Shown here one piece after another: positions 1 through 64,000 of a stretch of 64,000 nucleotides of DNA. Location: positions 2,497 to 66,496 of the IMG/VR virus record IMGVR_UViG_3300017780_001544. One strand, written 5' to 3'. The translations under genes were made by a program, and so were the position numbers. The stretch comes from a virus. Its lineage: Duplodnaviria; Caudoviricetes. The notes beneath the pieces are model-generated. The model made no database searches. It saw only the letters and a program-made list of their open reading frames with translations, and was not told where the DNA came from. Within the stretch, counting starts at the first letter, position 1, and each line of letters begins with the position of its first letter.

Positions 1-3000
1 CTGCCGTTCTCCCATAACATCGCCGGTAAAGTTTTGGTTGTACATCCCGCGCTGGTCACCACCATTCCACAGAGCCTTAAGCACTTCCCGCATTTCAGGG
101 TCGTGATGGTTGTTGATGTAGCCGCTATCACCCATAGAAGGCTGGCCCCAGTTAGTGAGGACATTGCCGTCTTCATCAACTTTCGAGGTACCCATCAGGT
201 TATAGAAGTGGGACATATACCGTATCGCGTGGGCGGGGGCACGCCAACCGTAATCCCGTGTAAGGGCTGACATACCGACAGTCGTAAGCTGCAGAGGTTG
301 GATGATGGCCGTCTTGAGAGCGGTCATGGTGTAATAGAATACGGCACGGTTCGCCGTGGTCGCCATAAATTCCGCAAATGAGTTACCCTGAGTAGGGGCA
401 ATCTGACGCCCAGCAAACTCGGCCATCTGATCGACATAGGGCTTCAGCCTGTCTTGCTCAGGATCGTTCTGGATAAGAGCGTAGGCCATAGCAAGGTTGT
501 CACGTACAGTGTTACCATGCTCAAGACGCGCAAGGCGGCTGGCTGCTGCTTTCTGCGTGATGTCGAAGGTACGCAGGGTATTAGCCGTGAAACCTGTCAC
601 ACCTTTACGCCGCTGCATGGCTGCACCCTGCATGGTCGCTGGCATCGTCTGGATAAACATCTGGGTAACCTGCTCTTTGACAGCTTTGATGTCAGGTAGG
701 TTACCTGCATCAAGCTCGTTGAGCAGCGACTGCATCAGGTTGGTAGGGTCGTTCTCTACGATGTCCTTCTGTAAATCGTTTGCGGTATCGCCAGAACTAA
801 TTTCACCTGAGCGAATTATATCGTCATACGAACGCGTATCGCCGTTCTCGACCATTTCATCATGCCGTTCACGCATAGCAAGGTCGCGTTCAACCTGACT
901 GGTGAACTGGTGGTACTCACGGCTTTCACCAGTGCCGACGCGCATCCAGTAATCACCTTCACGCCCAAGCGGGAAGTAGAGGCCAACCTTTTCAGCTTCA
1001 GCAAATACATCTTTTATGTTTTTGGTAGCAGCAGCCTTGCGGGCATCAGAGAGGCCCGACTGGTCGATACGCTTTATCATCGCTGCAAGCTGGCGATCAA
1101 AAGTTTCCCGATAAGCTTTAGCAGCCATATCAAAGATTTTCTGGCCTTCACCGTTGCCGTTTGCGGGGGCCGCAAGGGCGTCCCAGTTTTTGTACACCAG
1201 TTCAGCTAGTTCAGTACGGGCTTTAATCCGGTTGTTTTTAGCACGCTGCCCCAGCTTAGGGTCTGCGATGATTGCCTTGATCTTCTCGTCCTGTGCGATG
1301 AAGTCACGGACGTTGGACGCAAGGCGCGGGTCGATATTGTACAGGGTAGCAAGGTTCATTACGTCAGAAAGAAACGCAGCACCTTCCTTGAACTTACCAT
1401 TGAATTTGCTCCAACGATAAGTCTGCTTGGCTAACGTAGCCCGCATAGCTGTGGAAGCGTAACGCATCTGCTGCATTCCCAGCGCTACCTTATCGAGACG
1501 GTAACCAAGCGCCCTCGACTGGCGCTTTGCCAAGCGAAGCACGTTATCGGGAGTGAGAAACTGCAGCATAATACGGCCACGCTTAGTCGTGATAACGTTG
1601 GGGATGATGCGCATTAGATGGTTAAGTCGGCGGCTGCTGCGCTGTACTGACATAATAATCGAAGCAGCTTTGTTAGCGTTGCCCGGGTTGCGTGAACGCC
1701 TAAGCATCTCCTCAGCCCGCTGCAGTTCTTTGCTCGGCCCAGTCTTCTTTTTGCGAGCGTAGCGCTGGCCGGTTTCACCTTCTTGCGTACCGTTAATGGC
1801 CATATCGTGTGCACGCGAGAGGATAGCTTCGACCTCAGCATCACTGAAGTTCGACTTGATACCGATACGGCGACCGACATCCTTGATGACCCCAGCAATC
1901 TTGGTCAGCAGGCTAGCTTCAATTTTACCGGCTTCTGACCGCTGCGCTAGGATTTCCTCTACTGCACGGGCAAGGGGGTCTGGGTCATTGGGGTATGCGT
2001 CGGGGTTCTCAGCAATGAACGCATCAGTATCATCACGCAGCTTCTTATTGCCGCGATACATTTCCTTGAGGCGAGTATCGAGACGGCTACGGAACAACCG
2101 CGCCAAACCAACGTGCCCCAAGACTTCGTGGTACAAGGTAGCCACCGCGTCAGCAGCATCAGCAAGCTGGTCGGCAATAAGATGTACCTGCCCATCAAGG
2201 GTAGTGATACCGGCTGCATCTGTCGCGCCATCCGCCTCGGCCTGCTGCTGGGCTTCGGGGGGTAGGTCGGCAAATGACTGCACCACATTAGGAGTAGCAC
2301 CAATACCCTTAGCGGCTACACCCACAGCAGCTTGCGCATCGGTGAGCGGAATGCCTACATTCTCAGTGCCGGGGCGATAGCGTTGATTGAACCGGTCTTC
2401 GGCTTCGCTCATCTGCTCTTCGCCGTACCGGTCTTTGTTTTGCTGGAGTGTTTGCGCTATCTTTTCGACAGGCACACGACGGGTGGACGCTGCAAGTTTG
2501 AGCAGCTTGTACGCTTTGTCGTCGATCTCTTCGTCAATAAGCGCCGTTTCAATTTCGTCCAGCATAGCGTCATAAGGGTCAACCTCGGGCGCAGCCTCTT
2601 CAACTGCTACTTCAGGTGCGACTTCTTCGGCCACAGCTTCTTCTACGGGCGTAGGTGCGGCCTCTTCCTGTACAGCTTCCTGTACAACTTCGGGTGCGGC
2701 TTCCTCGGTTACTGGCTCAGCCGTGCGTTGGGTTTCGTACTCCATACCAGCCTTATAGGCATCCAGAGCTTCTTGCCCTTGCGCATCAAGGATTTGCTGG
2801 TCAGTCAGTGGTTCGGCACCACGCTGTACATCGCGTACACCTTCACTGAACATCGCTGGGTCAAGGCCACGGTTTACCGCTTCTTGCTGTGGTGTAAGAG
2901 GTGCGGCCTCTTCGGCTACTGGCTCAGGCTCAGCTACCGCTTCTTCAACAGGTGCAGGGGCTTCCACAATACCGACATCACGCGCTGCTGTCTCAGCCAG

Positions 3001-5211
3001 CGAAGGAATAACGCTACCAGTAGGTGCAGTTGCCTGCTCGATAGCCGCTGCAACAGGAGCCACCGCAACTTGGTCAACCGAAGGTGGTCCGGGAACAATC
3101 GGAGTAGCCGGAGCTTCCATTTCAGGCTGCGGAGTAATAGCCGCAAGCTGGGTTTTGTTAAGGACTGCGTTGATAGCTGCAGCAGCATCAGGCTGACGAC
3201 CATTCGCAAGCTGGTTCTTTGCCATCGCCTGCTGCCGGTCTGTAATCTCAAGGCCAGCAAGAGTGGGGTCGTTGGTTATCGTATCCGCCACAAGCTGCTG
3301 CGCAACCACAGTCCGCTGCTTAAGTGGGGCCGACATATCAAGAACAGGTGCGGCCTCAACGGTATCAAGCGCGGGGGCAGGAGTAATTTCAATTGGGTTG
3401 GCGGTATCCGCAATCGGAGCCGTTATATCAGCAGCAGTAGGTGCAACCGGCGCGGTGGTAGGTGCAGCCGTAGTAGCCGCTGCGCGTTCGGCGCGCTCAA
3501 GCACGCTACCGATAGCATCAATCGGCGCGATACCGGGCGACGAGACAACAAGCTCTGCAACAGCATTGCGGATTTCCGGCGTAAGCTCGGTGACCCCGTA
3601 CTCAGTCTCGATGTCGTCTGCGTATTCCGCAAACTCGGCGTCGATAACTGGTAAAGCTTCCGCTACCTTCTCAGGAGTAACTGCCTGTAGTGATGCAGGT
3701 GTTGTAGTAGGGGTAGCAACATTAGTCCCCGGGGCGTTAACGTCAGCTACGCTAACTGTAGGCGCAGCCGCTGGCGCACCACCCGAAGGAGTTATCACCC
3801 CAAGCTCATCGCCGGAAACACCGATAGTGCTAGGTAGGGCGCGGCTGGCTTGGATCATTGCCTGATCCTCAGTCATACCTTCAGCTACGTATTTATTGAC
3901 CAGCGCGCTGTAGGTAGCACCAATCGACTCTTCGTCGAGTTCAATACCCGCAGCCTTAGCCTGTCGTGCAAGCTCGCGTTCGGCTCCCTTTTGTACTCGG
4001 TTTCGCAGCGCAGTTGCACCCGCACCCGCAGCGGTATTGATACTAGCACCCGCTACACCGCCGATACCTTCAGCAATGGCGGAGTCAAATACCCGCACAA
4101 GGTTATCTTTGGTAAGGATGTCGCCCTTCTGCTCACCAATGTTACGTTCACCCGCAATGGCAACAGCTTCCTGCGCGCCACCGGTAAGGACTTCCTCACC
4201 AATTTCTCTGGGCGCACGGCGAACACCTTCCTTAACCGCTTCCCTCACTGTCCTAGAGGCGACTTCGCTACCAAGCTCCTTAACCAAGCTCTTCCTAAGA
4301 ATGGTACCGGCGGGACCAGCAAGGTCGAGCGCACCGGTAGCGATGGCGACCATAGCTGTCGTGTCTTGGGTCTTCTTTAGGTAATCCCCGATTGCAGCAG
4401 CCTGCTCCTCAGGAGGCAAACTCTTTACCTGTTCTTGAATAAAGCGGATGCGTTGTTCCGTACCCTGAGCGTAAGTCATCGAACCGCTGACTGCGGCGGT
4501 AGCAACAGGCGACCTTGTGAGTGCTGCTGTACCCATAACGGCAGCAAGCTGGGGCAGCACAGCACCTGCAGTCCCACCTACATAATCGCGGAGGTCTGCA
4601 AGGCTACCAACGTCGCTAGCGCGCCCGACACGCGCTTGGTACGGGGCCATCTTTGCGGCTTCCTTAGCCTGCTCAGCAACACCTGCTTTTACGTCTTCCA
4701 CATCTCGTTTTTGGAATTTAGCAAAACGATCCCGCATAGCCTGACGTTCTTTTGGGGACGCATTTGCGTATGCGTATGCCGCACGTTCGGGGCCGGTACC
4801 TACGATCCTTGGGTCACTTGCGGCTCCTTCGCTAATTGCAGCGGCAGCAGCGGGGGACATAAACTCTTTGGGTTTGTACTTACCGGCATCAATCTGATTG
4901 AACAGGTTGAGCGTATCTTTCCATTCCGTTGCACCAGCCGCAGACATCTGCAGCCCAAAAGCCGAAGGGACATTAGAAAGCTGATTAAGTCCGGTACGCA
5001 ACCCCTTACCAAGCTCGGAGAAGAAACCGCCTTCATCCTGACTGCCGTCTTTAACAGGCGCAGGTTGAGCGGCGGCCTGCGCGGTAGGCGCAGCCTTAGC
5101 AGTTTCTTTTTCGTGGGTCATGTTTGCCCACTGCCACGCCGTGTTAGCGTCCGGGGCAGTTACAAGATACTCAGCATCGCCAACCTTAACTTTGTACTTG
5201 GCGTCTGGCAT
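1..5211 (-). CDS. Giant internal virion/ejection protein (>=1737 aa, truncated at left edge) with zincin-like metallopeptidase (MPTase-type) domain
   Basis: Not in the ORF track. ATG at 5211 directly follows the TAA of the upstream gene (TAAATG). I read the frame to base 1 and found no stop. Starts MPDAKYKVKVGDAEYLV. Contains an Ala/Pro/Glu-rich linker (~2600-3800) and LYHEVLGHVGL...AVEEILA (2137-1945). Last gene of the ejection-protein cluster. Confidence 0.85.
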   Translation of the reverse strand, partial: MPDAKYKVKVGDAEYLVTAPDANTAWQWANMTHEKETAKAAPTAQAAAQPAPVKDGSQDEGGFFSELGKGLRTGLNQLSNVPSAFGLQMSAAGATEWKDTLNLFNQIDAGKYKPKEFMSPAAAAAISEGAASDPRIVGTGPERAAYAYANASPKERQAMRDRFAKFQKRDVEDVKAGVAEQAKEAAKMAPYQARVGRASDVGSLADLRDYVGGTAGAVLPQLAAVMGTAALTRSPVATAAVSGSMTYAQGTEQRIRFIQEQVKSLPPEEQAAAIGDYLKKTQDTTAMVAIATGALDLAGPAGTILRKSLVKELGSEVASRTVREAVKEGVRRAPREIGEEVLTGGAQEAVAIAGERNIGEQKGDILTKDNLVRVFDSAIAEGIGGVAGASINTAAGAGATALRNRVQKGAERELARQAKAAGIELDEESIGATYSALVNKYVAEGMTEDQAMIQASRALPSTIGVSGDELGVITPSGGAPAAAPTVSVADVNAPGTNVATPTTTPASLQAVTPEKVAEALPVIDAEFAEYADDIETEYGVTELTPEIRNAVAELVVSSPGIAPIDAIGSVLERAERAAATTAAPTTAPVAPTAADITAPIADTANPIEITPAPALDTVEAAPVLDMSAPLKQRTVVAQQLVADTITNDPTLAGLEITDRQQAMAKNQLANGRQPDAAAAINAVLNKTQLAAITPQPEMEAPATPIVPGPPSVDQVAVAPVAAAIEQATAPTGSVIPSLAETAARDVGIVEAPAPVEEAVAEPEPVAEEAAPLTPQQEAVNRGLDPAMFSEGVRDVQRGAEPLTDQQILDAQGQEALDAYKAGMEYETQRTAEPVTEEAAPEVVQEAVQEEAAPTPVEEAVAEEVAPEVAVEEAAPEVDPYDAMLDEIETALIDEEIDDKAYKLLKLAASTRRVPVEKIAQTLQQNKDRYGEEQMSEAEDRFNQRYRPGTENVGIPLTDAQAAVGVAAKGIGATPNVVQSFADLPPEAQQQAEADGATDAAGITTLDGQVHLIADQLADAADAVATLYHEVLGHVGLARLFRSRLDTRLKEMYRGNKKLRDDTDAFIAENPDAYPNDPDPLARAVEEILAQRSEAGKIEASLLTKIAGVIKDVGRRIGIKSNFSDAEVEAILSRAHDMAINGTQEGETGQRYARKKKTGPSKELQRAEEMLRRSRNPGNANKAASIIMSVQRSSRRLNHLMRIIPNVITTKRGRIMLQFLTPDNVLRLAKRQSRALGYRLDKVALGMQQMRYASTAMRATLAKQTYRWSKFNGKFKEGAAFLSDVMNLATLYNIDPRLASNVRDFIAQDEKIKAIIADPKLGQRAKNNRIKARTELAELVYKNWDALAAPANGNGEGQKIFDMAAKAYRETFDRQLAAMIKRIDQSGLSDARKAAATKNIKDVFAEAEKVGLYFPLGREGDYWMRVGTGESREYHQFTSQVERDLAMRERHDEMVENGDTRSYDDIIRSGEISSGDTANDLQKDIVENDPTNLMQSLLNELDAGNLPDIKAVKEQVTQMFIQTMPATMQGAAMQRRKGVTGFTANTLRTFDITQKAAASRLARLEHGNTVRDNLAMAYALIQNDPEQDRLKPYVDQMAEFAGRQIAPTQGNSFAEFMATTANRAVFYYTMTALKTAIIQPLQLTTVGMSALTRDYGWRAPAHAIRYMSHFYNLMGTSKVDEDGNVLTNWGQPSMGDSGYINNHHDPEMREVLKALWNGGDQRGMYNQNFTGDVMGERQ

Positions 5212-6588
5212 TTACTTTCCTACTCTCTCAACCGCCCCCGGTGGAGGTGGCCCATACCCACTACCACCACCACCACCTGTGGTTCGCATACCAATAAGTG
5301 TATCACGGAACCATGTTGGGAACCTACCCTCTGCCTCAGCAGCTTTAGCAGCCTTATTGAGAGGACCACCAAAGCCAATGAGACCTTCGAGAACCTTTTG
5401 GTTTGCGTTATCCTGCTGCAAGACTTCGCGTTCGTAGCCGTACTTCGCCGCACCCAACGTACCCTGCATACCCATCATAGCACTAAAGTTCGACGCGCCA
5501 GCCGAAAGCTTAGCAATATAACGCTTGGTAGCATCATCCATCTGCGCCCAGCGTTCCTTGAAGGAGTTGTCCTGCAAAGCCTGAGCAAGCGAACCATACT
5601 TGGTCTGCATATCCAGAGCGATACCCGCAGCTTCCTTAGCTTCCTTGTTGCTAAGACCTTCCTGCTCCTGCAGGTTCTTAAGCAACTGACGTTGGTCAGC
5701 TTTACGTTCCTTAGCCGAGGCACGAATACCGGGCAGAGCCTCAGCCATACCAGCACTAGCAGCCTGCAGGAACGAGCCGGGGGTGGAAGCCATCTTGGCA
5801 CCAATCTGCCCCAAAGCCATCCACATATCTTCCTTCTTGGCTTTCTTAATGCTCTCAGGAGTAAGCTCTTCCTCATAGGCCGCTGTCAGACGGTCCTGTT
5901 GCTTTGTCTGAGGAGTATACATGTCCTGATAATTGGTAAGGTTGGTCATCAGGTCGCCGCTCATGCCAAAGATGCTATTAGGGCTATCGAACGCAGCCGC
6001 TGCGCCAAGAGACCTAGCCGGAGCAACTTTCTGCGGCGCGTTAACTATAATACCATTCCGTGCCGCTTCTTCGGCTGCTAGTTGTTCAGGTGTTTTTACT
6101 TCACCCTCAGCACCCGTAGAAAACGCAACGATACCACCGCTGGCATAGCCACCGTTGTTTGGTTCATCAAACATGGCATCGGGGATAGGGAGGTCAGTCA
6201 GACCGCCAGAAGCATACGGCGGAACCATGCCGCCCATAGCCATACCGGGAGGTGGAGCGCTAGGCTGACCCATAGCAGGAGGCTGACCCATAGGCGGAGC
6301 CATCTGTGCAGCTTGCGGAGTAGCACCAAGACCAGCCGGAGCGCCCATAGGTGGAGCCGGAGGAGCAGCTTGGGGCTGCGGAGCCATAACCTGTTGAGCA
6401 ACAGTTTGCTGTGGCGTCTGCTCCTGCTGCGCAGCGGAACGCATACGGTCAATGAACATACCAGCCAGCGTACCCGCAGTCGGGTCAATGATACCCATCT
6501 GCATGGCCTGAGCAATCTTCTGCTTGTTGCCAGCGTACTGCTTGGCGATTGCTTCAGGAGACTGAATGCTGAACGGTTTAGTTTCCAT
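5212..6588 (-). CDS. Internal virion (ejection) protein, 458 aa
   Basis: Pro/Gln/Ala-rich N-terminal part with MAMGG and two YASGG motifs, helical Lys/Glu-rich middle. Lies between the pilot-like protein and the giant virion protein. Confidence 0.7.
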   Translation of the reverse strand: METKPFSIQSPEAIAKQYAGNKQKIAQAMQMGIIDPTAGTLAGMFIDRMRSAAQQEQTPQQTVAQQVMAPQPQAAPPAPPMGAPAGLGATPQAAQMAPPMGQPPAMGQPSAPPPGMAMGGMVPPYASGGLTDLPIPDAMFDEPNNGGYASGGIVAFSTGAEGEVKTPEQLAAEEAARNGIIVNAPQKVAPARSLGAAAAFDSPNSIFGMSGDLMTNLTNYQDMYTPQTKQQDRLTAAYEEELTPESIKKAKKEDMWMALGQIGAKMASTPGSFLQAASAGMAEALPGIRASAKERKADQRQLLKNLQEQEGLSNKEAKEAAGIALDMQTKYGSLAQALQDNSFKERWAQMDDATKRYIAKLSAGASNFSAMMGMQGTLGAAKYGYEREVLQQDNANQKVLEGLIGFGGPLNKAAKAAEAEGRFPTWFRDTLIGMRTTGGGGGSGYGPPPPGAVERVGK

Positions 6589-6590
6589 GA

Positions 6591-8618
6591 TTATCCACCC
6601 GCGAAAGTCTTATAGATGCTGGCTGCGCCAAGGCCCGTACCCATGATCTGCTGAGCGAGACCCGGATTAGGGTTTGACTGCGTTGAAGTCGTGTTTGGCT
6701 GTATAGGGACACCCTGCAGCAAGCTGCTGTACTGCTGCAGTTGCTGGTTGTAATAGTCCCGCTGGTTCAGGAAGTCCTGATACTGCTGGGACATCGTTTC
6801 CTGCTGCAATGCCTGCTGCTGAGCCGCTGTCGCCTGCTGCTGGTTGTACATGGCCAAGTCGCTCTGCTGCTGCGCACTGCCGAGGTTGGCGAGTGTCTGA
6901 GCCGACTGGTTAGCCTGAGCCAAACCTGCCAGCCCCTGCTGCGCACCAAACTGACGCGACTGCTCCGCAAGCTTCTGAGCTTCGAGGTTAAACTGCTGGT
7001 TCGACTGGAGTGCAGCAAGACCCGTCTGGGCACCAAGCTGCTGTGTCTGCAGCGCAGCGTTAAGGTTCTGCTGGCCAGTGTTAAAGCCCATCTGCTGATT
7101 AGCCATAGCGGCCTGCAGCGCCTGCTGCTGGTTAAGACCCTGCTGTTGAAGCTGAGCCGCTTGGTTCTGCACGTTAGCCTGCTGGGCAGAAGACAGGTTA
7201 GCCAACGCCGCTTGAAGACCCGTCTGGATGCCAAGCTGCTGCGTCTGTAGGTTAGCGCTAAGGTTCTGCTGGCCGGTGGTAAGACCCGCCTGCTGGTTAG
7301 CCAACGCCGCCTGCATTGCCTGCTGGGCGTTCATCCCCTGCGCTTGGAACTGCTGTGCCTGATTATTGACCCGCGCCTGCTGCTCGTTCGTGAGGTTAGC
7401 CAACGCCATCTGGGCACCGGTCTGGGTGCCAAGCTGCTGGGTCTGAAGCTGTGAAGCTAGGTTCTGCTGACCGCGTGTAACGTCTACACCTTGGTTAGCT
7501 AGCGCCGCCTGCATCGCCTGCTGTGAGTTCATACCGTTCGCTTGGAACTGCAAAGCCTGATTGTTAACCGCAGCCTGCTGCTCGTTGCTAAGGTTCGCAA
7601 GAGTGGCCTGCAATCCCGACTGGGTACCCAACTGCTGGACGCCAAGACGAGCCGCAAGGTTCTGCTGACCTGCCTGCTGCTGCGCAGCCTGCTCTGTGTT
7701 GAACTGCTGCTGCGCGTTCTGGAACGCTTGCTGCGACCCCTGAGCTTGGATTTGCCCAAGCTGAGAGCCAAGGTTGCGCTCACGCTCGGTACCAGCAAGA
7801 AGCTGACGGGCACCACCATATGTACCTTGACGTACAGAGCCGAGGTTCTGGGCAAGCTGCCCCTTCTGCGCATCACGGATTGCTTCGCTCTTTTGAACGT
7901 CAACCACATTCTGCATGTACGGCGACATGTACTGCGAAGCTTGCGTGGAACCGAAGCTGCCCGGACCCTCCATCTGGAAGTAGTTCAGGTTAGGCTGGTA
8001 CCCAGTCTGCGCGGCCTGCATCGTAGGCGCGCTGGTGTTCTGCCCTGCGACATCCCGCACGTTACCCATCTGGTAAGCATTTAGGTTCGGGTTGTACCCC
8101 GTCTGCGCAGCCTGCATGTCTTGCGCCTGTACATTGTTACCCTGTACATTATCCGGCTGCTGCATCTGATAATTAGTCAGGCTTGGGTTAAACCCTGTCT
8201 GAGCAGTAGCCATCTGGGGGGCATTCTGCATCATAGCCTGTACGTCATTCGGACCCTGCATAGCATACTGGTTAAGAGTAGGCTGGCCAATCTGCTGGGC
8301 GTTGAACTGGTTCGGGTTATATTGGCCTGCCTGAAGCGCGCCAAGACCGGCAGTGGCAGCAAGCTGTGAGCCTGCGCCAAACTGACCCGGCGTCTGCTGG
8401 CTCAAGATGTTCTGCTGAAGCTGCTGCTGTTGGGGTGTGAACCCCGCGATGCGCTGGATGGGGTTACCGCTAGCGTCTTGATACGGTTGGTAAGGCGTGG
8501 TCAGGTTTGCCTGCGCACGGTTCATAAGGTCCTGATAATACGGCTGTGCGTAAGCCGGGAGGTTAGACGTCTCCGACTTCACATACTGTGTGCTAGTGCC
8601 ACCTCCACCACTGGACAT
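6591..8618 (-). CDS. Gln/Asn-rich DNA pilot/ejection protein, 675 aa
   Basis: MSSGGGG start, YMSPYMQNVVD...GTYGGARQ segment typical of podovirus pilot proteins, internal 32-aa and 66-aa repeats, C-terminal Gly-rich hydrophobic tail (GTGLGAASIYKTF). Confidence 0.75.
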   Translation of the reverse strand: MSSGGGGTSTQYVKSETSNLPAYAQPYYQDLMNRAQANLTTPYQPYQDASGNPIQRIAGFTPQQQQLQQNILSQQTPGQFGAGSQLAATAGLGALQAGQYNPNQFNAQQIGQPTLNQYAMQGPNDVQAMMQNAPQMATAQTGFNPSLTNYQMQQPDNVQGNNVQAQDMQAAQTGYNPNLNAYQMGNVRDVAGQNTSAPTMQAAQTGYQPNLNYFQMEGPGSFGSTQASQYMSPYMQNVVDVQKSEAIRDAQKGQLAQNLGSVRQGTYGGARQLLAGTERERNLGSQLGQIQAQGSQQAFQNAQQQFNTEQAAQQQAGQQNLAARLGVQQLGTQSGLQATLANLSNEQQAAVNNQALQFQANGMNSQQAMQAALANQGVDVTRGQQNLASQLQTQQLGTQTGAQMALANLTNEQQARVNNQAQQFQAQGMNAQQAMQAALANQQAGLTTGQQNLSANLQTQQLGIQTGLQAALANLSSAQQANVQNQAAQLQQQGLNQQQALQAAMANQQMGFNTGQQNLNAALQTQQLGAQTGLAALQSNQQFNLEAQKLAEQSRQFGAQQGLAGLAQANQSAQTLANLGSAQQQSDLAMYNQQQATAAQQQALQQETMSQQYQDFLNQRDYYNQQLQQYSSLLQGVPIQPNTTSTQSNPNPGLAQQIMGTGLGAASIYKTFAGG

Positions 8619-8619
8619 A

Positions 8620-9060
8620 TTATTCTCCTAGCCCTTCTTCACCCATGGGTAGCTCAAACATCTGCCACATGGGGCGGTAGCCATCATCCTTGAAAATCTT
8701 GGCCCAACCAAGACGCGCACAGGACTCTATACCGTTACAGTTATTGTCGTAAGCCCAACGTTGCAAAATGTCGAGCATTTGATCTTTCCACTCCATACCT
8801 TCGTCGCCACCAATGAAGGAAAGCTCAAGGTATGTTTTGCGTGGGTATTGCCGAATGGCGGTTACCATCGAGCCGAGTACACGATTTCCCGTAAACACAA
8901 TCCAAAGGTTATGGTTGCGGTGCATCAACGCATCGTAGATGTCTTCAATAGCGTAGCGTCCGTTAGTCATTTCCACTGCACGTTCCATGAACGGCTCAAC
9001 AGACTCCCATGCGGCAGGCACATGCTCCGGGGGTACTAGGCTGATATGGATGTCGCTCAT
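8620..9060 (-). CDS. GNAT-fold (acetyltransferase-like) protein of the ejection cluster, 146 aa
   Basis: LWIVF...LELSFIGG...IESCARLGWAKIF pattern resembles GNAT-like phage proteins found beside internal virion genes. Confidence 0.6.
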   Translation of the reverse strand: MSDIHISLVPPEHVPAAWESVEPFMERAVEMTNGRYAIEDIYDALMHRNHNLWIVFTGNRVLGSMVTAIRQYPRKTYLELSFIGGDEGMEWKDQMLDILQRWAYDNNCNGIESCARLGWAKIFKDDGYRPMWQMFELPMGEEGLGE

Positions 9061-10493
9061 ACTGCACGAAGTCCTTTAGCTACGTTAAGGCCGTCACCGC
9101 CACGCGCTGCTTTCTTACGCGACTGCTCCGCCCGCTTCATCATCGCATACAGTTTATCTGTACCGCGCTTTTCGCTGCCTTTACCAATACGACGGACTGC
9201 TTCGGGAGGGAAGTGGACTTCGCCATCTGCAACGCGAGCCTCACGCCCGCCAATGCTGGCACGGATAGAGTCGCTGGTGCCGTCGCCGGGACCATTAATG
9301 GGGATGCCGCCAAGGCCAGCAAGAATTTTTTGTCCCGCACGTCCACTGCCCTTACCAAACTCAGCAGTTTCGCGGGCGGGCATAACAAACGACCCAGCGC
9401 TCATATGGACTACGCAACCATCAGCATAACCCGGCATCTGCTGCTCTTCCTCTTCCTGCTGGCCCATATAAGGCTGCGGCGAGAACGAGTACATCGGCTG
9501 ACCCTTTTTGGCATTCGGGTTAAGCATCGGCGTCATGAGCATGGTGCCCGGAGCGGTGTTTGACCCCGGCAATACCTGCTGCCCTTGTGCGTTAAATACC
9601 CCCGGTACTGACCGGTCGAACCAAGTACGCTCACCTGAGAAAGCAGGGTCTTTGAGTTCCGCAGCTTGGGGCGCGGCAATAACATTGCGCTGCTCGTTGG
9701 AGTACGGACCTTGATAGGAGTTATCCACTGCGCCTGACTGTCCGCCGTCACCACCCTTCGGTGCAAATGCGTTAGAAATGCCACCATACGCACCGGATAT
9801 AGCCATGGGGACAGCAGCTTTAGCAAGGAACCCAGTAGCGGCAGGACCGCCACCAAGCGGTACGCCCTTAGCAGTATTGGCAAAGCCCTGCATGAAACCG
9901 CCAAGACCTTTTTTGGCAACTGCTTGAGCAGTCTGCTGCGCAGCTTCGGTACCCGCAGTCTTTACAGCTTCTGTACCTGCAGTTTTTGCAACTTCGGTAG
10001 CCGCAGCAGGAGCCGCAGCAGTTGGTGCAACTGCGCCGCTGATAGCACCCTTGATACCGCCAGCCAACGAAGCACCGCCGTACGCGCTAAGGCCAGCCAT
10101 AAGACCTTTCTTAAGGTCGCCTGTGATCGCGGTAGTACCCGCACCGACAAGAACACCCGTACCAGCAGCACCACCGATACCACCTAACGCACTACCAATA
10201 GCAGCACCAACACCGGGCAGAGCCAAGTTCAGGCCCACACCAACAAGCAGCGGAAGTAGTTTACCAAGCCAGCCAGCTTCAGGAAGGCCAGTCTCTGGGT
10301 TGATTGTAAGTGAACCACCATGGGCCATAGCGAGCGCCTGCAACCCACCAACCTCGTGAGGGGTCATGTGCACGAGCATCGAGTCTTCACCGCGACCTTG
10401 CGACTGAAGCTTCTGCGCCAGTGGATTAGTATGGACAGGAAGACCGCCCCCCATTGTACCACTGTACGGCTGTACCATCTGTTGAGGGTCCAT
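9057..10493 (-). CDS. Internal virion protein, 478 aa
   Basis: N-terminal QGRGEDSMLVHMTPHEV...TINPETGLPEA block, Gly/Ala hydrophobic segments, C-terminal INGPGDGTSDSI...ADGEVHFP block. Confidence 0.7.
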   Translation of the reverse strand: MDPQQMVQPYSGTMGGGLPVHTNPLAQKLQSQGRGEDSMLVHMTPHEVGGLQALAMAHGGSLTINPETGLPEAGWLGKLLPLLVGVGLNLALPGVGAAIGSALGGIGGAAGTGVLVGAGTTAITGDLKKGLMAGLSAYGGASLAGGIKGAISGAVAPTAAAPAAATEVAKTAGTEAVKTAGTEAAQQTAQAVAKKGLGGFMQGFANTAKGVPLGGGPAATGFLAKAAVPMAISGAYGGISNAFAPKGGDGGQSGAVDNSYQGPYSNEQRNVIAAPQAAELKDPAFSGERTWFDRSVPGVFNAQGQQVLPGSNTAPGTMLMTPMLNPNAKKGQPMYSFSPQPYMGQQEEEEQQMPGYADGCVVHMSAGSFVMPARETAEFGKGSGRAGQKILAGLGGIPINGPGDGTSDSIRASIGGREARVADGEVHFPPEAVRRIGKGSEKRGTDKLYAMMKRAEQSRKKAARGGDGLNVAKGLRAV

Positions 10494-10558
10494 AGTTATT
10501 TCCTACCTTGTCACTGCGCTTATAACGGTAATTTGTCCAAAACTAAAGCCCTTACGCA

Positions 10559-11230
10559 TCACGTAACCTCCGATACAAACTCAACCTGCACAATAGCCGA
10601 AGGTGTGGCTGGATGTGTAGGAGTTACGCCCGCTGAGTATGTAACCGCTGGGAAATGCTCTATGCTCACACCTGTATTTGTAACATGCCACATAATTTCG
10701 ACGTAATCGTTTGAAGCTAGCTCGACCATGATTGTCGTTGTCGCAATTAAGTGTGAAGGATTACCACTGCCTTTGCGCGGTGAAAGAGAAAACCGGCTAT
10801 TAGTATCAGCGATGTCAGCCCCATTCTTGCGTAACCAGATGTCAACATCTTGCACGTCGTTGGTCGTGTTTTTGAACTGGATACTAAAGGTGACGGCGTA
10901 CACGCCTTCGGTCGGCACTGTGAGCCGCGAACCACTGCTCAGCGTAACCCCGTCTAAGAAGTCGGACTGGTCGTAGGTAATTGCGTAAGCCACATCTATA
11001 GCGGCTGCGGTCTGGTCTGTTTGGCTCTGGAACTGGCCGTAAGGGAAAGAGAGATGGACGCCGCTCCCGTAAAAGAAGTCAGCCGTGTACTTCTCCGCAT
11101 TGTTGGGAGTGCGTGAGTCCAACTGCGCAAAGTAGATTTCGATTACGCGGATAACCTGCCGCATATACTGCGCGTCCCAGTCCTTTGGTGGATTGGGTAG
11201 CGGAGGTGCGTTGAAGAGGTCGAGAGCCAT
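10559..11230 (-). CDS. Tail-associated protein with C1q/TNF-like beta domain, 223 aa
   Basis: N-terminal APPLPNPP...YMRQVIRVIEIYFAQLD helix followed by SRLTVPTEGVYAVTFSIQF...DVDIWLRKNG jelly-roll pattern. Follows the hub gene. Confidence 0.6.
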   Translation of the reverse strand: MALDLFNAPPLPNPPKDWDAQYMRQVIRVIEIYFAQLDSRTPNNAEKYTADFFYGSGVHLSFPYGQFQSQTDQTAAAIDVAYAITYDQSDFLDGVTLSSGSRLTVPTEGVYAVTFSIQFKNTTNDVQDVDIWLRKNGADIADTNSRFSLSPRKGSGNPSHLIATTTIMVELASNDYVEIMWHVTNTGVSIEHFPAVTYSAGVTPTHPATPSAIVQVEFVSEVT

Positions 11231-13179
11231 TAGCGTTTACCATCTGGGCGTGCATCAAGACGCGGTGCGCCAAGCTGCCACTGGGTAACTGTGTCGTTGG
11301 AACTCACTTTGAGCGCCATCTGCCGCGCACGGATACGCATGAAGACCTGCCCTGTGAAAGCACCGACTGCAGTTTGCGTTACCTTTGCCGTGTCAGCCGT
11401 GTTGGTATTGAACGCATTGCCGGGGAAGTTACGGCTCCTGATCTCAAGTGTGGCTTCGGGGTTGGGGTCAGCCGGTACTGTCGGGGCTGTAGACCCCGCA
11501 AAATCAATATCAGGGATGATACGCCGTGTGAGCATAAACTGCTCACCATCATCAAGATCGAAGTCGTTCGACTGGATATAAGCTTCCATCGGCAGACCAG
11601 CGTCAGTGATACCATCCTCATGGTTATAGAGATAGCCGGAGGTAGAGTCTGCGGCGGTATTCGCAGCCTGTGGGAAATGGCGTAGTGGGGTATCGAGCCA
11701 TGCCGTACGGTCAATGGTGCCGTAATACCAGACTTGGTCGAGGTAGTTATACACTACGTAGGCATTGTTATAATTGCTATCTGCTGTCGGGTAGAACCAC
11801 CACACTTCGTTCCATTGCTCGTTGGTGCCGCAGATAATCTGGTCCGACTGCTCGAAGTTGATGTTCATGAACACATGGTTACGCAAGGTGCACGGAAGCG
11901 TTTCGACGCGGCCCGTGTAGGCATAGAACTTGTCCTGCCCCATCCAGTAGACGACGTTGGCAGCAGTTATCATGCACCGAGGTGAGGCAACTGAGATGTT
12001 ATCCGCATATTCCTGAATGCCGAAGACATCAGTCGTCCCAAGGAACTGAAGCGTATAGAGGTTGCTATCAGTCCAAACCAAGATTTCCTGACGAGTTGGT
12101 AGTGCACGAACAATACGCGATCCACGCGAAACGCGCAGGAAACCGGCACTATTGGTAACAGTCGGCCCCCACTCGCCGGGGCTATCCTGCGATGCCCAGC
12201 GAATAAGTAGTGGGTCAAAATCATCTGGGTTTACGCTACCAAAAGGCACAGCGCCGAAAGCCAACAGGTGCTTATCCTGCTGTGATACCAGAAGCTGCAT
12301 GACCTTGATCGGGACGTCGTTAGCACTGTACCCTTGGTTCGTAGCATATGTCTGTAACGTAATAGCCCGAGTGGCAAGCGCAGTGACAGGGCTAACCGTA
12401 GTCCCGCGCTCCCAGTAATAGGGTGCGCCATTGCGGATATTAGCCACAAGGTCGTTGTCGAAGTTGTCCATCCACCAGTCACGCTGCGCTAAGGTAATTG
12501 GGCTGGTAGAGCTAGAACCCCATGCGCCGCGACTCCATGCACCTGTACCCCAGCCGTAACCCAAGGTTGCGCTGGCATAACCAGTGTCAATTTCAAAACT
12601 GACCGTGATACCCGAACCGCCACCACCGGACACTGTCGAAGTAGCAGCAGTGGTAGTGGTGAAAGTGAAGGAGTTAGCGGGTGTGCCTGAAGTTGTAATA
12701 AGGTGCGTGTCGTTAAGCTCAGCGGCTGGGATACCCCCTACTGCCGTAGCGCCAGATATATCTACGTAATTACCCGCAGTAGCACTGGGGTCTACAGCCA
12801 GCGTCACCCGTACGACATTCGACCCATTAGTGGTGTAGATCGAGTTAGTGGTGTTGGCACCTGTGTAGGTTGGCGCAGTGGCACGCAAAGGGGTGATGTC
12901 TGCGTAGTCGCCGCCGGTACCGTTCTGGATATACAGCTTAAGGTTCGTACCTAGTCCGAGAAAATCATCGCTGTATGTGGTAATCCAACTCCACATCTGA
13001 CGGCAAGTGCCAAGGAACGTAGCATTGCCAGCGGGGCCTGCATCAGTCCAGCCACCAATCTTCTCAGGGTAAACCGAACGAAACCTGATCTTGTCACAAG
13101 CATACCAGCCGCCTTCGCCCGAATAATCGGTCTGGTCGCGGTTCACACCGGGCTTAAACTGGAGCTTGATGAAGGACAT
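11230..13179 (-). CDS. Tail hub/nozzle protein (P22 gp10 / T7 gp12-like), 649 aa
   Basis: FKPGVNRDQTDYSGEGGWY..DKIRFR..YPEKIGGW start, beta-propeller-like Trp-rich strands (IRWASQD, EVWWFYP), size and position. Confidence 0.8.
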   Translation of the reverse strand: MSFIKLQFKPGVNRDQTDYSGEGGWYACDKIRFRSVYPEKIGGWTDAGPAGNATFLGTCRQMWSWITTYSDDFLGLGTNLKLYIQNGTGGDYADITPLRATAPTYTGANTTNSIYTTNGSNVVRVTLAVDPSATAGNYVDISGATAVGGIPAAELNDTHLITTSGTPANSFTFTTTTAATSTVSGGGGSGITVSFEIDTGYASATLGYGWGTGAWSRGAWGSSSTSPITLAQRDWWMDNFDNDLVANIRNGAPYYWERGTTVSPVTALATRAITLQTYATNQGYSANDVPIKVMQLLVSQQDKHLLAFGAVPFGSVNPDDFDPLLIRWASQDSPGEWGPTVTNSAGFLRVSRGSRIVRALPTRQEILVWTDSNLYTLQFLGTTDVFGIQEYADNISVASPRCMITAANVVYWMGQDKFYAYTGRVETLPCTLRNHVFMNINFEQSDQIICGTNEQWNEVWWFYPTADSNYNNAYVVYNYLDQVWYYGTIDRTAWLDTPLRHFPQAANTAADSTSGYLYNHEDGITDAGLPMEAYIQSNDFDLDDGEQFMLTRRIIPDIDFAGSTAPTVPADPNPEATLEIRSRNFPGNAFNTNTADTAKVTQTAVGAFTGQVFMRIRARQMALKVSSNDTVTQWQLGAPRLDARPDGKR

Positions 13180-13193
13180 TAGCTACCTATCTC

Positions 13194-13805
13194 TTAAGTG
13201 TAAGCAAACGAAACTTGGCCACGGGCACCTTGGCCAGACTGTACGTTAGAAGCATCAAGACCGCTACCGCCACCACCGCCGCCCGGAGGCGAACCAGCAA
13301 TCGTTCCTGTATAAGCACCGCCAGCACCGCCGCCAGCACCATCCCCACCAGTACCGTCATTTGTATTATCAGAACCAGTGTTGCCGCTGGTATTGGTATC
13401 GCCACCTGTTGCCGTACCACCTGCTCCACCGGCAGTGGTATTACCGCCTACGCCGCCACCGGCTGACAAACTTACTGAACCGCCTGATACGGTGCCCGAG
13501 ACAGTGGAGGTATTACCATTGGTACCGATACCTTGGGTAGTACGCCCTACGGCTGTACCGGCGACTGCGTAAGTCATGGTGTTACCACTCACTACTGCAA
13601 TCGTTTTAACAGTCCGTGAGCCGCCACCTCCACCGCCGCCGAGGGTAGTGCTGTTATAGCCACCGGCACCGCCGCCGCCGTCAACAGTGATAACGACCAA
13701 AGTCGCACCCGCAGGTACAGTCTCGGTTCCGCCGCCCGACGTATACGTGTTAGTTACAGGAGTGAACCCGCCGCTACCAAGCAGCGCCATATGAATACCG
13801 CTCAT
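13194..13805 (-). CDS. Glycine-rich fibre-tip/adhesin-like protein, 203 aa
   Basis: TETVPAGATLVVITVDGGGGAG...GGGGGGS...GARGQVSFAY Gly-rich domain immediately downstream of the tail fibre gene. Confidence 0.7.
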   Translation of the reverse strand: MSGIHMALLGSGGFTPVTNTYTSGGGTETVPAGATLVVITVDGGGGAGGYNSTTLGGGGGGGSRTVKTIAVVSGNTMTYAVAGTAVGRTTQGIGTNGNTSTVSGTVSGGSVSLSAGGGVGGNTTAGGAGGTATGGDTNTSGNTGSDNTNDGTGGDGAGGGAGGAYTGTIAGSPPGGGGGGSGLDASNVQSGQGARGQVSFAYT

Positions 13806-15931
13806 TAAGTGACCCCTGCGCCGGAAATGATTGCTTCGGTTGCACTGTTGAACCAGACGGTAGCCATGCCCCGTGGGGCCAGCGTGCGGTTGCCCGTAGT
13901 GGTTGTACCCGCAAGACGCAGCGTTGTGACGCCCGCCGTAATGGTAACTGCCGAGGCACTATCATTGTAAATCGACACGGCATCACCCGCAGCAAACGTG
14001 CTGTTCGGGATCGTGATACCAGCCGACACAGCGATGCACTTACCAACGTCCCCTACAGCAGCCGTGGTCGTCGTGGTTGAGCGTGGGATGCTACGGTAGC
14101 CAATAGTTACGCCGTTAATGGTAGTCGTGTTATTCAAGGACGTAATGTCGGTGTTTGCACCTGAAGCAGCCGCGCCAATAGCCGTAAGGGTCCACGTTAC
14201 GTTAGCCGATCCATTGAAGGTCTGCCCAGATGCCCCAATGGTAAGTGTCCGTGCCGTAGTCAGCGTAGCGGCGCTACCCGTGGTATTCTGGTTAAGCGTC
14301 GGGAACGTGCAGTTTGTAAGCGTACCGGAAGAAGGTGTGCCAAGTGCGCCACCGGGAACCACATAGTCAGTGCCTGCGGTAGCGGCAGTAAAAGCCCCAG
14401 TCCCATTCCCCTTTAGGACACCCGTAAGGGTTGTTGCGCCAGTACCACCGTTGGCAACACCCACCGTGCCGGTGACGTTTCCTGCTGTCCCCGTAGTGTT
14501 CTGGTTCAGCGTAGGAATATCAGCAGCAACTATCGCACGGAATGTCGGCGTGCCCGCCGCACCGTTAGGAGCGGCCAAGAACGTATTAGCGGTCTGTGAA
14601 GAGAAGTTGGAAGCAGCAACGGACAGCGTACCGCCGAGGGTGAGGTTGCCTGTGGTGGTAACCGTGCCGGTGAGTGTGATACCGCTGACGGTGCCAGTAC
14701 CACTTACTGAAGATACCGAGCCACCGCCAGAACCAGCACCGATTGCGGTGCGGAACGAAGCAGCGTCCAGAGCCGATACCGTATTGTTCGCGTTAATTTG
14801 CAAGAACGTGATGGCTGAAGGGTTAGCCAGCGTGAACATGTTGCCGCCAACCGTGGTAGCCCCAAGACTTGTGCGTGCACCCGCTGCATCTGTTGCGTTC
14901 GTACCACCATTAGCAAGTGGCAGAGTACCTGTAACCTGTGAGGTTAAGTTGACGCCAGACAACGTGCCGCCGAGTGTAAGGTTGCCAGACGACGTCACTG
15001 TGCCAGTGAGTGTGAGACCGTTAACCGTACCTGTACCACCTACACTGGTAACCGTGCCCGTAGTCGAGCTAGTACCCGCACCGATTGCGGTACGGAAGGT
15101 TGCCGCATCCAATGCGCTCACGGTGTTATCGGCGTTAAACCGAGGGAACGTGATTGCTGACGGGTTAGTCAGCGTGAAGACGTTCCCACCTACAGTAGTA
15201 GCACCTAGTGAAGTACGAGCTAAAGCTGCCGTGTTAGCTCCGGTACCACCTTGCGCAATGCTAAGCGCAGTGGTTAGACCGCTTAGCGAAGTAATATCGT
15301 TATTGGCACCCAGAATTGCAGCGCTCAATGACGTACGAGCCAAGGCTGCTGTGTTAGCCCCAGTGCCACCCTGCCCGACGCTCAGCGGAGTAACTATACC
15401 GTTGAGAGAGGTGATGTCGGTATTAGCCCCGGAAGCCGCAGCACCAAGAGCCGAGCGCGCCGTAGCAGCGGTGTTCCCACCCGTGCCACCAGATGCAACG
15501 GGGAGGACTGTGGCAAGCGTCAACGACGTAAGGTGAGTGACGACATCTTTAACATTCGTACCATCGTTAAACACCCACAGGGTTTTGCCTGTAGGTACAG
15601 CAATGCCGGTGCCGGTAGCATTCTTAATCGTGATTGTGCCGTCAGTACCGTTGTTAACAATGTACGTTTTCTCAATGGCAGGTACGATGAGGTTGTAGCC
15701 CGCAGTCGCGGTACCCGTCAGGTTAAGGCGCATGTTACGCGCCGTCTGTGTAGCGTTTGTATCCGTCAGGGTAAGGGTAACATTGGCACTGGAGAAGGCG
15801 ACATCAGCCGTGCCAGCAATAGCCTCTTCAAGCGCCGTGCCAAGGTTGGTATTGGTGACGTTACCCCAAGTGGCGCTGTTCTCGCCTGTGGCCATCAACT
15901 GGATTTTAAGGTTGCTATATGTGCTTGCCAT
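13805..15931 (-). CDS. Tail fibre protein, 708 aa
   Basis: Conserved anchor MASTYSNLKIQLMATGENSATWG, repeated L(P/S)xxxGGT(G/N)A...ARTSLG units, and a duplicated ~100-aa block (GATTVGGNxFTLxNPSAITF...GNLTLGGTLS). Thr/Ala/Gly-rich. Confidence 0.85.
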   Translation of the reverse strand: MASTYSNLKIQLMATGENSATWGNVTNTNLGTALEEAIAGTADVAFSSANVTLTLTDTNATQTARNMRLNLTGTATAGYNLIVPAIEKTYIVNNGTDGTITIKNATGTGIAVPTGKTLWVFNDGTNVKDVVTHLTSLTLATVLPVASGGTGGNTAATARSALGAAASGANTDITSLNGIVTPLSVGQGGTGANTAALARTSLSAAILGANNDITSLSGLTTALSIAQGGTGANTAALARTSLGATTVGGNVFTLTNPSAITFPRFNADNTVSALDAATFRTAIGAGTSSTTGTVTSVGGTGTVNGLTLTGTVTSSGNLTLGGTLSGVNLTSQVTGTLPLANGGTNATDAAGARTSLGATTVGGNMFTLANPSAITFLQINANNTVSALDAASFRTAIGAGSGGGSVSSVSGTGTVSGITLTGTVTTTGNLTLGGTLSVAASNFSSQTANTFLAAPNGAAGTPTFRAIVAADIPTLNQNTTGTAGNVTGTVGVANGGTGATTLTGVLKGNGTGAFTAATAGTDYVVPGGALGTPSSGTLTNCTFPTLNQNTTGSAATLTTARTLTIGASGQTFNGSANVTWTLTAIGAAASGANTDITSLNNTTTINGVTIGYRSIPRSTTTTTAAVGDVGKCIAVSAGITIPNSTFAAGDAVSIYNDSASAVTITAGVTTLRLAGTTTTGNRTLAPRGMATVWFNSATEAIISGAGVT

Positions 15932-15940
15932 CTTCGTTCC

Positions 15941-17296
15941 TTACGTTGGGATTTGCACCCAAGTCACTGTATTTCCGTCGTTAACTTGTGTCCACGTTCC
16001 CGTCTGGCTATCGTTAACAGGTACCCAGTTAGCTGTCTGGTTATCATTAATTTGACCCCAGACAAGCACGGAACCGATACTGCCAATAGCCGAAACCCCA
16101 ACGGGGAATACCCTAGCCCCAAGTCTTACGCTAGTAGTACCTATAAATCCAGAGGCAGAAACACCAGTAAGGCTTACGTTCTGGGCCACCTTCGTCGTAG
16201 CTGTACCGATAGAGCCAGTAGCCGAAACACCCGTTAGGACTGCATTAGCTTTATTAGATACAGATACTGTACCAATGGAGCCAGTAGCCGAGACCCCAGT
16301 TACGGTGGTGTTAGCTTTGCCGGTTTCGGTCGTATCCCCAATAGAGCCTGTGGCCGAAACACCTGTCAGGGTGGCGCTTGCTGTCACAACAGCAGCGGCG
16401 GTACCAATCGAGCCGGTGGCTGAAACGCCTGTTACGGAAGTATTAGCCTTAGCAGCTTCGGTTGTATCTCCAATGGACCCAGTGGCTGAAACGCCTGTCA
16501 GGGCTACATTCTGGCTGGCGCTAGTCGATACGGTACCAATAGACCCAGTAGCTGAGACGCCTGTTAGGGTTGTGTTAGATTTGGCTGCTACTGTAGCGGT
16601 GCCAATAGCAGCAGCGCCTGTTACCCCCGTAAGGATTGCGTTAGCTTTAGCAGTCTCAGTCGTGTCCCCGACAGACCCAGTAGCCGAGACGCCGGTTACA
16701 GAGAAGCTAGCCTTACCAGAAACCGTGGCTGTGCCAGCAGCGGCAGAAGCCACAACGCCGTTGACGTTGGTGTTTTGCTTACCGACGACCATAACGACGC
16801 CGATAGAACCAGATGCTGCTACCCCAGTAACAGGTACGGGAGTTACTGACCCTGCAGTAACAGTGCCGAGAGCCGTTGCGCCTGTGACCCCAGCTAGAGT
16901 TACTCTGGCTTTGCCAGTCTCGGTTGTATCACCGATAACCCCAGTGGCAGACACACCTGTGAGGGTAATGCTAGACTTGCCGGTTTCAGTTGTATCACCG
17001 ATAGAGCCGGTGGCTGAAACGCCTGTGAGGGTAGTGTTTGCTTTGCCGGTCTCGGTTGTATCGCCAATAGAGCCGGTGGCTGAAACGCCTGTGAGGGTTG
17101 TATTATTCTTGGCAGCTACAGTAGCTGTACCAATAGACCCGGTAGCCGAAACGCCTGTGGGGAATACGTTAGCTTTGCCAGTCTCGGTTGTATCACCAAT
17201 AGACCCAGTGGCCGAAACGCCTGTGAGGCTAACTGATACAGATGCTGTACCGAGAGCAGCAAATGGTGCAGCCGCGAAGGAGGTAAAACCAAACAT
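15941..17296 (-). CDS. Virion fibre-like repeat protein, 451 aa, with 17 full plus 1 partial 22-aa repeats
   Basis: MFGFTSFAAAPFAALG leader, then TGVSATGSIGDTTETGKANxxL-type 22-mers, then three 11-aa (I/V)NDxxTxxWxx units. Confidence 0.8.
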   Translation of the reverse strand: MFGFTSFAAAPFAALGTASVSVSLTGVSATGSIGDTTETGKANVFPTGVSATGSIGTATVAAKNNTTLTGVSATGSIGDTTETGKANTTLTGVSATGSIGDTTETGKSSITLTGVSATGVIGDTTETGKARVTLAGVTGATALGTVTAGSVTPVPVTGVAASGSIGVVMVVGKQNTNVNGVVASAAAGTATVSGKASFSVTGVSATGSVGDTTETAKANAILTGVTGAAAIGTATVAAKSNTTLTGVSATGSIGTVSTSASQNVALTGVSATGSIGDTTEAAKANTSVTGVSATGSIGTAAAVVTASATLTGVSATGSIGDTTETGKANTTVTGVSATGSIGTVSVSNKANAVLTGVSATGSIGTATTKVAQNVSLTGVSASGFIGTTSVRLGARVFPVGVSAIGSIGSVLVWGQINDNQTANWVPVNDSQTGTWTQVNDGNTVTWVQIPT

Positions 17297-17338
17297 GTGT
17301 AAGCCCCCTCCTTCCGGCTAGGTTAGTACTGGTAGGAG

Positions 17339-17506
17339 TTAGCCTCCGAGGTACTGCGCACCGGCAGCGGCGATGGTAGCGATTACGCCGAGAATTCCGG
17401 CTATCTTAGCCTTCTTACCCATCTTGGGTTGCGCGTCATCCATAGGCAGGATTTTGTTGGTAGCTTCCTTCACGGCAATCTTCGTGATGATTTTCTTCAA
17501 GTCCAT
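17339..17506 (-). CDS. Small lysis-cassette membrane protein (holin/antiholin-like), 55 aa
   Basis: AGGAG RBS before ATG 17506 (later start than the track). Basic N-terminus and C-terminal hydrophobic helix IAGILGVIATIAAAGAQYL. Follows the endolysin. Confidence 0.55.
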   Translation of the reverse strand: MDLKKIITKIAVKEATNKILPMDDAQPKMGKKAKIAGILGVIATIAAAGAQYLGG

Positions 17507-17516
17507 ATCAATCTCC

Positions 17517-18131
17517 TCATGCCCAAGCGGCGTACTTTTTCGTCTTCGCTTTGCGATCATCCAGACCATGTGTACCACCATTAATTCGTTTTGTCAGCGC
17601 AAGGATTGCACCGTCGCCTGTACCTTGGTCGCAGATACCCCACAGCTTGTTTCGGTCAAAGAACCAAAGCGCGCTCTCGAAGCAGAGTTCGCCAGCCACA
17701 AGGTCTGGGTTATCTAGCACTTCTTCCTCACGCCCGATGTACTTTCCGAACGCACGGTAGTTATCCTTGCCGGTAAGCTGAAGCGCACCGCGTCCTCGGT
17801 ATTTCCATCCGTCACCTGAGCTTTCAGGTCCGTTGCCCATGCGATTTGCATAGACACGATTGGCAATCTTTTGTGGTTGGCGTTCGTAGGCGCGAGCCAA
17901 CGCATCAGTCGGGAAGTACTTGCCAAAAATACCACGTAGCCCCTTTGCACCATAGTTCAGGTTCTCGCTGAACGTTTTGAAGCCACCCGACTCATGCGCC
18001 GTTTGAGCAAAGAAATGCGCAGCACGAGCAGGTGATAGCTTATAAAAAGCCGCAGCTTTTTTATACGTACCCGGGCCGAATGCACCATCTGCGGTTACTC
18101 CAATCTTCTTCTGAAGTTCAATCATGCTCAT
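17517..18131 (-). CDS. Endolysin, glycoside hydrolase family 19 with N-terminal peptidoglycan-binding motif, 204 aa
   Basis: LQKKIGVTADGAFGPGT PG-binding motif, AHFFAQTAHESGGF, GDGWKYRGRGALQLTGKDNY, INGGTHGLDDR. ATGA overlap with the upstream gene places the start at 18131. Confidence 0.92.
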   Translation of the reverse strand: MSMIELQKKIGVTADGAFGPGTYKKAAAFYKLSPARAAHFFAQTAHESGGFKTFSENLNYGAKGLRGIFGKYFPTDALARAYERQPQKIANRVYANRMGNGPESSGDGWKYRGRGALQLTGKDNYRAFGKYIGREEEVLDNPDLVAGELCFESALWFFDRNKLWGICDQGTGDGAILALTKRINGGTHGLDDRKAKTKKYAAWA

Positions 18132-18649
18132 TTGCCAGCACTCCGCCAATCAGGAAAGTCATCTTCGTCAACCACGCCGTCGCCGGTTACGTCGTAGCGC
18201 AGATCGTTACGGTACTTCTCCCACGGGGCCATGTCGTCATCGTCGTCATCTTCGGGCATGTCGATAAAGACTGTACCCTGCGGATCGTCGTATGGTTTAG
18301 GCGGTGCTGCTTGCATTTCTGGTGTCAGTTCGAGCGGCGGTTCGTGCGTTGGTGGTAGTGGTGATGGCTCTTCGATTTCTTTATCACGCGCATTGGCGTT
18401 AAGGCTTAGACCACCGAGCAGGCCCACAAAGGCCCCAATGATTGTCTGGAAGGCAGGATTGACCGTTTCAAGGATAGCCGCGCTGTCGATGACATCGTTC
18501 GGCATGAACAGGCCAGAGACAAGCGCCAGCACAACGACAAGGACAACTGCCGACAGCGTGACAATGGCCACACGAATAACAAACTCAACGGTGTCGTTGA
18601 CGCCGTCCTGTTTGCTTTCAAAACTATTCAGAAAGCTCATCTTCTTCAT
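18128..18649 (-). CDS. Two-TM holin-like protein with acidic C-terminal tail and EF-hand/dockerin-like loop
   Basis: Two hydrophobic helices, Pro/Asp/Glu-rich tail, DVTGDGVVDEDD loop. The start could be 18640. Confidence 0.6.
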   Translation of the reverse strand: MKKMSFLNSFESKQDGVNDTVEFVIRVAIVTLSAVVLVVVLALVSGLFMPNDVIDSAAILETVNPAFQTIIGAFVGLLGGLSLNANARDKEIEEPSPLPPTHEPPLELTPEMQAAPPKPYDDPQGTVFIDMPEDDDDDDMAPWEKYRNDLRYDVTGDGVVDEDDFPDWRSAGK

Positions 18650-18902
18650 CCTTCTTCTTTTGCATAGCGCCGCTACCCTGCCCTGCCATCAATCCTGCTA
18701 ATGCCCCCACGATAAACGTAGCGATTGGGTTAATCAGCTTAAAAAACTCTGCATCGTTTGGAGCTTGCCCATCCATTGGCTGCGACACAAACACCAGTGA
18801 GTATAGCACAGTAGCCACAATAAACGTAAGCGTCACCGACAGCACAATACCGACGATGAAGCGCAGCAGTTCCTCTGGTGACCACTCCCTAGTCGGCTTC
18901 AT
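18624..18902 (-). CDS. Two-TM holin-like protein, 92 aa
   Basis: GAGG RBS before ATG 18902. Two TM helices with INPIATFIVGALAGL, similar to the neighbouring gene. Confidence 0.6.
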   Translation of the reverse strand: MKPTREWSPEELLRFIVGIVLSVTLTFIVATVLYSLVFVSQPMDGQAPNDAEFFKLINPIATFIVGALAGLMAGQGSGAMQKKKDEEDELSE

Positions 18903-19071
18903 GTTTATCCTCACCCGTCGTCACAAGGTATTCGGTGCAGTACCCCGATGCTACGCATTTGGGTTTCTTACACTCCTCAACCTCCCAATTATCAGGGTCT
19001 TGGCAGTCGTACCGGAAACGGTCTTGACAACCAGTAAGGGCTAACAAAGCTAACAAAGCAGCAAAACGCAT
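18889..19071 (-). CDS. Cys-rich lipoprotein (o-spanin-like), 60 aa
   Basis: Signal peptide MRFAALLALLA with lipobox LTG-C and four further Cys. First gene of the lysis cassette. Confidence 0.65.
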   Translation of the reverse strand: MRFAALLALLALTGCQDRFRYDCQDPDNWEVEECKKPKCVASGYCTEYLVTTGEDKHEAD

Positions 19072-19081
19072 CTTAGTAAAC

Positions 19082-19675
19082 CTACCGAAACTTTGGGCCG
19101 GATAGCCATACCACAAGAGTACGTCTTGTACCAGACGTAATAGGTGTAACCCTATGGAGTACAAAGCTGGGGAACGCCACAACAAGCCCCTGCTTCTTCT
19201 CCATCTGCGTAGGTTCAAGCCCTGTGAATACCTCAAGGTCCCCGCCTTCGTACTCGGAAGGGTCTGATAACTGCATCACTAAAGACAGCTTACGCGGGGC
19301 TTGGCCTCCACTAGAGCCACGGTCCAGATGCCATCCGTAATGCCCACCGTTCTCACGGTAGACCGTATACTGGATGTCTTCGACAAACCCAAAAAGGTCG
19401 AAGTCGAAGAACTGGCCGTTTAACTGGCGAGCGATGAACCCGAGGGTATCATAGATAAATGTGCTGTCTGGGTTAAGCCCAATCCAGCCTGTCTCGGAAA
19501 GCCGTATCGTATCCGATAAATTCCCATCCCCTACTGTAGCAGGGTTAAGTGGTAGCGCATCGCCAAGGGCGCGAATGCTTTCGATTTGTTCGACAGTAAA
19601 GCCGTTATCCCATGTAGCAAAACTGTTCTCGCCTACGCCCAGTGATGGGGGCGGAGCCAGTGAGTAGACGGCCAT
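19082..19675 (-). CDS. 2OG-Fe(II) oxygenase, prolyl 4-hydroxylase-like (PKHD type), 197 aa
   Basis: HYGWHLD (HxD), RKLSLVMQLS..EYEGGDL, FPSFVLHRVTPITSGTRRTLVVW (distal His and 2OG-binding Arg). Confidence 0.9.
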   Translation of the reverse strand: MAVYSLAPPPSLGVGENSFATWDNGFTVEQIESIRALGDALPLNPATVGDGNLSDTIRLSETGWIGLNPDSTFIYDTLGFIARQLNGQFFDFDLFGFVEDIQYTVYRENGGHYGWHLDRGSSGGQAPRKLSLVMQLSDPSEYEGGDLEVFTGLEPTQMEKKQGLVVAFPSFVLHRVTPITSGTRRTLVVWLSGPKFR

Positions 19676-20379
19676 TATTTACGCTCCCAGATTTCGTCAC
19701 GGTACATACTGATACGGCTGCTGCGCTTTGTGCGAACATCATCTACTTTACGTAGTTCTTCGTCAGAAAAAGCACGAACCCCGTAGTCTCGGAACAGCGC
19801 CGAGCGCTTGACCGGGATAACCTGAACTAGCGGAGTACCAGCAGGGATGATGCCATGGAACCCCGGCTCGTTCCATACAAAGGGGAAGTTGATGAACTCG
19901 AAGTAGCCGTCTGCGTCCACCATCCCAGAAAATACCGTAAAGCGCGGATCAGGGCGGTTGAGCGGCGGCATAAACAGCAGCGAATAACCCGGAGGGCACT
20001 TAATAGCCCAGTGGTTCATCCACTTCATGGGTGGCTGGTTTTTATGAGGCGCAGGACATTTATCGTTCGTCACCTGCTCTTGGAGGTGGTTCTCAATCAT
20101 AGGGCGACTAAACTTCGAACTATACGATATACCTGAAGCATCGTCATTGGCCGTAAGTTCGACATCAGCCGCGAGAGGGATGATCCACCCAGTTACCATA
20201 GCATCCAAGAATGGTGGGCAGCGCTTAAGTGTGCCGCTATCAAGCCCGGGATGCATACGCTTACTTAGAGCTTTGTACCAATCAGGGATAAGTTTTCTGG
20301 CCTCGTACGGCGCAGGTATATTACCGAGGTATTGATCGTACGTGAGGAACTCTAGCTTCGGTTTACGCTTCCAAAACAT
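19675..20379 (-). CDS. Conserved oxygenase-associated protein (DUF6065-like, dUTPase-like beta fold), 234 aa
   Basis: KRCPPFLDAMVTGWIIP, WAIKCPPGYSLLF, SGMVDAD, IPAGTPLVQVIP. Recalled as a family commonly adjacent to phage 2OG oxygenases. Confidence 0.6.
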   Translation of the reverse strand: MFWKRKPKLEFLTYDQYLGNIPAPYEARKLIPDWYKALSKRMHPGLDSGTLKRCPPFLDAMVTGWIIPLAADVELTANDDASGISYSSKFSRPMIENHLQEQVTNDKCPAPHKNQPPMKWMNHWAIKCPPGYSLLFMPPLNRPDPRFTVFSGMVDADGYFEFINFPFVWNEPGFHGIIPAGTPLVQVIPVKRSALFRDYGVRAFSDEELRKVDDVRTKRSSRISMYRDEIWERK

Positions 20380-20382
20380 AAA

Positions 20383-20565
20383 TTAATTCTGCCCATTTCC
20401 GGCGCGGAAGTCGGGTTGCCCCCCGCTTTCTATAAATGCTTTACACTGTTCAACCTCGGATGCACCCCGTAAAATGTGGTCGTCGTGCAAACTGAACGAC
20501 AGGCTAGACACCCAATCACGTAGATGAACCGGCAATTTGTCATAGCACCGCATGACAAGCTCCAT
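20383..20565 (-). CDS. Small hypothetical protein, ~60 aa
   Basis: Fills the gap in the operon between the Gly-X-Y gene and the DUF6065-like gene. Start uncertain (track uses TTG 20592). Confidence 0.45.
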   Translation of the reverse strand: MELVMRCYDKLPVHLRDWVSSLSFSLHDDHILRGASEVEQCKAFIESGGQPDFRAGNGQN

Positions 20566-20576
20566 GCGTTTTTGGT

Positions 20577-23500
20577 CTACTGGCGTGCCCAACTGACCTG
20601 CACCTGACCAGCGGCGCTACCCGACCCAATTGTTACCGTATACGGGTTGAGTGGCGCAAGGCCAGTATTGGCATAGTTTGCCGGAGACGCAGGAGTAGCA
20701 GAACCGCCAGCATTACCAGCGCCACCGCTTTGTCCCGGCCAAGATGTAGGCGCAGCGCCACCGGCCCCACCGGAAGTTGCACCGGTACCAGCATTACCTG
20801 AAGCACCTGTGTTTCCTGCGGTACCCGCAGCACCGTTGCCACCCGCGTTGCCGGGGCTTCCCGCACCGCCTGATGTCGCCCCCGTGCCTGCGTTACCTGC
20901 CGTACCGGTGTTACCTGCGGTACCGTTAGCGCCGTTGCCACCTGCATTACCCGGAGAGCCTGCACCTCCTGAGGTTGCGCCCGTACCAGCATTACCCGCA
21001 GTGCCTGTATTCCCTGCCGTACCTGCAGCGCCAGCGCCACCTGCATTACCCGGAGTTCCACCGCCACCTGCAGTTGCGCCAGTACCAGCATTACCAGCCG
21101 TGCCCGTATTCCCTGCCGTACCTGCAGCGCCAGCACCGCCAGAGTTACCCGGAGTTCCTCCGCTACCCGCAGTGGCACCAGTACCGGCATTACCCGCAGC
21201 GCCTGTGTTTCCTGCGGTACCGTTAGCGCCAGCACCACCAGCGTTACCCGGAGAACCCGCACTACCTGAGGTTGCGCCAGTACCTGCGCTACCCGCAGCG
21301 CCTACGTTGCCCGCTGCACCAGCAGTACCGGGGTTACCCGCACCACCAGCAGACCCAGCACCGCCGCCGCCGCCGCCACTACCAGTGGTAGACGCACTAG
21401 AGCCTCCCGGACCACCACTACCCCCAAAAGGCGAACCGCCTGAACCACCAGCGCCACCAGCGTTACCAGTTGACCCTGTTGAACCGCCCGGACTACCCCC
21501 AGCACCACCTGCTCCGTTACCATTAAGATTAGCAGTGCCGCCACCACCGCCCGTACCACCAGCGCCACCAGCAGTGCCGCCATTACCTGCGGCACCGTTG
21601 TTTCCGGGGTTACCACTACCACCGATATTTCCGGGGTTGCCCGCATTACCTCGTGCACCGCCCGCGCCACCGTTACCCGCAGCACCGTTGGTACCGGGAT
21701 TTCCTGAGTTACCGATTGATCCTGCGTTGCCGGGATTTCCTGCGTTCCCTCGTGCGCCGCCCGCACCGCCATTACCGGCAGCGCCGTTATTTCCGGGGTT
21801 CCCTGAGTTGCCAATCCCACCTGCGTTGCCGGGGTTGCCAGCAGCGCCAGCATTCCCGCCCGCACCGCCATTACCTGCGGCACCGTTATTTCCGGGGTTC
21901 CCTGAGTTGCCTATAGCACCGGGGTTTCCTGAGGTTCCCGCAGTGCCAGCATTTCCACCTGCGCCACCGTTACCTGCGGCACCGTTATTTCCGGGGTTCC
22001 CTGAGTTGCCAATCCCACCTGCGTTACCCGCGTTTCCAGCGGCACCTGCGTTTCCGCCCGCACCGCCATTACCTGCGGCACCGTTATTTCCGGGGTTCCC
22101 TGCGTTACCAATAGACCCTGTGTTACCAGCGTTACCAGCAGCGCCAGCGGTACCTGCCGTGCCTCCGGGGCCAGCCGCGCCAGCCGTACCACCATTTCCG
22201 GCAGTACCCCCCGCAGTACCGGGGAAGGTATAGAGCGCACCAAATACCGTGTTGTTACCCGCGCTCCCTGCCGAACCAGTAGTGCCGGGATTACCTGCAG
22301 CACCTGAGTTTCCTGTGTTACCCGCAGTCCCAGCCACACCAGCTTTATTCGGCCAAGTAGTAGGCGCAGCGCCGCCTGCGCCGCCGGAAGTTGCACCTGT
22401 ACCCGCGTTACCAGCCGTACCTGTGTTCCCAGCCGTACCTGCGGCACCATTACCCCCAGCATTACCGGGGCTTCCCGCCCCTCCAGAAGTAGCTCCAGTC
22501 CCTGCGTTACCTGCGGCACCCGTGTTGCCCGCAGTACCATTAGCACCCGCGCCACCAGCATTACCCGGAGTTCCACCGCCCCCTGCGGTTGCGCCAGTTC
22601 CTGCGTTACCGTTAGCACCTGTGGTTCCGGCGTTACCAGCAGCACCTGCGCCCCCTGCGTTACCCGGAGTTCCGCCGCCCCCTGCAGTTGCTCCAGTGCC
22701 TGCGTTGCCGTTAGCGCCTGTGTTTCCTGCAGTACCGTTAGCGCCTGCGCCGCCCGCGTTACCCGGAGAACCCGCGCTACCCGAAGTTGCACCGGTACCT
22801 GCGTTCCCTGCTGCACCTGTATTTCCTGCAACACCGTTAGCACCTGCGCCGCCGGGGTTACCCGCACCGCCTGTTCCCGCTCCTGTCCCTGCTGTACCAG
22901 CGTTACCCGCCGCACCCGAAGTACCCGCGTTGCCTGTACCCCCCGGTGTTCCGGGCCTAGACGGGACAGGGGAGTTACCACCATTACCCGCGCTACCGCC
23001 GTTACCATTGATAGCCCCGCTACCCGCACTACCCGCACTACCCGCACTACCTGCGGTGCCGGGGTCGAGATCAGGGACAAAGTAAGCAGAGCCAGAACCT
23101 CCGCCGCCTCCGCCGCCTCCGCCGGGACGACCAGCATTACCTGCAGTACCGGGGTTACCAGCAGCGCCAGCCGCACCACCATTACCGGCAGCACCGTTAT
23201 TTCCGGGGTTTCCTGAGTTGCCTATGGCACCTGAGTTACCGGGATTTCCTGCGTTTCCTCGTGCCCCGCCAGCACCCCCGTTACCCGCAGCACCATTGTT
23301 GCCGGGGTTTCCTGAGTTGCCTATAGCGCCGGGGTTCCCTGCGTTACCCGCAGCACCTGCGTTTCCGCCCGCACCGCCGTTACCGGCAGCGCCGTTATTT
23401 CCGGGATTTCCTGAGTTGCCTATGGCACCTGCGTTGCCGGGGTTGCCCGCCGCGCCTGCGTTTCCCCCAGCGCCACCATTGCCAGCCGCGCCATTAGTTC

Positions 23501-23903
23501 CGGGGTTGCCCGAGTTACCTATGGCACCCGGGTTTCCTGCTGTACCTGCAGCACCAGCGTTCCCGCCCGCACCCCCAGTACCCGCAGCGCCATTATTTCC
23601 GGGGTTGCCCGAGTTACCGATCCCACCTGCGTTGCCGGGGTTGCCAGCAGCGCCAGCGGTCCCACCAGTGCCGCCGGGGCCACCTACACCATTGTTTCCG
23701 GGGTTCCCTGCATTCCCTGCACCGCCGATAGTACCAGCGTTTCCGGGGTTACCAGCCGTGCCAGCGTTTCCGGGAGAACCCACACCGGCTACCGTCGCCT
23801 TACGCACACCAAAAGGAGCAGTCCAAGTCTGGCTGCTGTTAATGGTAATGCTGCCCGCTTGCACTAGAGTGCGGGTACGGAGCAAGGAAGCCAGTGCGGG
23901 CAT
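20577..23903 (-). CDS. Giant Gly-X-Y repeat virion protein (collagen-like or polyglycine-II bundle), 1108 aa
   Basis: About 73 uninterrupted Gly-X-Y triplets from aa 42, with 33-aa super-repeats. The termini (SSQTWTAPFGV...AGQVQVSW) resemble those of the 203-aa Gly-rich tip protein. Confidence 0.85.
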   Translation of the reverse strand: MPALASLLRTRTLVQAGSITINSSQTWTAPFGVRKATVAGVGSPGNAGTAGNPGNAGTIGGAGNAGNPGNNGVGGPGGTGGTAGAAGNPGNAGGIGNSGNPGNNGAAGTGGAGGNAGAAGTAGNPGAIGNSGNPGTNGAAGNGGAGGNAGAAGNPGNAGAIGNSGNPGNNGAAGNGGAGGNAGAAGNAGNPGAIGNSGNPGNNGAAGNGGAGGARGNAGNPGNSGAIGNSGNPGNNGAAGNGGAAGAAGNPGTAGNAGRPGGGGGGGGGSGSAYFVPDLDPGTAGSAGSAGSAGSGAINGNGGSAGNGGNSPVPSRPGTPGGTGNAGTSGAAGNAGTAGTGAGTGGAGNPGGAGANGVAGNTGAAGNAGTGATSGSAGSPGNAGGAGANGTAGNTGANGNAGTGATAGGGGTPGNAGGAGAAGNAGTTGANGNAGTGATAGGGGTPGNAGGAGANGTAGNTGAAGNAGTGATSGGAGSPGNAGGNGAAGTAGNTGTAGNAGTGATSGGAGGAAPTTWPNKAGVAGTAGNTGNSGAAGNPGTTGSAGSAGNNTVFGALYTFPGTAGGTAGNGGTAGAAGPGGTAGTAGAAGNAGNTGSIGNAGNPGNNGAAGNGGAGGNAGAAGNAGNAGGIGNSGNPGNNGAAGNGGAGGNAGTAGTSGNPGAIGNSGNPGNNGAAGNGGAGGNAGAAGNPGNAGGIGNSGNPGNNGAAGNGGAGGARGNAGNPGNAGSIGNSGNPGTNGAAGNGGAGGARGNAGNPGNIGGSGNPGNNGAAGNGGTAGGAGGTGGGGGTANLNGNGAGGAGGSPGGSTGSTGNAGGAGGSGGSPFGGSGGPGGSSASTTGSGGGGGGAGSAGGAGNPGTAGAAGNVGAAGSAGTGATSGSAGSPGNAGGAGANGTAGNTGAAGNAGTGATAGSGGTPGNSGGAGAAGTAGNTGTAGNAGTGATAGGGGTPGNAGGAGAAGTAGNTGTAGNAGTGATSGGAGSPGNAGGNGANGTAGNTGTAGNAGTGATSGGAGSPGNAGGNGAAGTAGNTGASGNAGTGATSGGAGGAAPTSWPGQSGGAGNAGGSATPASPANYANTGLAPLNPYTVTIGSGSAAGQVQVSWARQ

Positions 23904-23906
23904 TGG

Positions 23907-24230
23907 TTACTCCGCAGTCAGAGCGACGAGTTCCACCAAGTTGGAATTTTTGATAGCGTCAAGGCCGTACAGGCACTGATGGACTGTGCTGTAATCATCG
24001 TGGCGCTCTTCATAGATTACGAAAGGGAACTCTGTAAGTTCGATGGTAGCACCACCGAATGTCCAAGTACCAATCGCGTCAAACACGCTCTGATGCTGCG
24101 CTGGGTCACCATAATGCAGGTGAGTATGGGGAATATCATTGTCCTGCATCCAAGCCAGCGCTTCCGCACTGTCGGCTCCCGTCAAGGACAGACCGGTATA
24201 AAGATGGATGTTTGCGATACCTACGAGCAT
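23907..24230 (-). CDS. Glutaredoxin-like fold protein lacking CxxC, 107 aa
   Basis: IHLYT strand, helix SAEALAWMQDNDIPH, FPFVIY (cis-Pro-like) and LYGLDAI match the Grx pattern. No CxxC. Confidence 0.45.
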   Translation of the reverse strand: MLVGIANIHLYTGLSLTGADSAEALAWMQDNDIPHTHLHYGDPAQHQSVFDAIGTWTFGGATIELTEFPFVIYEERHDDYSTVHQCLYGLDAIKNSNLVELVALTAE

Positions 24231-24245
24231 TCCGTTATCTCCTTG

Positions 24246-24923
24246 TTAGCTCAGGTTGGCCAAAGCCTGACCGCCATAGAATGTAGTGCCACCATCTACC
24301 GTAAAAAAGGTGATGACGTCAGTACGGTTAGCAGCCGTGGCGAGAACTGGGGATACACTATCTGTGAACTTACAGCTAGCAGGATATGTCAAGAGCCGGT
24401 TACCTGTCGCGTCCTGCTTGACGATAAGCGTGACGGAGAAAGATGCACCCGAAGCCGGTAAGTTCGAAAACGCCAACGCAGTGGTAGACGCGGTTAGGGT
24501 AACCGTGAACACGTTGGCCGTGCTGAGATCGAGCGTAACAGTACCCGCAGAGGGAGTAGATGTCGTTACGGTCTCATTATACGCTTGGAGCTTCTTGTTG
24601 GATATAGTCTGGGCAACGTCGGTCATGACCGCACGTTCTGTCGGATACGACGAGAATACGTTAGACGTACCGCTAAGGGTGATTGCCGAGCCACCCGCGC
24701 TAGACGACAGGATCGTTGTACGTGCTAGCGTAGTACCAGAGGATGTATACGTACCTATACCTACTTCCCAAGCTGTACCACTGGTAATAGTGTAGTAGGT
24801 AGTATTAGCGTTACCGATAACCGCAAACGACTGAAAGCCACTAACGGCACCAGCAAGGGTTACCGTGCCAGTGCCTGTAGTGGTCGTCGTCTCTTGTACG
24901 CGGTTAGCGATAACAAAGGCCAT
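24246..24923 (-). CDS. Short fibre/baseplate-like virion protein, 225 aa
   Basis: MAFVIANRVQETTTTTGTGTVTL...WEVGIGTY anchor and a C-terminal LDLSTANVF...KQDATGNRLLTYP...DVITFFTVDGGTTFYG fibre-end domain. Confidence 0.7.
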   Translation of the reverse strand: MAFVIANRVQETTTTTGTGTVTLAGAVSGFQSFAVIGNANTTYYTITSGTAWEVGIGTYTSSGTTLARTTILSSSAGGSAITLSGTSNVFSSYPTERAVMTDVAQTISNKKLQAYNETVTTSTPSAGTVTLDLSTANVFTVTLTASTTALAFSNLPASGASFSVTLIVKQDATGNRLLTYPASCKFTDSVSPVLATAANRTDVITFFTVDGGTTFYGGQALANLS

Positions 24924-25396
24924 TATGCGATCCTGATGATAGCCGAGGTATTGTTATTCGTCGGGAAGATGATGGTGAAGTCACCCGCCGTTGAAGTTTT
25001 ATCCGAGCCAAAATCTAGTACAGCCACAGCAGCGTTGGTCAGCGTGGTGTTCGCCGTGCCGTTAGCCGAAGGGGTTGTGTTATAGATCATCGCGCCACGA
25101 GCCGTAACCGTAGCGTTTGTGAATGTCAGGTTGCTGAAGGTCGTGAAACCCGTACCAGCCGAGGCCGAGGTGTTCGTAGCAGTCACACCACCGTTGGTCA
25201 GCGCAGCGCCGCCAGCCGTGTAGTTCGTACCGGTGGACTCGTTGGTCGCCGTGTCAGCAGTCGTGTTGGCGTCAATCGTAGCCGACGAAGTGTACAGCGC
25301 CAGCTTGAAGGTGTCGCCACCTGTGCTACGGAAATCGTGCACGCAAAGCAGGATTTCGGCCTTGAAGCTAGTTGTCATAGCTTGAGTAATGGGCAT
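24923..25396 (-). CDS. Virion structural protein, 157 aa
   Basis: TSFKAEIL...FKLALYT...YTAGG...ARGAMIYN...VLDFGSDKTSTAGDFTIIFP, a widespread phage structural family. Confidence 0.7.
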   Translation of the reverse strand: MPITQAMTTSFKAEILLCVHDFRSTGGDTFKLALYTSSATIDANTTADTATNESTGTNYTAGGAALTNGGVTATNTSASAGTGFTTFSNLTFTNATVTARGAMIYNTTPSANGTANTTLTNAAVAVLDFGSDKTSTAGDFTIIFPTNNNTSAIIRIA

Positions 25397-25407
25397 TAGT
25401 GTTCTCC

Positions 25408-25692
25408 TTAAGAGTCAATCAGTTTTACAAGCTCAGGAAACCCAGCTTCGGTAAACTTAGCTGCCAGAGTTACGTTACGCGAGCGCATGGCCTCACGCAT
25501 GAAGTAGATGAGCACTTCGCGCAGGTTCTCTCGGAAGGCGCGAGCCTGATCCGCGATTACCGGAGGTGCGTTATCACCTACATTGATAATTTGGTTAAGG
25601 GCGCGCTCAGCAAGCTCTTCTGCGGAAAAACCACGACCAGTTGTGGTCATGACCTGCACAGTGCCAAGAGCGGAGGAAAGTTCATCAATCAT
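25408..25692 (-). CDS. Conserved hypothetical phage protein, 94 aa
   Basis: In the operon (ATGA overlap). VMTTTGRGFSAEELAERAL...IADQARAFR motif. Confidence 0.6.
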   Translation of the reverse strand: MIDELSSALGTVQVMTTTGRGFSAEELAERALNQIINVGDNAPPVIADQARAFRENLREVLIYFMREAMRSRNVTLAAKFTEAGFPELVKLIDS

Positions 25693-26348
25693 CGTACGGG
25701 GTACCTAGCTTGTGGTGTACGGTACATATCCTGCCGGTTCTTGCCCTCGCCAAGTTGCTTGAGCATACCCATCGCTTCGTCATACCGTTTCTGGTATCCA
25801 GCTATAACATCTGCTTCACCTTTCATAAAGGTATAAGCTTCCAACAGAGAGCCGTAGAGCAGCACGCTGTCGAAATTGTCGCCAAGCCATGTGGTACCGG
25901 CTGTCACGATGGACGGTGGGTAGTAGAAATAATGCAGTTCGACCGAATAAGAAGCGTCGGGTGTGGGGCCGAGAATATATGAGTTCTCGTCAAAGTACGC
26001 ATAATGCGTAGGAAGCCCCGTGCTGGTCGGGTTAGGGAACGACTCACGGATGAAGTTTACATCCTTATTCAGCAGATAGCTGTACTTCCCATCACCGTCG
26101 ATCACAGCCAGCGAAAAGTTCGCCAGCCAATCGGACGGCACCGAGAGGTACTTATTTCCTGATGTGACGTTCCCAGTCACGTTCTTACGCAGGTCCAGCA
26201 ACTGGACTGTGTTGAAGATACGCTGCTCTGCTTCTTGGATGAAGATGTCAATCTGCTCAGTGGACGTCAGACCGCCAGACCCCGCCGTGTCCGGGAAGTC
26301 GTTTTCGGTATACGCCTTAATGGCAGAGACAAGAGCAGCGTAGTTCAT
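25689..26348 (-). CDS. Head-tail adaptor (tail tubular protein A-like), 219 aa
   Basis: MNYAALVSAIKAYTEN...FIQEAEQRIF...GLPTHYA...LGPTPDASYSVELHYFYYP...LLYGSLLEAY. Confidence 0.75.
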   Translation of the reverse strand: MNYAALVSAIKAYTENDFPDTAGSGGLTSTEQIDIFIQEAEQRIFNTVQLLDLRKNVTGNVTSGNKYLSVPSDWLANFSLAVIDGDGKYSYLLNKDVNFIRESFPNPTSTGLPTHYAYFDENSYILGPTPDASYSVELHYFYYPPSIVTAGTTWLGDNFDSVLLYGSLLEAYTFMKGEADVIAGYQKRYDEAMGMLKQLGEGKNRQDMYRTPQARYPVR

Positions 26349-26551
26349 TAGCCCATCTTCGTGCTGCTGCTGTTCCCACGGGTGGTGTTTTTAGTACCAC
26401 GGGTACGCAGCGTTTGGGTGTTGGCGATCTTATTTGGATAGCCGTTATTGCCGAGGTCGATGGCAGTGCCACCCGACATGTTGTGTGGTTTGGCGTAGAC
26501 GCTGGCAGGACCAACCTCATTACCACCTTTTTTCATGCTGAACTTAGCCAT
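26348..26551 (-). CDS. Small basic virion-module protein, 67 aa
   Basis: Overlaps both neighbours. MKKGG motif and RTRGTKNTTRG tail. Confidence 0.6.
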   Translation of the reverse strand: MAKFSMKKGGNEVGPASVYAKPHNMSGGTAIDLGNNGYPNKIANTQTLRTRGTKNTTRGNSSSTKMG

Positions 26552-26672
26552 TCTTCACCACCTTCACTTCGTTCTTTGGAACTGAACGCACAGCGCTTTT
26601 CTGGTTGGCAATCTTAGCGAGATTGCGGCCCAGCTTTAACATTTGTTCGTTGGTTTTACCACCCTTAGCCAT
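26544..26672 (-). CDS. Small basic protein, 42 aa (MAKGGKTNEQMLKLGRNLAKIANQK...)
   Basis: Below the track threshold. AGGAG RBS, MAKGG start, stop overlaps the next start. Confidence 0.6.
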   Translation of the reverse strand: MAKGGKTNEQMLKLGRNLAKIANQKSAVRSVPKNEVKVVKNG

Positions 26673-26681
26673 AACTTACTC

Positions 26682-27116
26682 CTACGTTTGTACCGTTACC
26701 GTACCTACTTCACCTGTACCTACTAGCGTACTTACGAGATCAGGCAAAGCTAAAGGATTATTCAACCCTACAGGACCCCACCCCCACTGAATAATACGAC
26801 TACCATCACTAGGCCCACCAAAAGCCAACTGGTTGCTAGCTGGCACTTCACCCTGAGTTTTTATCTTAAGCCCAGTCATACCTGCTTGCCAGTAGCTGAC
26901 ATCAGGGCGCGGGTTACGCAGCGCCTGAGGGTCATCAACTGGATACATGCCAATTTGAAGCTGCGGCTGGTCAGGTTCCCAACAAGTTGGGCACACAAGG
27001 ATATTGGTGCTTTTAGTCTTAATGGTGAGCTTCTTAAGCTGCTTGAGCTTGTAGCGTTGGCCACAGCGGTCGCATTCTGAGATAGCCCACTTACCAGAGG
27101 CAAACGGATTGGGCAT
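26682..27116 (-). CDS. Zinc-ribbon protein of the head-tail module, 144 aa
   Basis: CDRCG...VCPTCWEPDQPQL...DDPQALRNPRPD. Confidence 0.7.
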   Translation of the reverse strand: MPNPFASGKWAISECDRCGQRYKLKQLKKLTIKTKSTNILVCPTCWEPDQPQLQIGMYPVDDPQALRNPRPDVSYWQAGMTGLKIKTQGEVPASNQLAFGGPSDGSRIIQWGWGPVGLNNPLALPDLVSTLVGTGEVGTVTVQT

Positions 27117-27124
27117 CGTACCTC

Positions 27125-27841
27125 CTAGATAAACATCTGGCGCGGAGCGATCCGTAACGGAGCCTTTTCACGGTCTTCGTCAGCAGCCTGTTGCCACGCT
27201 TCGTCGTACATCTGCTTCAGCATCCCTGTGCGCTCCATAGCACCGGGGATTTTCATCGACAGATAATATGCCAATCCTGCTACCATACAAGGGAGGAAGC
27301 GGAACGGGATGTCTTGCGTGTTAACGCCGTCACCCGCATCCTGCATACGACGCAAGCGGTAGTAGAAGAAGGTGTAGTAATTGCTTTGCTCTGGTGCAGG
27401 CCAGATATTAATCTGCGGAGGCTTCACGCCAGTAACCGGATAGTCCGCACCCGACTGCCGGTTAATCCACACTTGGATAGGCCGACCCTGAGCGTTTTTG
27501 TTCGGGATTGTGATGTAAGTGTCGGCGCTGATACGGTTGATATTGATGTCAAGCTGGTTGGAAGACGTACCGGGGTTTGTACGGATAACATGCTCCATCA
27601 GGTCAATCGTATCGACCGGAAGGTCATACACAATCTGCCCCTGCACCAAGGGGATCGAACCCTGCTCGATGGTCCATAGGTTGATGCCTCGGTTAGCCCA
27701 CTCAATCGTCAACAGGTTCAAGCTACGGCGAGCCGTCTTGAGGTCGTAACCCGTACGAAGCTCAGCACCACAGCGCTCGAAAGCCTCTTCGACTAGGTCG
27801 TTGAGGTTCAAGTTGAATGCTGTAGTGCCAGTCGTAGTCAT
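27125..27841 (-). CDS. Head-tail connector/adaptor (P22 gp4 / T7 gp11-like), 238 aa
   Basis: LVEEAFERCG..LRTGYDLKTARRSLNLLTIEWANRGINLWT...FRFLPCMVAGLAYYLS. Confidence 0.75.
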   Translation of the reverse strand: MTTTGTTAFNLNLNDLVEEAFERCGAELRTGYDLKTARRSLNLLTIEWANRGINLWTIEQGSIPLVQGQIVYDLPVDTIDLMEHVIRTNPGTSSNQLDININRISADTYITIPNKNAQGRPIQVWINRQSGADYPVTGVKPPQINIWPAPEQSNYYTFFYYRLRRMQDAGDGVNTQDIPFRFLPCMVAGLAYYLSMKIPGAMERTGMLKQMYDEAWQQAADEDREKAPLRIAPRQMFI

Positions 27842-28071
27842 TACTTTTTCCTAGCCGTCTTTGCTGACTGTACGAAAGCATTTTTGGTAGGCGCACCCTT
27901 TGCACCTACCTTCCGCATTTTCTCACCAGACCCAGCAGCGATGCGCTTTTTCTTGGCGTTGATGTTGGCATATAGACCAACTCCGCCGCCCTTAGCCATC
28001 TTGCCACCGCCGCACATGCCCTTAGGCATTTTGGACTTGCTTATATCGCCCATACCCCGAGACGGGCGCAT
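27841..28071 (-). CDS. Small Lys-rich protein, 76 aa
   Basis: Start MRPSRGMG directly after the upstream stop. MAKGG motif and GLYANINAKKKRI. Confidence 0.6.
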   Translation of the reverse strand: MRPSRGMGDISKSKMPKGMCGGGKMAKGGGVGLYANINAKKKRIAAGSGEKMRKVGAKGAPTKNAFVQSAKTARKK

Positions 28072-28072
28072 G

Positions 28073-28600
28073 TTACTTAGCGCCTGAGCAACGCGTCTTA
28101 CCGCGCATAGCAATACCGTCGATGGAGCCGCCCTTGGCCATCTTGACCATCTTGGTGTTGGTTTTACCCTTGCTCTCGATGCCGCCGCCCTTGGCGTACT
28201 TCTTAGCTTTACCGCCCTTTTTCATGGCAGGAGCGCCACCCATAGGAGCCGCAGGAGCCATAGGTGCGGAAGGAGCGGGAGGCATAGGAGCTTCTGCGCC
28301 GCGAGCAGCAAGAGCGCGACCAATACGGTCTTTCATCATGGCTGCAGCCATCATAGCCTTACCCTTCGCCTTGGCTTTGCCCTTGGCGCTACCGCCCTTG
28401 GCCATACCCATACTGCCCATAGCATCGGAGGTAGGCATCTGCTTAGTTACGCCGCCGCCGGAACCGAACTTTTTCATCTTTTTATCAGCCATTTCAAAAT
28501 CCTTACCCACCGATTGCTTCACGCCAACTTTTTTAGCAAACGAAGGACTGTGGGCGATTGCCCGCATGAACTTGGCCTGCTTGGCTGACGTAGAAGGCAT
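28073..28600 (-). CDS. Lys/Met/Ala-rich basic protein with five xxGG motifs, 175 aa
   Basis: FGSGG, MAKGG (twice), MKKGG, YAKGG, ending DGIAMRGKTR. TAATG coupling to the upstream gene. Confidence 0.65.
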   Translation of the reverse strand: MPSTSAKQAKFMRAIAHSPSFAKKVGVKQSVGKDFEMADKKMKKFGSGGGVTKQMPTSDAMGSMGMAKGGSAKGKAKAKGKAMMAAAMMKDRIGRALAARGAEAPMPPAPSAPMAPAAPMGGAPAMKKGGKAKKYAKGGGIESKGKTNTKMVKMAKGGSIDGIAMRGKTRCSGAK

Positions 28601-28773
28601 TATACCATCATACCTTTAGTTTTACCACGCTGGGCACAACCATCGGCGCGAGACGAAGCGGAACCGCCCTTAGCAAGCTTTGTCATAGGCTTGCCCTTGT
28701 GCATCTTAGCTTCGTGTTTGTGGACAGCAGCCGAGATCATGGCTTTGTCCTGTTTAATATCTTCTTTGTCCAT
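28600..28773 (-). CDS. Small basic protein, 57 aa (MDKEDIKQDKAM...LAKGGSASSRADGCAQRGKTKGMMV)
   Basis: Below the track threshold. AGGAG RBS, C-terminus similar to that of the 175-aa neighbour. Confidence 0.65.
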   Translation of the reverse strand: MDKEDIKQDKAMISAAVHKHEAKMHKGKPMTKLAKGGSASSRADGCAQRGKTKGMMV

Positions 28774-28776
28774 GAC

Positions 28777-29022
28777 CTAACTCCTACCTGCAAAACTATC
28801 GAGCTTTGTTTCTAGGCGCTCGAATGACCTATCGAACCGCTCACCGAGCTTATCGACAATGACGTTCATCTCGGCCCGCGTTACATGCTCACGAGCGACT
28901 TCCTCCCGCGTGCGGTTCAACAAGATACCCAGACGGTTGATCTCATCGAACCTACCCTTAAGCATAAAACCCATGCCTGCGCCGATGGCACTCAAGATGA
29001 TGTTCCATACCATCATCTCCAT
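28777..29022 (-). CDS. Membrane-anchored coiled-coil protein, 81 aa
   Basis: N-terminal TM (VWNIILSAIGAGMGFML), then LLNRTREEVAREHVT...FERLETKLD. Confidence 0.6.
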   Translation of the reverse strand: MEMMVWNIILSAIGAGMGFMLKGRFDEINRLGILLNRTREEVAREHVTRAEMNVIVDKLGERFDRSFERLETKLDSFAGRS

Positions 29023-29023
29023 G

Positions 29024-29278
29024 TTAGCACTTCCAAGCACGGAGGGATTTGTTGATCCGGCTATTTGGATCGTTCGCAGTTTTAGCACTGGTCAGCTTCT
29101 TCTTCATACCCGACATCCGGGCGCAAAATGACTTCTTACGCGAGCCACCTTCCGGCTGTGGAGCCTTCAACCCGGGTTTCCCCGGGTTGGCTTTATTGTA
29201 GGATGCACGACCCTTGGCGTTTAGACCGCCCTTAGGGTTCTTACCTTCTTTACGGGTCCAAGCCGGGGTCTTAGCCAT
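29024..29278 (-). CDS. Basic conserved phage protein (DUF6321-like), 84 aa
   Basis: GGLNAKGRASY...SFCARMSGM...DPNSRINKSLRAWKC. Confidence 0.7.
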   Translation of the reverse strand: MAKTPAWTRKEGKNPKGGLNAKGRASYNKANPGKPGLKAPQPEGGSRKKSFCARMSGMKKKLTSAKTANDPNSRINKSLRAWKC

Positions 29279-31911
29279 TACGCCTGTGCCTCCTTCCAGT
29301 TCAAACGCACACCGTTCAATGTGACGGTAGCGCCGCTGTTGTTCGAAACAACCACATATAGAACGTCTGGGCCGTCAGGGTAGAAGTCCGCTTGCGAGGT
29401 AGGCACCGTGTTAGTGACACCGCCGCCAAGGATCGAGTTACCCAAGTCACGGACGTTGCTAAGATCAATCGAGTTAACACCGCTTGAGTAAAGAGCCGTA
29501 ACCGACTCACCACCTGTGATTGTAGCTGTGGCGCTCGTGTTAACCGCGATCTGCGCCAGTGACGACGTAATCTGACTACCCGTGGCAACGGAACCGAAAG
29601 CACCGGTAAAGCCCGTGCAGAAGCCGTTGAGGATAAGGTTAACAAGTAGGGTACCGGACGAAACCGCAGCCATGTCCGAAAGAACAAGCTGCATACGGTT
29701 GATGATTTCCTTAGCTCCGAAGAGGCCCGTCGTACCGTTATCTACGGAAGGAGCAACACGGATAGCCATGATCGGCACCGTAGTGTTGTTCGTGATCGAA
29801 ACAGGTGCTGCCGTACCATAGTTGAAAACCAGCGACTTATCGTCGTTGAACTGGCCGTCCATGATAACCGATGAACCCCAGTGCGACAGCGAAGCGTTCG
29901 TATCCGGCGAAGCAAACTCAACTTGGACCGGAGCCGTTGCCGAGTAGGTAAACGACTGTGCCGAAACTTGGCCACCCGCTTGCGCACGAGCGACAACTAC
30001 AAAACTAGTAGCGTCCCTTAGGGTATACGTCATGTACTCAACCACACCAGCAGCGCCAGCAGCGTTCACCTTGATCGTACCTGAAGGAGCAAAACCAGCC
30101 GTGCTTGCTACGTTAATTACCGTACCTGCGGCACCTGTGCCTAGGCTAGCAGTTAAGTAGGTGGATGGTGCCGTACCATTAGACTCGTAGCGCGAAGCCA
30201 TGTTACCGGAGCGCATATACGCTTCGTACTGCACGTTGTTGTTAGTCTGCTGGTGGACGTAGGTCACCTGACCCTTACCGGTGCGTAGGCCCCAACGGAT
30301 AAAGCCAGCACCATACCACGAATAGTCGATGTAAAACATCTGCATACGGGTAAGGTCGAGCGTGTAACCGGAAGGACCTGTGCCATCGAGCTTGTCGAGC
30401 CACTGCGACTGCGGCACGCGAGTGTCAACCGTTTTGGAGATAAGGACCCCAGCGCCTGTGGTGTTAATCGAGGTACCCCGGTACTCCGGTGTGATTTCCA
30501 TTGCTGTGTCGCTGGTAATCGTGGACACGCGATAGGACTGGCCACGGATAACGATATAGTCACCCGGCTTCAACTGACTGCTAAACGCTGTACCAGTACC
30601 AACTACAGCAGATGAGCCATTGGTAACCGTAGCTGTACCATTGATCTGAAGAATGCTTTGACGCCACACAGCGTATAGCTGTTGACCATCATACTCAAAG
30701 AACAGGCCGTTCTGAGTATCATAGAAGCCGAGGCGGTTTGACGAACAATACCAAGTGTTCGGGCTAATTCGGATCGGGAAGCCGGTGGCAGGAGTTACAG
30801 TAGGGGCGTAACTAGCCACATAGGTGAATGACGTGGGGCTTGGCACGGAAGCAACTGCCCATGTACCGTTATATTGGAACTGGTCACAGCCAGACACAAG
30901 GACTGTAGCGCCAATAGCCATATTATGGGCGAAACGCGTGTTAACCGTCACAGTCGTACCAGAAGAGGTCACACTCGTAACGAACAGCGCGGGCTTCATC
31001 GCTGTACCCGTCGAGAACTGGATACCCTTACCGGATTGGTAACGGAAGTAACGGCGCGTCTGACGAACAAGCTGCGAGTTCGGGGCTACCGAACCAGCCG
31101 AGAAAGCTACACCACCATCAAACGCACGCGACTCTACATACCCGGCGGGGCGAGCATAGAGCGTGAGGTTGTTTGCGACGTTAGTCAGCGTGCCTGTGGG
31201 GGCTGTATCAACCACAAACGTGAAAGTGTTATTGGTCGGGGTTGTAGCTACAACCCATGCACCGTTGATTGCGCCACCAGCACTCGAAGTCGTGCCGCGC
31301 ACGTAGATCAGCGAACCGGCAGCGAGACCATGCGCAGCCGTAGTAGTGCAAGTGATGGTCGTGCCTACGTACGTAAACGCACTGGTCGAACCGAGCAGGA
31401 TGCCACAGCCGCTGTAAAACACGCCGGTATATGCGTACGTCAGGGCTGGGTTAAAGCAGTTAGTCGCGGAAACAGCGACAGCAGTCGTTACCGTCATGCT
31501 GTTCGTACCGCCAGCAACGGTCCACCACCAACCATTGGCGTTAGGGTCACCAGCGTTCTGGATGTAAACAGGCGTGTTAGCAGCGACTACGAAAGTACCC
31601 GCAATCGTCATCGTACGACCCGAACCAGTGATCGAGGTTATCGTCAGTGGCCGTTGTGGGAGGTAGTACACGCTCTGGCGGTTGTTTTGGAGCGAAAGCG
31701 ACTCCCACTTCGTAGGCTGAGTGCCGTATTCAAAGTCGGTGTCGATAAGTGCCTGCGGCTGCGAAACACGCAGCTTACCGACAGGGTCCTGCGATACAGG
31801 AGCGGCGACCGTGTAAATGGCACCGTTGCTGACGCCCACACCTGAAGAAGCCGTACCACCAACGGGGATCGACTTGTTAGTAATTCCATCAACAGCGGTA
31901 AAGCCAGTCAT
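29278..31911 (-). CDS. Large Thr/Ser/Gly-rich virion structural protein, 877 aa
   Basis: VSQPQALIDTDFEYGTQPTKWE start, four repeated small beta modules (e.g. TITCTTTAAHGLAAGSLIYVRG), lectin-like QMFYIDYSWYGAG segment. Confidence 0.7.
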   Translation of the reverse strand: MTGFTAVDGITNKSIPVGGTASSGVGVSNGAIYTVAAPVSQDPVGKLRVSQPQALIDTDFEYGTQPTKWESLSLQNNRQSVYYLPQRPLTITSITGSGRTMTIAGTFVVAANTPVYIQNAGDPNANGWWWTVAGGTNSMTVTTAVAVSATNCFNPALTYAYTGVFYSGCGILLGSTSAFTYVGTTITCTTTAAHGLAAGSLIYVRGTTSSAGGAINGAWVVATTPTNNTFTFVVDTAPTGTLTNVANNLTLYARPAGYVESRAFDGGVAFSAGSVAPNSQLVRQTRRYFRYQSGKGIQFSTGTAMKPALFVTSVTSSGTTVTVNTRFAHNMAIGATVLVSGCDQFQYNGTWAVASVPSPTSFTYVASYAPTVTPATGFPIRISPNTWYCSSNRLGFYDTQNGLFFEYDGQQLYAVWRQSILQINGTATVTNGSSAVVGTGTAFSSQLKPGDYIVIRGQSYRVSTITSDTAMEITPEYRGTSINTTGAGVLISKTVDTRVPQSQWLDKLDGTGPSGYTLDLTRMQMFYIDYSWYGAGFIRWGLRTGKGQVTYVHQQTNNNVQYEAYMRSGNMASRYESNGTAPSTYLTASLGTGAAGTVINVASTAGFAPSGTIKVNAAGAAGVVEYMTYTLRDATSFVVVARAQAGGQVSAQSFTYSATAPVQVEFASPDTNASLSHWGSSVIMDGQFNDDKSLVFNYGTAAPVSITNNTTVPIMAIRVAPSVDNGTTGLFGAKEIINRMQLVLSDMAAVSSGTLLVNLILNGFCTGFTGAFGSVATGSQITSSLAQIAVNTSATATITGGESVTALYSSGVNSIDLSNVRDLGNSILGGGVTNTVPTSQADFYPDGPDVLYVVVSNNSGATVTLNGVRLNWKEAQA

Positions 31912-32654
31912 TATGCAGCATCCTTTTGTGGGGGGACAATCATCGGGTAGAGGACGTCCTTACCAAATTCACCTTCATACTCTTGCACGCCCATGTGGCC
32001 CAGCTTGATGGTCGGATCGACCCAGACTTCGAAGCCCTGTTCACGAGCGCGGTCACAGAAGAGATAATCTTCCCCGATGTAGCCTTCGTCGGTCTTCATA
32101 AAATCAAACATGCAGGGGACGGTGCGCTCCGAGCGTTCGTCGTAATAACGCCACTCGGGGTGAGCGGCATCGAGGGTCTCAAAGACATCGCGGCGCACCA
32201 TCATGAAGGCGGTAGCTACGCGTTTGGCACGGACAAGGCCCATACCATTCATCGTAAGCTGGCCGCTATCATCATGATCGAGAGTGGCGATGTACGTCTT
32301 GGTAGTGCTACGCGTACGTGGCACACCAGCAACGATACCCTTCTTAGGGTCTGTGGTCCAAGCCATCAGGCGGAAAATGTCGGCAGCTTCAAAGTTGATG
32401 TCACTGTCGATGAACATCAGGTCCGTACATTCGGAGTCCAGCATATCCTGCGTGAGCAGGTTGCGGGCACGGGAGACAACAGAACATCCGCAAATGCTGC
32501 CGATCTGAATATCAACCCCGTGCCGCTGAGCTTCTTGTGCGAACCGGGCCAATGAAATAGCCAACTTCAAGGATACCTTGAAGTCGTAGGCGGGCAGCGC
32601 AATAAATACGCTGCGCCCCGCCAAATCATAACCTTTTTCGTTCTGCGTAGCCAT
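31911..32654 (-). CDS. GT-A fold glycosyltransferase (head module copy), 247 aa
   Basis: IALPAY, SVVSRARN, MFIDSD (DxD), ATAFMMVRRDVF, GEDYLFC, LGHMG. Confidence 0.8.
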   Translation of the reverse strand: MATQNEKGYDLAGRSVFIALPAYDFKVSLKLAISLARFAQEAQRHGVDIQIGSICGCSVVSRARNLLTQDMLDSECTDLMFIDSDINFEAADIFRLMAWTTDPKKGIVAGVPRTRSTTKTYIATLDHDDSGQLTMNGMGLVRAKRVATAFMMVRRDVFETLDAAHPEWRYYDERSERTVPCMFDFMKTDEGYIGEDYLFCDRAREQGFEVWVDPTIKLGHMGVQEYEGEFGKDVLYPMIVPPQKDAA

Positions 32655-32680
32655 AGGACCGGCCTCCTACCAAGTGGCTA

Positions 32681-33046
32681 TTAGTTAGCACCAAATACAA
32701 GGACGCTGTAAGTAGCAGAAACCGGGTCAACCGGAGCCGCCGTGATATTCGAAGCGCGAACTGTGACTACGTTAGTAGCCGAGACAAACGCGTTGAAGAT
32801 GATGCCCGCAGCGGGAGCAGCGGGGAGAGCCAGAGCAACTTCGTCACCAACCACAGCGCCAGTAACCGCAATGGTTAGGTCGGCCTGTGAGGCGGCTGAA
32901 ATCGACGGGAAATCCAGTGCCGCCGCTGCCGTGCGCAACTTTGTGAGCGTAGCACCAGTGGTAATAGCACCCGTGGTGGTGTTGGTCGTGATGATCTGGA
33001 AGCCGTTCTCTGAACGTACTGGACCCGAAAAGGTAGTGTTAGCCAT
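32681..33046 (-). CDS. Putative capsid decoration protein, 121 aa
   Basis: GGAG RBS, MANTTFSGPVRSENGF start, beta-rich. Second gene after the MCP. Confidence 0.6.
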   Translation of the reverse strand: MANTTFSGPVRSENGFQIITTNTTTGAITTGATLTKLRTAAAALDFPSISAASQADLTIAVTGAVVGDEVALALPAAPAAGIIFNAFVSATNVVTVRASNITAAPVDPVSATYSVLVFGAN

Positions 33047-33125
33047 AATAATATCTCCGTGTAGTAGCACATCCCCACACCATCGCTACTACGTCTGCTA
33101 GGACAGTTGATGCAGGGTTATAACC
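33047..33125 (-). ncRNA. Structured RNA element downstream of the capsid gene (Mu-gpT-DE-like motif candidate)
   Basis: 8-bp stem GTAGTAGC/GCTACTAC (33061-33092) abutting the RBS, preceded by ACTGTCCTAGCAGAC. Position matches the described Mu-gpT downstream element. Not tested with a covariance model. Confidence 0.45.
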
Positions 33126-33150
33126 TAGTAGGTGTAAGCATACACCACAT

Positions 33151-33184
33151 AAATAAAAAGGGGAAGAGGTTTCCCTCTTCCCCT
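33151..33184 (-). terminator. Rho-independent terminator after the major capsid gene
   Basis: 11-bp stem AGGGGAAGAGG/CCTCTTCCCCT with GAAA loop on the minus strand, followed by TTTTATTT. Confidence 0.85.
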
Positions 33185-33194
33185 ATTCAAGTTC

Positions 33195-34106
33195 TTACGA
33201 AGAACCCGAAGAACCGAACATACCGAGCGGGTCAGACCAGCCGAACGAATAACGTTCGCGGGCCTTATAACGCACGTTGCCGGTGTCGAAGTCGCCGTCC
33301 ATGCCCGTCGCCATTGGCGTACGAACAAAGTGCTTCAGACCATTTGGCACGTCGGTGGTGAGATACCAGCCGTTCGTGTCGGTCAAGAAGTGGTTGACGG
33401 TGTAGCCTTCTGGGATCGAACCGTTGTTCTTGAGGGCGTTGATGTCGTTATCAGCCGTACCGACACGAAGTTCGGTTTCGAGCAAACGAGTAGCAACGAA
33501 CATCAAGCTCGGAGGAACGACCAGCTTACGCGGCTTCGCAGCGATGAGCAGACCACGCTCGTCGGTCCAAGCAGCAATCTGAATGACTGCAGCTTCAAGC
33601 GACGTTTCGTTAAGGTCAGCCTGCGTCGAAGGCGTGTTCGAGTTGACACCACCGGAAACCAGCGGGTGCGAAGTCGAGAACAGAGCCACGCCATCACCAC
33701 CGGGGTAGGATGCACTGAAGCCGTTGTTCAGAACCGCAGCAGCCTTGGTCTGCTTGGTGTACGACATCGCACGAGCAAGAGCCTTAGTATAACGAGCCGA
33801 GAGGCTGTCATACAGGTTATCTTCGATGGCTTCTTCCGTGAGCGAGAACCCGAGGGCAATCGTTTCATGGGTATAGCGAGCCGTGAAGACTTCCTGACCG
33901 TTGTCGTATGCGATGGCCGAACCTTCGTTCTTAACCGGAGCAGCGGAGAAGCCCGACAGCTTGGTTTCTTCTTCGAACGAACGCTCGGAGGTTTCGGTCT
34001 CAAAGATTTCCTTATGCTCTTCGCCGTAGCGCGAGTACTCCAAACCAAACAAAGCGTTCAGTCCGGGAAGGAGTTCTTTGAGAAGTTGTGCGCGTGAAAT
34101 CGCCAT
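33195..34106 (-). CDS. Major capsid protein (HK97 fold, Mu gpT-like family), 303 aa
   Basis: MAISRAQLLKELLPGLNALFGLEY...KPRKLVVPP...DFDTGNVRYKARERYSFGWSDP. Strong terminator downstream. Confidence 0.93.
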   Translation of the reverse strand: MAISRAQLLKELLPGLNALFGLEYSRYGEEHKEIFETETSERSFEEETKLSGFSAAPVKNEGSAIAYDNGQEVFTARYTHETIALGFSLTEEAIEDNLYDSLSARYTKALARAMSYTKQTKAAAVLNNGFSASYPGGDGVALFSTSHPLVSGGVNSNTPSTQADLNETSLEAAVIQIAAWTDERGLLIAAKPRKLVVPPSLMFVATRLLETELRVGTADNDINALKNNGSIPEGYTVNHFLTDTNGWYLTTDVPNGLKHFVRTPMATGMDGDFDTGNVRYKARERYSFGWSDPLGMFGSSGSS

Positions 34107-34120
34107 GTGTTAGACTCCTC

Positions 34121-34720
34121 TTAGACGCCGGTTGGGTTGAGATAAGGGTGCATACCTTGGTTCCACTTGACGACAACCTCGGTGTAAGAACCGGGGAAGC
34201 CAGCAGGCGAAGTCTCAGGGATGACGTCGATAATGCGAATGGGGAACGTCGAGGTAGTACCCGTGGTGGCGCTAATAGCGACACGCGAGTCACCGTTGGT
34301 GGTGTTACCAGCGTTCTGAACCAAAACAGCATTTTCACCGACGTTTGCACGGGTGACTGTGCCGATTGTGGTACCGCTCGAAACTACGGCAACTTTATAC
34401 AGCGCGTCAGGGTCATCCTGCACGAGTGCAACGATGTCTGAAGCAACAGTGTTAGCTGTGTAGAACTGGCGGAACGTCTTACCATAGGTTGGGTCGGTGT
34501 ACGAGCAACCAAGGAAAACGCCGACAGGGGTAGCCGAGTTCGTACCAGTGTCCTTATCGAGCGTTCCCGACGAGTTCAGCTTTACGACGTCACCAAAGAA
34601 GATGGACGTTGCAGAACCAGAACCGATAGGGATCGAACGAGTAGCACTAGCAAAAACCTGACCGCCGATCAAATTGATCGGAATGAGACCATAAGGTCCC
34701 GAAACAGTAGGGTATGGCAT
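34121..34720 (-). CDS. Capsid-associated (cement/minor capsid) protein, 199 aa
   Basis: PYGLIPINLIGG...IFFGDVVKL...GVFLGCSYTDP...DDPDALYKV. Directly upstream of the MCP. Confidence 0.7.
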   Translation of the reverse strand: MPYPTVSGPYGLIPINLIGGQVFASATRSIPIGSGSATSIFFGDVVKLNSSGTLDKDTGTNSATPVGVFLGCSYTDPTYGKTFRQFYTANTVASDIVALVQDDPDALYKVAVVSSGTTIGTVTRANVGENAVLVQNAGNTTNGDSRVAISATTGTTSTFPIRIIDVIPETSPAGFPGSYTEVVVKWNQGMHPYLNPTGV

Positions 34721-34738
34721 GTTTCTAAACTCCTAAGA

Positions 34739-35218
34739 TTATCTGCCTGAGCCAAACGATGTCTTAGATTTACGTTCTGTGAAGAGCGGCATCCTCGGAT
34801 CGTTCTCTCGCATGAAGTTGTTGTCCACGGACTCATTCTGAGCTTGGGTCTTTTCCTCGAAATGCTTTCGACGTTGGGCCATAAACTCTTCTGGTACCTT
34901 GCACAGCAACAAACCTGCGACTTCGATGTTGTCTTTGAAGCGACTGTCCGGGTCCACCATGAACTTAAACTGCGGTTGCTCCTCAATACTTACCGGCTCC
35001 CAACCTTCGCGGAAAGCGGCAGAGATATTGCGGGCATCGTTCACACCGAGCGTGGAAACACGAACCCAACGGTACGTATATCCGGGCTGCTTGTCCGGTT
35101 CGGGCAGCGTTGAAGCTGGTTGCCAAACCTTCTTGCGCTCTTCTTGTTCACGACTTTGACGGGGCGCACGCGCCACATCGACCTCATTCAGTTCTTCCAT
35201 AAGCTTATTCTGTACCAT
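34739..35218 (-). CDS. Conserved head-module protein, 159 aa
   Basis: WQPASTLPEP...YRWVRVS...REGWEPV...GLLLCKVPEE...DNNFMRENDPRMP. Confidence 0.7.
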   Translation of the reverse strand: MVQNKLMEELNEVDVARAPRQSREQEERKKVWQPASTLPEPDKQPGYTYRWVRVSTLGVNDARNISAAFREGWEPVSIEEQPQFKFMVDPDSRFKDNIEVAGLLLCKVPEEFMAQRRKHFEEKTQAQNESVDNNFMRENDPRMPLFTERKSKTSFGSGR

Positions 35219-35220
35219 GA

Positions 35221-36156
35221 TTAACGCTCCATCTTCATGACTTCCCGGGCATACTGCTCGGGGGTAAGGCCCAATTTCTTAGCAATCGTAAGCTGGGACT
35301 GTTTCAACACGATCTTCTTGGCGGATGTGCTGCGCGAAGCGGGTGCAACCACAGTTGCAGATTTGGGCTTCGGGGTGTCCGAAACTTGCTTCTCTGACTC
35401 CCCAAAATATTCGGGGAAGCGCCGACTCATCGTTTTGTCAATGGTCTGCCAGTATTCGTCGGTGCCCACAAACTGTGAACCTCGTTCTCTCTCCAGCTTC
35501 TGGTGAAGCCCAAGAGCAGAGGCCGTCATTTCCGGGTCGGTTCCCCACCACGTATTGCGCTCTTGCCACGCAGTCGTCTTGGGGTCCACTTGAGGAATTT
35601 GGACCTGCTGTTGGGGTGTTTGTACCCCTTCTTCTACAGCTTGTAAAGTAGGTCTATACCCGGCAAGCTGTTGGAGCTTATATTGCACATTTGTAAGCTT
35701 TTCCTGCGCTTCGATAACGCGCTCGGAGTCGCCTGCTTCATACGCATCTTTGTATGCACGACGAGCTTCTTGAAGCTCAAGTTCTGCTGACTGCTTGAAG
35801 CTACCAACAAGGGTCTGTTCGCCCTCAGAGAGCGTAGCTTTCAGCTTACGGTTCTCTTCGAGCGCCGCACGAGCAGCAGCTAAAGCTTCGTTGTTCTCAC
35901 GCTGATACCGCTCTTTCTCGCGGCGTTCATCGTGCCAAACCTTCTTCATCTGCTTCAGGCGGACTTTGACCTTCTCGGAATACTCTTCGAGTTCGTCGGC
36001 TTCGAGTTCGTCAACGATTTCCTTCGGCATCGGCTCACGGCCTCGGTCGGCCTCCGGGGTATCGTCTTCGACCTCAATACTTGGTTTCGCGGAACCACCT
36101 TCCGCAAACTCCTCTTCGATTTCAAAATCGAAGTCATCATCAGGCTGCGTAGCCAT
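35221..36156 (-). CDS. Capsid scaffolding protein, 311 aa
   Basis: Acidic N-terminus, long coiled coil, C-terminal LTQSQ-like basic tip (LKQSQLTIAKKLGLTPEQYA). Lies between portal and MCP. Confidence 0.75.
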   Translation of the reverse strand: MATQPDDDFDFEIEEEFAEGGSAKPSIEVEDDTPEADRGREPMPKEIVDELEADELEEYSEKVKVRLKQMKKVWHDERREKERYQRENNEALAAARAALEENRKLKATLSEGEQTLVGSFKQSAELELQEARRAYKDAYEAGDSERVIEAQEKLTNVQYKLQQLAGYRPTLQAVEEGVQTPQQQVQIPQVDPKTTAWQERNTWWGTDPEMTASALGLHQKLERERGSQFVGTDEYWQTIDKTMSRRFPEYFGESEKQVSDTPKPKSATVVAPASRSTSAKKIVLKQSQLTIAKKLGLTPEQYAREVMKMER

Positions 36157-36186
36157 ATTACTTCTCCTATGTACGGTTACCCGTTT

Positions 36187-36624
36187 TTACCCGCGACTGA
36201 TGCCACGGGGGTCTTCCACGACGCCTTCGACCGAGTCATCATTGATGAGACGGAACTCACGGCCATGAATTTTTACACGACTACCTGCGTGCGGGCGGGT
36301 GAGCACAAAGTCACCTTCCTTACACCAAGGGCCTGATGGGAACTTACGTTCGTCGGCATAAGCGTCGGGACCGAGTTTGACGACGAATAGTACCGGTGTG
36401 GTAAGCTCCTCGAACTTCTTGGTCTCGTCGGCCTTGATGATGCCGCCAAAGGTTTTTTCTTCCACTTCAGGGATAGCGCACAGGATGCGATAGCCGGAAG
36501 GTGCTGGAAGCTGGGTGGCCCGGTCCTCAACCGGCACTTCCGGTTCGGCGGGGGTACTTACAATAGGTTTACCATCGAGGTTAACGAGCGCGGGTTTGGC
36601 CGCACCAATAATCTCAGTCATCAT
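36187..36624 (-). CDS. groES: GroES/Cpn10-like co-chaperonin, ~145 aa
   Basis: PSGYRILC..EEKTFGGII...VVKLGPDAY...CKEGDFVL...GREFRLINDDSVEGVV. Start moved to the ATGATG overlapping the upstream stop. Confidence 0.85.
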   Translation of the reverse strand: MMTEIIGAAKPALVNLDGKPIVSTPAEPEVPVEDRATQLPAPSGYRILCAIPEVEEKTFGGIIKADETKKFEELTTPVLFVVKLGPDAYADERKFPSGPWCKEGDFVLTRPHAGSRVKIHGREFRLINDDSVEGVVEDPRGISRG

Positions 36625-36808
36625 CTTGTTCCATTCGTTGCGCGGTTTCTGCGATAAGGTTATTCGCCACCAGCAAACCACGATAAATGCCGCAGGCGTA
36701 CTTATAGGCACCGTAGTCGGCAGCATTGCCCATGGCCATGTCCGCTTCGATAACCCTAAGTTCTTCTTGCACCTTGTTTGAGAGGTGCCTTAACAGGTCG
36801 ATACTCAT
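36614..36808 (-). CDS. Small conserved protein, 64 aa
   Basis: Coupled to the portal stop. DYGAYKYACGIYRGL motif. Confidence 0.65.
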   Translation of the reverse strand: MSIDLLRHLSNKVQEELRVIEADMAMGNAADYGAYKYACGIYRGLLVANNLIAETAQRMEQDDD

Positions 36809-39321
36809 TATTGTTCCTCAGTTGTCTCGGGGGTAGGGGCGCTAGCTTCGTTTAGCTGACGCACGTTCTCCATCTGGTTACGAGCTACCTCGATACCCAT
36901 ACGAAGCCCTGCTTCCTGCTGTTTGGCTGACAGGTTGGCCTTATCGGTCGCCATCTTGGCACCAACCTGCATCCCCGCGATCTCAGCCTGAGCCGCGATA
37001 CGCTTCTCTTCGAGTTCAAGACGATCCTGCTTCTCAGCGGCATCAACTTGCATCTTCTGCTTCTTGAGTTCGAGTTCGCCCTTCTTGATCTCCAGTTCCT
37101 GCTGCTGCATCTGGACGATTGGGTCCTGAGCCGCCTGCTGGTTCTGTTGAGCCTGAGCCTCGGATTGGTTCTTCTGGAGAAGCTGTTGAGCCGCTGCAGC
37201 CGCAAGACGGGAAATCTGAAGCTCGACGTCGGGTGACATCTCAGCATTGACTGGAGGCAGCGGTACACCGGCCTGCTCTTCAATCTGCTTACGGTACGCG
37301 AACGCCAAGTGCTCGTTAATGTGGGCCATCATTGCAGCCTGCATCGCTTGCGCATTGGGGTTCTGGCCCAACAACTGCGCAATCTTGGGGTCCTGCATCG
37401 CGGACATATGGACCGTGATATGTGCCTCATGGTCCTGATAGATGAACGCCTTAACCGGCTTGCCGTTGATGACATCCATGTTTTCGGACACGGGGTCACG
37501 CGGCTTCATATCCTCATCATCCTTCAACGGGATGAGCTTCTGGGCGTTCTTGATACCCAGTACGTCCAGCATCTGACGGTGCAGATACGGCATGTCGTAA
37601 ATCTGTGGAGCGCCCTGTGCAAGCTGCAGAACTGCTTGATATTGCACAATTTTCTGCGCCATTGTCGCAGCGTTAGGGTCGCTAACAGGGATGACCGTGA
37701 CCATGTCATAGTCGCCCTGCTTGGCCTTACGTCCACCTTCTTCCGGTTCGTAGCTGTACGTCGATGGCGTATAGTCGCGGATGATACCCTTGAGGAGCTT
37801 GAACTCCTGCTTCATCGAGTAGTGGATGCGTGCCTGAACCGCCGACATCGTCTTGAGCGTACGCTCAAGGATGGCCAGCGTCGTGCCCACCGGAGCATTA
37901 GCTGACATATCGCTAACCTGCAGGTCAGCAGCGCCAGCGAAGCGACGGCCTTCTTCAACGATGGTGTTGAGGAGCGAATAAAGGACCTGTGACGGCTCTT
38001 TGTAAGGCAATGGCATGATGTTATCACGCATTGTCCCCGAAGCTACGTCTACATCACGCCATTCAGCAGGGGCAATAGGTGTATCATCGCCCTTGACGCG
38101 TAGTCCCTTAGTTTTGAAGCCACCCGGGAGGTTAGATAGAGTACCAGCATCAACAAGCTGACGAATAAGGCTGGTACCAGACTTAGCAAAAGCACCGATA
38201 AGGTGAATAAGGCCAAAAGCGTAGAAGCCAAAGCCCGGAATGTACGCATAATGTACGAAATGGTTGCGTTTCTTTTTAAGTTCATCGTCGGGGTTCCAGT
38301 TACGACGGATGGCGAGGATCGTGCTTGTGCCCTTCTCGATGGTCACAATGTAAGGGACAGCGATGTCCGCTGCAGTCTCTTCCTTGGTGAACTTGTCGTC
38401 AGGCAGTACCAAGTCAACCTGCATCTCAAGCAGCTTGTACCGGTCGTCTGTCGATGCACGGAAGCCCATCTTCTCAGCGATAGCCTTCTCGATCTCATCG
38501 AGGCTATCTGTAGGCTCTTCAAGCTCGACATCGCAGTAAAACCCAGCGGCCTGCAGCTTGGCCATCTCGTTCGGGGTTTTCCGCATCACATGGGTGACGC
38601 GCCCAGAGACTTCCAAACTGGACGCGCCATAAGGTACAACGACGTCCTCGGCGGGTACGTACATTGATGCCTGACGACCGAGTGATGGGTCGTAGTACAC
38701 CTTCTTGAACGCGTTTCCTGCAAGGCCCAACCCCCACAGCATCCGCTCATGTTCAGGGCGATACTCGACCATCACATCGGTCAACTGGTAGTTCATATCG
38801 TCTTGGACGCGCCGAGCAGCATCTTTCTTCTCAGGCGTTTCCTTACCGATAATCTCCGTCTTCACCGGCCCTGCAGCCGGGAACGTCTCCATCATGGTCT
38901 CCGCTTGGAACTTAACCAAGGCTTCCGACAACATCGGGTGGTAGATGCCACAAGCACCGGGCCATGGCTCAGTGCGGTCATCAATCTTCATACCGAGCAG
39001 GTCGAGACCGTCTACGTAGGTCTGCATCCAATCCTTACGCGACGAAATGTCCTCCTCGAACTCACCAATAAGGTCGCCAGCAAGCTCTGTAAGCTGCCCC
39101 TCATCGAGCTTTTCGGCCAAGTTCTCGTTGAACTCGTCCTCATCGACCTCATCAGGGTCGATCTCAAGCTCCATGTCGCCTGTGCGGATCGAGACGCTTT
39201 CGGGGTCTTCGATTTCAATCTCGATGCCCTCATCCGAGGTGTTTACACCCCGCATAACGCCTGAAGAAAGTGTACTATCTAGCCCCACAGGGGCTTGGTT
39301 AAGAGCTTTATCAATCGCCAT
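36808..39321 (-). CDS. Portal protein with long C-terminal barrel (P22-like), 837 aa
   Basis: SRKDWMQTYVDGLDLLG, EPWPGACG..HPML, GFYAFGLIHLIG, RQLVDAGTLSNLPGGFK, Gln-rich coiled-coil C-terminus. Follows TerL. Confidence 0.92.
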   Translation of the reverse strand: MAIDKALNQAPVGLDSTLSSGVMRGVNTSDEGIEIEIEDPESVSIRTGDMELEIDPDEVDEDEFNENLAEKLDEGQLTELAGDLIGEFEEDISSRKDWMQTYVDGLDLLGMKIDDRTEPWPGACGIYHPMLSEALVKFQAETMMETFPAAGPVKTEIIGKETPEKKDAARRVQDDMNYQLTDVMVEYRPEHERMLWGLGLAGNAFKKVYYDPSLGRQASMYVPAEDVVVPYGASSLEVSGRVTHVMRKTPNEMAKLQAAGFYCDVELEEPTDSLDEIEKAIAEKMGFRASTDDRYKLLEMQVDLVLPDDKFTKEETAADIAVPYIVTIEKGTSTILAIRRNWNPDDELKKKRNHFVHYAYIPGFGFYAFGLIHLIGAFAKSGTSLIRQLVDAGTLSNLPGGFKTKGLRVKGDDTPIAPAEWRDVDVASGTMRDNIMPLPYKEPSQVLYSLLNTIVEEGRRFAGAADLQVSDMSANAPVGTTLAILERTLKTMSAVQARIHYSMKQEFKLLKGIIRDYTPSTYSYEPEEGGRKAKQGDYDMVTVIPVSDPNAATMAQKIVQYQAVLQLAQGAPQIYDMPYLHRQMLDVLGIKNAQKLIPLKDDEDMKPRDPVSENMDVINGKPVKAFIYQDHEAHITVHMSAMQDPKIAQLLGQNPNAQAMQAAMMAHINEHLAFAYRKQIEEQAGVPLPPVNAEMSPDVELQISRLAAAAAQQLLQKNQSEAQAQQNQQAAQDPIVQMQQQELEIKKGELELKKQKMQVDAAEKQDRLELEEKRIAAQAEIAGMQVGAKMATDKANLSAKQQEAGLRMGIEVARNQMENVRQLNEASAPTPETTEEQ

Positions 39322-40844
39322 CAGTAATATCCTTGGTGCCTACGGCTCTTAAAGTACACAATATCATCCGGTTCGTCGAGATTAGTTGTGATGTAACCAC
39401 CTTGCCTAAAACGCATTAGGGCTAAGGACGTACTATCGACAAAGTCATCGTGTTCGCCGCCGGGGAAAGACGCCACTTCTTCAATCACTTCTTCGGCCCA
39501 GTGAGTAGCAGGTGCCCACACCCGTCCAGACGCAAACAAGTCGCTCACAGCGTTCAAACGGCTGATCTTGTCGTTCCCACGGCTCGGAGTGAACTCCTGC
39601 ACCGGTATCCCCATGGCCCGCATCTCGTAAATCAAAGGCGCACCTGAAGCCTTCTTCTCGATTATCACGCTGTCCGGTTGCCATTCTTTCCACTCATCAA
39701 CTGCTGTTCGCTTTAGCTTCGGGAACTCCATTCGCTCTCGAAATGCGTTGAGGAGGATAATGTTAGCTTGGTCAAGGCCGTTATCGTCGGGCTGATAGAA
39801 CACACCCCACGTTGTAAGCGCTGAATAGTCGGCACGCTGTGTCTTCTCGAAAGCCGTATCCCAGCTTTGTAAGACAAATTCGCACGTTGGAGGGACGTCG
39901 CTGTCCCAAATCTGCCACCACTCACGCTTAATAATAGCGGAGGTGTCGGATGTCGGGGCCTGCTGGTACTGCGCCTGCCATTTTGAGTTCGGAAGTTCCG
40001 TACGAAGGGCCGAAAGCTCCTCCATGGACCAAAATTCAGGCCAAAGTGGGTTGCCAGAGGGCAAAATCGCTGGAAATTCGATGACTTCCCACCCGTCGCC
40101 GCCGCGCTGAGCTTCGCTCTTAAGCACCTGCCCCGTGAGGTCGCGCTTCGACCACCGCGTCATAACAATGACGATGGCACCACCCGGCTGCAGACGCTGA
40201 CGAGGTCCAGAAGTGTACCATTCGTACGTCTTATCGTAGATGTCAGGGTTAATTTCGGCCAGCGCCGCTTCCTGCTCGGAGTGCGGATCGTCGATGATGA
40301 GCACATCAGCGCCCTTACCGGTCACGGCACCGCCGATACCGATAGCAAAGTAATCCCCGCCCTTACTTGTGTTCCATCGGCCAGCCGCCTTGGAGTCCGA
40401 GGCCAGAACAAGGTCGGGGAAAATGTTACGATACACATCGGTATCTACAAGGTTACGAACCTTACGTCCGAAGCCAACGGCCAACTCTGCCGTATGGGAC
40501 GCCTGAATGACTTTTTTGTGGGGAAACTTCCCGAGGAACCACGCAGGGAGCAGGTAGGAGGCAAACTCACTCTTAGTGTGACGAGGCGGCATGTTGATGA
40601 TGAGGCGTTTGCACTCACCCCTTGCAACGCGCTCGAACGCATCAGCCATGCGCGCATGGTGCCGTCCTCCGATGAATGTTGGCCAGACCTGCCCCACGAA
40701 GGCGAGGAACTTGTCCTGCGCCAGCTTCTTACCCTTAAGCTCCTGAAGCTTCTCAAGCTGGGCTAACAGTAGCTCCTGCTCTGTTATGGACAAAGAAGGT
40801 AAGATACCGGGTATATCCTGTAACGAGATGTCAGTTAGCATCAT
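39321..40844 (-). CDS. terL: Terminase large subunit, 507 aa
   Basis: IINMPPRHTKSE (Walker A), LIIDDPHSE (Walker B), VMTRW coupling motif, nuclease QSWDTAF...ADYSA and HDDFVDS. Confidence 0.95.
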   Translation of the reverse strand: MMLTDISLQDIPGILPSLSITEQELLLAQLEKLQELKGKKLAQDKFLAFVGQVWPTFIGGRHHARMADAFERVARGECKRLIINMPPRHTKSEFASYLLPAWFLGKFPHKKVIQASHTAELAVGFGRKVRNLVDTDVYRNIFPDLVLASDSKAAGRWNTSKGGDYFAIGIGGAVTGKGADVLIIDDPHSEQEAALAEINPDIYDKTYEWYTSGPRQRLQPGGAIVIVMTRWSKRDLTGQVLKSEAQRGGDGWEVIEFPAILPSGNPLWPEFWSMEELSALRTELPNSKWQAQYQQAPTSDTSAIIKREWWQIWDSDVPPTCEFVLQSWDTAFEKTQRADYSALTTWGVFYQPDDNGLDQANIILLNAFRERMEFPKLKRTAVDEWKEWQPDSVIIEKKASGAPLIYEMRAMGIPVQEFTPSRGNDKISRLNAVSDLFASGRVWAPATHWAEEVIEEVASFPGGEHDDFVDSTSLALMRFRQGGYITTNLDEPDDIVYFKSRRHQGYY

Positions 40845-41421
40845 CGTCCTCTTCGTCGGGCATCTCTGCGATGCCTAGCTCTTCGTCTAGGTCGCGGCCC
40901 AGCGGGGTGACGTCGATAATGTCCGCGTTCAGCAGGCGCTTCACGCGCTCCTTGATGGCGTTCTCAAGCTCTTCGGGGTTCTTGTAGTTGATCGTAATCT
41001 CTGACTTGTTCGTGAACAAGCCAATGTCTGAGTGCTTACCGAGCAGTTCGAGAGCCTTAAGCTCGTACTTGGTCTCACCACAGTTGGCGATTTCCATGAG
41101 TTTATGGGTAATGGCGGCACGCGCTTGGTTCGCATCCACACCCATCGTCTGTCCGTAGGTGCGCAGGAAGGCAGCAGCAGCGTAAGCCGTGTTGATCTTG
41201 GTCAGGGGTTCTTTGTCTTGGTTCTTAACAACCGCTTCGAGGAGCTTCTTCTCACGCTCGAAGTCTTCAGGAGCTACTTCAATAGGGGCACCAAGGTGTG
41301 CCATAAGCTCTGCGGTGCCGCCCGCTACTACCAGTTCATCAGCGAAGCTCGCGGTTTCCTCATCAGCCCAATCGTATGGGATTGGAAACTCGTCGGTGGC
41401 TTCAACTTTTAGAATAGGCAT
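40831..41421 (-). CDS. Putative terminase small subunit, 196 aa
   Basis: First late gene, overlaps the TerL start, RAAITHKLMEIA...ELKALELLGKHSDIGLF motif. Start moved to MPILKVE. Confidence 0.6.
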   Translation of the reverse strand: MPILKVEATDEFPIPYDWADEETASFADELVVAGGTAELMAHLGAPIEVAPEDFEREKKLLEAVVKNQDKEPLTKINTAYAAAAFLRTYGQTMGVDANQARAAITHKLMEIANCGETKYELKALELLGKHSDIGLFTNKSEITINYKNPEELENAIKERVKRLLNADIIDVTPLGRDLDEELGIAEMPDEEDDDAN

Positions 41422-41456
41422 GTGGCGCAGCGTCCGGTTTGAGGGAGCAGAACTTG

Positions 41457-41486
41457 CACATACCCCCCTACCTGTAAGCATGTCAA
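41457..41486 (-). promoter_or_regulatory. Candidate late-operon sigma70-type promoter
   Basis: TTGACA (41486-41481), 18-nt spacer, TATGTG, 36 nt upstream of the TerS-like start. Confidence 0.35.
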
Positions 41487-41654
41487 GGTACCATTGACGG
41501 GGGGTCTCCCTGTGTACGAAGTGGCCGCGATCCGCAGGATAAATGTAAGGGGGTGGGGGGGGCAAACTCGGGGAAACGTGATCGACTGTGCAAAACAGTA
41601 TGTATAGGCGAATGGGACTCCAATGCCCCTGACAGCGGGGGTGGCCCTAGGGTG

Positions 41655-41713
41655 GGGAACAAACGTGGAACAAACGACACCCTCCCCCCTAATTGCGGAA
41701 CAAACGTGGAACA
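41655..41713 (+). repeat. Direct repeat GGAACAAACGTGGAACA (2 copies) in the inter-arm gap
   Basis: Copies at ~41655-41671 and ~41697-41713. Confidence 0.7.
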
Positions 41714-41790
41714 TGGGCTAACATTGTTAGTTTTTCCTTGCATAACACGGAAAAACATGGTCTTATTCAATCATCGAGACGGAGACGCCG

Positions 41791-41840
41791 CCTCGACCAA
41801 CCAAGTCCACACTGGATAGCGTGGCATATAGAAGGAATAA
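41791..41840 (+). promoter_or_regulatory. Candidate early promoter P0
   Basis: TCGACCA...TCCACA-N15-TATAGAAGGAATAAT, same layout as P1 and P2 but with a weaker -35. Confidence 0.4.
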
Positions 41841-41844
41841 TATC

Positions 41845-42390
41845 ATGATTGCATCGACCGTTGTTGAAGGTATCGACCTTAACGTAGCAGACGTAACCCT
41901 TGGCTCTATCCTTGCCGATATGATTGAGGCAAGCAAGCAAGCCTACGGTTCACATATCCGCATAGCCGCCAAGTTCAATGACATGCTGCCCTTCGCTTGG
42001 TATGACATGTCACCGACTGAAAAGAGCGAGGACGCCAAGGCGTTCAAGGTTGTCAAGACCGACCTCTATACGGCGCTCAAGACCGCTGGCCATAGCAACC
42101 CTAGCGTTCCGTTCAAGCGTATCTGTGACTATGGCCGCAACCTTGCCAATGGCTTGGCACCTAGTGGCAAGACGACTATCGACGGGGTTCCCGTTGAGGG
42201 TGAAGGCGAGTCGGACGGTGCGGCTCCCGCTCCACGCTCCGCCATGCTCCGCAATGTCGAAGAGCTGACCGCGCTGTGGAAGTTCAACGATAAGCAGGAC
42301 GCCCTGCCTGCCAAGGTCAAGGCCGCTCAAGTTCACATCGAGGCCGCGCTCAAGGCCCTTGGTCTGGACGTTGCGACTATCGCAAAGTGA
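41845..42390 (+). CDS. First early hypothetical protein, 181 aa
   Basis: AAGGA RBS before ATG 41845, phage-like codon usage. Confidence 0.7.
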   Translation: MIASTVVEGIDLNVADVTLGSILADMIEASKQAYGSHIRIAAKFNDMLPFAWYDMSPTEKSEDAKAFKVVKTDLYTALKTAGHSNPSVPFKRICDYGRNLANGLAPSGKTTIDGVPVEGEGESDGAAPAPRSAMLRNVEELTALWKFNDKQDALPAKVKAAQVHIEAALKALGLDVATIAK

Positions 42391-42447
42391 GTAACGGGGA
42401 GAGCCTAACAATGTTAGGCTCTCCACCTAATCAAGAAGGGATAAGAT

Positions 42448-42540
42448 ATGACCGACATGCAGTGGAACCTAGTTATTCGTTTGGGCCTGTTCGCCCTGAT
42501 TGTAATCACCGCCAACATCTACGCAGCAATGGGAGCCTAA
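42448..42540 (+). CDS. 30-aa hydrophobic peptide (MTDMQWNLVIRLGLFALIVITANIYAAMGA)
   Basis: GAAGGGA RBS, single TM-like helix, stop lies inside a palindrome half-site. Confidence 0.5.
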   Translation: MTDMQWNLVIRLGLFALIVITANIYAAMGA

Positions 42541-42543
42541 CAC

Positions 42544-42645
42544 ATGACCCGCATCAAGCTCGCCTTCCGCATAGCGACCTACCTGTTTGGATATGCCGCT
42601 TTCCTCATTCTGTTCTGGGCTGTGATGGTGATAACTCCGGCCTAA
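42544..42645 (+). CDS. 33-aa hydrophobic peptide (MTRIKLAFRIATYLFGYAAFLILFWAVMVITPA)
   Basis: GGGAG RBS, single TM-like helix, stop lies inside a palindrome. Confidence 0.5.
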   Translation: MTRIKLAFRIATYLFGYAAFLILFWAVMVITPA

Positions 42646-42671
42646 CAATGTTAGCCCCGCCGCCTTGCGAA

Positions 42672-42701
42672 CCCCATGCACGAAGTGCATGGGGCTTTTT
42701 T
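42672..42701 (+). terminator. Rho-independent terminator of the first early unit
   Basis: 10-bp stem CCCCATGCAC/GTGCATGGGG with GAA loop, then CTTTTTT. Confidence 0.85.
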
Positions 42702-43089
42702 GTGCCTAAGTCAAGCCACCTTTATGATAGTTCCGTAGGCATAAGGTGTGGGCGGATGGCAGATGTTAAAAAGTTAAAATGTCGGGTTGGCGTTTGTAAA
42801 ACTTACAATGGCGCATTTCTGCGGGTTGTAAGTAATGTTATATTGTAAGGCCATTTTTCAACTACGACCGGAATTTGGAGAGCGTTTGGCCCTCTCCGCA
42901 AGTGCGGCACATCACCATCGAAAAGAACCGGTTATACTTTTATTTTCTATTAACATTATAACAATACAATACAACAACACAAAAACCCCAGCATTTTCTA
43001 GGCTCTCCGACCATTTCCATTGTAAACTAAAATCTTAACATCCGTCTTACAAAACCCCAAATTCCCTTACATCACCAGATTGCCTCTTG

Positions 43090-43146
43090 GTCGCACCTCA
43101 ACCAGTATCGCTTGACATGGGCGCATCCATGTTATACAAGGTTAAT
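43090..43146 (+). promoter_or_regulatory. Early promoter P1
   Basis: GGTCgcACCTCaACCAG-N6-TTGACA(43112)-N15-TATACAAGGtTAAT. Confidence 0.65.
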
Positions 43147-43217
43147 CAGGCAGAGAAAACCTCCCTGCTCACACCCAAGCCCACGCCGGATGGCATGGCA
43201 AACAGAAAGACCTAACA

Positions 43218-43526
43218 ATGTTAGATAAGCAAATCGACCTCGAAGAATACATCGCCTACCTCGATGACCAAGCATCCCGTCATGCTTACGAGCGCAACCT
43301 CGAAGCTCCCGCTTCCGTGCCTTACCAAATCATCGCCTACCCCACGATGACCACCCGCACCATCATCGACACCTTCCCCAACTATGCAGCAGCCAAGCTC
43401 GCAGCAGAAGACCGCTACCCCATCGCTTACTATGAGCAAGACACTGACGTTGCATATGTAGCCGCTGACTTCATCACCGAGCATGGCGCTATCTATAGCA
43501 TCGAGCCAGCCAAGGGAGAGAAGTAA
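43218..43526 (+). CDS. Early hypothetical protein, 102 aa
   Basis: ATG lies within a palindrome copy. TAATG coupling to the next gene. Confidence 0.7.
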   Translation: MLDKQIDLEEYIAYLDDQASRHAYERNLEAPASVPYQIIAYPTMTTRTIIDTFPNYAAAKLAAEDRYPIAYYEQDTDVAYVAADFITEHGAIYSIEPAKGEK

Positions 43527-43924
43527 TGGGCTATCGTTCAGACATTCGGGTTGTGTTCTATCTAACCGAAGGGACACACGAAGAACGACAACCCCCGCTT
43601 CCGTTCGCTGCGCTCAAGCTGTGGTTCGAGGAGACTTATCCTGTGCAGGTAGCCAAGGACGAGTGGTGCGTCGAGATTACCTACGGCGATGACTACATCA
43701 TGTGCGCTTACACCGATGTGAAATGGTATTCCGGCTACGAACATCCTAACAATGTTAGCGAAGCCTTTGAGAAGTTCAGCGCAGCGTTCCGCAGTGACGA
43801 GCGTGACCATCGTGCCCAGTATGAGTTCGTGCGTGTCGGAGAGGATGCCGATGACATCGAGACGGACCGTAGCAGCTATGCAGACCACCGACTTGGCGTC
43901 GAGCGCAGCATCATTTTTGAGTGA
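43526..43924 (+). CDS. Early hypothetical protein, 132 aa
   Basis: MGYRSDI...DVKWYSGY...EFVRVGEDADDIE conserved-looking phage family. Carries an internal palindrome. Confidence 0.75.
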   Translation: MGYRSDIRVVFYLTEGTHEERQPPLPFAALKLWFEETYPVQVAKDEWCVEITYGDDYIMCAYTDVKWYSGYEHPNNVSEAFEKFSAAFRSDERDHRAQYEFVRVGEDADDIETDRSSYADHRLGVERSIIFE

Positions 43925-44193
43925 AGGAGAAGATAGTGAACATAAGCATACAACACAAAAACACCGACTACTACGCTAAGCACTACGCCCAACTTGGCGG
44001 GCTGACCGTCATCAAGGTGCAGCTTGAGCCTGACGAGGAGGGCGGCGACCCGTGGCCCGTCCTGCTTATGGGCAGGGATGATGGCAACGGCGGTGTGGTT
44101 GACGATACCCTCATGTGGGTTGTCATCCAGCGTGACCCCGAAGGCAATGGCGCTGGCTTTGCAGCGATACACAAGATTGGAACAGGACAGTGA
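43921..44193 (+). CDS. Early hypothetical protein, 90 aa
   Basis: GTGA overlaps at both ends. VIQRDPEGNGAGF motif. Confidence 0.65.
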   Translation: MKEKIVNISIQHKNTDYYAKHYAQLGGLTVIKVQLEPDEEGGDPWPVLLMGRDDGNGGVVDDTLMWVVIQRDPEGNGAGFAAIHKIGTGQ

Positions 44194-44381
44194 ACCAAGA
44201 CGATAAAGCGGACCTCCGCGACCTACGTGACAACACCGCAGACAGCGAGGATAAGAAGCTGCTGCGCAAGACCCTCAACTATATCCATGCGCTCGAAGCC
44301 AAGCTCTTCGCGGTGCGAGTCCATGCAAAGTCCATCATCACCGAAGCCAGCGGCAAGGGCCGCGACCAAGAGGAAGACTAA
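44190..44381 (+). CDS. Early hypothetical protein, 63 aa
   Basis: Operon coupling. Stop lies inside a palindrome. Confidence 0.6.
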   Translation: MNQDDKADLRDLRDNTADSEDKKLLRKTLNYIHALEAKLFAVRVHAKSIITEASGKGRDQEED

Positions 44382-44383
44382 CA

Positions 44384-44572
44384 ATGTTAGACAAGCACGC
44401 AGACAGAGAGGCTATCCGCCTACTCAAGAAGGTGGAGCGGCTACGCCGAGAGCTACGCACACTTGAGCCACAACTCAACAAGGCTTGCATCGAATACGGC
44501 AAGCGGCGCGGGATGTCCCTGTTCCGTGAGTTTCACCTACGCAACGAGCTAGATAGAAAGGCATCAGCATGA
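44384..44572 (+). CDS. Early hypothetical protein, 62 aa
   Basis: ATG inside a palindrome, ATGA overlap with the next gene. Confidence 0.6.
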   Translation: MLDKHADREAIRLLKKVERLRRELRTLEPQLNKACIEYGKRRGMSLFREFHLRNELDRKASA

Positions 44573-44775
44573 AGAAAAACATCATCATTGGCGGCAAAGA
44601 CCGCAGCTACTACCGTGACATGTCGCACAACGCACTGCGCGAACAGGCAGACTACGGCATCGACGTTGATTGGAAGGAACTGGCTATCGCACTGACCGAG
44701 CGCCTCGATACCATCCGCGCCGAGGTCTACGAAGAGACGCGGGACATGTGCATGTGCGACTGCGCTTGTTACTAA
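44569..44775 (+). CDS. Early hypothetical protein, 68 aa
   Basis: Operon coupling. C-terminal CMCDCAC. Confidence 0.55.
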   Translation: MKKNIIIGGKDRSYYRDMSHNALREQADYGIDVDWKELAIALTERLDTIRAEVYEETRDMCMCDCACY

Positions 44776-44805
44776 TAACGCCCACCGGGGCTAATTAAAC
44801 CCACT

Positions 44806-45642
44806 ATGGCTACGGACGTAGCCACAACAAGGAGAACACTAGTGTCTTTTGGAGCAAACCCTAATGACGTTCGCGTCATGAAAACCTACGCGGATGCAGT
44901 CCGCTGGGAAAGTGAAGTCAAACCCATCCGTGGCCGTGCCGAAGAGTGCAAGCCGCTTGGTGCAAGGAACAAGAGCTACGCGAACATCCGCAAGGATGGC
45001 GACGACATCGTCGTGCGCCTCTACCGGACGGACATCGTGCGCTACAAGCCGGATGGAACTGTCATCGTAAGGCAGGGTGGCCATGAGAGCATGACCACGC
45101 GCAAATACCTCAACGCTATCTTGCCTATGTGGTTCGGTTCGCATCAGGGCAAGACGCACACGTATCGCGGGACAGATGACATAGGCTACCACATCCTACA
45201 TTCAACCGAGGACAACATCTTCAAGCAAACACCTAACAATGTTAGCTCGTCGCTCTACCACTTCGTCAACCCGCAGCCATGCGTCATCCATACCAAGAAC
45301 CGCGCCAAGGCTAAGGAAGTTCGTTCACGCTACGCGCCGTTCATCCGGTATGTGAAGAACATAACGAAGCTGATGGGTGGACGGATTGTGATTACGGAGA
45401 AACCAGCCCTCAACTACCACACTGCATCCTGCGTGCTGGACTTCGCCCTAAGCAAAGAGCCAGAGGACCAATACAAGGCGCTCGCATGGTTCGCTTGGGT
45501 TAATTGCTGGCGTGTAGGACGGGCCGATGTGCTTGCCCAGTTAGAGAACGCCCTCATGCGCCATCATCGTGACGAGATGTTCGACGCCCACATACTACCT
45601 CGCGGTGAGCTAAAGCTCGATAGGTTCAAAGGGATTTTCTAG
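44806..45642 (+). CDS. Early hypothetical protein, 278 aa
   Basis: Long ORF with KPIRGR...ECKPLGARNK...VRLYRTDIVRYKPDG. Internal palindrome. Confidence 0.75.
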   Translation: MATDVATTRRTLVSFGANPNDVRVMKTYADAVRWESEVKPIRGRAEECKPLGARNKSYANIRKDGDDIVVRLYRTDIVRYKPDGTVIVRQGGHESMTTRKYLNAILPMWFGSHQGKTHTYRGTDDIGYHILHSTEDNIFKQTPNNVSSSLYHFVNPQPCVIHTKNRAKAKEVRSRYAPFIRYVKNITKLMGGRIVITEKPALNYHTASCVLDFALSKEPEDQYKALAWFAWVNCWRVGRADVLAQLENALMRHHRDEMFDAHILPRGELKLDRFKGIF

Positions 45643-45666
45643 GGGGCTTGCGCCCCCACCCCATTC

Positions 45667-45725
45667 GGTCAGACCATCGACCAGAATGTATTGACATTAA
45701 CATAACAATGCTATACAAGGATAAT
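45667..45725 (+). promoter_or_regulatory. Early promoter P2
   Basis: GGTCagACCaTCgACCAG-N6-TTGACA(45691)-N15-TATACAAGGaTAAT. Spacer contains a degenerate palindrome (ATAACAATGCTAT). Confidence 0.65.
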
Positions 45726-45832
45726 TGTAAATGCAAGCCGGTGCAATGGCTTAGCGTTTATCTAGGTATCAATATCTAAACTAACAGTGTTAGCTGGTAT
45801 TAAGCTAGCCATAAGAAGGAGCAACGATTACC

Positions 45833-46903
45833 ATGACTACAATCAATTTCGGCTCAACCGTGAGCCTCAAGCAAGCCGCTACCCTTATCATGACCAACCC
45901 CAAGGTTCGGTTCCTCGTTCGTGGTGAGCCGGGAATTGGTAAGTCCACCATGCTTTCCATGATTGCCCAGAAGCTAGCGTCTACTCACTTAGCTGCATAC
46001 ATGGATGTGCCTAACATGGACCTTGGCGACATCGCCATGCCTGTGGTTGACCATGAGTATAAGGTGACGCGCTACTACCCCAATGCGCGGTTCCGTCTAC
46101 ATGAGGGCAAGCCCGTCATCGTCATGCTTGATGAGTTCACCAAGGGTGCCGAGCCTATCAAGAACATGCTTCACCCGCTGTTGGAAGTTACCAACCCGCG
46201 CCTTGGTGATGTTAGCATCGACGAGGAGAGCATCATCTTCATGACGGGCAACCTGCTGACTGACGGTGTAGGCGACAACATGAAGGCGCATACCCGCAAC
46301 CGTATTGTCGAGATTGTTGTCGCCAAGCCTGACGATACGCAGTGGCTTGAGTGGGCAGTCAATAGCGAGATTGACCCTGTTATCATGGCATGGGTGCGTC
46401 AATTCCCTCACGCCCTAGCTAGCTATACGGACGACAGCCAAGGCGATAACCCTTACATCTACAACCCGCGCAAGCAACAGACTGCCTACGTATCGCCGCG
46501 CTCACTCGCCATCGCATCTAACATTGTTAGGAGCCGTGAGACCAACGGTGCAGAGGCTACCATCGCTGCGCTCAAGGGTGCCATCGGTGAGGCTGCTGCC
46601 CGTGATATGCAAGCGTTCATCGACTACCAAGACCAGCTACCTTCATGGGACAGCATCCTTGCTGGGCCTAAGTCGGCGCAGGTGCCTACGTCTGCTGGCG
46701 CATCCGCAGTGCTTGTGTTCGGTGCCATCCAGAAGGTCGATAAGCAGTCGCTTACCCCGTTCCTGCAATACATGGAGCGGTTCGACAACGAGTGGCAAGC
46801 TTGCTTCGCCATCAACCTATGCGCCAACGCAGCTAAGCAGCAAATGGCATTCAGTAACCAAGCGTTCGCTGATTGGCTGGAGCAGAACGAAGACCTGCTG
46901 TGA
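45833..46903 (+). CDS. MoxR-like AAA+ ATPase, 356 aa
   Basis: Walker A GEPGIGKS, Walker B MLDEF, MTGN sensor, HTRNR arginine finger, SPRS motif. Confidence 0.88.
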   Translation: MTTINFGSTVSLKQAATLIMTNPKVRFLVRGEPGIGKSTMLSMIAQKLASTHLAAYMDVPNMDLGDIAMPVVDHEYKVTRYYPNARFRLHEGKPVIVMLDEFTKGAEPIKNMLHPLLEVTNPRLGDVSIDEESIIFMTGNLLTDGVGDNMKAHTRNRIVEIVVAKPDDTQWLEWAVNSEIDPVIMAWVRQFPHALASYTDDSQGDNPYIYNPRKQQTAYVSPRSLAIASNIVRSRETNGAEATIAALKGAIGEAAARDMQAFIDYQDQLPSWDSILAGPKSAQVPTSAGASAVLVFGAIQKVDKQSLTPFLQYMERFDNEWQACFAINLCANAAKQQMAFSNQAFADWLEQNEDLL

Positions 46904-47139
46904 GCAGAGACATCATGAACCGGAACAGGCGGCGTAATCTGACGCCGCCTCCCATCCTGACAGGCAAGAAGGTCGAGCTAGGAGAGATGAAGCGGACACC
47001 CCGTGACCCATTGGTCTGGGTGGTGACGCTGTGGATTAACGGTTGGCCGCACGACATCAAGATGTGGGCCAAGGACGAGCTAGACGTATTCAAGCAGGTC
47101 AAAGAACTTCAACGAGGAGCACCTAACAATGTTAGCTGA
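46900..47139 (+). CDS. Hypothetical protein, 79 aa
   Basis: GTGA overlap. Ends PNNVS within a palindrome. Confidence 0.5.
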   Translation: MSRDIMNRNRRRNLTPPPILTGKKVELGEMKRTPRDPLVWVVTLWINGWPHDIKMWAKDELDVFKQVKELQRGAPNNVS

Positions 47140-48361
47140 ACAAAAAGATAAGGTCGAGCGCAAGCTCAAGAAGGTCAAGATTGACCTCATGCGTAACCCC
47201 AAGTTCGCGCTGTGGTCCGGCATCATGATGGTGGGCAAGACGGAACTATCAGACCACATTCCCACCGCTTGCACCAACGGACGCGACGAGCTTTACGGAC
47301 GCGAGTTTGTCAAAGGCCTAACCGACAAGGAGCTAGCCTTCGTCATCCTGCATGAGAACATGCACAAGGCGCTGCGTCACCTGACTATCTGGCGCAAGCT
47401 GTGGGACGAGGACCGCCGTCTGGCTAACATGGCTTGCGACTACGTTATTAACCTGATGATTGTCGAGTCCGACCCGACAGAGCAATGGGCTGCGTTCCCA
47501 CGCGACAAGCAGGGGGAGCGCATCGGCTGCTTCGATACACGCTTCAAAGGTCTTAACGCCAAGCAGGTGTTCGACATACTCAAGCAGGAGCAGAAGGACC
47601 AAGGCGGCGGCGGCGGTGGTGGCGAAGGCGAAGGTGGCGAGGGCTTCGATGACCATGATTGGGATGGTGCCAAGGGCCTCAACGCCGAGGAGAAGAAGGA
47701 GCTTGAGCGCGAGATTGACCAAGCTATCCGTCAAGGCATGATGGCCGAGCAGAAGGCTATAGGTAACAAGTCGGGCAATATGTCCCGTGAGCTAGGCGAC
47801 CTGCTTGAGCCGCAGATTGATTGGCGCGAGGTATTGCGCGAGTTCGTCAAGTCCATCTGCAATGCCCGTGATACGTCATCATGGCGTAGGGTTAACCGTA
47901 GGTTCCTTGGCTCCGACATCTACATGCCCACGATGGTCGGGGAGCGTGTTGGCTCACTGGCTATTGGCATAGACACATCGGGTTCAATCAGCGGTTCGGA
48001 AATCAATCGCTTCTTGTCCGAGGTCAAGTCTATCGCAGAGGACGTTCGCCCAGAGAAGATTGACCTTATCTATTGGGACGCCAGCGTTGCAGGGCATGAG
48101 GTCTACGAAGAGCATGACATGGCTAACATTGTTAGCTCGACCAAGCCCAGAGGTGGCGGCGGCACGGACCCACGCGCCATGATGCACTACCTCAAGAAAG
48201 AGAAGATTGAGCCAGAGTGCATCATCATGCTGACTGACGGAGAGATTTATGACTGGGGTTCGGATTGGGATGCACCCATCATGTGGGTGGTTTGCAACTC
48301 ATATCGCGGCAGCACAATCACTGCCCCTGTGGGCAAGACGGTTCACATTAAAGATAATTGA
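47129..48361 (+). CDS. Putative metallopeptidase plus vWA domain protein (DUF2201-like), 410 aa
   Basis: TACTNG, ILHENMHKALRH (HExxH), NMACDYVIN, Gly/Glu linker, MIDAS-like IDTSGS, GGGGTD, IIMLTDGE. Confidence 0.85.
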   Translation: MLAEQKDKVERKLKKVKIDLMRNPKFALWSGIMMVGKTELSDHIPTACTNGRDELYGREFVKGLTDKELAFVILHENMHKALRHLTIWRKLWDEDRRLANMACDYVINLMIVESDPTEQWAAFPRDKQGERIGCFDTRFKGLNAKQVFDILKQEQKDQGGGGGGGEGEGGEGFDDHDWDGAKGLNAEEKKELEREIDQAIRQGMMAEQKAIGNKSGNMSRELGDLLEPQIDWREVLREFVKSICNARDTSSWRRVNRRFLGSDIYMPTMVGERVGSLAIGIDTSGSISGSEINRFLSEVKSIAEDVRPEKIDLIYWDASVAGHEVYEEHDMANIVSSTKPRGGGGTDPRAMMHYLKKEKIEPECIIMLTDGEIYDWGSDWDAPIMWVVCNSYRGSTITAPVGKTVHIKDN

Positions 48362-48374
48362 GAGGGGTAATCCA

Positions 48375-48626
48375 ATGGGCAAAGCAATCATCGGTATAGG
48401 CCACAACGAATACGTATTGGACATCAGTGACGCCGTTACGGTGGCGGAAATTATGGCCAAGGCCGAGTGCTTTAAGGTCAAGCACGACTACACCGTCACG
48501 CCTACTACCGTCGCTTACTTTATCTGGGAGCAGGAAGTGACGCTATCCAGAAACCACGTCACCATAAACCTACTACCCGACGCAATGTATCGGGTGGCCA
48601 AGCTGGCTGGCAAGCCACAAGACTAA
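48375..48626 (+). CDS. Hypothetical protein, 83 aa
   Basis: GAGGGG RBS before ATG 48375. Confidence 0.65.
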   Translation: MGKAIIGIGHNEYVLDISDAVTVAEIMAKAECFKVKHDYTVTPTTVAYFIWEQEVTLSRNHVTINLLPDAMYRVAKLAGKPQD

Positions 48627-48637
48627 GGAGCAAATCA

Positions 48638-49492
48638 ATGAGTATCACATCATCCGCCGTGCTGGTGGAAATGAACATCAGCGTATGGACCGCTAACAAG
48701 CTGGACAAGGGAGCTACCGAAGGTGTGCTTACATCTAACGGAGCAACGTCAGGCGATGCAGCGCAGGTCCGCAAGAACCTAATGGCTGGCACATCGGCGC
48801 GTAAGGAGATTGCCGACTACGCCGCTGGCTGTCGCCTGTGGCACAACACCCGCACACTGCCTTGGGCCGACAAGGGTGCGAGGCTACTGCCTACTAGCTT
48901 ATTCCTTGACTACAAGGCAGAGGCCAACATCCGGCGCGACACGTTCAACCAGATGGTCGATACGTTCATCGGCAACTACCCTGCACTGGTGCAGACCGCT
49001 AGCAACTACATGGGCACCCTGTTCAATCAGGATGACTACCCCAGCCCCGATACGGTGCGTGAGAAGTTCGGCTACCGCCTTGTGTTCTCGCCTGTGCCAG
49101 AGAGCGGTGACTTCCGTCTCGACCTGCCAGCGCAGGATATACGTGAGATGGAGCAGAGCTATCAGTCGGCGTTCGATGACCGTCTGGCCGAGGCTATGCG
49201 CACCCCGTGGGACCAACTGCACAAGATGCTTGGCACCATGTCTGCCAAGCTGACAGAGGGTGACGAGGACACCAAGAAGCGGTGGCACGACACGTTCGTT
49301 ACCAATGCGCAGGAGATGTGCGCAATGCTGACGCACCTCAACGTAGCCAAAGACCCCAAGCTTGAGGATGCACGTAGGCAGCTAGAGGTAGCGATGATTG
49401 GCGTGGACATCGAAGACATCAAAGATGACGAGCTTACTCGCGCCAAGCTCAAGGGCAAGCTCGACACTATCCTCAAGGAATATGAGTGGTGA
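48638..49492 (+). CDS. DUF3150-like protein, 284 aa
   Basis: AVLVEMNISVWTANKLDK...TLPWADKGARLLP...DYPSPDTVREKF...LTHLNVAKDPKLE. Typical partner of the AAA/vWA pair. Confidence 0.7.
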   Translation: MSITSSAVLVEMNISVWTANKLDKGATEGVLTSNGATSGDAAQVRKNLMAGTSARKEIADYAAGCRLWHNTRTLPWADKGARLLPTSLFLDYKAEANIRRDTFNQMVDTFIGNYPALVQTASNYMGTLFNQDDYPSPDTVREKFGYRLVFSPVPESGDFRLDLPAQDIREMEQSYQSAFDDRLAEAMRTPWDQLHKMLGTMSAKLTEGDEDTKKRWHDTFVTNAQEMCAMLTHLNVAKDPKLEDARRQLEVAMIGVDIEDIKDDELTRAKLKGKLDTILKEYEW

Positions 49493-49686
49493 GCCTGTGG
49501 GTAATCACCAAAACGTATGACGTAGCCAACCTCAAAACTAACATTGTTAGCGTTGAGCCTTACGAGGAGTTCATCGCCAAGCATGGGCGAGGCTACGCCA
49601 TCCGAAACTCTACCGACATGATTGAAGCTATCGACGCAATCGGTGCTTGGAAAAAAGCAAAGGAAATGCACAATGAACGAGATTGA
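49486..49686 (+). CDS. Hypothetical protein, 66 aa
   Basis: Operon fit. Internal palindrome. Confidence 0.45.
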   Translation: MVSLWVITKTYDVANLKTNIVSVEPYEEFIAKHGRGYAIRNSTDMIEAIDAIGAWKKAKEMHNERD

Positions 49687-50557
49687 GAACGACTACATAC
49701 CGCTGGGTATGCCCAACATCCTGTTCGAGAATAGGAAGAACGTCACCAACAACACCGAGGTTACTACGGCCAACACGACAATACATCCGTTCATGCTACC
49801 GCTGATGCGGCGTCTGGCACAGGCACGGCCCCAGTGGAAGTTCGTGACAAGCAGACGCAGTCTAGCTCACGTGAGCGACACGACAACGTTCAACGTAACT
49901 TCGTTCGATGTCTACGAGGGCAGCGCCAAGCTGGGCCGGATATGGAAGACCTACGAGAACCGTGGCGATGTTATATCCATCAACAATGAACGTATGGAAG
50001 GCAACAGGCAGCGCGGTAGCTCCACCAACACGCAGGACTTGAAGAAGGCGTTCAAGCTCATAACCAAGAACTTCCACGGTCCGACTGTTGCCGAGGTTGT
50101 GGCCGAGACGCTTGGTAAGGCGAATGCCGTTGTGTCAATGCTATCGACCAAGCACCGCAGGGAGTTTGACTATAAGTATCAGCACCTCTCCAACTTCTTG
50201 GAGGACTACACCATGAACAACTGGGAGCATATCAAGCAACTGGCTATCGACGCAGGAGTAAGCCCTATGACACTAGATGTTATGGCAGAGGCATACGAGG
50301 CGAAGCTGGCTACGCATGAGATTGCCAACGCCGTAACCAACGGCTCCGGTGCCACCGTGATGCTGCGCGGCGACGAGTATATTGTGGTTATTAACGGAGT
50401 CACAAGCATCTTCGACACGGATCACCTACCGTCACATATCAAGCGGTCCTTGGGTATCCTTAAGATGGTCGAGAACCACACATATATCGAGGGCCACGGC
50501 GCTCGTGTGGACAAGGATAAGTTTTTCATATCATCCAAAGAAGGAACAGCAGCATGA
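49673..50557 (+). CDS. Hypothetical protein, 294 aa
   Basis: AAGGA RBS, long ORF ending LKMVENHTYIEGHGARVDKDKFFI. Confidence 0.75.
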   Translation: MNEIENDYIPLGMPNILFENRKNVTNNTEVTTANTTIHPFMLPLMRRLAQARPQWKFVTSRRSLAHVSDTTTFNVTSFDVYEGSAKLGRIWKTYENRGDVISINNERMEGNRQRGSSTNTQDLKKAFKLITKNFHGPTVAEVVAETLGKANAVVSMLSTKHRREFDYKYQHLSNFLEDYTMNNWEHIKQLAIDAGVSPMTLDVMAEAYEAKLATHEIANAVTNGSGATVMLRGDEYIVVINGVTSIFDTDHLPSHIKRSLGILKMVENHTYIEGHGARVDKDKFFISSKEGTAA

Positions 50558-50832
50558 GCACGACAGCAGTTTTCGCCTTGATGGAGGCAGGTGGCTTCGA
50601 CTTCACTACGGCTAGGAAAATCATCACCAAGCTCGAAGGTAACGGGCTGACCATCTACAAGAAGAAGGTGCACAAGAACGTGCGGCGACCTACGGCTTCG
50701 CAGCCTATGACCCCCGCGATAGCCAAGGCCATCCGCGCCTACTACAACGCCTACCCTACTGCTACGCAGCAAGAGATTGCTAACCTGTTCAGTGTGAACA
50801 TCGGACGCGTGAACGAGGTGCTTACTAAGTGA
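50554..50832 (+). CDS. HTH DNA-binding protein, 92 aa
   Basis: C-terminal PTATQQEIANLFSVNIGRVNEVL helix-turn-helix. Confidence 0.7.
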   Translation: MSTTAVFALMEAGGFDFTTARKIITKLEGNGLTIYKKKVHKNVRRPTASQPMTPAIAKAIRAYYNAYPTATQQEIANLFSVNIGRVNEVLTK

Positions 50833-50966
50833 ACAAACGCAAACCCGCGCCTATCTGGTGCGACCATTGTAATGCAGAGATTAACGTAGCCGGAGTACGC
50901 TCTTGCTTGCGCAAGACATGTGCAACCAAGGCGCTACTGCCTGATGATAAGAGAGTATGGAAATGA
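50829..50966 (+). CDS. Small Cys-rich (Zn-finger-like) protein, 45 aa
   Basis: Below the track threshold. WCDHC...CLRKTC, overlaps at both ends (GTGA, ATGA). Confidence 0.5.
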   Translation: MNKRKPAPIWCDHCNAEINVAGVRSCLRKTCATKALLPDDKRVWK

Positions 50967-51136
50967 CCGAAGAACCTAAACGCTATCGGGGGCAGCGTGG
51001 CCCCAACAGGGTGAAGAAGGAGCGCATGAAGCTGGTAGGCGTCCGCCTACCGCAGCATGTGGTGGACTACTACAAAGGGTGCACACCTTTGATGCGTTCC
51101 GTGCTGATTGAGTTCATGGACAACAACCCAAACTAA
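50963..51136 (+). CDS. Ribbon-helix-helix-like DNA-binding protein, 57 aa
   Basis: Below the track threshold. RGQRGPNRVKKERMKLVGVRLPQHVVDYYK resembles RHH/BrnA-type folds. Stop lies inside the last palindrome. Confidence 0.5.
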   Translation: MTEEPKRYRGQRGPNRVKKERMKLVGVRLPQHVVDYYKGCTPLMRSVLIEFMDNNPN

Positions 51137-51162
51137 CATTGTTAGGCAGACACGTTTTGTGT

Positions 51163-51190
51163 TTGACACTGTATAATGTAATGATATGAT
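51163..51190 (+). promoter_or_regulatory. Middle promoter P3
   Basis: TTGACACTGTATAATGTAATGATATGAT, near-identical to P4. Confidence 0.65.
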
Positions 51191-51209
51191 AACCGCCGAG
51201 GAGCAACTC

Positions 51210-51521
51210 ATGGCAGCAACACCAGAAAAGAAGGTGAAGGATAAAATAGTCTCCGTCCTTAAGGACGAGGGTGTCTATTATTTCTTCCCCGCAACCCACG
51301 GCTACGGACGTAGCGGTGTCCCCGACATCATCGCTTGCGTGAACGGACGCTTCCTTGCCATCGAGTGCAAGGCGGGTGGTGGTAAGCTGACCGCTCTACA
51401 AGTCCGTGAGATTGAACACATCCGCCGTTGCGGTGGGGTGGCTGTCGTGGCCAACGAAGAGAACTGGGACATGGTCCGCCCACTGGTGCGGGAACTATCA
51501 TCGAAGGAGCAACCAAAATGA
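51210..51521 (+). CDS. VRR-NUC domain nuclease (Holliday junction resolvase-like), 103 aa
   Basis: E..V..KI, GVPDII, FLAIECKA, TALQ motifs. Confidence 0.88.
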   Translation: MAATPEKKVKDKIVSVLKDEGVYYFFPATHGYGRSGVPDIIACVNGRFLAIECKAGGGKLTALQVREIEHIRRCGGVAVVANEENWDMVRPLVRELSSKEQPK

Positions 51522-52756
51522 TAAAAATTTCTGACATACGCAATGCGCGTATCTTCCAGACGATTAAGGCTTTGTGGCAGCGGCTGCGCCCCCAGAAGAT
51601 TGTGCATACTGCCGAGCTAGTGGTGCAATCCCCAACTGTTTCGGAACAGGCCGACGAAAGCCCTCTAGCGCATGGCCTAGCCAACGCCGTGTCCATCCAT
51701 GACATACTGGACTACCTGCCGGGATATTTCGATGACCTCAAGGCGCTGTTGAAGTATGACCCTTCCACATACTCTATCATGGCTAAGCTTGGTGGTGTTG
51801 TGGTTCCCGAAAATTCAGGGTTCTACGTTAACGACCTACTCCCAAAAGTTTTGGATAATCCGCCCATGATGCGGTGTATCTTTTTCAAAAAGAGCGACCA
51901 ATACAACAAGGCTAAAGACACCTACAGTGCGTCGATTATCTATATGATGCGGCTCAAGGGCGGCATGACATATGTGGCGAAAGAGGGGTACTATTGCCAC
52001 TTACCTGTGGGAATTTGCTACCGTGTAGTGATTGTGTACAACCATGACCTTGGCTCTTTCGCGGAGAGCTTCTTCGTGCATTACGACGAGAACCATAAAA
52101 TGTCTGTCGTTAAGGAGAGCAAGATAGTTCATCAGGTGATACGGTATAAGGGCAACAAGGGGCGCAAGGGTTATAGGGGTAATTCCAATGTGACCCACCG
52201 CAAGACGGTGACCCCCCATTTCCTGCTCGAAATGGTTGCTGAACGACAAAGGCTAGGTTTGGATAAGCAAACAACGGATGAGCTTGCCGCTACCCTATGC
52301 AATATATGCCTGTCCGCCAAGCGCCCGTCAGATGCTATCCTAGTTCGTGCGCAGAAGTCTGGTTTGTCAGCTTCGTGGACGATTGACCGGCGTGACGGTA
52401 AACGGTTCTTTGCCAAACGTGTGACGGGTTCTGCATCCGATGGGAAGCGTAAGCGCATCCTCCATTACGTAGGTGACTTCGTTCGTGATACTGACGGACG
52501 TACAAGCTACGTGCGTGAGCATTACCGAGGAGAACGCTCGTTCTCGTGGATGGGGTATGGCATCGAAGTTAGTGGGCTGGGCTTCCATCACCAAGACTTT
52601 TACGATGCGTCCGTTGAGACTTTTGAGTTTGACGGGCAAGATGTTCCGCGAGGGTTTATGTCCGTTGAAAAAGCCGTGGACCTCATGAAGCAGTATTACT
52701 CAACCCCCTATACCCTGCCGAAACCGCAGAAGTCCCGTAAGGAGAAGGCAGCATGA
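51518..52756 (+). CDS. Hypothetical protein, 412 aa
   Basis: AAGGAG RBS, ATGA overlap, basic C-terminal KRILHYV...VREHYRG motif. Confidence 0.7.
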   Translation: MIKISDIRNARIFQTIKALWQRLRPQKIVHTAELVVQSPTVSEQADESPLAHGLANAVSIHDILDYLPGYFDDLKALLKYDPSTYSIMAKLGGVVVPENSGFYVNDLLPKVLDNPPMMRCIFFKKSDQYNKAKDTYSASIIYMMRLKGGMTYVAKEGYYCHLPVGICYRVVIVYNHDLGSFAESFFVHYDENHKMSVVKESKIVHQVIRYKGNKGRKGYRGNSNVTHRKTVTPHFLLEMVAERQRLGLDKQTTDELAATLCNICLSAKRPSDAILVRAQKSGLSASWTIDRRDGKRFFAKRVTGSASDGKRKRILHYVGDFVRDTDGRTSYVREHYRGERSFSWMGYGIEVSGLGFHHQDFYDASVETFEFDGQDVPRGFMSVEKAVDLMKQYYSTPYTLPKPQKSRKEKAA

Positions 52757-52881
52757 CCGCAGACAACTGGCTTTTCATAACAGTCATGGGGATAATAATC
52801 CTTGCCGCCTATCTGGCCGCGACAAAACCGAAGATAACCGAACAAGAGCGCAAAGCGATGGAAGAGGAATGGTGGGGGTGA
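52753..52881 (+). CDS. Small single-TM protein, 42 aa
   Basis: ATGA and TGATG overlaps. WLFITVMGIIILAAYLAA helix. Confidence 0.55.
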   Translation: MTADNWLFITVMGIIILAAYLAATKPKITEQERKAMEEEWWG

Positions 52882-54698
52882 TGCAACTGATTACCATCGA
52901 CTTCGAGACCTATTACGACCCTGCGTATAGCCTCTCCAAGATTACGACCGAAGAGTATATCCGTGACCCTCGCTTTGAGGTTATCGGCGTAGCTGTAAAG
53001 GTAGGTAACGACGACGCGCAGTGGTTCAGTGGGACCAAGGAGCATGTACGCCGCTTCCTTAAGCTGTTCCCTTGGGACAACGCTATCGCGTTGGCGCACA
53101 ACGCTGTGTTCGATATGGCTATCCTCAACTGGCACTTCGACATCCGCCCCAAGCGTATCGCTGACACGCTGTCTATGGCTCGTGCGCTACATGGCAACGA
53201 GACGGGGGTTAGCTTGAAAGCGCTGGCCGAGTTCTATGAGATTGGCGAGAAGGGCACAGAGGTGCTTAACGCGCTGGGCAAACGCCGCATCGACTTCACG
53301 GCCTACGACCTAGCACGGTATGGGGAGTATTGTCGTAACGACTGCGACCTGACGATTAAGCTGTTCGAGTGCATGGCACCTAAGTTCCCTGCGCTTGAGC
53401 AACGGCTGGTGGACCTGACCATCCGCATGTTCACAGAGCCAGTGCTGACCCTCGATAAGAACATCCTTGAGGACCACATCATCCGCGTACAGGCGACCAA
53501 GGCGGAGCTTATGAGTAAGCTCAACTATGACAAGGCCGACCTGATGAGTAACCCCAAGCTAGCTTCGCTACTTGAGTTCCACGGGGTTGAGGTGCCGATG
53601 AAGACTAGCCCCGCAACGGGTAAGGAAACCTACGCCTTCGCCAAGTCGGACGAAGCGTTCAAGGCGCTGCTTGAGCATGAGAACCCGCAGGTGCAAGCCA
53701 TCGTGGCAGCACGGCTGGGCGTTAAGTCTACGCTGGAAGAGACAAGGACCGAACGGTTCATCAACATCGCTGACCGTGGCACACTGCCAATCCCCTTGCG
53801 CTACTACGCTGCTCACACTGGGCGTTGGGGTGGTGATGACAAGGTGAACATGCAGAACCTACCGCGCAAGTCACCACTCAAGAAGGCTATGCTGGCACCA
53901 GAGGGCTATACGTTTATCGACTGCGATAGCAGCCAGATTGAAGCACGGACCTTGGCGTGGCTGGCTGGGCAGGATGACCTAGTGGATGCTTTCACTCGCG
54001 GTGAGGACGTTTATAAAATCATGGCGTCCCGCATCTACAACAAACCGATGGAGGATATTAACGACCCCGAACGCTTTGTGGGTAAGACCACCATCCTTGG
54101 TGCAGGTTACGGCATGGGGCCACCCAAGTTCAAGGCGCAGCTAAAGACATTCGGCGTCGATACACCGCTAAGCCAGTGTGAGCGCACCATCAGCGTCTAC
54201 CGCGAGACATACCACAAAATCCCTGCGCTTTGGCGGCAGGGGCAAGATGCCATCCAAGCCATGCTTGACGGTAAAACCGCACCGCTGGGTAAGGACGGTG
54301 TGGTCTTGGTTAACGCTCTTGGTATCCGTCTACCTAACGGACTATACCTAAAGTACCCCAATCTACGTAGGGTAATGGGCGACAAGGGTAAGCCGGAGTT
54401 CGTCTACGACCAGAAGCGGGGCCGCGCTATCATCCCGAACCGCCTATATGGTGGGAAGCTCATTGAGAACGTGTGCCAAGCGTTGGCCCGTATCATCATT
54501 GGTGAGCAGATGCTGATGATTTCTCGCCGCCAGAAGGTCGCTATGACCGTGCATGATGCTGTTGGGTCTATCGTACCAGACGCAGATGCAGATGAGGGCC
54601 GCGCCTTTGTCGAGGCGTGTATGCGCGTACAACCGAAGTGGGCCACTGGCCTACCACTAAACTGTGAAAGCAAGATGGGAAAAAGCTATGGCGGATAA
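52881..54698 (+). CDS. polA: DNA polymerase family A with 3'-5' exonuclease, 605 aa
   Basis: Exo IDFET, AHNAVFD, YCRND. Polymerase motif A DCDSSQIEAR, motif B RFVGKTTILGAGYG, motif C TVHDA. Confidence 0.93.
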   Translation: MQLITIDFETYYDPAYSLSKITTEEYIRDPRFEVIGVAVKVGNDDAQWFSGTKEHVRRFLKLFPWDNAIALAHNAVFDMAILNWHFDIRPKRIADTLSMARALHGNETGVSLKALAEFYEIGEKGTEVLNALGKRRIDFTAYDLARYGEYCRNDCDLTIKLFECMAPKFPALEQRLVDLTIRMFTEPVLTLDKNILEDHIIRVQATKAELMSKLNYDKADLMSNPKLASLLEFHGVEVPMKTSPATGKETYAFAKSDEAFKALLEHENPQVQAIVAARLGVKSTLEETRTERFINIADRGTLPIPLRYYAAHTGRWGGDDKVNMQNLPRKSPLKKAMLAPEGYTFIDCDSSQIEARTLAWLAGQDDLVDAFTRGEDVYKIMASRIYNKPMEDINDPERFVGKTTILGAGYGMGPPKFKAQLKTFGVDTPLSQCERTISVYRETYHKIPALWRQGQDAIQAMLDGKTAPLGKDGVVLVNALGIRLPNGLYLKYPNLRRVMGDKGKPEFVYDQKRGRAIIPNRLYGGKLIENVCQALARIIIGEQMLMISRRQKVAMTVHDAVGSIVPDADADEGRAFVEACMRVQPKWATGLPLNCESKMGKSYGG

Positions 54699-55272
54699 TG
54701 AGCCACATGCAGTCGTGCGACTGCTTCTCAAGCGGATGGAGAGCCATCCCGAAGAGTTTCAAAGTAGGTCAGAGCCGTACTATGAGCGCTGGGCTAGCCA
54801 TATGGAAGCGCTACGCGAATACGGAAACGAAACCGACAACGCTGCGATTACCGCAAAGCTGCGGGACATCCGGCTAGCCGAAGTCCATGAACATGTAATG
54901 GACGAGCTACTCAACGGCCCCGAACGCCGCCGCAAGGAAGAGGAAGAGCGCGAGTATGAGCGTAACCTTTTGATGCAGCAAGCACGGAACACTACCGTAC
55001 CGCAAGCAGCGCTAGCGCAGCAGCAGAAAGCTTATGTTAGCCAGCTACACGGGATGATAGGTCAAGTTTATGGTGGCGGTGGCGGTGCTGCCTTACAGGG
55101 CTATCAGAACGCAGCGGGTGCCCAAGGTATAGTGGGTGCCCAAGGTATAGTGGGTAAGTCTTACACCAGCGCGATAATGGACGAGTACAACGCCATCTCC
55201 GTTGCAACCCCACCCGAACCAACCCTTTCAACCTCAACCATCAACGCAATCAAGAAAGCACTAAAACTATGA
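54688..55272 (+). CDS. Hypothetical protein, 194 aa
   Basis: LLLKRMESHPEEF...VMDELLNG N-terminal motif, low-complexity C-terminus. Confidence 0.65.
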   Translation: MADNEPHAVVRLLLKRMESHPEEFQSRSEPYYERWASHMEALREYGNETDNAAITAKLRDIRLAEVHEHVMDELLNGPERRRKEEEEREYERNLLMQQARNTTVPQAALAQQQKAYVSQLHGMIGQVYGGGGGAALQGYQNAAGAQGIVGAQGIVGKSYTSAIMDEYNAISVATPPEPTLSTSTINAIKKALKL

Positions 55273-55862
55273 CCGAGTACCAATTCACAAAAGACTGGTT
55301 CCAGTGGGCACCAGAAGTCTGGAACCAGCTTACCCCAATGCTGTCAGGCACAGCAGGGCATCGTACCTTCCTTGAAATCGGTTCCTTTGAGGGCCGCAGC
55401 AGCATCTGGATTGCCGAGAACATGATGCAGGACGGTGACTTGCTGCGCTGCATCGACACATGGGAAGGCGGCGAAGAACATGGTGAAGAGAACATGAGCG
55501 AAGTCGAAGAGCGGTTCCGCGCCAACCTTGTCCTCGCTACCGAAAAGCTACCAGACCGCCGTATCATCCAACAGAAGGGAACTTCGGTTGCCATGCTGTC
55601 GTGGCTGCACGGTAAGGAGACTTTCGACTTCATCTACATCGACGGAAGCCACCAAGCGCCGGATGTTCTGACTGATGCGTGTATGTCGTGGTCCCTGCTC
55701 AACAAGGGCGGACTGATGGTGTTTGATGACTATATGTGGGGCAACCCCCGCGATGCGCTTCACCGCCCTAAGATTGCCATCGACGCCTTCACCAACATCT
55801 TTGGTGAGACAGCAGAAATCGTCCACGTTGGGTATCAACTCGTAGTACGCAAGAAGGGGTAG
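55269..55862 (+). CDS. Class I SAM-dependent methyltransferase (Methyltransf_24-like), 197 aa
   Basis: FLEIGSFEGRSS, CIDTW, FDFIYIDGSH, GGLMVFDDY. Confidence 0.88.
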   Translation: MTEYQFTKDWFQWAPEVWNQLTPMLSGTAGHRTFLEIGSFEGRSSIWIAENMMQDGDLLRCIDTWEGGEEHGEENMSEVEERFRANLVLATEKLPDRRIIQQKGTSVAMLSWLHGKETFDFIYIDGSHQAPDVLTDACMSWSLLNKGGLMVFDDYMWGNPRDALHRPKIAIDAFTNIFGETAEIVHVGYQLVVRKKG

Positions 55863-55869
55863 GGAGAGT

Positions 55870-56094
55870 ATGTTTGATCCGGTCAGCTTCACCATCGGGC
55901 TTTTCAGCGGTGGGTTCCTTGGTGCCATTGGCGCTATCGTCGTAAACATGGTCCATATTCATCGGCTGCAAGACGAGAACACCCGCCTGTCGCGGGAACT
56001 CCTCAAGCTAGCCACACGGTATATGGGTAAGAAACTCTACACGCATGACGCCAAGGGCCGGTTCCGAAGGATTAACAACAATGCCAACGGTTAA
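55870..56094 (+). CDS. Membrane-anchored hypothetical protein, 74 aa
   Basis: N-terminal TM helix, C-terminal HDAKGRF motif. Confidence 0.55.
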   Translation: MFDPVSFTIGLFSGGFLGAIGAIVVNMVHIHRLQDENTRLSRELLKLATRYMGKKLYTHDAKGRFRRINNNANG

Positions 56095-56254
56095 GAAGGG
56101 CGTCTTCAAGTGGACGCCGGAGCTAGAAGCAAAGCTATGGGGCCTGTTCCAGTACGGCCTTAGGGCGAAGGATGTGGCGGAGCAGATGGGCATTTCCATC
56201 TGCGCTGCCGAGGCCCGATACAGGAAACTCAAGAAAGCAAAAGCAAATGACTGA
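56081..56254 (+). CDS. GcrA-like/HTH DNA-binding protein, 57 aa
   Basis: WTPELEAKLWGLFQYGLRAKDVAEQMGIS resembles the GcrA N-terminal HTH. Confidence 0.5.
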   Translation: MPTVKKGVFKWTPELEAKLWGLFQYGLRAKDVAEQMGISICAAEARYRKLKKAKAND

Positions 56255-57005
56255 CGAAACTAAACGCCCCAAGATTATGATTGCCACCCCCATGTACGGC
56301 GGCATGTGCACGGGCATGTACGTGTTAGGCTTGCTCAACACCATGAACAAGATGCGTGAACTGGGTGTCGAGGTGCGCTGGGCGCACATGACCAACGAGA
56401 GCCTCATTACCCGTGCACGTAACGAGCTAGCCCGTACCTTCTTGGAGACGGACTGCGACTACCTCATGTTCATCGACGCCGACATTGGCTTTGATGGGGA
56501 GGCTATCGCTCACTTGCTAGCAGCAGACGATGACATCGTGTGTGGCATCTACCCCAAGAAGGAAGTGAACTGGGATAGCATCAAACGCGCAGTGGCCGCT
56601 GGCAAGGAAGACCTGCACGACTACGGCGGTGCCTTTGTGTTCAATATGGTGGACGAGAAGCACGTTGAGACCGACGAGCGCGGTGTCATTGAAGTGCGGC
56701 ATGGTGGCACTGGCTTCATGCTCATCAGGCGGGGGGTGTTCGACCACCTTGCGCCACACGTACCGACCTACCGGACATCATCGTTCATCAAACCAGATGG
56801 CGAGTACGAGAAGCCGCTGACGTACGAGTTCTTCGCTTCCAGCATCGACCACACGGGTGCACTGTTGTCGGAGGATTACCACTTTTGCGAACTGTTTCGC
56901 AAACACGGAGGGAAAATCCATGCCCATCCCTTCGTGAAATTGGACCACGTAGGCACGTATGTCTACAACGGGGACATTTTGAAATCGGGCGGAAACCTAA
57001 AGTAA
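56247..57005 (+). CDS. GT-A fold glycosyltransferase (early module copy), 252 aa
   Basis: IATPMYGG, SLITRARN, MFIDAD, GIYPKK, GTGFMLIRR, LSEDYHFC, LDHVG. Confidence 0.85.
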   Translation: MTDETKRPKIMIATPMYGGMCTGMYVLGLLNTMNKMRELGVEVRWAHMTNESLITRARNELARTFLETDCDYLMFIDADIGFDGEAIAHLLAADDDIVCGIYPKKEVNWDSIKRAVAAGKEDLHDYGGAFVFNMVDEKHVETDERGVIEVRHGGTGFMLIRRGVFDHLAPHVPTYRTSSFIKPDGEYEKPLTYEFFASSIDHTGALLSEDYHFCELFRKHGGKIHAHPFVKLDHVGTYVYNGDILKSGGNLK

Positions 57006-57017
57006 GGAGCAACTGAA

Positions 57018-57476
57018 ATGGCTAGGAAAAGCAGCAAAGCAGATATAATTATAAAACTGTTGACGGAGGGTTTCACCGCCGCGCAGATTAAAAAACGCGT
57101 GAAAGTTAGCGAGAGCTACATCTACGCAACTATGAAGAAGCTGACCGCAGGAGTGGAACCCAAAGCCGGTGAGTTTATCGTAGTCGAAGGGGCCAAGTCT
57201 GCCCAAGAAATCGACGCAATCCTCAACGAACGTGCGACCACTTACGGTAGCTTCAAGGACGTAGCCGAGGTCGCGCAAGAAATTAAGGCGCTAATCCACA
57301 CGCACCTTAATGCTACTGATAAGGTGCTAGACCCCGACCAGATGGAAGCACTCGACATGATAGCGAGTAAGCTTGGGCGTATCATCAACGGTAACGCTGA
57401 TTATGTGGATAGCTGGATTGACATTGCCGGATACGCGCAGCTTGTGGCTGACCGATTGGAAGGCAAGGTCCGGTGA
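57018..57476 (+). CDS. HTH plus DUF6378-like protein, 152 aa
   Basis: ILNERATTYGSF...KLGRIING...DSWIDIAGYAQL. N-terminal HTH-like segment. Confidence 0.7.
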   Translation: MARKSSKADIIIKLLTEGFTAAQIKKRVKVSESYIYATMKKLTAGVEPKAGEFIVVEGAKSAQEIDAILNERATTYGSFKDVAEVAQEIKALIHTHLNATDKVLDPDQMEALDMIASKLGRIINGNADYVDSWIDIAGYAQLVADRLEGKVR

Positions 57477-57685
57477 AACTGCCGGAGCGGTTGCGGGAGG
57501 CCCTAGATAAAACGGGCCTCCCATGGAAGGTTGAAGACGGTTCAAAACACTATAAGGTGAAGCTTTGCGGCAGGTTAGTGGCAGTGTTTCCCCTTGGTAA
57601 GAAACGTGACGCCGACAAACGCGCCCTGCTCAATACCATAACCCAAGTGCGCCTCGCAGCGCGGCAGATAAAGGAAACACCATGA
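57473..57685 (+). CDS. HicA-like (dsRBD fold) protein, 70 aa
   Basis: WKVEDGSKHYKVKLCGRLVAVFP...ALLNTITQV. Confidence 0.5.
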   Translation: MKLPERLREALDKTGLPWKVEDGSKHYKVKLCGRLVAVFPLGKKRDADKRALLNTITQVRLAARQIKETP

Positions 57686-58350
57686 CCGCTTGGTCCTATA
57701 GCAGCATCAAAACCTTCGAGCAGTGTCCGAAGAAGTACTTCCACCTCAAGGTGGCCAAGGACGTTAAGGATGAGGCTGGACCCGCTGCGCAATATGGGAC
57801 CGACTTCCACGAAGCTGCCGAGTTGTTCATCAAGAACGGCACACCGATCCCGCCTAAGTTCAAACAGTATGCTAGCGTAGTGGAAGTGCTATCAAACTTC
57901 CCCGGTGAGAAGCATACCGAGCTTAAGCTGGGTGTCCGCAAGACGGACACTGGCTACGAACCATGCGGTTTCTTCGACAAGGACGTATGGTGGCGCGGCA
58001 TCGTGGACTTGCTGATTATCAATGGGTGGAACGCCCATATGATTGACTATAAGACCGGAAAGAACGCCAAGTATGCCGACATGAAGCAGCTTGACCTCAT
58101 GGCGGGTGCCATCTTCGTGCATTTCCCAGAGGTGAAGCGCATCAAGTCTGGCTTGGCCTATGTGGTCAGCAACGAGTTCCCTAAGAAGACCCACCTGATA
58201 ACAGAGAAATCGCAGTACATGTCCGTGTTCGACAAGCAGTTAGACCAGCTTGATGCTGCGATGGACAACGGTGTCTGGAACCCTAAATCTGGGCCTTTGT
58301 GTGGGTGGTGTCCTGTGGTAAAGTGCGAACATCATCGCCCACGGAGGTAA
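57682..58350 (+). CDS. PD-(D/E)XK exonuclease (RecB/Cas4-like), 222 aa
   Basis: WSYSSIKTFEQCP, GTDFHE, RGIVDL, IDYKTGK, QL.LMA, LCGWCPVVKC. Confidence 0.9.
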   Translation: MTAWSYSSIKTFEQCPKKYFHLKVAKDVKDEAGPAAQYGTDFHEAAELFIKNGTPIPPKFKQYASVVEVLSNFPGEKHTELKLGVRKTDTGYEPCGFFDKDVWWRGIVDLLIINGWNAHMIDYKTGKNAKYADMKQLDLMAGAIFVHFPEVKRIKSGLAYVVSNEFPKKTHLITEKSQYMSVFDKQLDQLDAAMDNGVWNPKSGPLCGWCPVVKCEHHRPRR

Positions 58351-58352
58351 TC

Positions 58353-58646
58353 ATGCCGTATAAAGACCCTAAGGACCGCAAGTACGAGAACGCTACCAAG
58401 TATCAGGCTAGCCCTGAGCAGAAAAAGAGCCGCGCTGCGCGCAACGCTGCTCGTGCCAAGCTCATGAAGGAAGGCAAGGTCAAGAAGGGTGACGGTAAGG
58501 ACGTAGCTCACAAGGTCGCTTTCGATAAGGGCGGCAGCAACAAGCAGGGTGTGCGCGTCGAGAGCGCCTCCAAGAACCGCTCATTCAAGCGGGACAGTAA
58601 GCATAATCTGGTGTCAGAAACCAGCAAACGAGAACGGAAGAAATAA
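58353..58646 (+). CDS. HNH-like endonuclease, 97 aa
   Basis: GDGKDVAHKVAFDKGGSN...SASKNRS. Confidence 0.65.
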   Translation: MPYKDPKDRKYENATKYQASPEQKKSRAARNAARAKLMKEGKVKKGDGKDVAHKVAFDKGGSNKQGVRVESASKNRSFKRDSKHNLVSETSKRERKK

Positions 58647-60208
58647 TGCAAAGCGTTGACGATAAGGTGCTACTCGTCAAGACTACCGAACCCAAGACCA
58701 TTACCGACAATATCAAGAAGAGCGCGGTATATAGGCAGGATGGGGATACGTACGAAGTAGCAGTGAGATGGGGCCTCAAGGAAGCTAAGGCGCTCATGAA
58801 GCTTGGCGTAGAGAACCCGCCATCCCCAATCCAGAGGCATTATAAGTGGTCGGGCAAGCACAAGCCGTTCGACCACCAGAAAGAGACTGCCTCCTTCCTC
58901 ACCCTCAACGATAAGGCGTTCTGCTTCAACGAGCAGGGTACGGGTAAGACCGCTTCGGTTATCTGGGCTGCGGACTATCTGATTAGGCTGGGCGAGATTA
59001 AGCGCATCCTCGTGCTGTGTCCGCTATCCATCATGAAGGCTGCATGGCAGCAGGACTTGTTCACCTTTGCGATGCACCGCTCCTGCTCCGTTGCGCATGG
59101 TACGGCCAAGCAGCGCGAGAAGATTATCAAGGCTGGCAACGAGTTCGTCATCCTTAACTTCGATGGGCTGGCTGTTGTCGAGGATGCCATCATCAACGGT
59201 GGCTTCGACTTAATCGTAGTGGACGAGGCCAGCGCCTATAAGAACGCACAGACCAACCGTTGGAAGGTGCTTAGCCGCATCGTCAACACCATCAAGCCGC
59301 GCCTTTGGATGCTTACTGGTACGCCAGCAGCACAATCACCACTGGACGCCTACGGGCTGGCGAAGCTGGTCAACCCCGATAACTGCCCCAAATACTACGG
59401 CTCGTTCCGCGACCAAGTGATGTACAAGGTAACGCAGTTTAAGTGGGCGGCAAAGCCACAGGCAGAGAGCATCGTGCATAGGGTGCTTCAACCCGCCATC
59501 CGGTTCGAGAAGAAGGACTGTCTCGACCTACCTGATGTCACCTACATGGAACGCGAAGCGCCGCTAACCAAGATGCAGATGTCCTACTACAAGCTGCTCA
59601 AGGACGAGATGTTGTTCGAGGCAGCGGGTGAGGAAGTCAGCGCGGTCAACGCAGCAACCAAGATTAACAAGCTGCTGCAAATCAGCGGTGGTGCGGTCTA
59701 CACGGACACTGGCGAAGTCATCGAGTTCGATGTCAGTAACCGTCTAACGGCTGTCTTGGAGGTAATCGAGGAAGCCAGCCATAAGGTGCTGGTCTTCGTG
59801 CCCTTCACGCACACCATCCAGCTACTACGCGATAGGCTGGAGAAGGAAGGCATCAGTTGTGATGTCATCAACGGTAAGGTGCCAGTGAACCGGCGCAGTG
59901 AGATTGTCACCGAGTTCCAGACCCGCAAAGACCCGCATGTGCTTATCATCCAGCCACAGGCTGCATCGCACGGCCTGACGCTCACGGCAGCTAACACTGT
60001 TATATGGTATGCCCCTGTGACGAGCGTGGAAACCTACCTACAGGCCAATGCCCGTATCAATAGGCCGGGGCAAAAGAACAACATGACCGTTGTCCACATT
60101 CGGGGTAGCGACGTAGAGGCTAAGCTATATCATATGCTGCAGCACAACATCACAAACCACGAAAAAATTATCGACCTTTATAGGCAAATTGCCACAGATA
60201 CCCCTTGA
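58646..60208 (+). CDS. SNF2-like superfamily 2 helicase, 520 aa
   Basis: PFDHQ, EQGTGKT, VVDEAS, LTGTP, HGLTLTAA, QANARINRPGQ. Confidence 0.93.
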   Translation: MQSVDDKVLLVKTTEPKTITDNIKKSAVYRQDGDTYEVAVRWGLKEAKALMKLGVENPPSPIQRHYKWSGKHKPFDHQKETASFLTLNDKAFCFNEQGTGKTASVIWAADYLIRLGEIKRILVLCPLSIMKAAWQQDLFTFAMHRSCSVAHGTAKQREKIIKAGNEFVILNFDGLAVVEDAIINGGFDLIVVDEASAYKNAQTNRWKVLSRIVNTIKPRLWMLTGTPAAQSPLDAYGLAKLVNPDNCPKYYGSFRDQVMYKVTQFKWAAKPQAESIVHRVLQPAIRFEKKDCLDLPDVTYMEREAPLTKMQMSYYKLLKDEMLFEAAGEEVSAVNAATKINKLLQISGGAVYTDTGEVIEFDVSNRLTAVLEVIEEASHKVLVFVPFTHTIQLLRDRLEKEGISCDVINGKVPVNRRSEIVTEFQTRKDPHVLIIQPQAASHGLTLTAANTVIWYAPVTSVETYLQANARINRPGQKNNMTVVHIRGSDVEAKLYHMLQHNITNHEKIIDLYRQIATDTP

Positions 60209-60232
60209 CACTGTAAAATGTTAAGATATTCT
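60205..60232 (+). promoter_or_regulatory. Middle promoter P4
   Basis: TTGACACTGTAAAATGTTAAGATATTCT, upstream of the 60261 gene. Confidence 0.65.
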
Positions 60233-60260
60233 GGTCGGGCCTTAGGGCGAAGGAGCAATT

Positions 60261-60668
60261 ATGACCGAAACCGAATTACCCGTTAGCGATATGGTGGCAG
60301 TTTACCGGAAAATCCGTGACGCCATCGACGAGAAGGAAGAGCAGCACAAGGAAGCTGTCACTGCCCTTAAAAACCAACTTGAAGTAGTAAGCAACAAGCT
60401 GCTGGAAATCTGCAACGAGCAGAACGCCGACAGCATCAAGACCCCTAGTGGCACGATTAGTCGGCGTATCAACGCTCGGTACTGGACGAGCGACTGGGAA
60501 ACGATGTATCGCTTCATCAAGGAAAACGATGTGCCGCAACTCTTGGAGCAGCGCATCCACAACGGCAACATGAAGCAGTTCTTGCAAGAGAACCCCGAAG
60601 CCTTTCCGGCTGGGCTACAGTGTGACCGTAAATATGTTATCCAAGTTCGTAAACCAACCACCAAGTAA
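60261..60668 (+). CDS. Conserved replication-module protein, 135 aa
   Basis: AAGGAG RBS, coiled coil then SIKTPSGT...WETMYRFIKEN...LLEQRIHNGNM. Confidence 0.75.
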   Translation: MTETELPVSDMVAVYRKIRDAIDEKEEQHKEAVTALKNQLEVVSNKLLEICNEQNADSIKTPSGTISRRINARYWTSDWETMYRFIKENDVPQLLEQRIHNGNMKQFLQENPEAFPAGLQCDRKYVIQVRKPTTK

Positions 60669-60677
60669 GAGGAAATC

Positions 60678-61607
60678 ATGAGCAACCTTTCTATTTTCAA
60701 AGAGTCCGGTGCAGTTTCAACCGCGTCAAAGCGTGAGCTAACTGGCCTCGCCAAGACCCTTGCGGCCACCAACAACATGCGCCGCATCGCCACCAACACC
60801 AACGGCACCTTCAAGCGCATGATTAACGGTGAGCAGATTGGCAACGCCATCCGTGGCGAGTTCAATGCCATCATCGTTGATGCACTGCCCAAGGTTAGCC
60901 GCACGTTCTACGCTGGCAAGTATGACCCCAATGCAAAGGCCACGCTGCCTGACTGCTGGTCGAACCTTGGTGATAAGCCAGAAGCCGCTGCCTCCAACAA
61001 GCAGCACTCCAACTGCGGAGACTGCCCACAGAACGTAAAGGGTTCCGGTGACAACGGTGGTCGTGCTTGCCGCTTCCAGCGCCGCATCGCCATCCTGCTT
61101 GCTGGTGACCCAACTGGTGAAGTCTATCAGTTCAACGTACCCGCCAAGTCGCTCTTCGGTAAGGGCAACGGCAACGTGCATCCGTTCGAGAGCTACGTGA
61201 AGTATCTGCTGGGCAACGGCGAAAGCCCTGACACGGTTGTGACCAACATCAGCTACGACTTGAACGCTGACAGTATGGAATTGCTGTTCACACCGCTGCG
61301 CGGCATCAGCGATGAAGAGTACGCGCTGGTTGTTGAGGCACAGGCTGACCCAGAAACCAAGAAGTACGTGCAGCTAACTGTTGCTGCTACTGATGGTGCT
61401 ACGAAGCCAGCCGCAAAGCCCGAACCGAAGCCGGAGCCTAAGCCCGTTGTCACTCGCTCCGAAGAGCCAGATGATGAAGACGAAGCCCCCGCCGAACCAG
61501 TGAAGCGCAGCGCCAAACCGACTGCGGTCGAAGAGGCTCCCGCCGTGTCTGGTGACCTTGCGTCCATCGTGAACGCTTGGGGCGATGACTCGGAAGATGA
61601 GGGATAA
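60678..61607 (+). CDS. Putative ssDNA-binding/annealing protein, 309 aa
   Basis: PDCWS...CGDCPQN...GRACRFQRRIA Zn-like motif, Pro/Glu linker and acidic C-terminal tail (WGDDSEDEG). Confidence 0.6.
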   Translation: MSNLSIFKESGAVSTASKRELTGLAKTLAATNNMRRIATNTNGTFKRMINGEQIGNAIRGEFNAIIVDALPKVSRTFYAGKYDPNAKATLPDCWSNLGDKPEAAASNKQHSNCGDCPQNVKGSGDNGGRACRFQRRIAILLAGDPTGEVYQFNVPAKSLFGKGNGNVHPFESYVKYLLGNGESPDTVVTNISYDLNADSMELLFTPLRGISDEEYALVVEAQADPETKKYVQLTVAATDGATKPAAKPEPKPEPKPVVTRSEEPDDEDEAPAEPVKRSAKPTAVEEAPAVSGDLASIVNAWGDDSEDEG

Positions 61608-61609
61608 AC

Positions 61610-61840
61610 ATGTCGCAAGGCTACAGCCTTCGGCTACGCGACCTTAACCGGAGGGCACCCAACAAAGCGTTGGGTGTCCGCCTCGGACGTATGTGCATCA
61701 AGCACGATGTTCCGGTTACGGTGGTAGCGAAGAGGATGGGCGTTACTCGTCAGACGGTATACAACTGGTTTGTGGGTGCATCTAACCCACAGCCATCGTT
61801 GGTTACACTGGTTGAGGCTTACATAACCCAATTCGATTAA
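61610..61840 (+). CDS. XRE-like HTH protein, 76 aa
   Basis: VPVTVVAKRMGVTRQTVYNWFVG. Confidence 0.75.
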   Translation: MSQGYSLRLRDLNRRAPNKALGVRLGRMCIKHDVPVTVVAKRMGVTRQTVYNWFVGASNPQPSLVTLVEAYITQFD

Positions 61841-61900
61841 GGCAGATGCCTACTGGTATTAAAAGCATATGCGGAAGGTAGCTTTCGCTGACTGGCACAC

Positions 61901-64000
61901 ATGACACAATTTGACCTCTTGAATGCTGTGCAACCGTCCTCTGGATGGTTTGCCGTGCTTGGTATCAAGGGAGTCGATAACACCAAACAGTACCTCGTGG
62001 AGACCCGCGAGGAAGTAGACGAAATCGCCGCTTTAATGGTGCAACAGAAGCGGAATGTTTTCTTCGGTGTAGCGAAGTACACTGATGGATCAGGCCGAAA
62101 AAAGAGCAACGTCAAAGCTATCAAGTCTTTCTGGCTGGACATCGACTGCGGACCTACCAAGGCAGTAGTAAACCCTAAAACCCAAAGGCCGGATGGTTAT
62201 ATCGACCAACCCACCGGCCTCGCCGCGTTGCAGAAGTTCTGCAGCACTATCGGCCTACCCAAACCCATCCTCGTCAATTCGGGGCGCGGGTTACACGTAT
62301 ACTGGCCGCTGACCGAAGAAGTGACTTGTGAGCAGTGGGAGCCTGTTGCTGCGCGACTGCGCGAACTCTGCCTAACCCATGACCTTTACGTCGATAATAG
62401 CGTGTTCGAGGTGTCGCGGGTACTACGTATACCGGATACTTATAACTATAAAGACGATCCGGCTAGCCTAGTATCTGTAATCCATGAGGGTAAGCCCACC
62501 CCCTTTGAGGTGTTCGTGACCTTACTGGGCGTCAAGATGCCCTCGACGGAGCCGCTGCCAGCTAAGCGTCCGCTCACTGCCCTTGGCAAAGCGTTACAGG
62601 AAAGCATCGGCAAAAGCTTTAAGCGCATCATGACGCGCAGCGCAAAGGGTGAGGGATGTCAGCAGCTTCTCGACTGCTACAAGAACCAGACCACTATCTC
62701 GGAGCCTCGGTGGTTCGACGCCCTGTCAGTAGCGAAGTTTTGCGACGACGCAGATAAGTCCATCCACCTACTGTCGGACCAGCATCCTGATTACGACCCC
62801 GGGAAAACGGTGCAAAAGATTGCTCACATCGAGCAGCCGCACAATTGCGCCACTTTTGAACGAAATAATCCCGGCGGCTGCGCGGGGTGCCCACACTTCG
62901 GGAAGATTAAGAACCCGATAACTTTAGGCATGATAGTTCCTCGCGCTACGGTTGCAGACCGCACGATGGAATTGCTCAACGAGCGCACAGGCGAAATGGA
63001 GGTGGTCACCATCCCAGAGTACCCCAAGCCGTTCTATCGCGGCAAAGAAGGCGGTATATGGCGGGAACCTTTTAAGGATGAGGGCGACCCAGTCTTTGTA
63101 TACCAGCACGACCTATATGTGGTGAAGCGTATGCACGACCCCGTGCAGCGTGATGTTGCCGTTGTTCGGCTGCACACACCCAGCGATGGCGTGAAAGAGG
63201 TTATCATCCCCAACAACAAGGTCACGGACAAGGCGGAGCTACGCAAAATCCTATCAGGCGAAGGCGTGATGGTTGGTTCAAAGCGTTTCGACCTTATCTG
63301 TGAGTACCTAATCTCCGCAATCGACACATTTCAATATGGACCAAAGGCAGAACTTATGAGACTCCAATTCGGCTGGGCTGACAACGACAGCAAATTTTTC
63401 ATTGGTGACAAGGAAGTCACCGCAGAGGGCGTGTTCTACAGCCCACCTTCATCAACCACGGAACAAATTGCCGCGCACATGGGCGCTGTGGGTTCGCTGG
63501 AAAAGTGGAAGGAAGTGTTCAACATCTACGGACGCGAAGGGCTTGAAGGTAATGCGTTTGCTGCGCTTACTGCCTTCGGTGCACCGCTGCTACGCTTCAC
63601 GGGCCAGAGCGGGGCTATCATCAACGTCATCCACCAGCACTCCGGCACGGGTAAGACCACCATCCTCCATATGTGCAACAGCGTCTGGGGCCACCCGAAG
63701 CATCTTTGCACGACCCCGCAGGACACGGTGAACGCCAGCATCATGCGCCTCGGCGTGTACAACAACCTGCCCTACACGGTGGACGAAGTGACCAACATGG
63801 CCCCACTGGCTTTCTCCGACTTCGCTTACGCAATGGCAAACGGTAAGGGCAAGGAGCGCATGGAGGCTAGCGGCAACAAGCTGCGCGTCAACAACACCCG
63901 CTGGCAGACAATCAGCCTTTGCTCCTCGAACGCATCCTTCTACGAAAAGCTGATTAAGGCGAAGGCTACGCCGGATGGCGAGATGATGCGTATGCTGGAG
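61901..64000 (+). CDS. Primase-helicase (AEP/RepB-like N-terminus, DUF927-like ATPase), >=700 aa, truncated at right edge
   Basis: Not in the track. SFWLDIDCG, NSGRGLHVYW, GCAGCPH, Walker A SGTGKTT, TVDEVTN. Open to base 64000 in the frames I checked. Confidence 0.88.
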   Translation, partial: MTQFDLLNAVQPSSGWFAVLGIKGVDNTKQYLVETREEVDEIAALMVQQKRNVFFGVAKYTDGSGRKKSNVKAIKSFWLDIDCGPTKAVVNPKTQRPDGYIDQPTGLAALQKFCSTIGLPKPILVNSGRGLHVYWPLTEEVTCEQWEPVAARLRELCLTHDLYVDNSVFEVSRVLRIPDTYNYKDDPASLVSVIHEGKPTPFEVFVTLLGVKMPSTEPLPAKRPLTALGKALQESIGKSFKRIMTRSAKGEGCQQLLDCYKNQTTISEPRWFDALSVAKFCDDADKSIHLLSDQHPDYDPGKTVQKIAHIEQPHNCATFERNNPGGCAGCPHFGKIKNPITLGMIVPRATVADRTMELLNERTGEMEVVTIPEYPKPFYRGKEGGIWREPFKDEGDPVFVYQHDLYVVKRMHDPVQRDVAVVRLHTPSDGVKEVIIPNNKVTDKAELRKILSGEGVMVGSKRFDLICEYLISAIDTFQYGPKAELMRLQFGWADNDSKFFIGDKEVTAEGVFYSPPSSTTEQIAAHMGAVGSLEKWKEVFNIYGREGLEGNAFAALTAFGAPLLRFTGQSGAIINVIHQHSGTGKTTILHMCNSVWGHPKHLCTTPQDTVNASIMRLGVYNNLPYTVDEVTNMAPLAFSDFAYAMANGKGKERMEASGNKLRVNNTRWQTISLCSSNASFYEKLIKAKATPDGEMMRMLE

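What the first reader, a model, noticed from the sequence alone, without database searches (positions are those of the whole stretch)
41718..51145. Early region marked by 13 copies of a 13-bp palindrome with a spacing gradient
Seen: CTAACA(A/T/G)TGTTAG starts at 41718, 42405, 42642, 43212, 43746, 44378, 45233, 45781, 46518, 47123, 48123, 49538 and 51133, and I saw none in the other ~54 kb. Twelve fixed bases give about 0.004 expected copies in 64 kb at equal base frequencies. Gaps are 687, 237, 570, 534, 632, 855, 548, 737, 605, then 1000, 1415 and 1595 bp, so density falls with distance from the presumed genome end. Some copies supply stop or start codons (cTAAcaATGttag). Six copies are translated inside CDSs, always in the same frame ([PSAT]-N-[NI]-V-[SR]), so the site is kept at the cost of protein sequence. 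One copy extends to a 27-bp inverted repeat (42398-42424). Established: 13-bp palindromes with a free centre, scattered irrespective of genes, define protein-organised domains (E. coli matS/MatP is GTGACRNYGTCAC). Inference: a dimeric protein coats the first ~10 kb of early DNA. It could ratchet or protect DNA during entry, shut the early region down collectively, or serve as cassette-shuffling sites. An ordinary operator would not need so many intragenic copies.
Basis: partly seen in the sequence, partly recalled or inferred. Interest (0 to 1): 0.88.

Follow-up and report, generated by a model that had tools for sequence, protein, structure and literature searches.

The report
Phage early-arm palindromic operator array
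An uncultured 66-kb marine phage and hundreds of relatives keep one 13-14-base palindrome at gene junctions, just after promoters and even inside genes of their early gene block. It is most likely a set of docking sites for the phage's own first early protein, which would control that whole block.

Summary
There are 13 exact CTAACANTGTTAG copies at 41718-51145 and none elsewhere in the 66.5-kb genome (0.01 expected by chance).

The array is a family trait. Of 336 IMG/VR relatives, the 80 fetched mostly carry 5-22 copies in the same arm, as CTAACA-N-TGTTAG, CTAACA-NN-TGTTAG or rarer symmetric variants.

- **DNA-level symmetry.** The flanks are mirror-symmetric, and the rare one-mismatch copies vary at the outer bases in mirror-symmetric fashion.
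- **Selection inside genes.** The copy inside the AAA-ATPase gene is held at synonymous positions in 37-38 of 38 distinct sequences.
- **Position.** About two thirds of 13-bp copies and nine tenths of 14-bp copies lie at gene boundaries. They typically sit +30 to +80 from sigma-70-like promoters, and many supply the stop or start codon.
- **Spacing gradient.** It is real (23 of 23 arrays) and follows gene size.

The best candidate reader is the first early protein (41845-42390). All 42 array-bearing loci that include the arm's start encode it, and its two deep subfamilies match 1-nt versus 2-nt spacing. Spacer-2 genomes form at least four well-supported separate clades. The three loci without it lack CTAACA arrays.

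Its fold is unrecognised, binding is untested, and a host factor is not excluded.

It resembles stoperator arrays, φC31 conserved inverted repeats and KorB operators. This scan noted similar arrays earlier in related genomes.

The parts
41718..41730 (.). Site 1, in the divergent region between the late (minus) and early (plus) arms, 7 nt upstream of a TTGCAT -35-like hexamer of the first early promoter
41738..41768 (+). Candidate first early promoter (TTGCAT, about 17-19 nt, TG-preceded weak -10). Relatives have a clear TTGxxx-17-TGnTATAAT promoter at this place.
   Evidence: sequence; upstream regions of 40+ relatives
41845..42390 (+). First early gene (p189, 181 aa from the ATG), candidate reader of the palindromes. 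All-alpha protein with no known family.
42398..42424 (.). Site 2 (42405-42417) at the centre of a 27-bp inverted repeat just after the p189 stop codon. Orthologous copies in G001 and G002 are also extended by G+C-rich arms.
42642..42654 (.). Site 3. Its TAA is the stop of a 33-aa hydrophobic peptide gene (42544-42645). An intrinsic terminator follows at 42672-42703.
43212..43224 (.). Site 4. Its central ATG is the start codon of gene 43218-43526. It lies about +73 from a candidate extended -10 promoter (TTGACA at 43112, TGtTATACA at 43130).
43746..43758 (.). Site 5, inside gene 43526-43924 (reads P-N-N-V-S)
44378..44390 (.). Site 6. Its TAA stops gene 44190-44381 and its ATG starts gene 44384-44572.
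45233..45245 (.). Site 7, inside the conserved 278-aa gene 44806-45642
45781..45793 (.). Site 8, in the 5' leader of the AAA-ATPase gene, about +55 from the promoter-like site 45697-45725
46518..46530 (.). Site 9, inside the AAA-ATPase gene (TCT AAC ATT GTT AGG, reads S-N-I-V-R). Held at synonymous positions across relatives.
47123..47135 (.). Site 10. Its ATG is the start codon of the DUF2201 (metallopeptidase-VWA) gene 47129-48361. The orthologous copy in L104 has a 2-nt centre.
48123..48135 (.). Site 11, inside the DUF2201 gene. Orthologous copies are present in G001 and G002.
49538..49550 (.). Site 12, inside the small conserved gene 49486-49686 (reads T-N-I-V-S)
51133..51145 (.). Site 13. 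Its TAA stops the RHH-like gene 50957-51136. Its centre lies at about -58 from the strong promoter that follows. The orthologous copy is the only one kept in the array-less relatives L102 and L075.
51163..51190 (+). Strong sigma-70-like promoter (TTGACA-16-TATGAT with TG, 11 of 12) at the head of the replication genes. It marks the downstream end of the array.

Best explanation
The 13 palindromes are double-stranded DNA operator sites for a phage-encoded, probably dimeric regulator. Its best candidate is the product of the first early gene (41845-42390).

Proposed mechanism: host RNA polymerase starts early transcription from sigma-70-type promoters. The first protein made then accumulates and binds sites beside its own promoter, in the 5' leaders of the other early units, at gene junctions and inside the long early genes. 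It thereby limits or shuts off the whole early arm by promoter-proximal repression and roadblocks. It may also set the timing of the replication-gene promoter next to the last site.

Shown: the array, its conservation, its symmetry, its selection at the DNA level, its geometry relative to promoters and genes, and its co-variation with the first early protein.

Inferred: that this protein binds the sites directly, and that binding represses.
For: Array and specificity:
- 13 copies against 0.01 expected, and none elsewhere in the genome.
- The same or a related palindrome array occupies the same arm in most of 80 fetched relatives out of 336 found.

Double-stranded DNA reading:
- The flank logo is symmetric and shows no hexamers at fixed distance.
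- 76 of 91 one-mismatch variants are at positions 1 or 13, the dominant changes mirror each other, and none is wobble-type on the coding strand.
- Site 1 lies upstream of the first promoter.

Selection on the DNA itself:
- Third-position entropy is 0-0.18 bit at the S, N, I and V codons of the AAA copy.
- Nearby invariant residues show 1.2-1.9 bit.

Geometry:
- 68% of 13-bp and 92% of 14-bp copies lie at gene boundaries.
- About 24% have their central NTG opening an ORF of at least 35 codons, against about 5% for random positions.
- 64 of about 91 strong promoters with a downstream site have its centre at +30 to +80. The replication-gene promoter has a site centred at -58 in this phage's close relatives, and mostly -84 to -93 in others.

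Reader:
- 42 of 42 array-bearing loci that include TerS encode p189 as the first early gene.
- Subfamily A goes with 1-nt spacing (31 of 31, plus L010). Subfamily B goes with 2-nt or mixed spacing (11 of 11).
- Three loci lack p189 and none has a CTAACA array.
- Spacer-2 genomes form at least four well-supported separate clades on the AAA tree. Two are resolved as sisters of spacer-1 genomes.
- Sites in conserved genes 5-10 kb away from the p189 gene switch class as well.
- p189-A and p189-B were the two best discriminators in an unbiased scan of ORF clusters.

Precedent: a small dimeric protein (MtvA) binds TAACATTGTTA in gel-shift assays (PMC11826091).
Against: - p189 has no recognisable DNA-binding fold or family. 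Foldseek gave nothing below E = 0.8. VIA Z was at most 6.4, only generic helical matches. There is no Pfam hit.
- Co-variation could arise through a hidden variable such as the host.
- G005 has an 11-copy GTAACA-N-TGTTAC array but no detectable p189 homologue.
- L010 has a 2-nt centre with an A-like p189.
- Several subfamily-B genomes keep a few 1-nt sites.
- A site at +30 to +80 is an unusual position for a classical repressor.
- The direction of the effect (repression or activation) is not shown.
Confidence: 0.5

Rival explanations
1. A host-encoded DNA-binding protein (a global regulator or nucleoid protein) reads the palindromes. The first early protein would co-vary only because both it and the site form are tuned to the host.
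For: p189 shows no DNA-binding fold. G005 has an array without p189. A bacterial plasmid protein binds the same core, TAACATTGTTA (PMC11826091).
Against: The core TAACA is nearly invariant across phages of 40-59% G+C, which are probably on different hosts. Sister phages on the AAA tree differ in spacing. Presence of an array tracks presence of p189 in 45 of 45 loci. The first promoter, which drives p189, is bracketed by sites, as in autoregulated regulators.
Confidence: 0.15
2. The sites organise or handle the DNA rather than regulate transcription. A protein would coat or bridge the first-entering 10 kb for entry, protection or compaction, as in matS/MatP, parS/ParB or KorB-type clamps.
For: Copies are fairly evenly spaced (coefficient of variation 0.67). 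Single copies are written into the long genes as if a minimum density were required. The array begins at the junction between the late and early arms, where a physical genome end could lie, though the ends are not known.
Against: Copies show a strong preference for gene junctions and a +30 to +80 position after promoters. No ParB, KorB or MatP-like domain appeared in the roughly 55 products scanned against Pfam and/or PHROGs. The ends are unknown. L102 is otherwise an intact relative without the array.
Confidence: 0.15
3. The element works as a hairpin, either in RNA (translational operator, antiterminator or processing site at start regions) or in extruded DNA (N4-type hairpin promoter for a virion RNA polymerase).
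For: The form is a 5-bp stem with a 3- or 4-nt loop, and loop length varies even within one genome. Outer-pair changes such as C..G to G..C keep pairing. Many copies overlap ribosome-binding sites and start codons. The AAA and VWA genes are most similar to those of N4-like phages.
Against: The stem sequence is invariant while the centre is free, the reverse of most known RNA hairpin readers. There are no wobble-type variants. Flanks carry no directional signal. Site 1 lies upstream of the first promoter. Host-type promoters sit upstream of the sites. No RNA polymerase was detected; the 2187-aa virion protein matched only LPD39.
Confidence: 0.1
4. The palindromes are recombination hot spots that shuffle early gene cassettes.
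For: The region between TerS and the AAA gene is mosaic among close relatives. Inserted genes bring their own copy.
Against: Homology breakpoints between the window and L005 fall at gene borders (about 43520, 43921 and 44190), not at sites. Intragenic copies in core genes and the synonymous-site constraint are not explained by shuffling.
Confidence: 0.05

Closest known systems
Operator/stoperator arrays of Cluster A mycobacteriophages (L5 gp71 and relatives; PMC9283540, PMC6550527)
   Same: Many identical 13-bp sites lie in short intergenic spaces that overlap stop and start codons. A phage protein reads them, and site and protein change together between relatives. The presumed action includes blocking elongating polymerase.
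   Different: Stoperators are asymmetric, oriented with transcription, spread over both arms and bound by a monomeric HTH immunity repressor of temperate phages. Here the sites are palindromes confined to the early arm. No integrase was seen among the products scanned, and the candidate reader is an unrelated all-alpha protein made first in infection.
Conserved inverted repeats of Streptomyces phage φC31 bound by repressor c (recalled from Ingham et al. 1994 and Wilson et al. 1995; not read here)
   Same: Highly conserved palindromic operators are repeated in many intergenic positions of the early region.
   Different: φC31 is temperate and its sites are 17 bp. hhalign of the p189 alignment against the φC31 repressor found no similarity (probability 0.1%).
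   Same: A 13-bp palindrome with a free centre occurs in about a dozen copies and coordinates expression or organisation of a DNA domain.
   Different: Those readers are ParB-type HTH or RHH proteins. No such domain was found among the products scanned. The sequences differ, and KorB acts at a distance from promoters.
MtvA (MazE-like antitoxin of plasmid pPAD8) and its operator TAACATTGTTA (PMC11826091)
   Same: It has the identical 11-bp core, shown by gel shift to be bound by a small dimeric protein.
   Different: It is a single autoregulatory site on a plasmid. No MazE/AbrB domain is present anywhere in this genome.
Hairpin promoters of coliphage N4 virion RNA polymerase (from my own knowledge)
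   Same: A 13-nt element with a 5-bp stem and 3-nt loop lies in the early region, and the AAA and VWA genes are shared with N4-like phages.
   Different: N4 has three such promoters, with specific loop and stem bases and directional flanks, plus a giant T7-like polymerase. Here the centre is free, the flanks are symmetric, host-type promoters are present and no polymerase was detected.

Membership tests
Cluster A stoperator system | Many copies of one roughly 13-bp site in short intergenic regions near stop and start codons | tested here: met
   There are 13 copies. 68-92% of family copies lie at gene boundaries, and several supply a TAA stop or ATG start.
Cluster A stoperator system | Asymmetric site in one orientation relative to transcription | tested here: not met
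   The site is a perfect palindrome with symmetric flanks.
Cluster A stoperator system | Read by the HTH immunity repressor of a temperate phage | tested here: not met
   No integrase or L5-type repressor appeared among the products scanned. The candidate reader has no HTH or Pfam match.
Cluster A stoperator system | Bound protein stops elongating RNA polymerase | not testable with these tools
   This needs in-vivo or in-vitro transcription assays.
KorB/ParB-type operator network | ParB/KorB-family HTH reader encoded by the element | tested here: inconclusive
   None was found among the roughly 55 products scanned against Pfam and/or PHROGs. Not every small ORF was scanned.
MatP/matS | The GTGACRNYGTCAC site read by the host MatP protein in the chromosome terminus region | tested here: not met
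   The sequence is different, the array is phage-borne and it co-varies with a phage protein.
N4-type hairpin early promoters | Virion-packaged T7-like RNA polymerase | tested here: inconclusive
   The 2187-aa virion protein has no PHROG hit (N-terminal 1737 aa tested), no PDB sequence hit and only Pfam LPD39. A cryptic polymerase is not excluded.
N4-type hairpin early promoters | Specific loop base and directional flanking sequence | tested here: not met
   The centre base is free (A, T, G or C) and the flanks are symmetric.
φC31 conserved inverted repeat / repressor c system | Reader homologous to repressor c (PF25746) | tested here: not met
   hhalign gave probability 0.1%. The ESM Atlas score of 0.81 is at chance level.
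MazE/AbrB-type operator (MtvA-like) | MazE/AbrB swapped-hairpin domain protein in the genome | tested here: not met
   A six-frame search with PF04014 found nothing at E <= 10.

The most novel reading that the evidence does not exclude
The first early protein founds a new structural class of sequence-specific DNA readers. With its palindrome network it would form a re-programmable control or organising system for the first-expressed 10 kb of an abundant, uncultured marine phage family. In that reading the half-site spacing (1 versus 2 bp) was switched repeatedly by swapping between two deep protein subfamilies, and whole arrays, including copies inside core genes, were rewritten to match.
Probability: 0.35. 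Interest if true: 0.75.

Novelty: new variant of a known kind. Interest (0 to 1): 0.62.

Why it matters
If confirmed, this is a clean natural experiment in the co-evolution of a DNA reader and a dispersed site network. There are hundreds of genomes and at least four well-supported separate spacer-2 clades on the AAA tree. Sites inside genes are kept by synonymous codon choice, and one relative has lost both the p189 gene and the array.

It would extend stoperator-like global control from temperate actinophages to apparently lytic marine podoviruses, and it would give a function to a widespread orphan protein family (455 or more metagenomic members).

It also gives annotators a practical marker for the early arm and its gene starts in this family. 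Several genes begin at the ATG inside the palindrome.

Tried and rejected
- **RHH protein 50957-51136 as reader.** It is conserved in 63 of the 89 sources searched. However, its beta-strand varies within one motif class. It is absent from G005, which has an array, and present in the array-less L102 and L075.
- **HTH-like protein 50554-50832.** It has no homologue in any relative.
- **HTH 61610-61840.** It is present in G000-G004 but absent from G005. It lies outside the fetched loci, so co-variation could not be tested.
- **Small 64-aa protein after the primase gene.** No Pfam hit.
- **Double-RHH first ORF of L097.** Its homologues also occur in 1-nt-spacing genomes.
- **p189 fold and family searches.** Foldseek against PDB and BFVD, VIA-align on the whole model and on the N-terminal domain, Pfam on 39 members, a PF11300 search of this genome, and the φC31 repressor comparison gave nothing usable.
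- **MazE domain search.** Negative.
- **Virion RNA polymerase.** None detected.
- **Cultured relatives.** Megablast of the region against GenBank phages found nothing. HTVC027P and DSL-LC04 share only a TerL at 56-58% identity, have a different layout and show no palindrome array in the first 50 kb examined.
- **Literature.** A full-text search for the motif strings found no phage paper.
- **CTTACC-N3-GGTAAG in G004.** It looked dispersed over the genome. Looser CTTAC-N4/5-GTAAG copies do cluster in its early arm, but this was not pursued.

Full report
**Observation.**
An exact scan finds 13 copies of CTAACANTGTTAG at the coordinates given, against 0.01 expected from dinucleotide-preserving shuffles. 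Allowing one mismatch adds only 59991.

The window is bases 2497-66496 of a 66,496-bp IMG/VR virus record. The whole record contains the same 13 copies and no others. Its 123-bp terminal repeat most likely reflects a circular assembly, so the physical ends are unknown.

The 27-bp inverted repeat at 42398-42424 is real.

**Genome context.**
Genes from 41565 leftwards lie on the minus strand. They include TerS, TerL, portal, tail and fibre proteins, and a 2187-aa virion protein that matches only the LPD39 domain.

Genes from 41821 rightwards lie on the plus strand:
- small unknown ORFs;
- a MoxR-type AAA ATPase (45833-46903);
- a DUF2201 metallopeptidase-VWA protein (47129-48361), whose closest cultured homologues are in N4-like phages at about 30% identity;
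- then an Hjc-like nuclease, family-A DNA polymerase, exonuclease, helicase and primase.

The array therefore runs from the divergent junction of the two arms to a strong sigma-70-like promoter at 51163-51190. That promoter heads the replication genes. No RNA polymerase gene was detected.

**The array is a family trait.**
The AAA protein retrieved 8 and then 336 related IMG/VR stretches, of which 80 loci were kept.

- Close relatives carry 13-17 copies of the same word, clustered in the same arm.
- Across the 80 loci (40-62% G+C), most carry 5-22 copies of CTAACA-N-TGTTAG or CTAACA-NN-TGTTAG. A few genomes mix the two.
- Rarer symmetric variants occur: GTAACA-N-TGTTAC (G005), CTGACA-NN-TGTCAG (L097) and CTTATA-WW-TATAAG (L067). 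In L067 at least the last copy sits at a position orthologous to a CTAACA copy in relatives.
- L102 and L075 have lost the array. They keep one copy, orthologous to the last copy of their relative L065, which lies just before the replication-gene promoter.

**DNA or RNA.**
- A logo of 566 distinct 1-nt-centre copies, oriented by gene direction, is symmetric (rCC..GGy). It shows no promoter hexamers at fixed distance.
- The central three bases are A-N-T in 95% of CTAAC-N3-GTTAG copies.
- Of 91 distinct one-mismatch variants inside arrays, 76 are at positions 1 or 13. The dominant changes mirror each other (C>A 20, G>T 36).
- None of the 91 variants is a wobble-compatible change on the coding strand.
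- In most relatives one copy lies upstream of the first early promoter, outside that transcript.

Invariant arms with a free centre are the reverse of what most RNA hairpin readers require. I read the element as a double-stranded site for a symmetric protein.

The centre does show a coding-strand bias: A 402 versus T 293, and AA 164 versus TT 33. This is explained by frequent use of the central ATG as a start codon.

**Selection on the DNA itself.**
The copy inside the AAA gene encodes S-N-I-V-R, a motif conserved even in relatives that lack the site. In 38 distinct 1-nt-spacing genomes the codons are TCT AAC ATT GTT AGx almost without exception. Third-position entropy there is 0-0.18 bit.

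Nearby invariant Val, Ser, Pro, Arg, Ile, Ala and Gly codons show 1.2-1.9 bit. Genomes that use only the 2-nt spacing have lost this copy through synonymous changes such as TCG AAC ATT GTC CGG.

So the site is kept by codon choice and not at the expense of the protein.

**Position.**
In the window, eight copies are intergenic or at junctions:
- 41718 lies beside the first promoter.
- 42405 follows the first gene.
- 42642 carries the stop of a 33-aa peptide gene and precedes a terminator.
- 43212 and 47123 supply start codons.
- 44378 supplies both a stop and a start codon.
- 45781 lies in the AAA leader.
- 51133 carries the stop of the RHH gene.

The other five copies are intragenic.

Family-wide, 68% of 13-bp and 92% of 14-bp copies lie within 150 nt of an ORF end. 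About 24% have their central NTG opening an ORF of at least 35 codons, against about 5% for random positions.

Of the intragenic copies, 158 use the x-N-x-V-S/R frame and 30 use L-T-x-L. They are dominated by a few orthologous positions.

Strong sigma-70-like promoters in the early arms have a site centre at +30 to +80 in 64 of about 91 cases. The replication-gene promoter has a site centred at -58 in this phage's close relatives, and mostly -84 to -93 in others.

In most relatives the first promoter (TTGxxx-17-TGnTATAAT) is bracketed by two copies. One lies upstream and one lies just before the ribosome-binding site of the first gene.

The widening gaps occur in 23 of 23 arrays. The median gap is 563 bp in the first half and 984 bp in the second. 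This follows the order of small accessory genes first and large core genes later.

**Who reads it.**
The RHH-like protein (50957-51136) is conserved, but three things count against it:
- Its beta-strand varies within one motif class.
- It is absent from G005.
- It is present in the array-less L102 and L075.

The HTH-like 50554 protein has no homologues.

I tested that here.

- The product of 41845-42390 (p189) has homologues as the first early gene in all 42 array-bearing loci that include TerS.
- It splits into two deep subfamilies. Subfamily A goes with 1-nt spacing (31 of 31, plus L010, whose centre is AATT). Subfamily B goes with 2-nt or mixed spacing (11 of 11).
- The three loci without p189 (L011, L052, L102) have no CTAACA array.
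- On an AAA tree the 2-nt genomes form at least four well-supported separate clades. Two are resolved as sisters of 1-nt genomes (a quick tree, not the finished careful search).
- Copies in and beyond the conserved core genes, 5-10 kb from p189, have switched class as well. An example is the DUF2201 start copy in L104 versus L065. Simple block linkage is therefore not enough to explain the pattern.
- In an unbiased scan of all plus-strand ORF clusters, p189-B (0 of 47 versus 11 of 17 loci) and p189-A (32 of 47 versus 1 of 17) were the two strongest class discriminators.

The AlphaFold2 model of p189 has mean pLDDT 84. It is all-alpha, with a four-helix N-terminal domain, an acidic Gly/Glu linker and a C-terminal helical hairpin. 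Trp52 is invariant and Arg92 nearly so.

- No fold search gave a meaningful match. Foldseek found nothing below E = 0.8, and VIA Z was at most 6.4 on generic helical proteins.
- Pfam, a PF11300 search of this genome and the φC31 repressor comparison gave nothing.
- At least 455 metagenomic homologues are all unnamed.

Direct binding is therefore an inference from co-variation, co-loss and position. A host factor acting as a hidden variable is not excluded. G005 has an array without a detectable p189.

**Mechanism proposed.**
- Host polymerase fires the early promoters.
- p189, made first, binds beside its own promoter, in the leaders of the other early units, at junctions and inside the long genes.
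- This damps or terminates early transcription across the arm.
- p189 may also affect the neighbouring replication-gene promoter.

What is shown: the sites, their symmetry, their selection, their geometry and their co-variation. What is inferred: direct binding by p189, and repression as the outcome.

**Comparison and novelty.**
The closest known systems are the stoperator arrays of Cluster A mycobacteriophages (PMC9283540, PMC6550527), the conserved inverted repeats of φC31, and KorB operators.

This system differs in four ways. Its sites are palindromic. They are confined to the early arm. The phage has no detected lysogeny genes. The candidate reader is an unrelated orphan protein.

The core TAACATTGTTA is bound by a MazE-like plasmid protein in gel shifts (PMC11826091), but no MazE domain exists in this genome.

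I found no paper describing this array. Other agents of this scan have reported similar arrays in related and unrelated phages. Within the scan it is therefore a recurring kind.

I class it as a new variant of a known kind.

Noticed in passing
window 41560-41715: The non-coding block between TerS and site 1 holds a direct repeat GGAACAAACGTGGAACA (41656-41672 and 41697-41713), a conserved GTGCAAAACAGTATGTATAGG-like word and G-runs. Relatives keep similar words here. It could be a packaging site, a genome terminus or the late-promoter region.
   Followed up: partly
window 42448-43210: Two tiny hydrophobic peptide genes (30 and 33 aa) are followed by a strong intrinsic terminator (42672-42703). 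About 500 bp of AT-rich non-coding DNA follows, with a TTGACA / TGtTATACA promoter-like site near 43112.
   Followed up: partly
window 59991-60003: A one-mismatch copy (CTAACACTGTTAT) lies inside the helicase gene. It is kept at the orthologous place in G001 (33453) and G002 (27980). Whether it is functional or only coding conservation is unknown.
   Followed up: no
window 50957-51136 and orthologues: A ribbon-helix-helix-like 59-aa protein is conserved in 63 of the 89 sources searched. Its stop codon lies in the last palindrome. Some orthologues (L061, L067, L105) carry an N-terminal CxxC...CxxC zinc ribbon. Its own target is unknown.
   Followed up: partly
L012 (G005) 1-7000: The early arm holds about 20 paralogous small proteins that end in a DELDA[MF]K / DELxAF motif, interleaved with GTAACA-N-TGTTAC copies. 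No p189 homologue is present.
   Followed up: no
L052 8017-14413; L102 1347-17240: The 8-mer TAGCCGAG occurs 7-8 times: always on one strand in L052, and five of eight on one strand in L102. These are two relatives with no or few palindromes.
   Followed up: no
L106: Nine copies of a different 17-mer (TGCTTAAAAAATAGGCA) occur alongside only five palindromes.
   Followed up: no
L102 5674-5713 and 9875-9914: The array-less relative has two copies of a 40-nt strong promoter (TTGACA-17-TGTGGTAtAcT), one of them directly upstream of the AAA gene.
   Followed up: no
L013 (G000) 1144-7707, minus strand; window 1-5211: The 2187-aa virion protein has a conserved C-terminal half and only an LPD39 match, with no sequence hit to solved structures. 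It occupies the position that the giant virion polymerase holds in N4-like genomes.
   Followed up: partly
L097 334-924: The first ORF of the CTGACA-NN-TGTCAG phage contains two tandem RHH-like motifs. Homologues also occur in 1-nt-spacing genomes, so it is not specific to that motif.
   Followed up: partly
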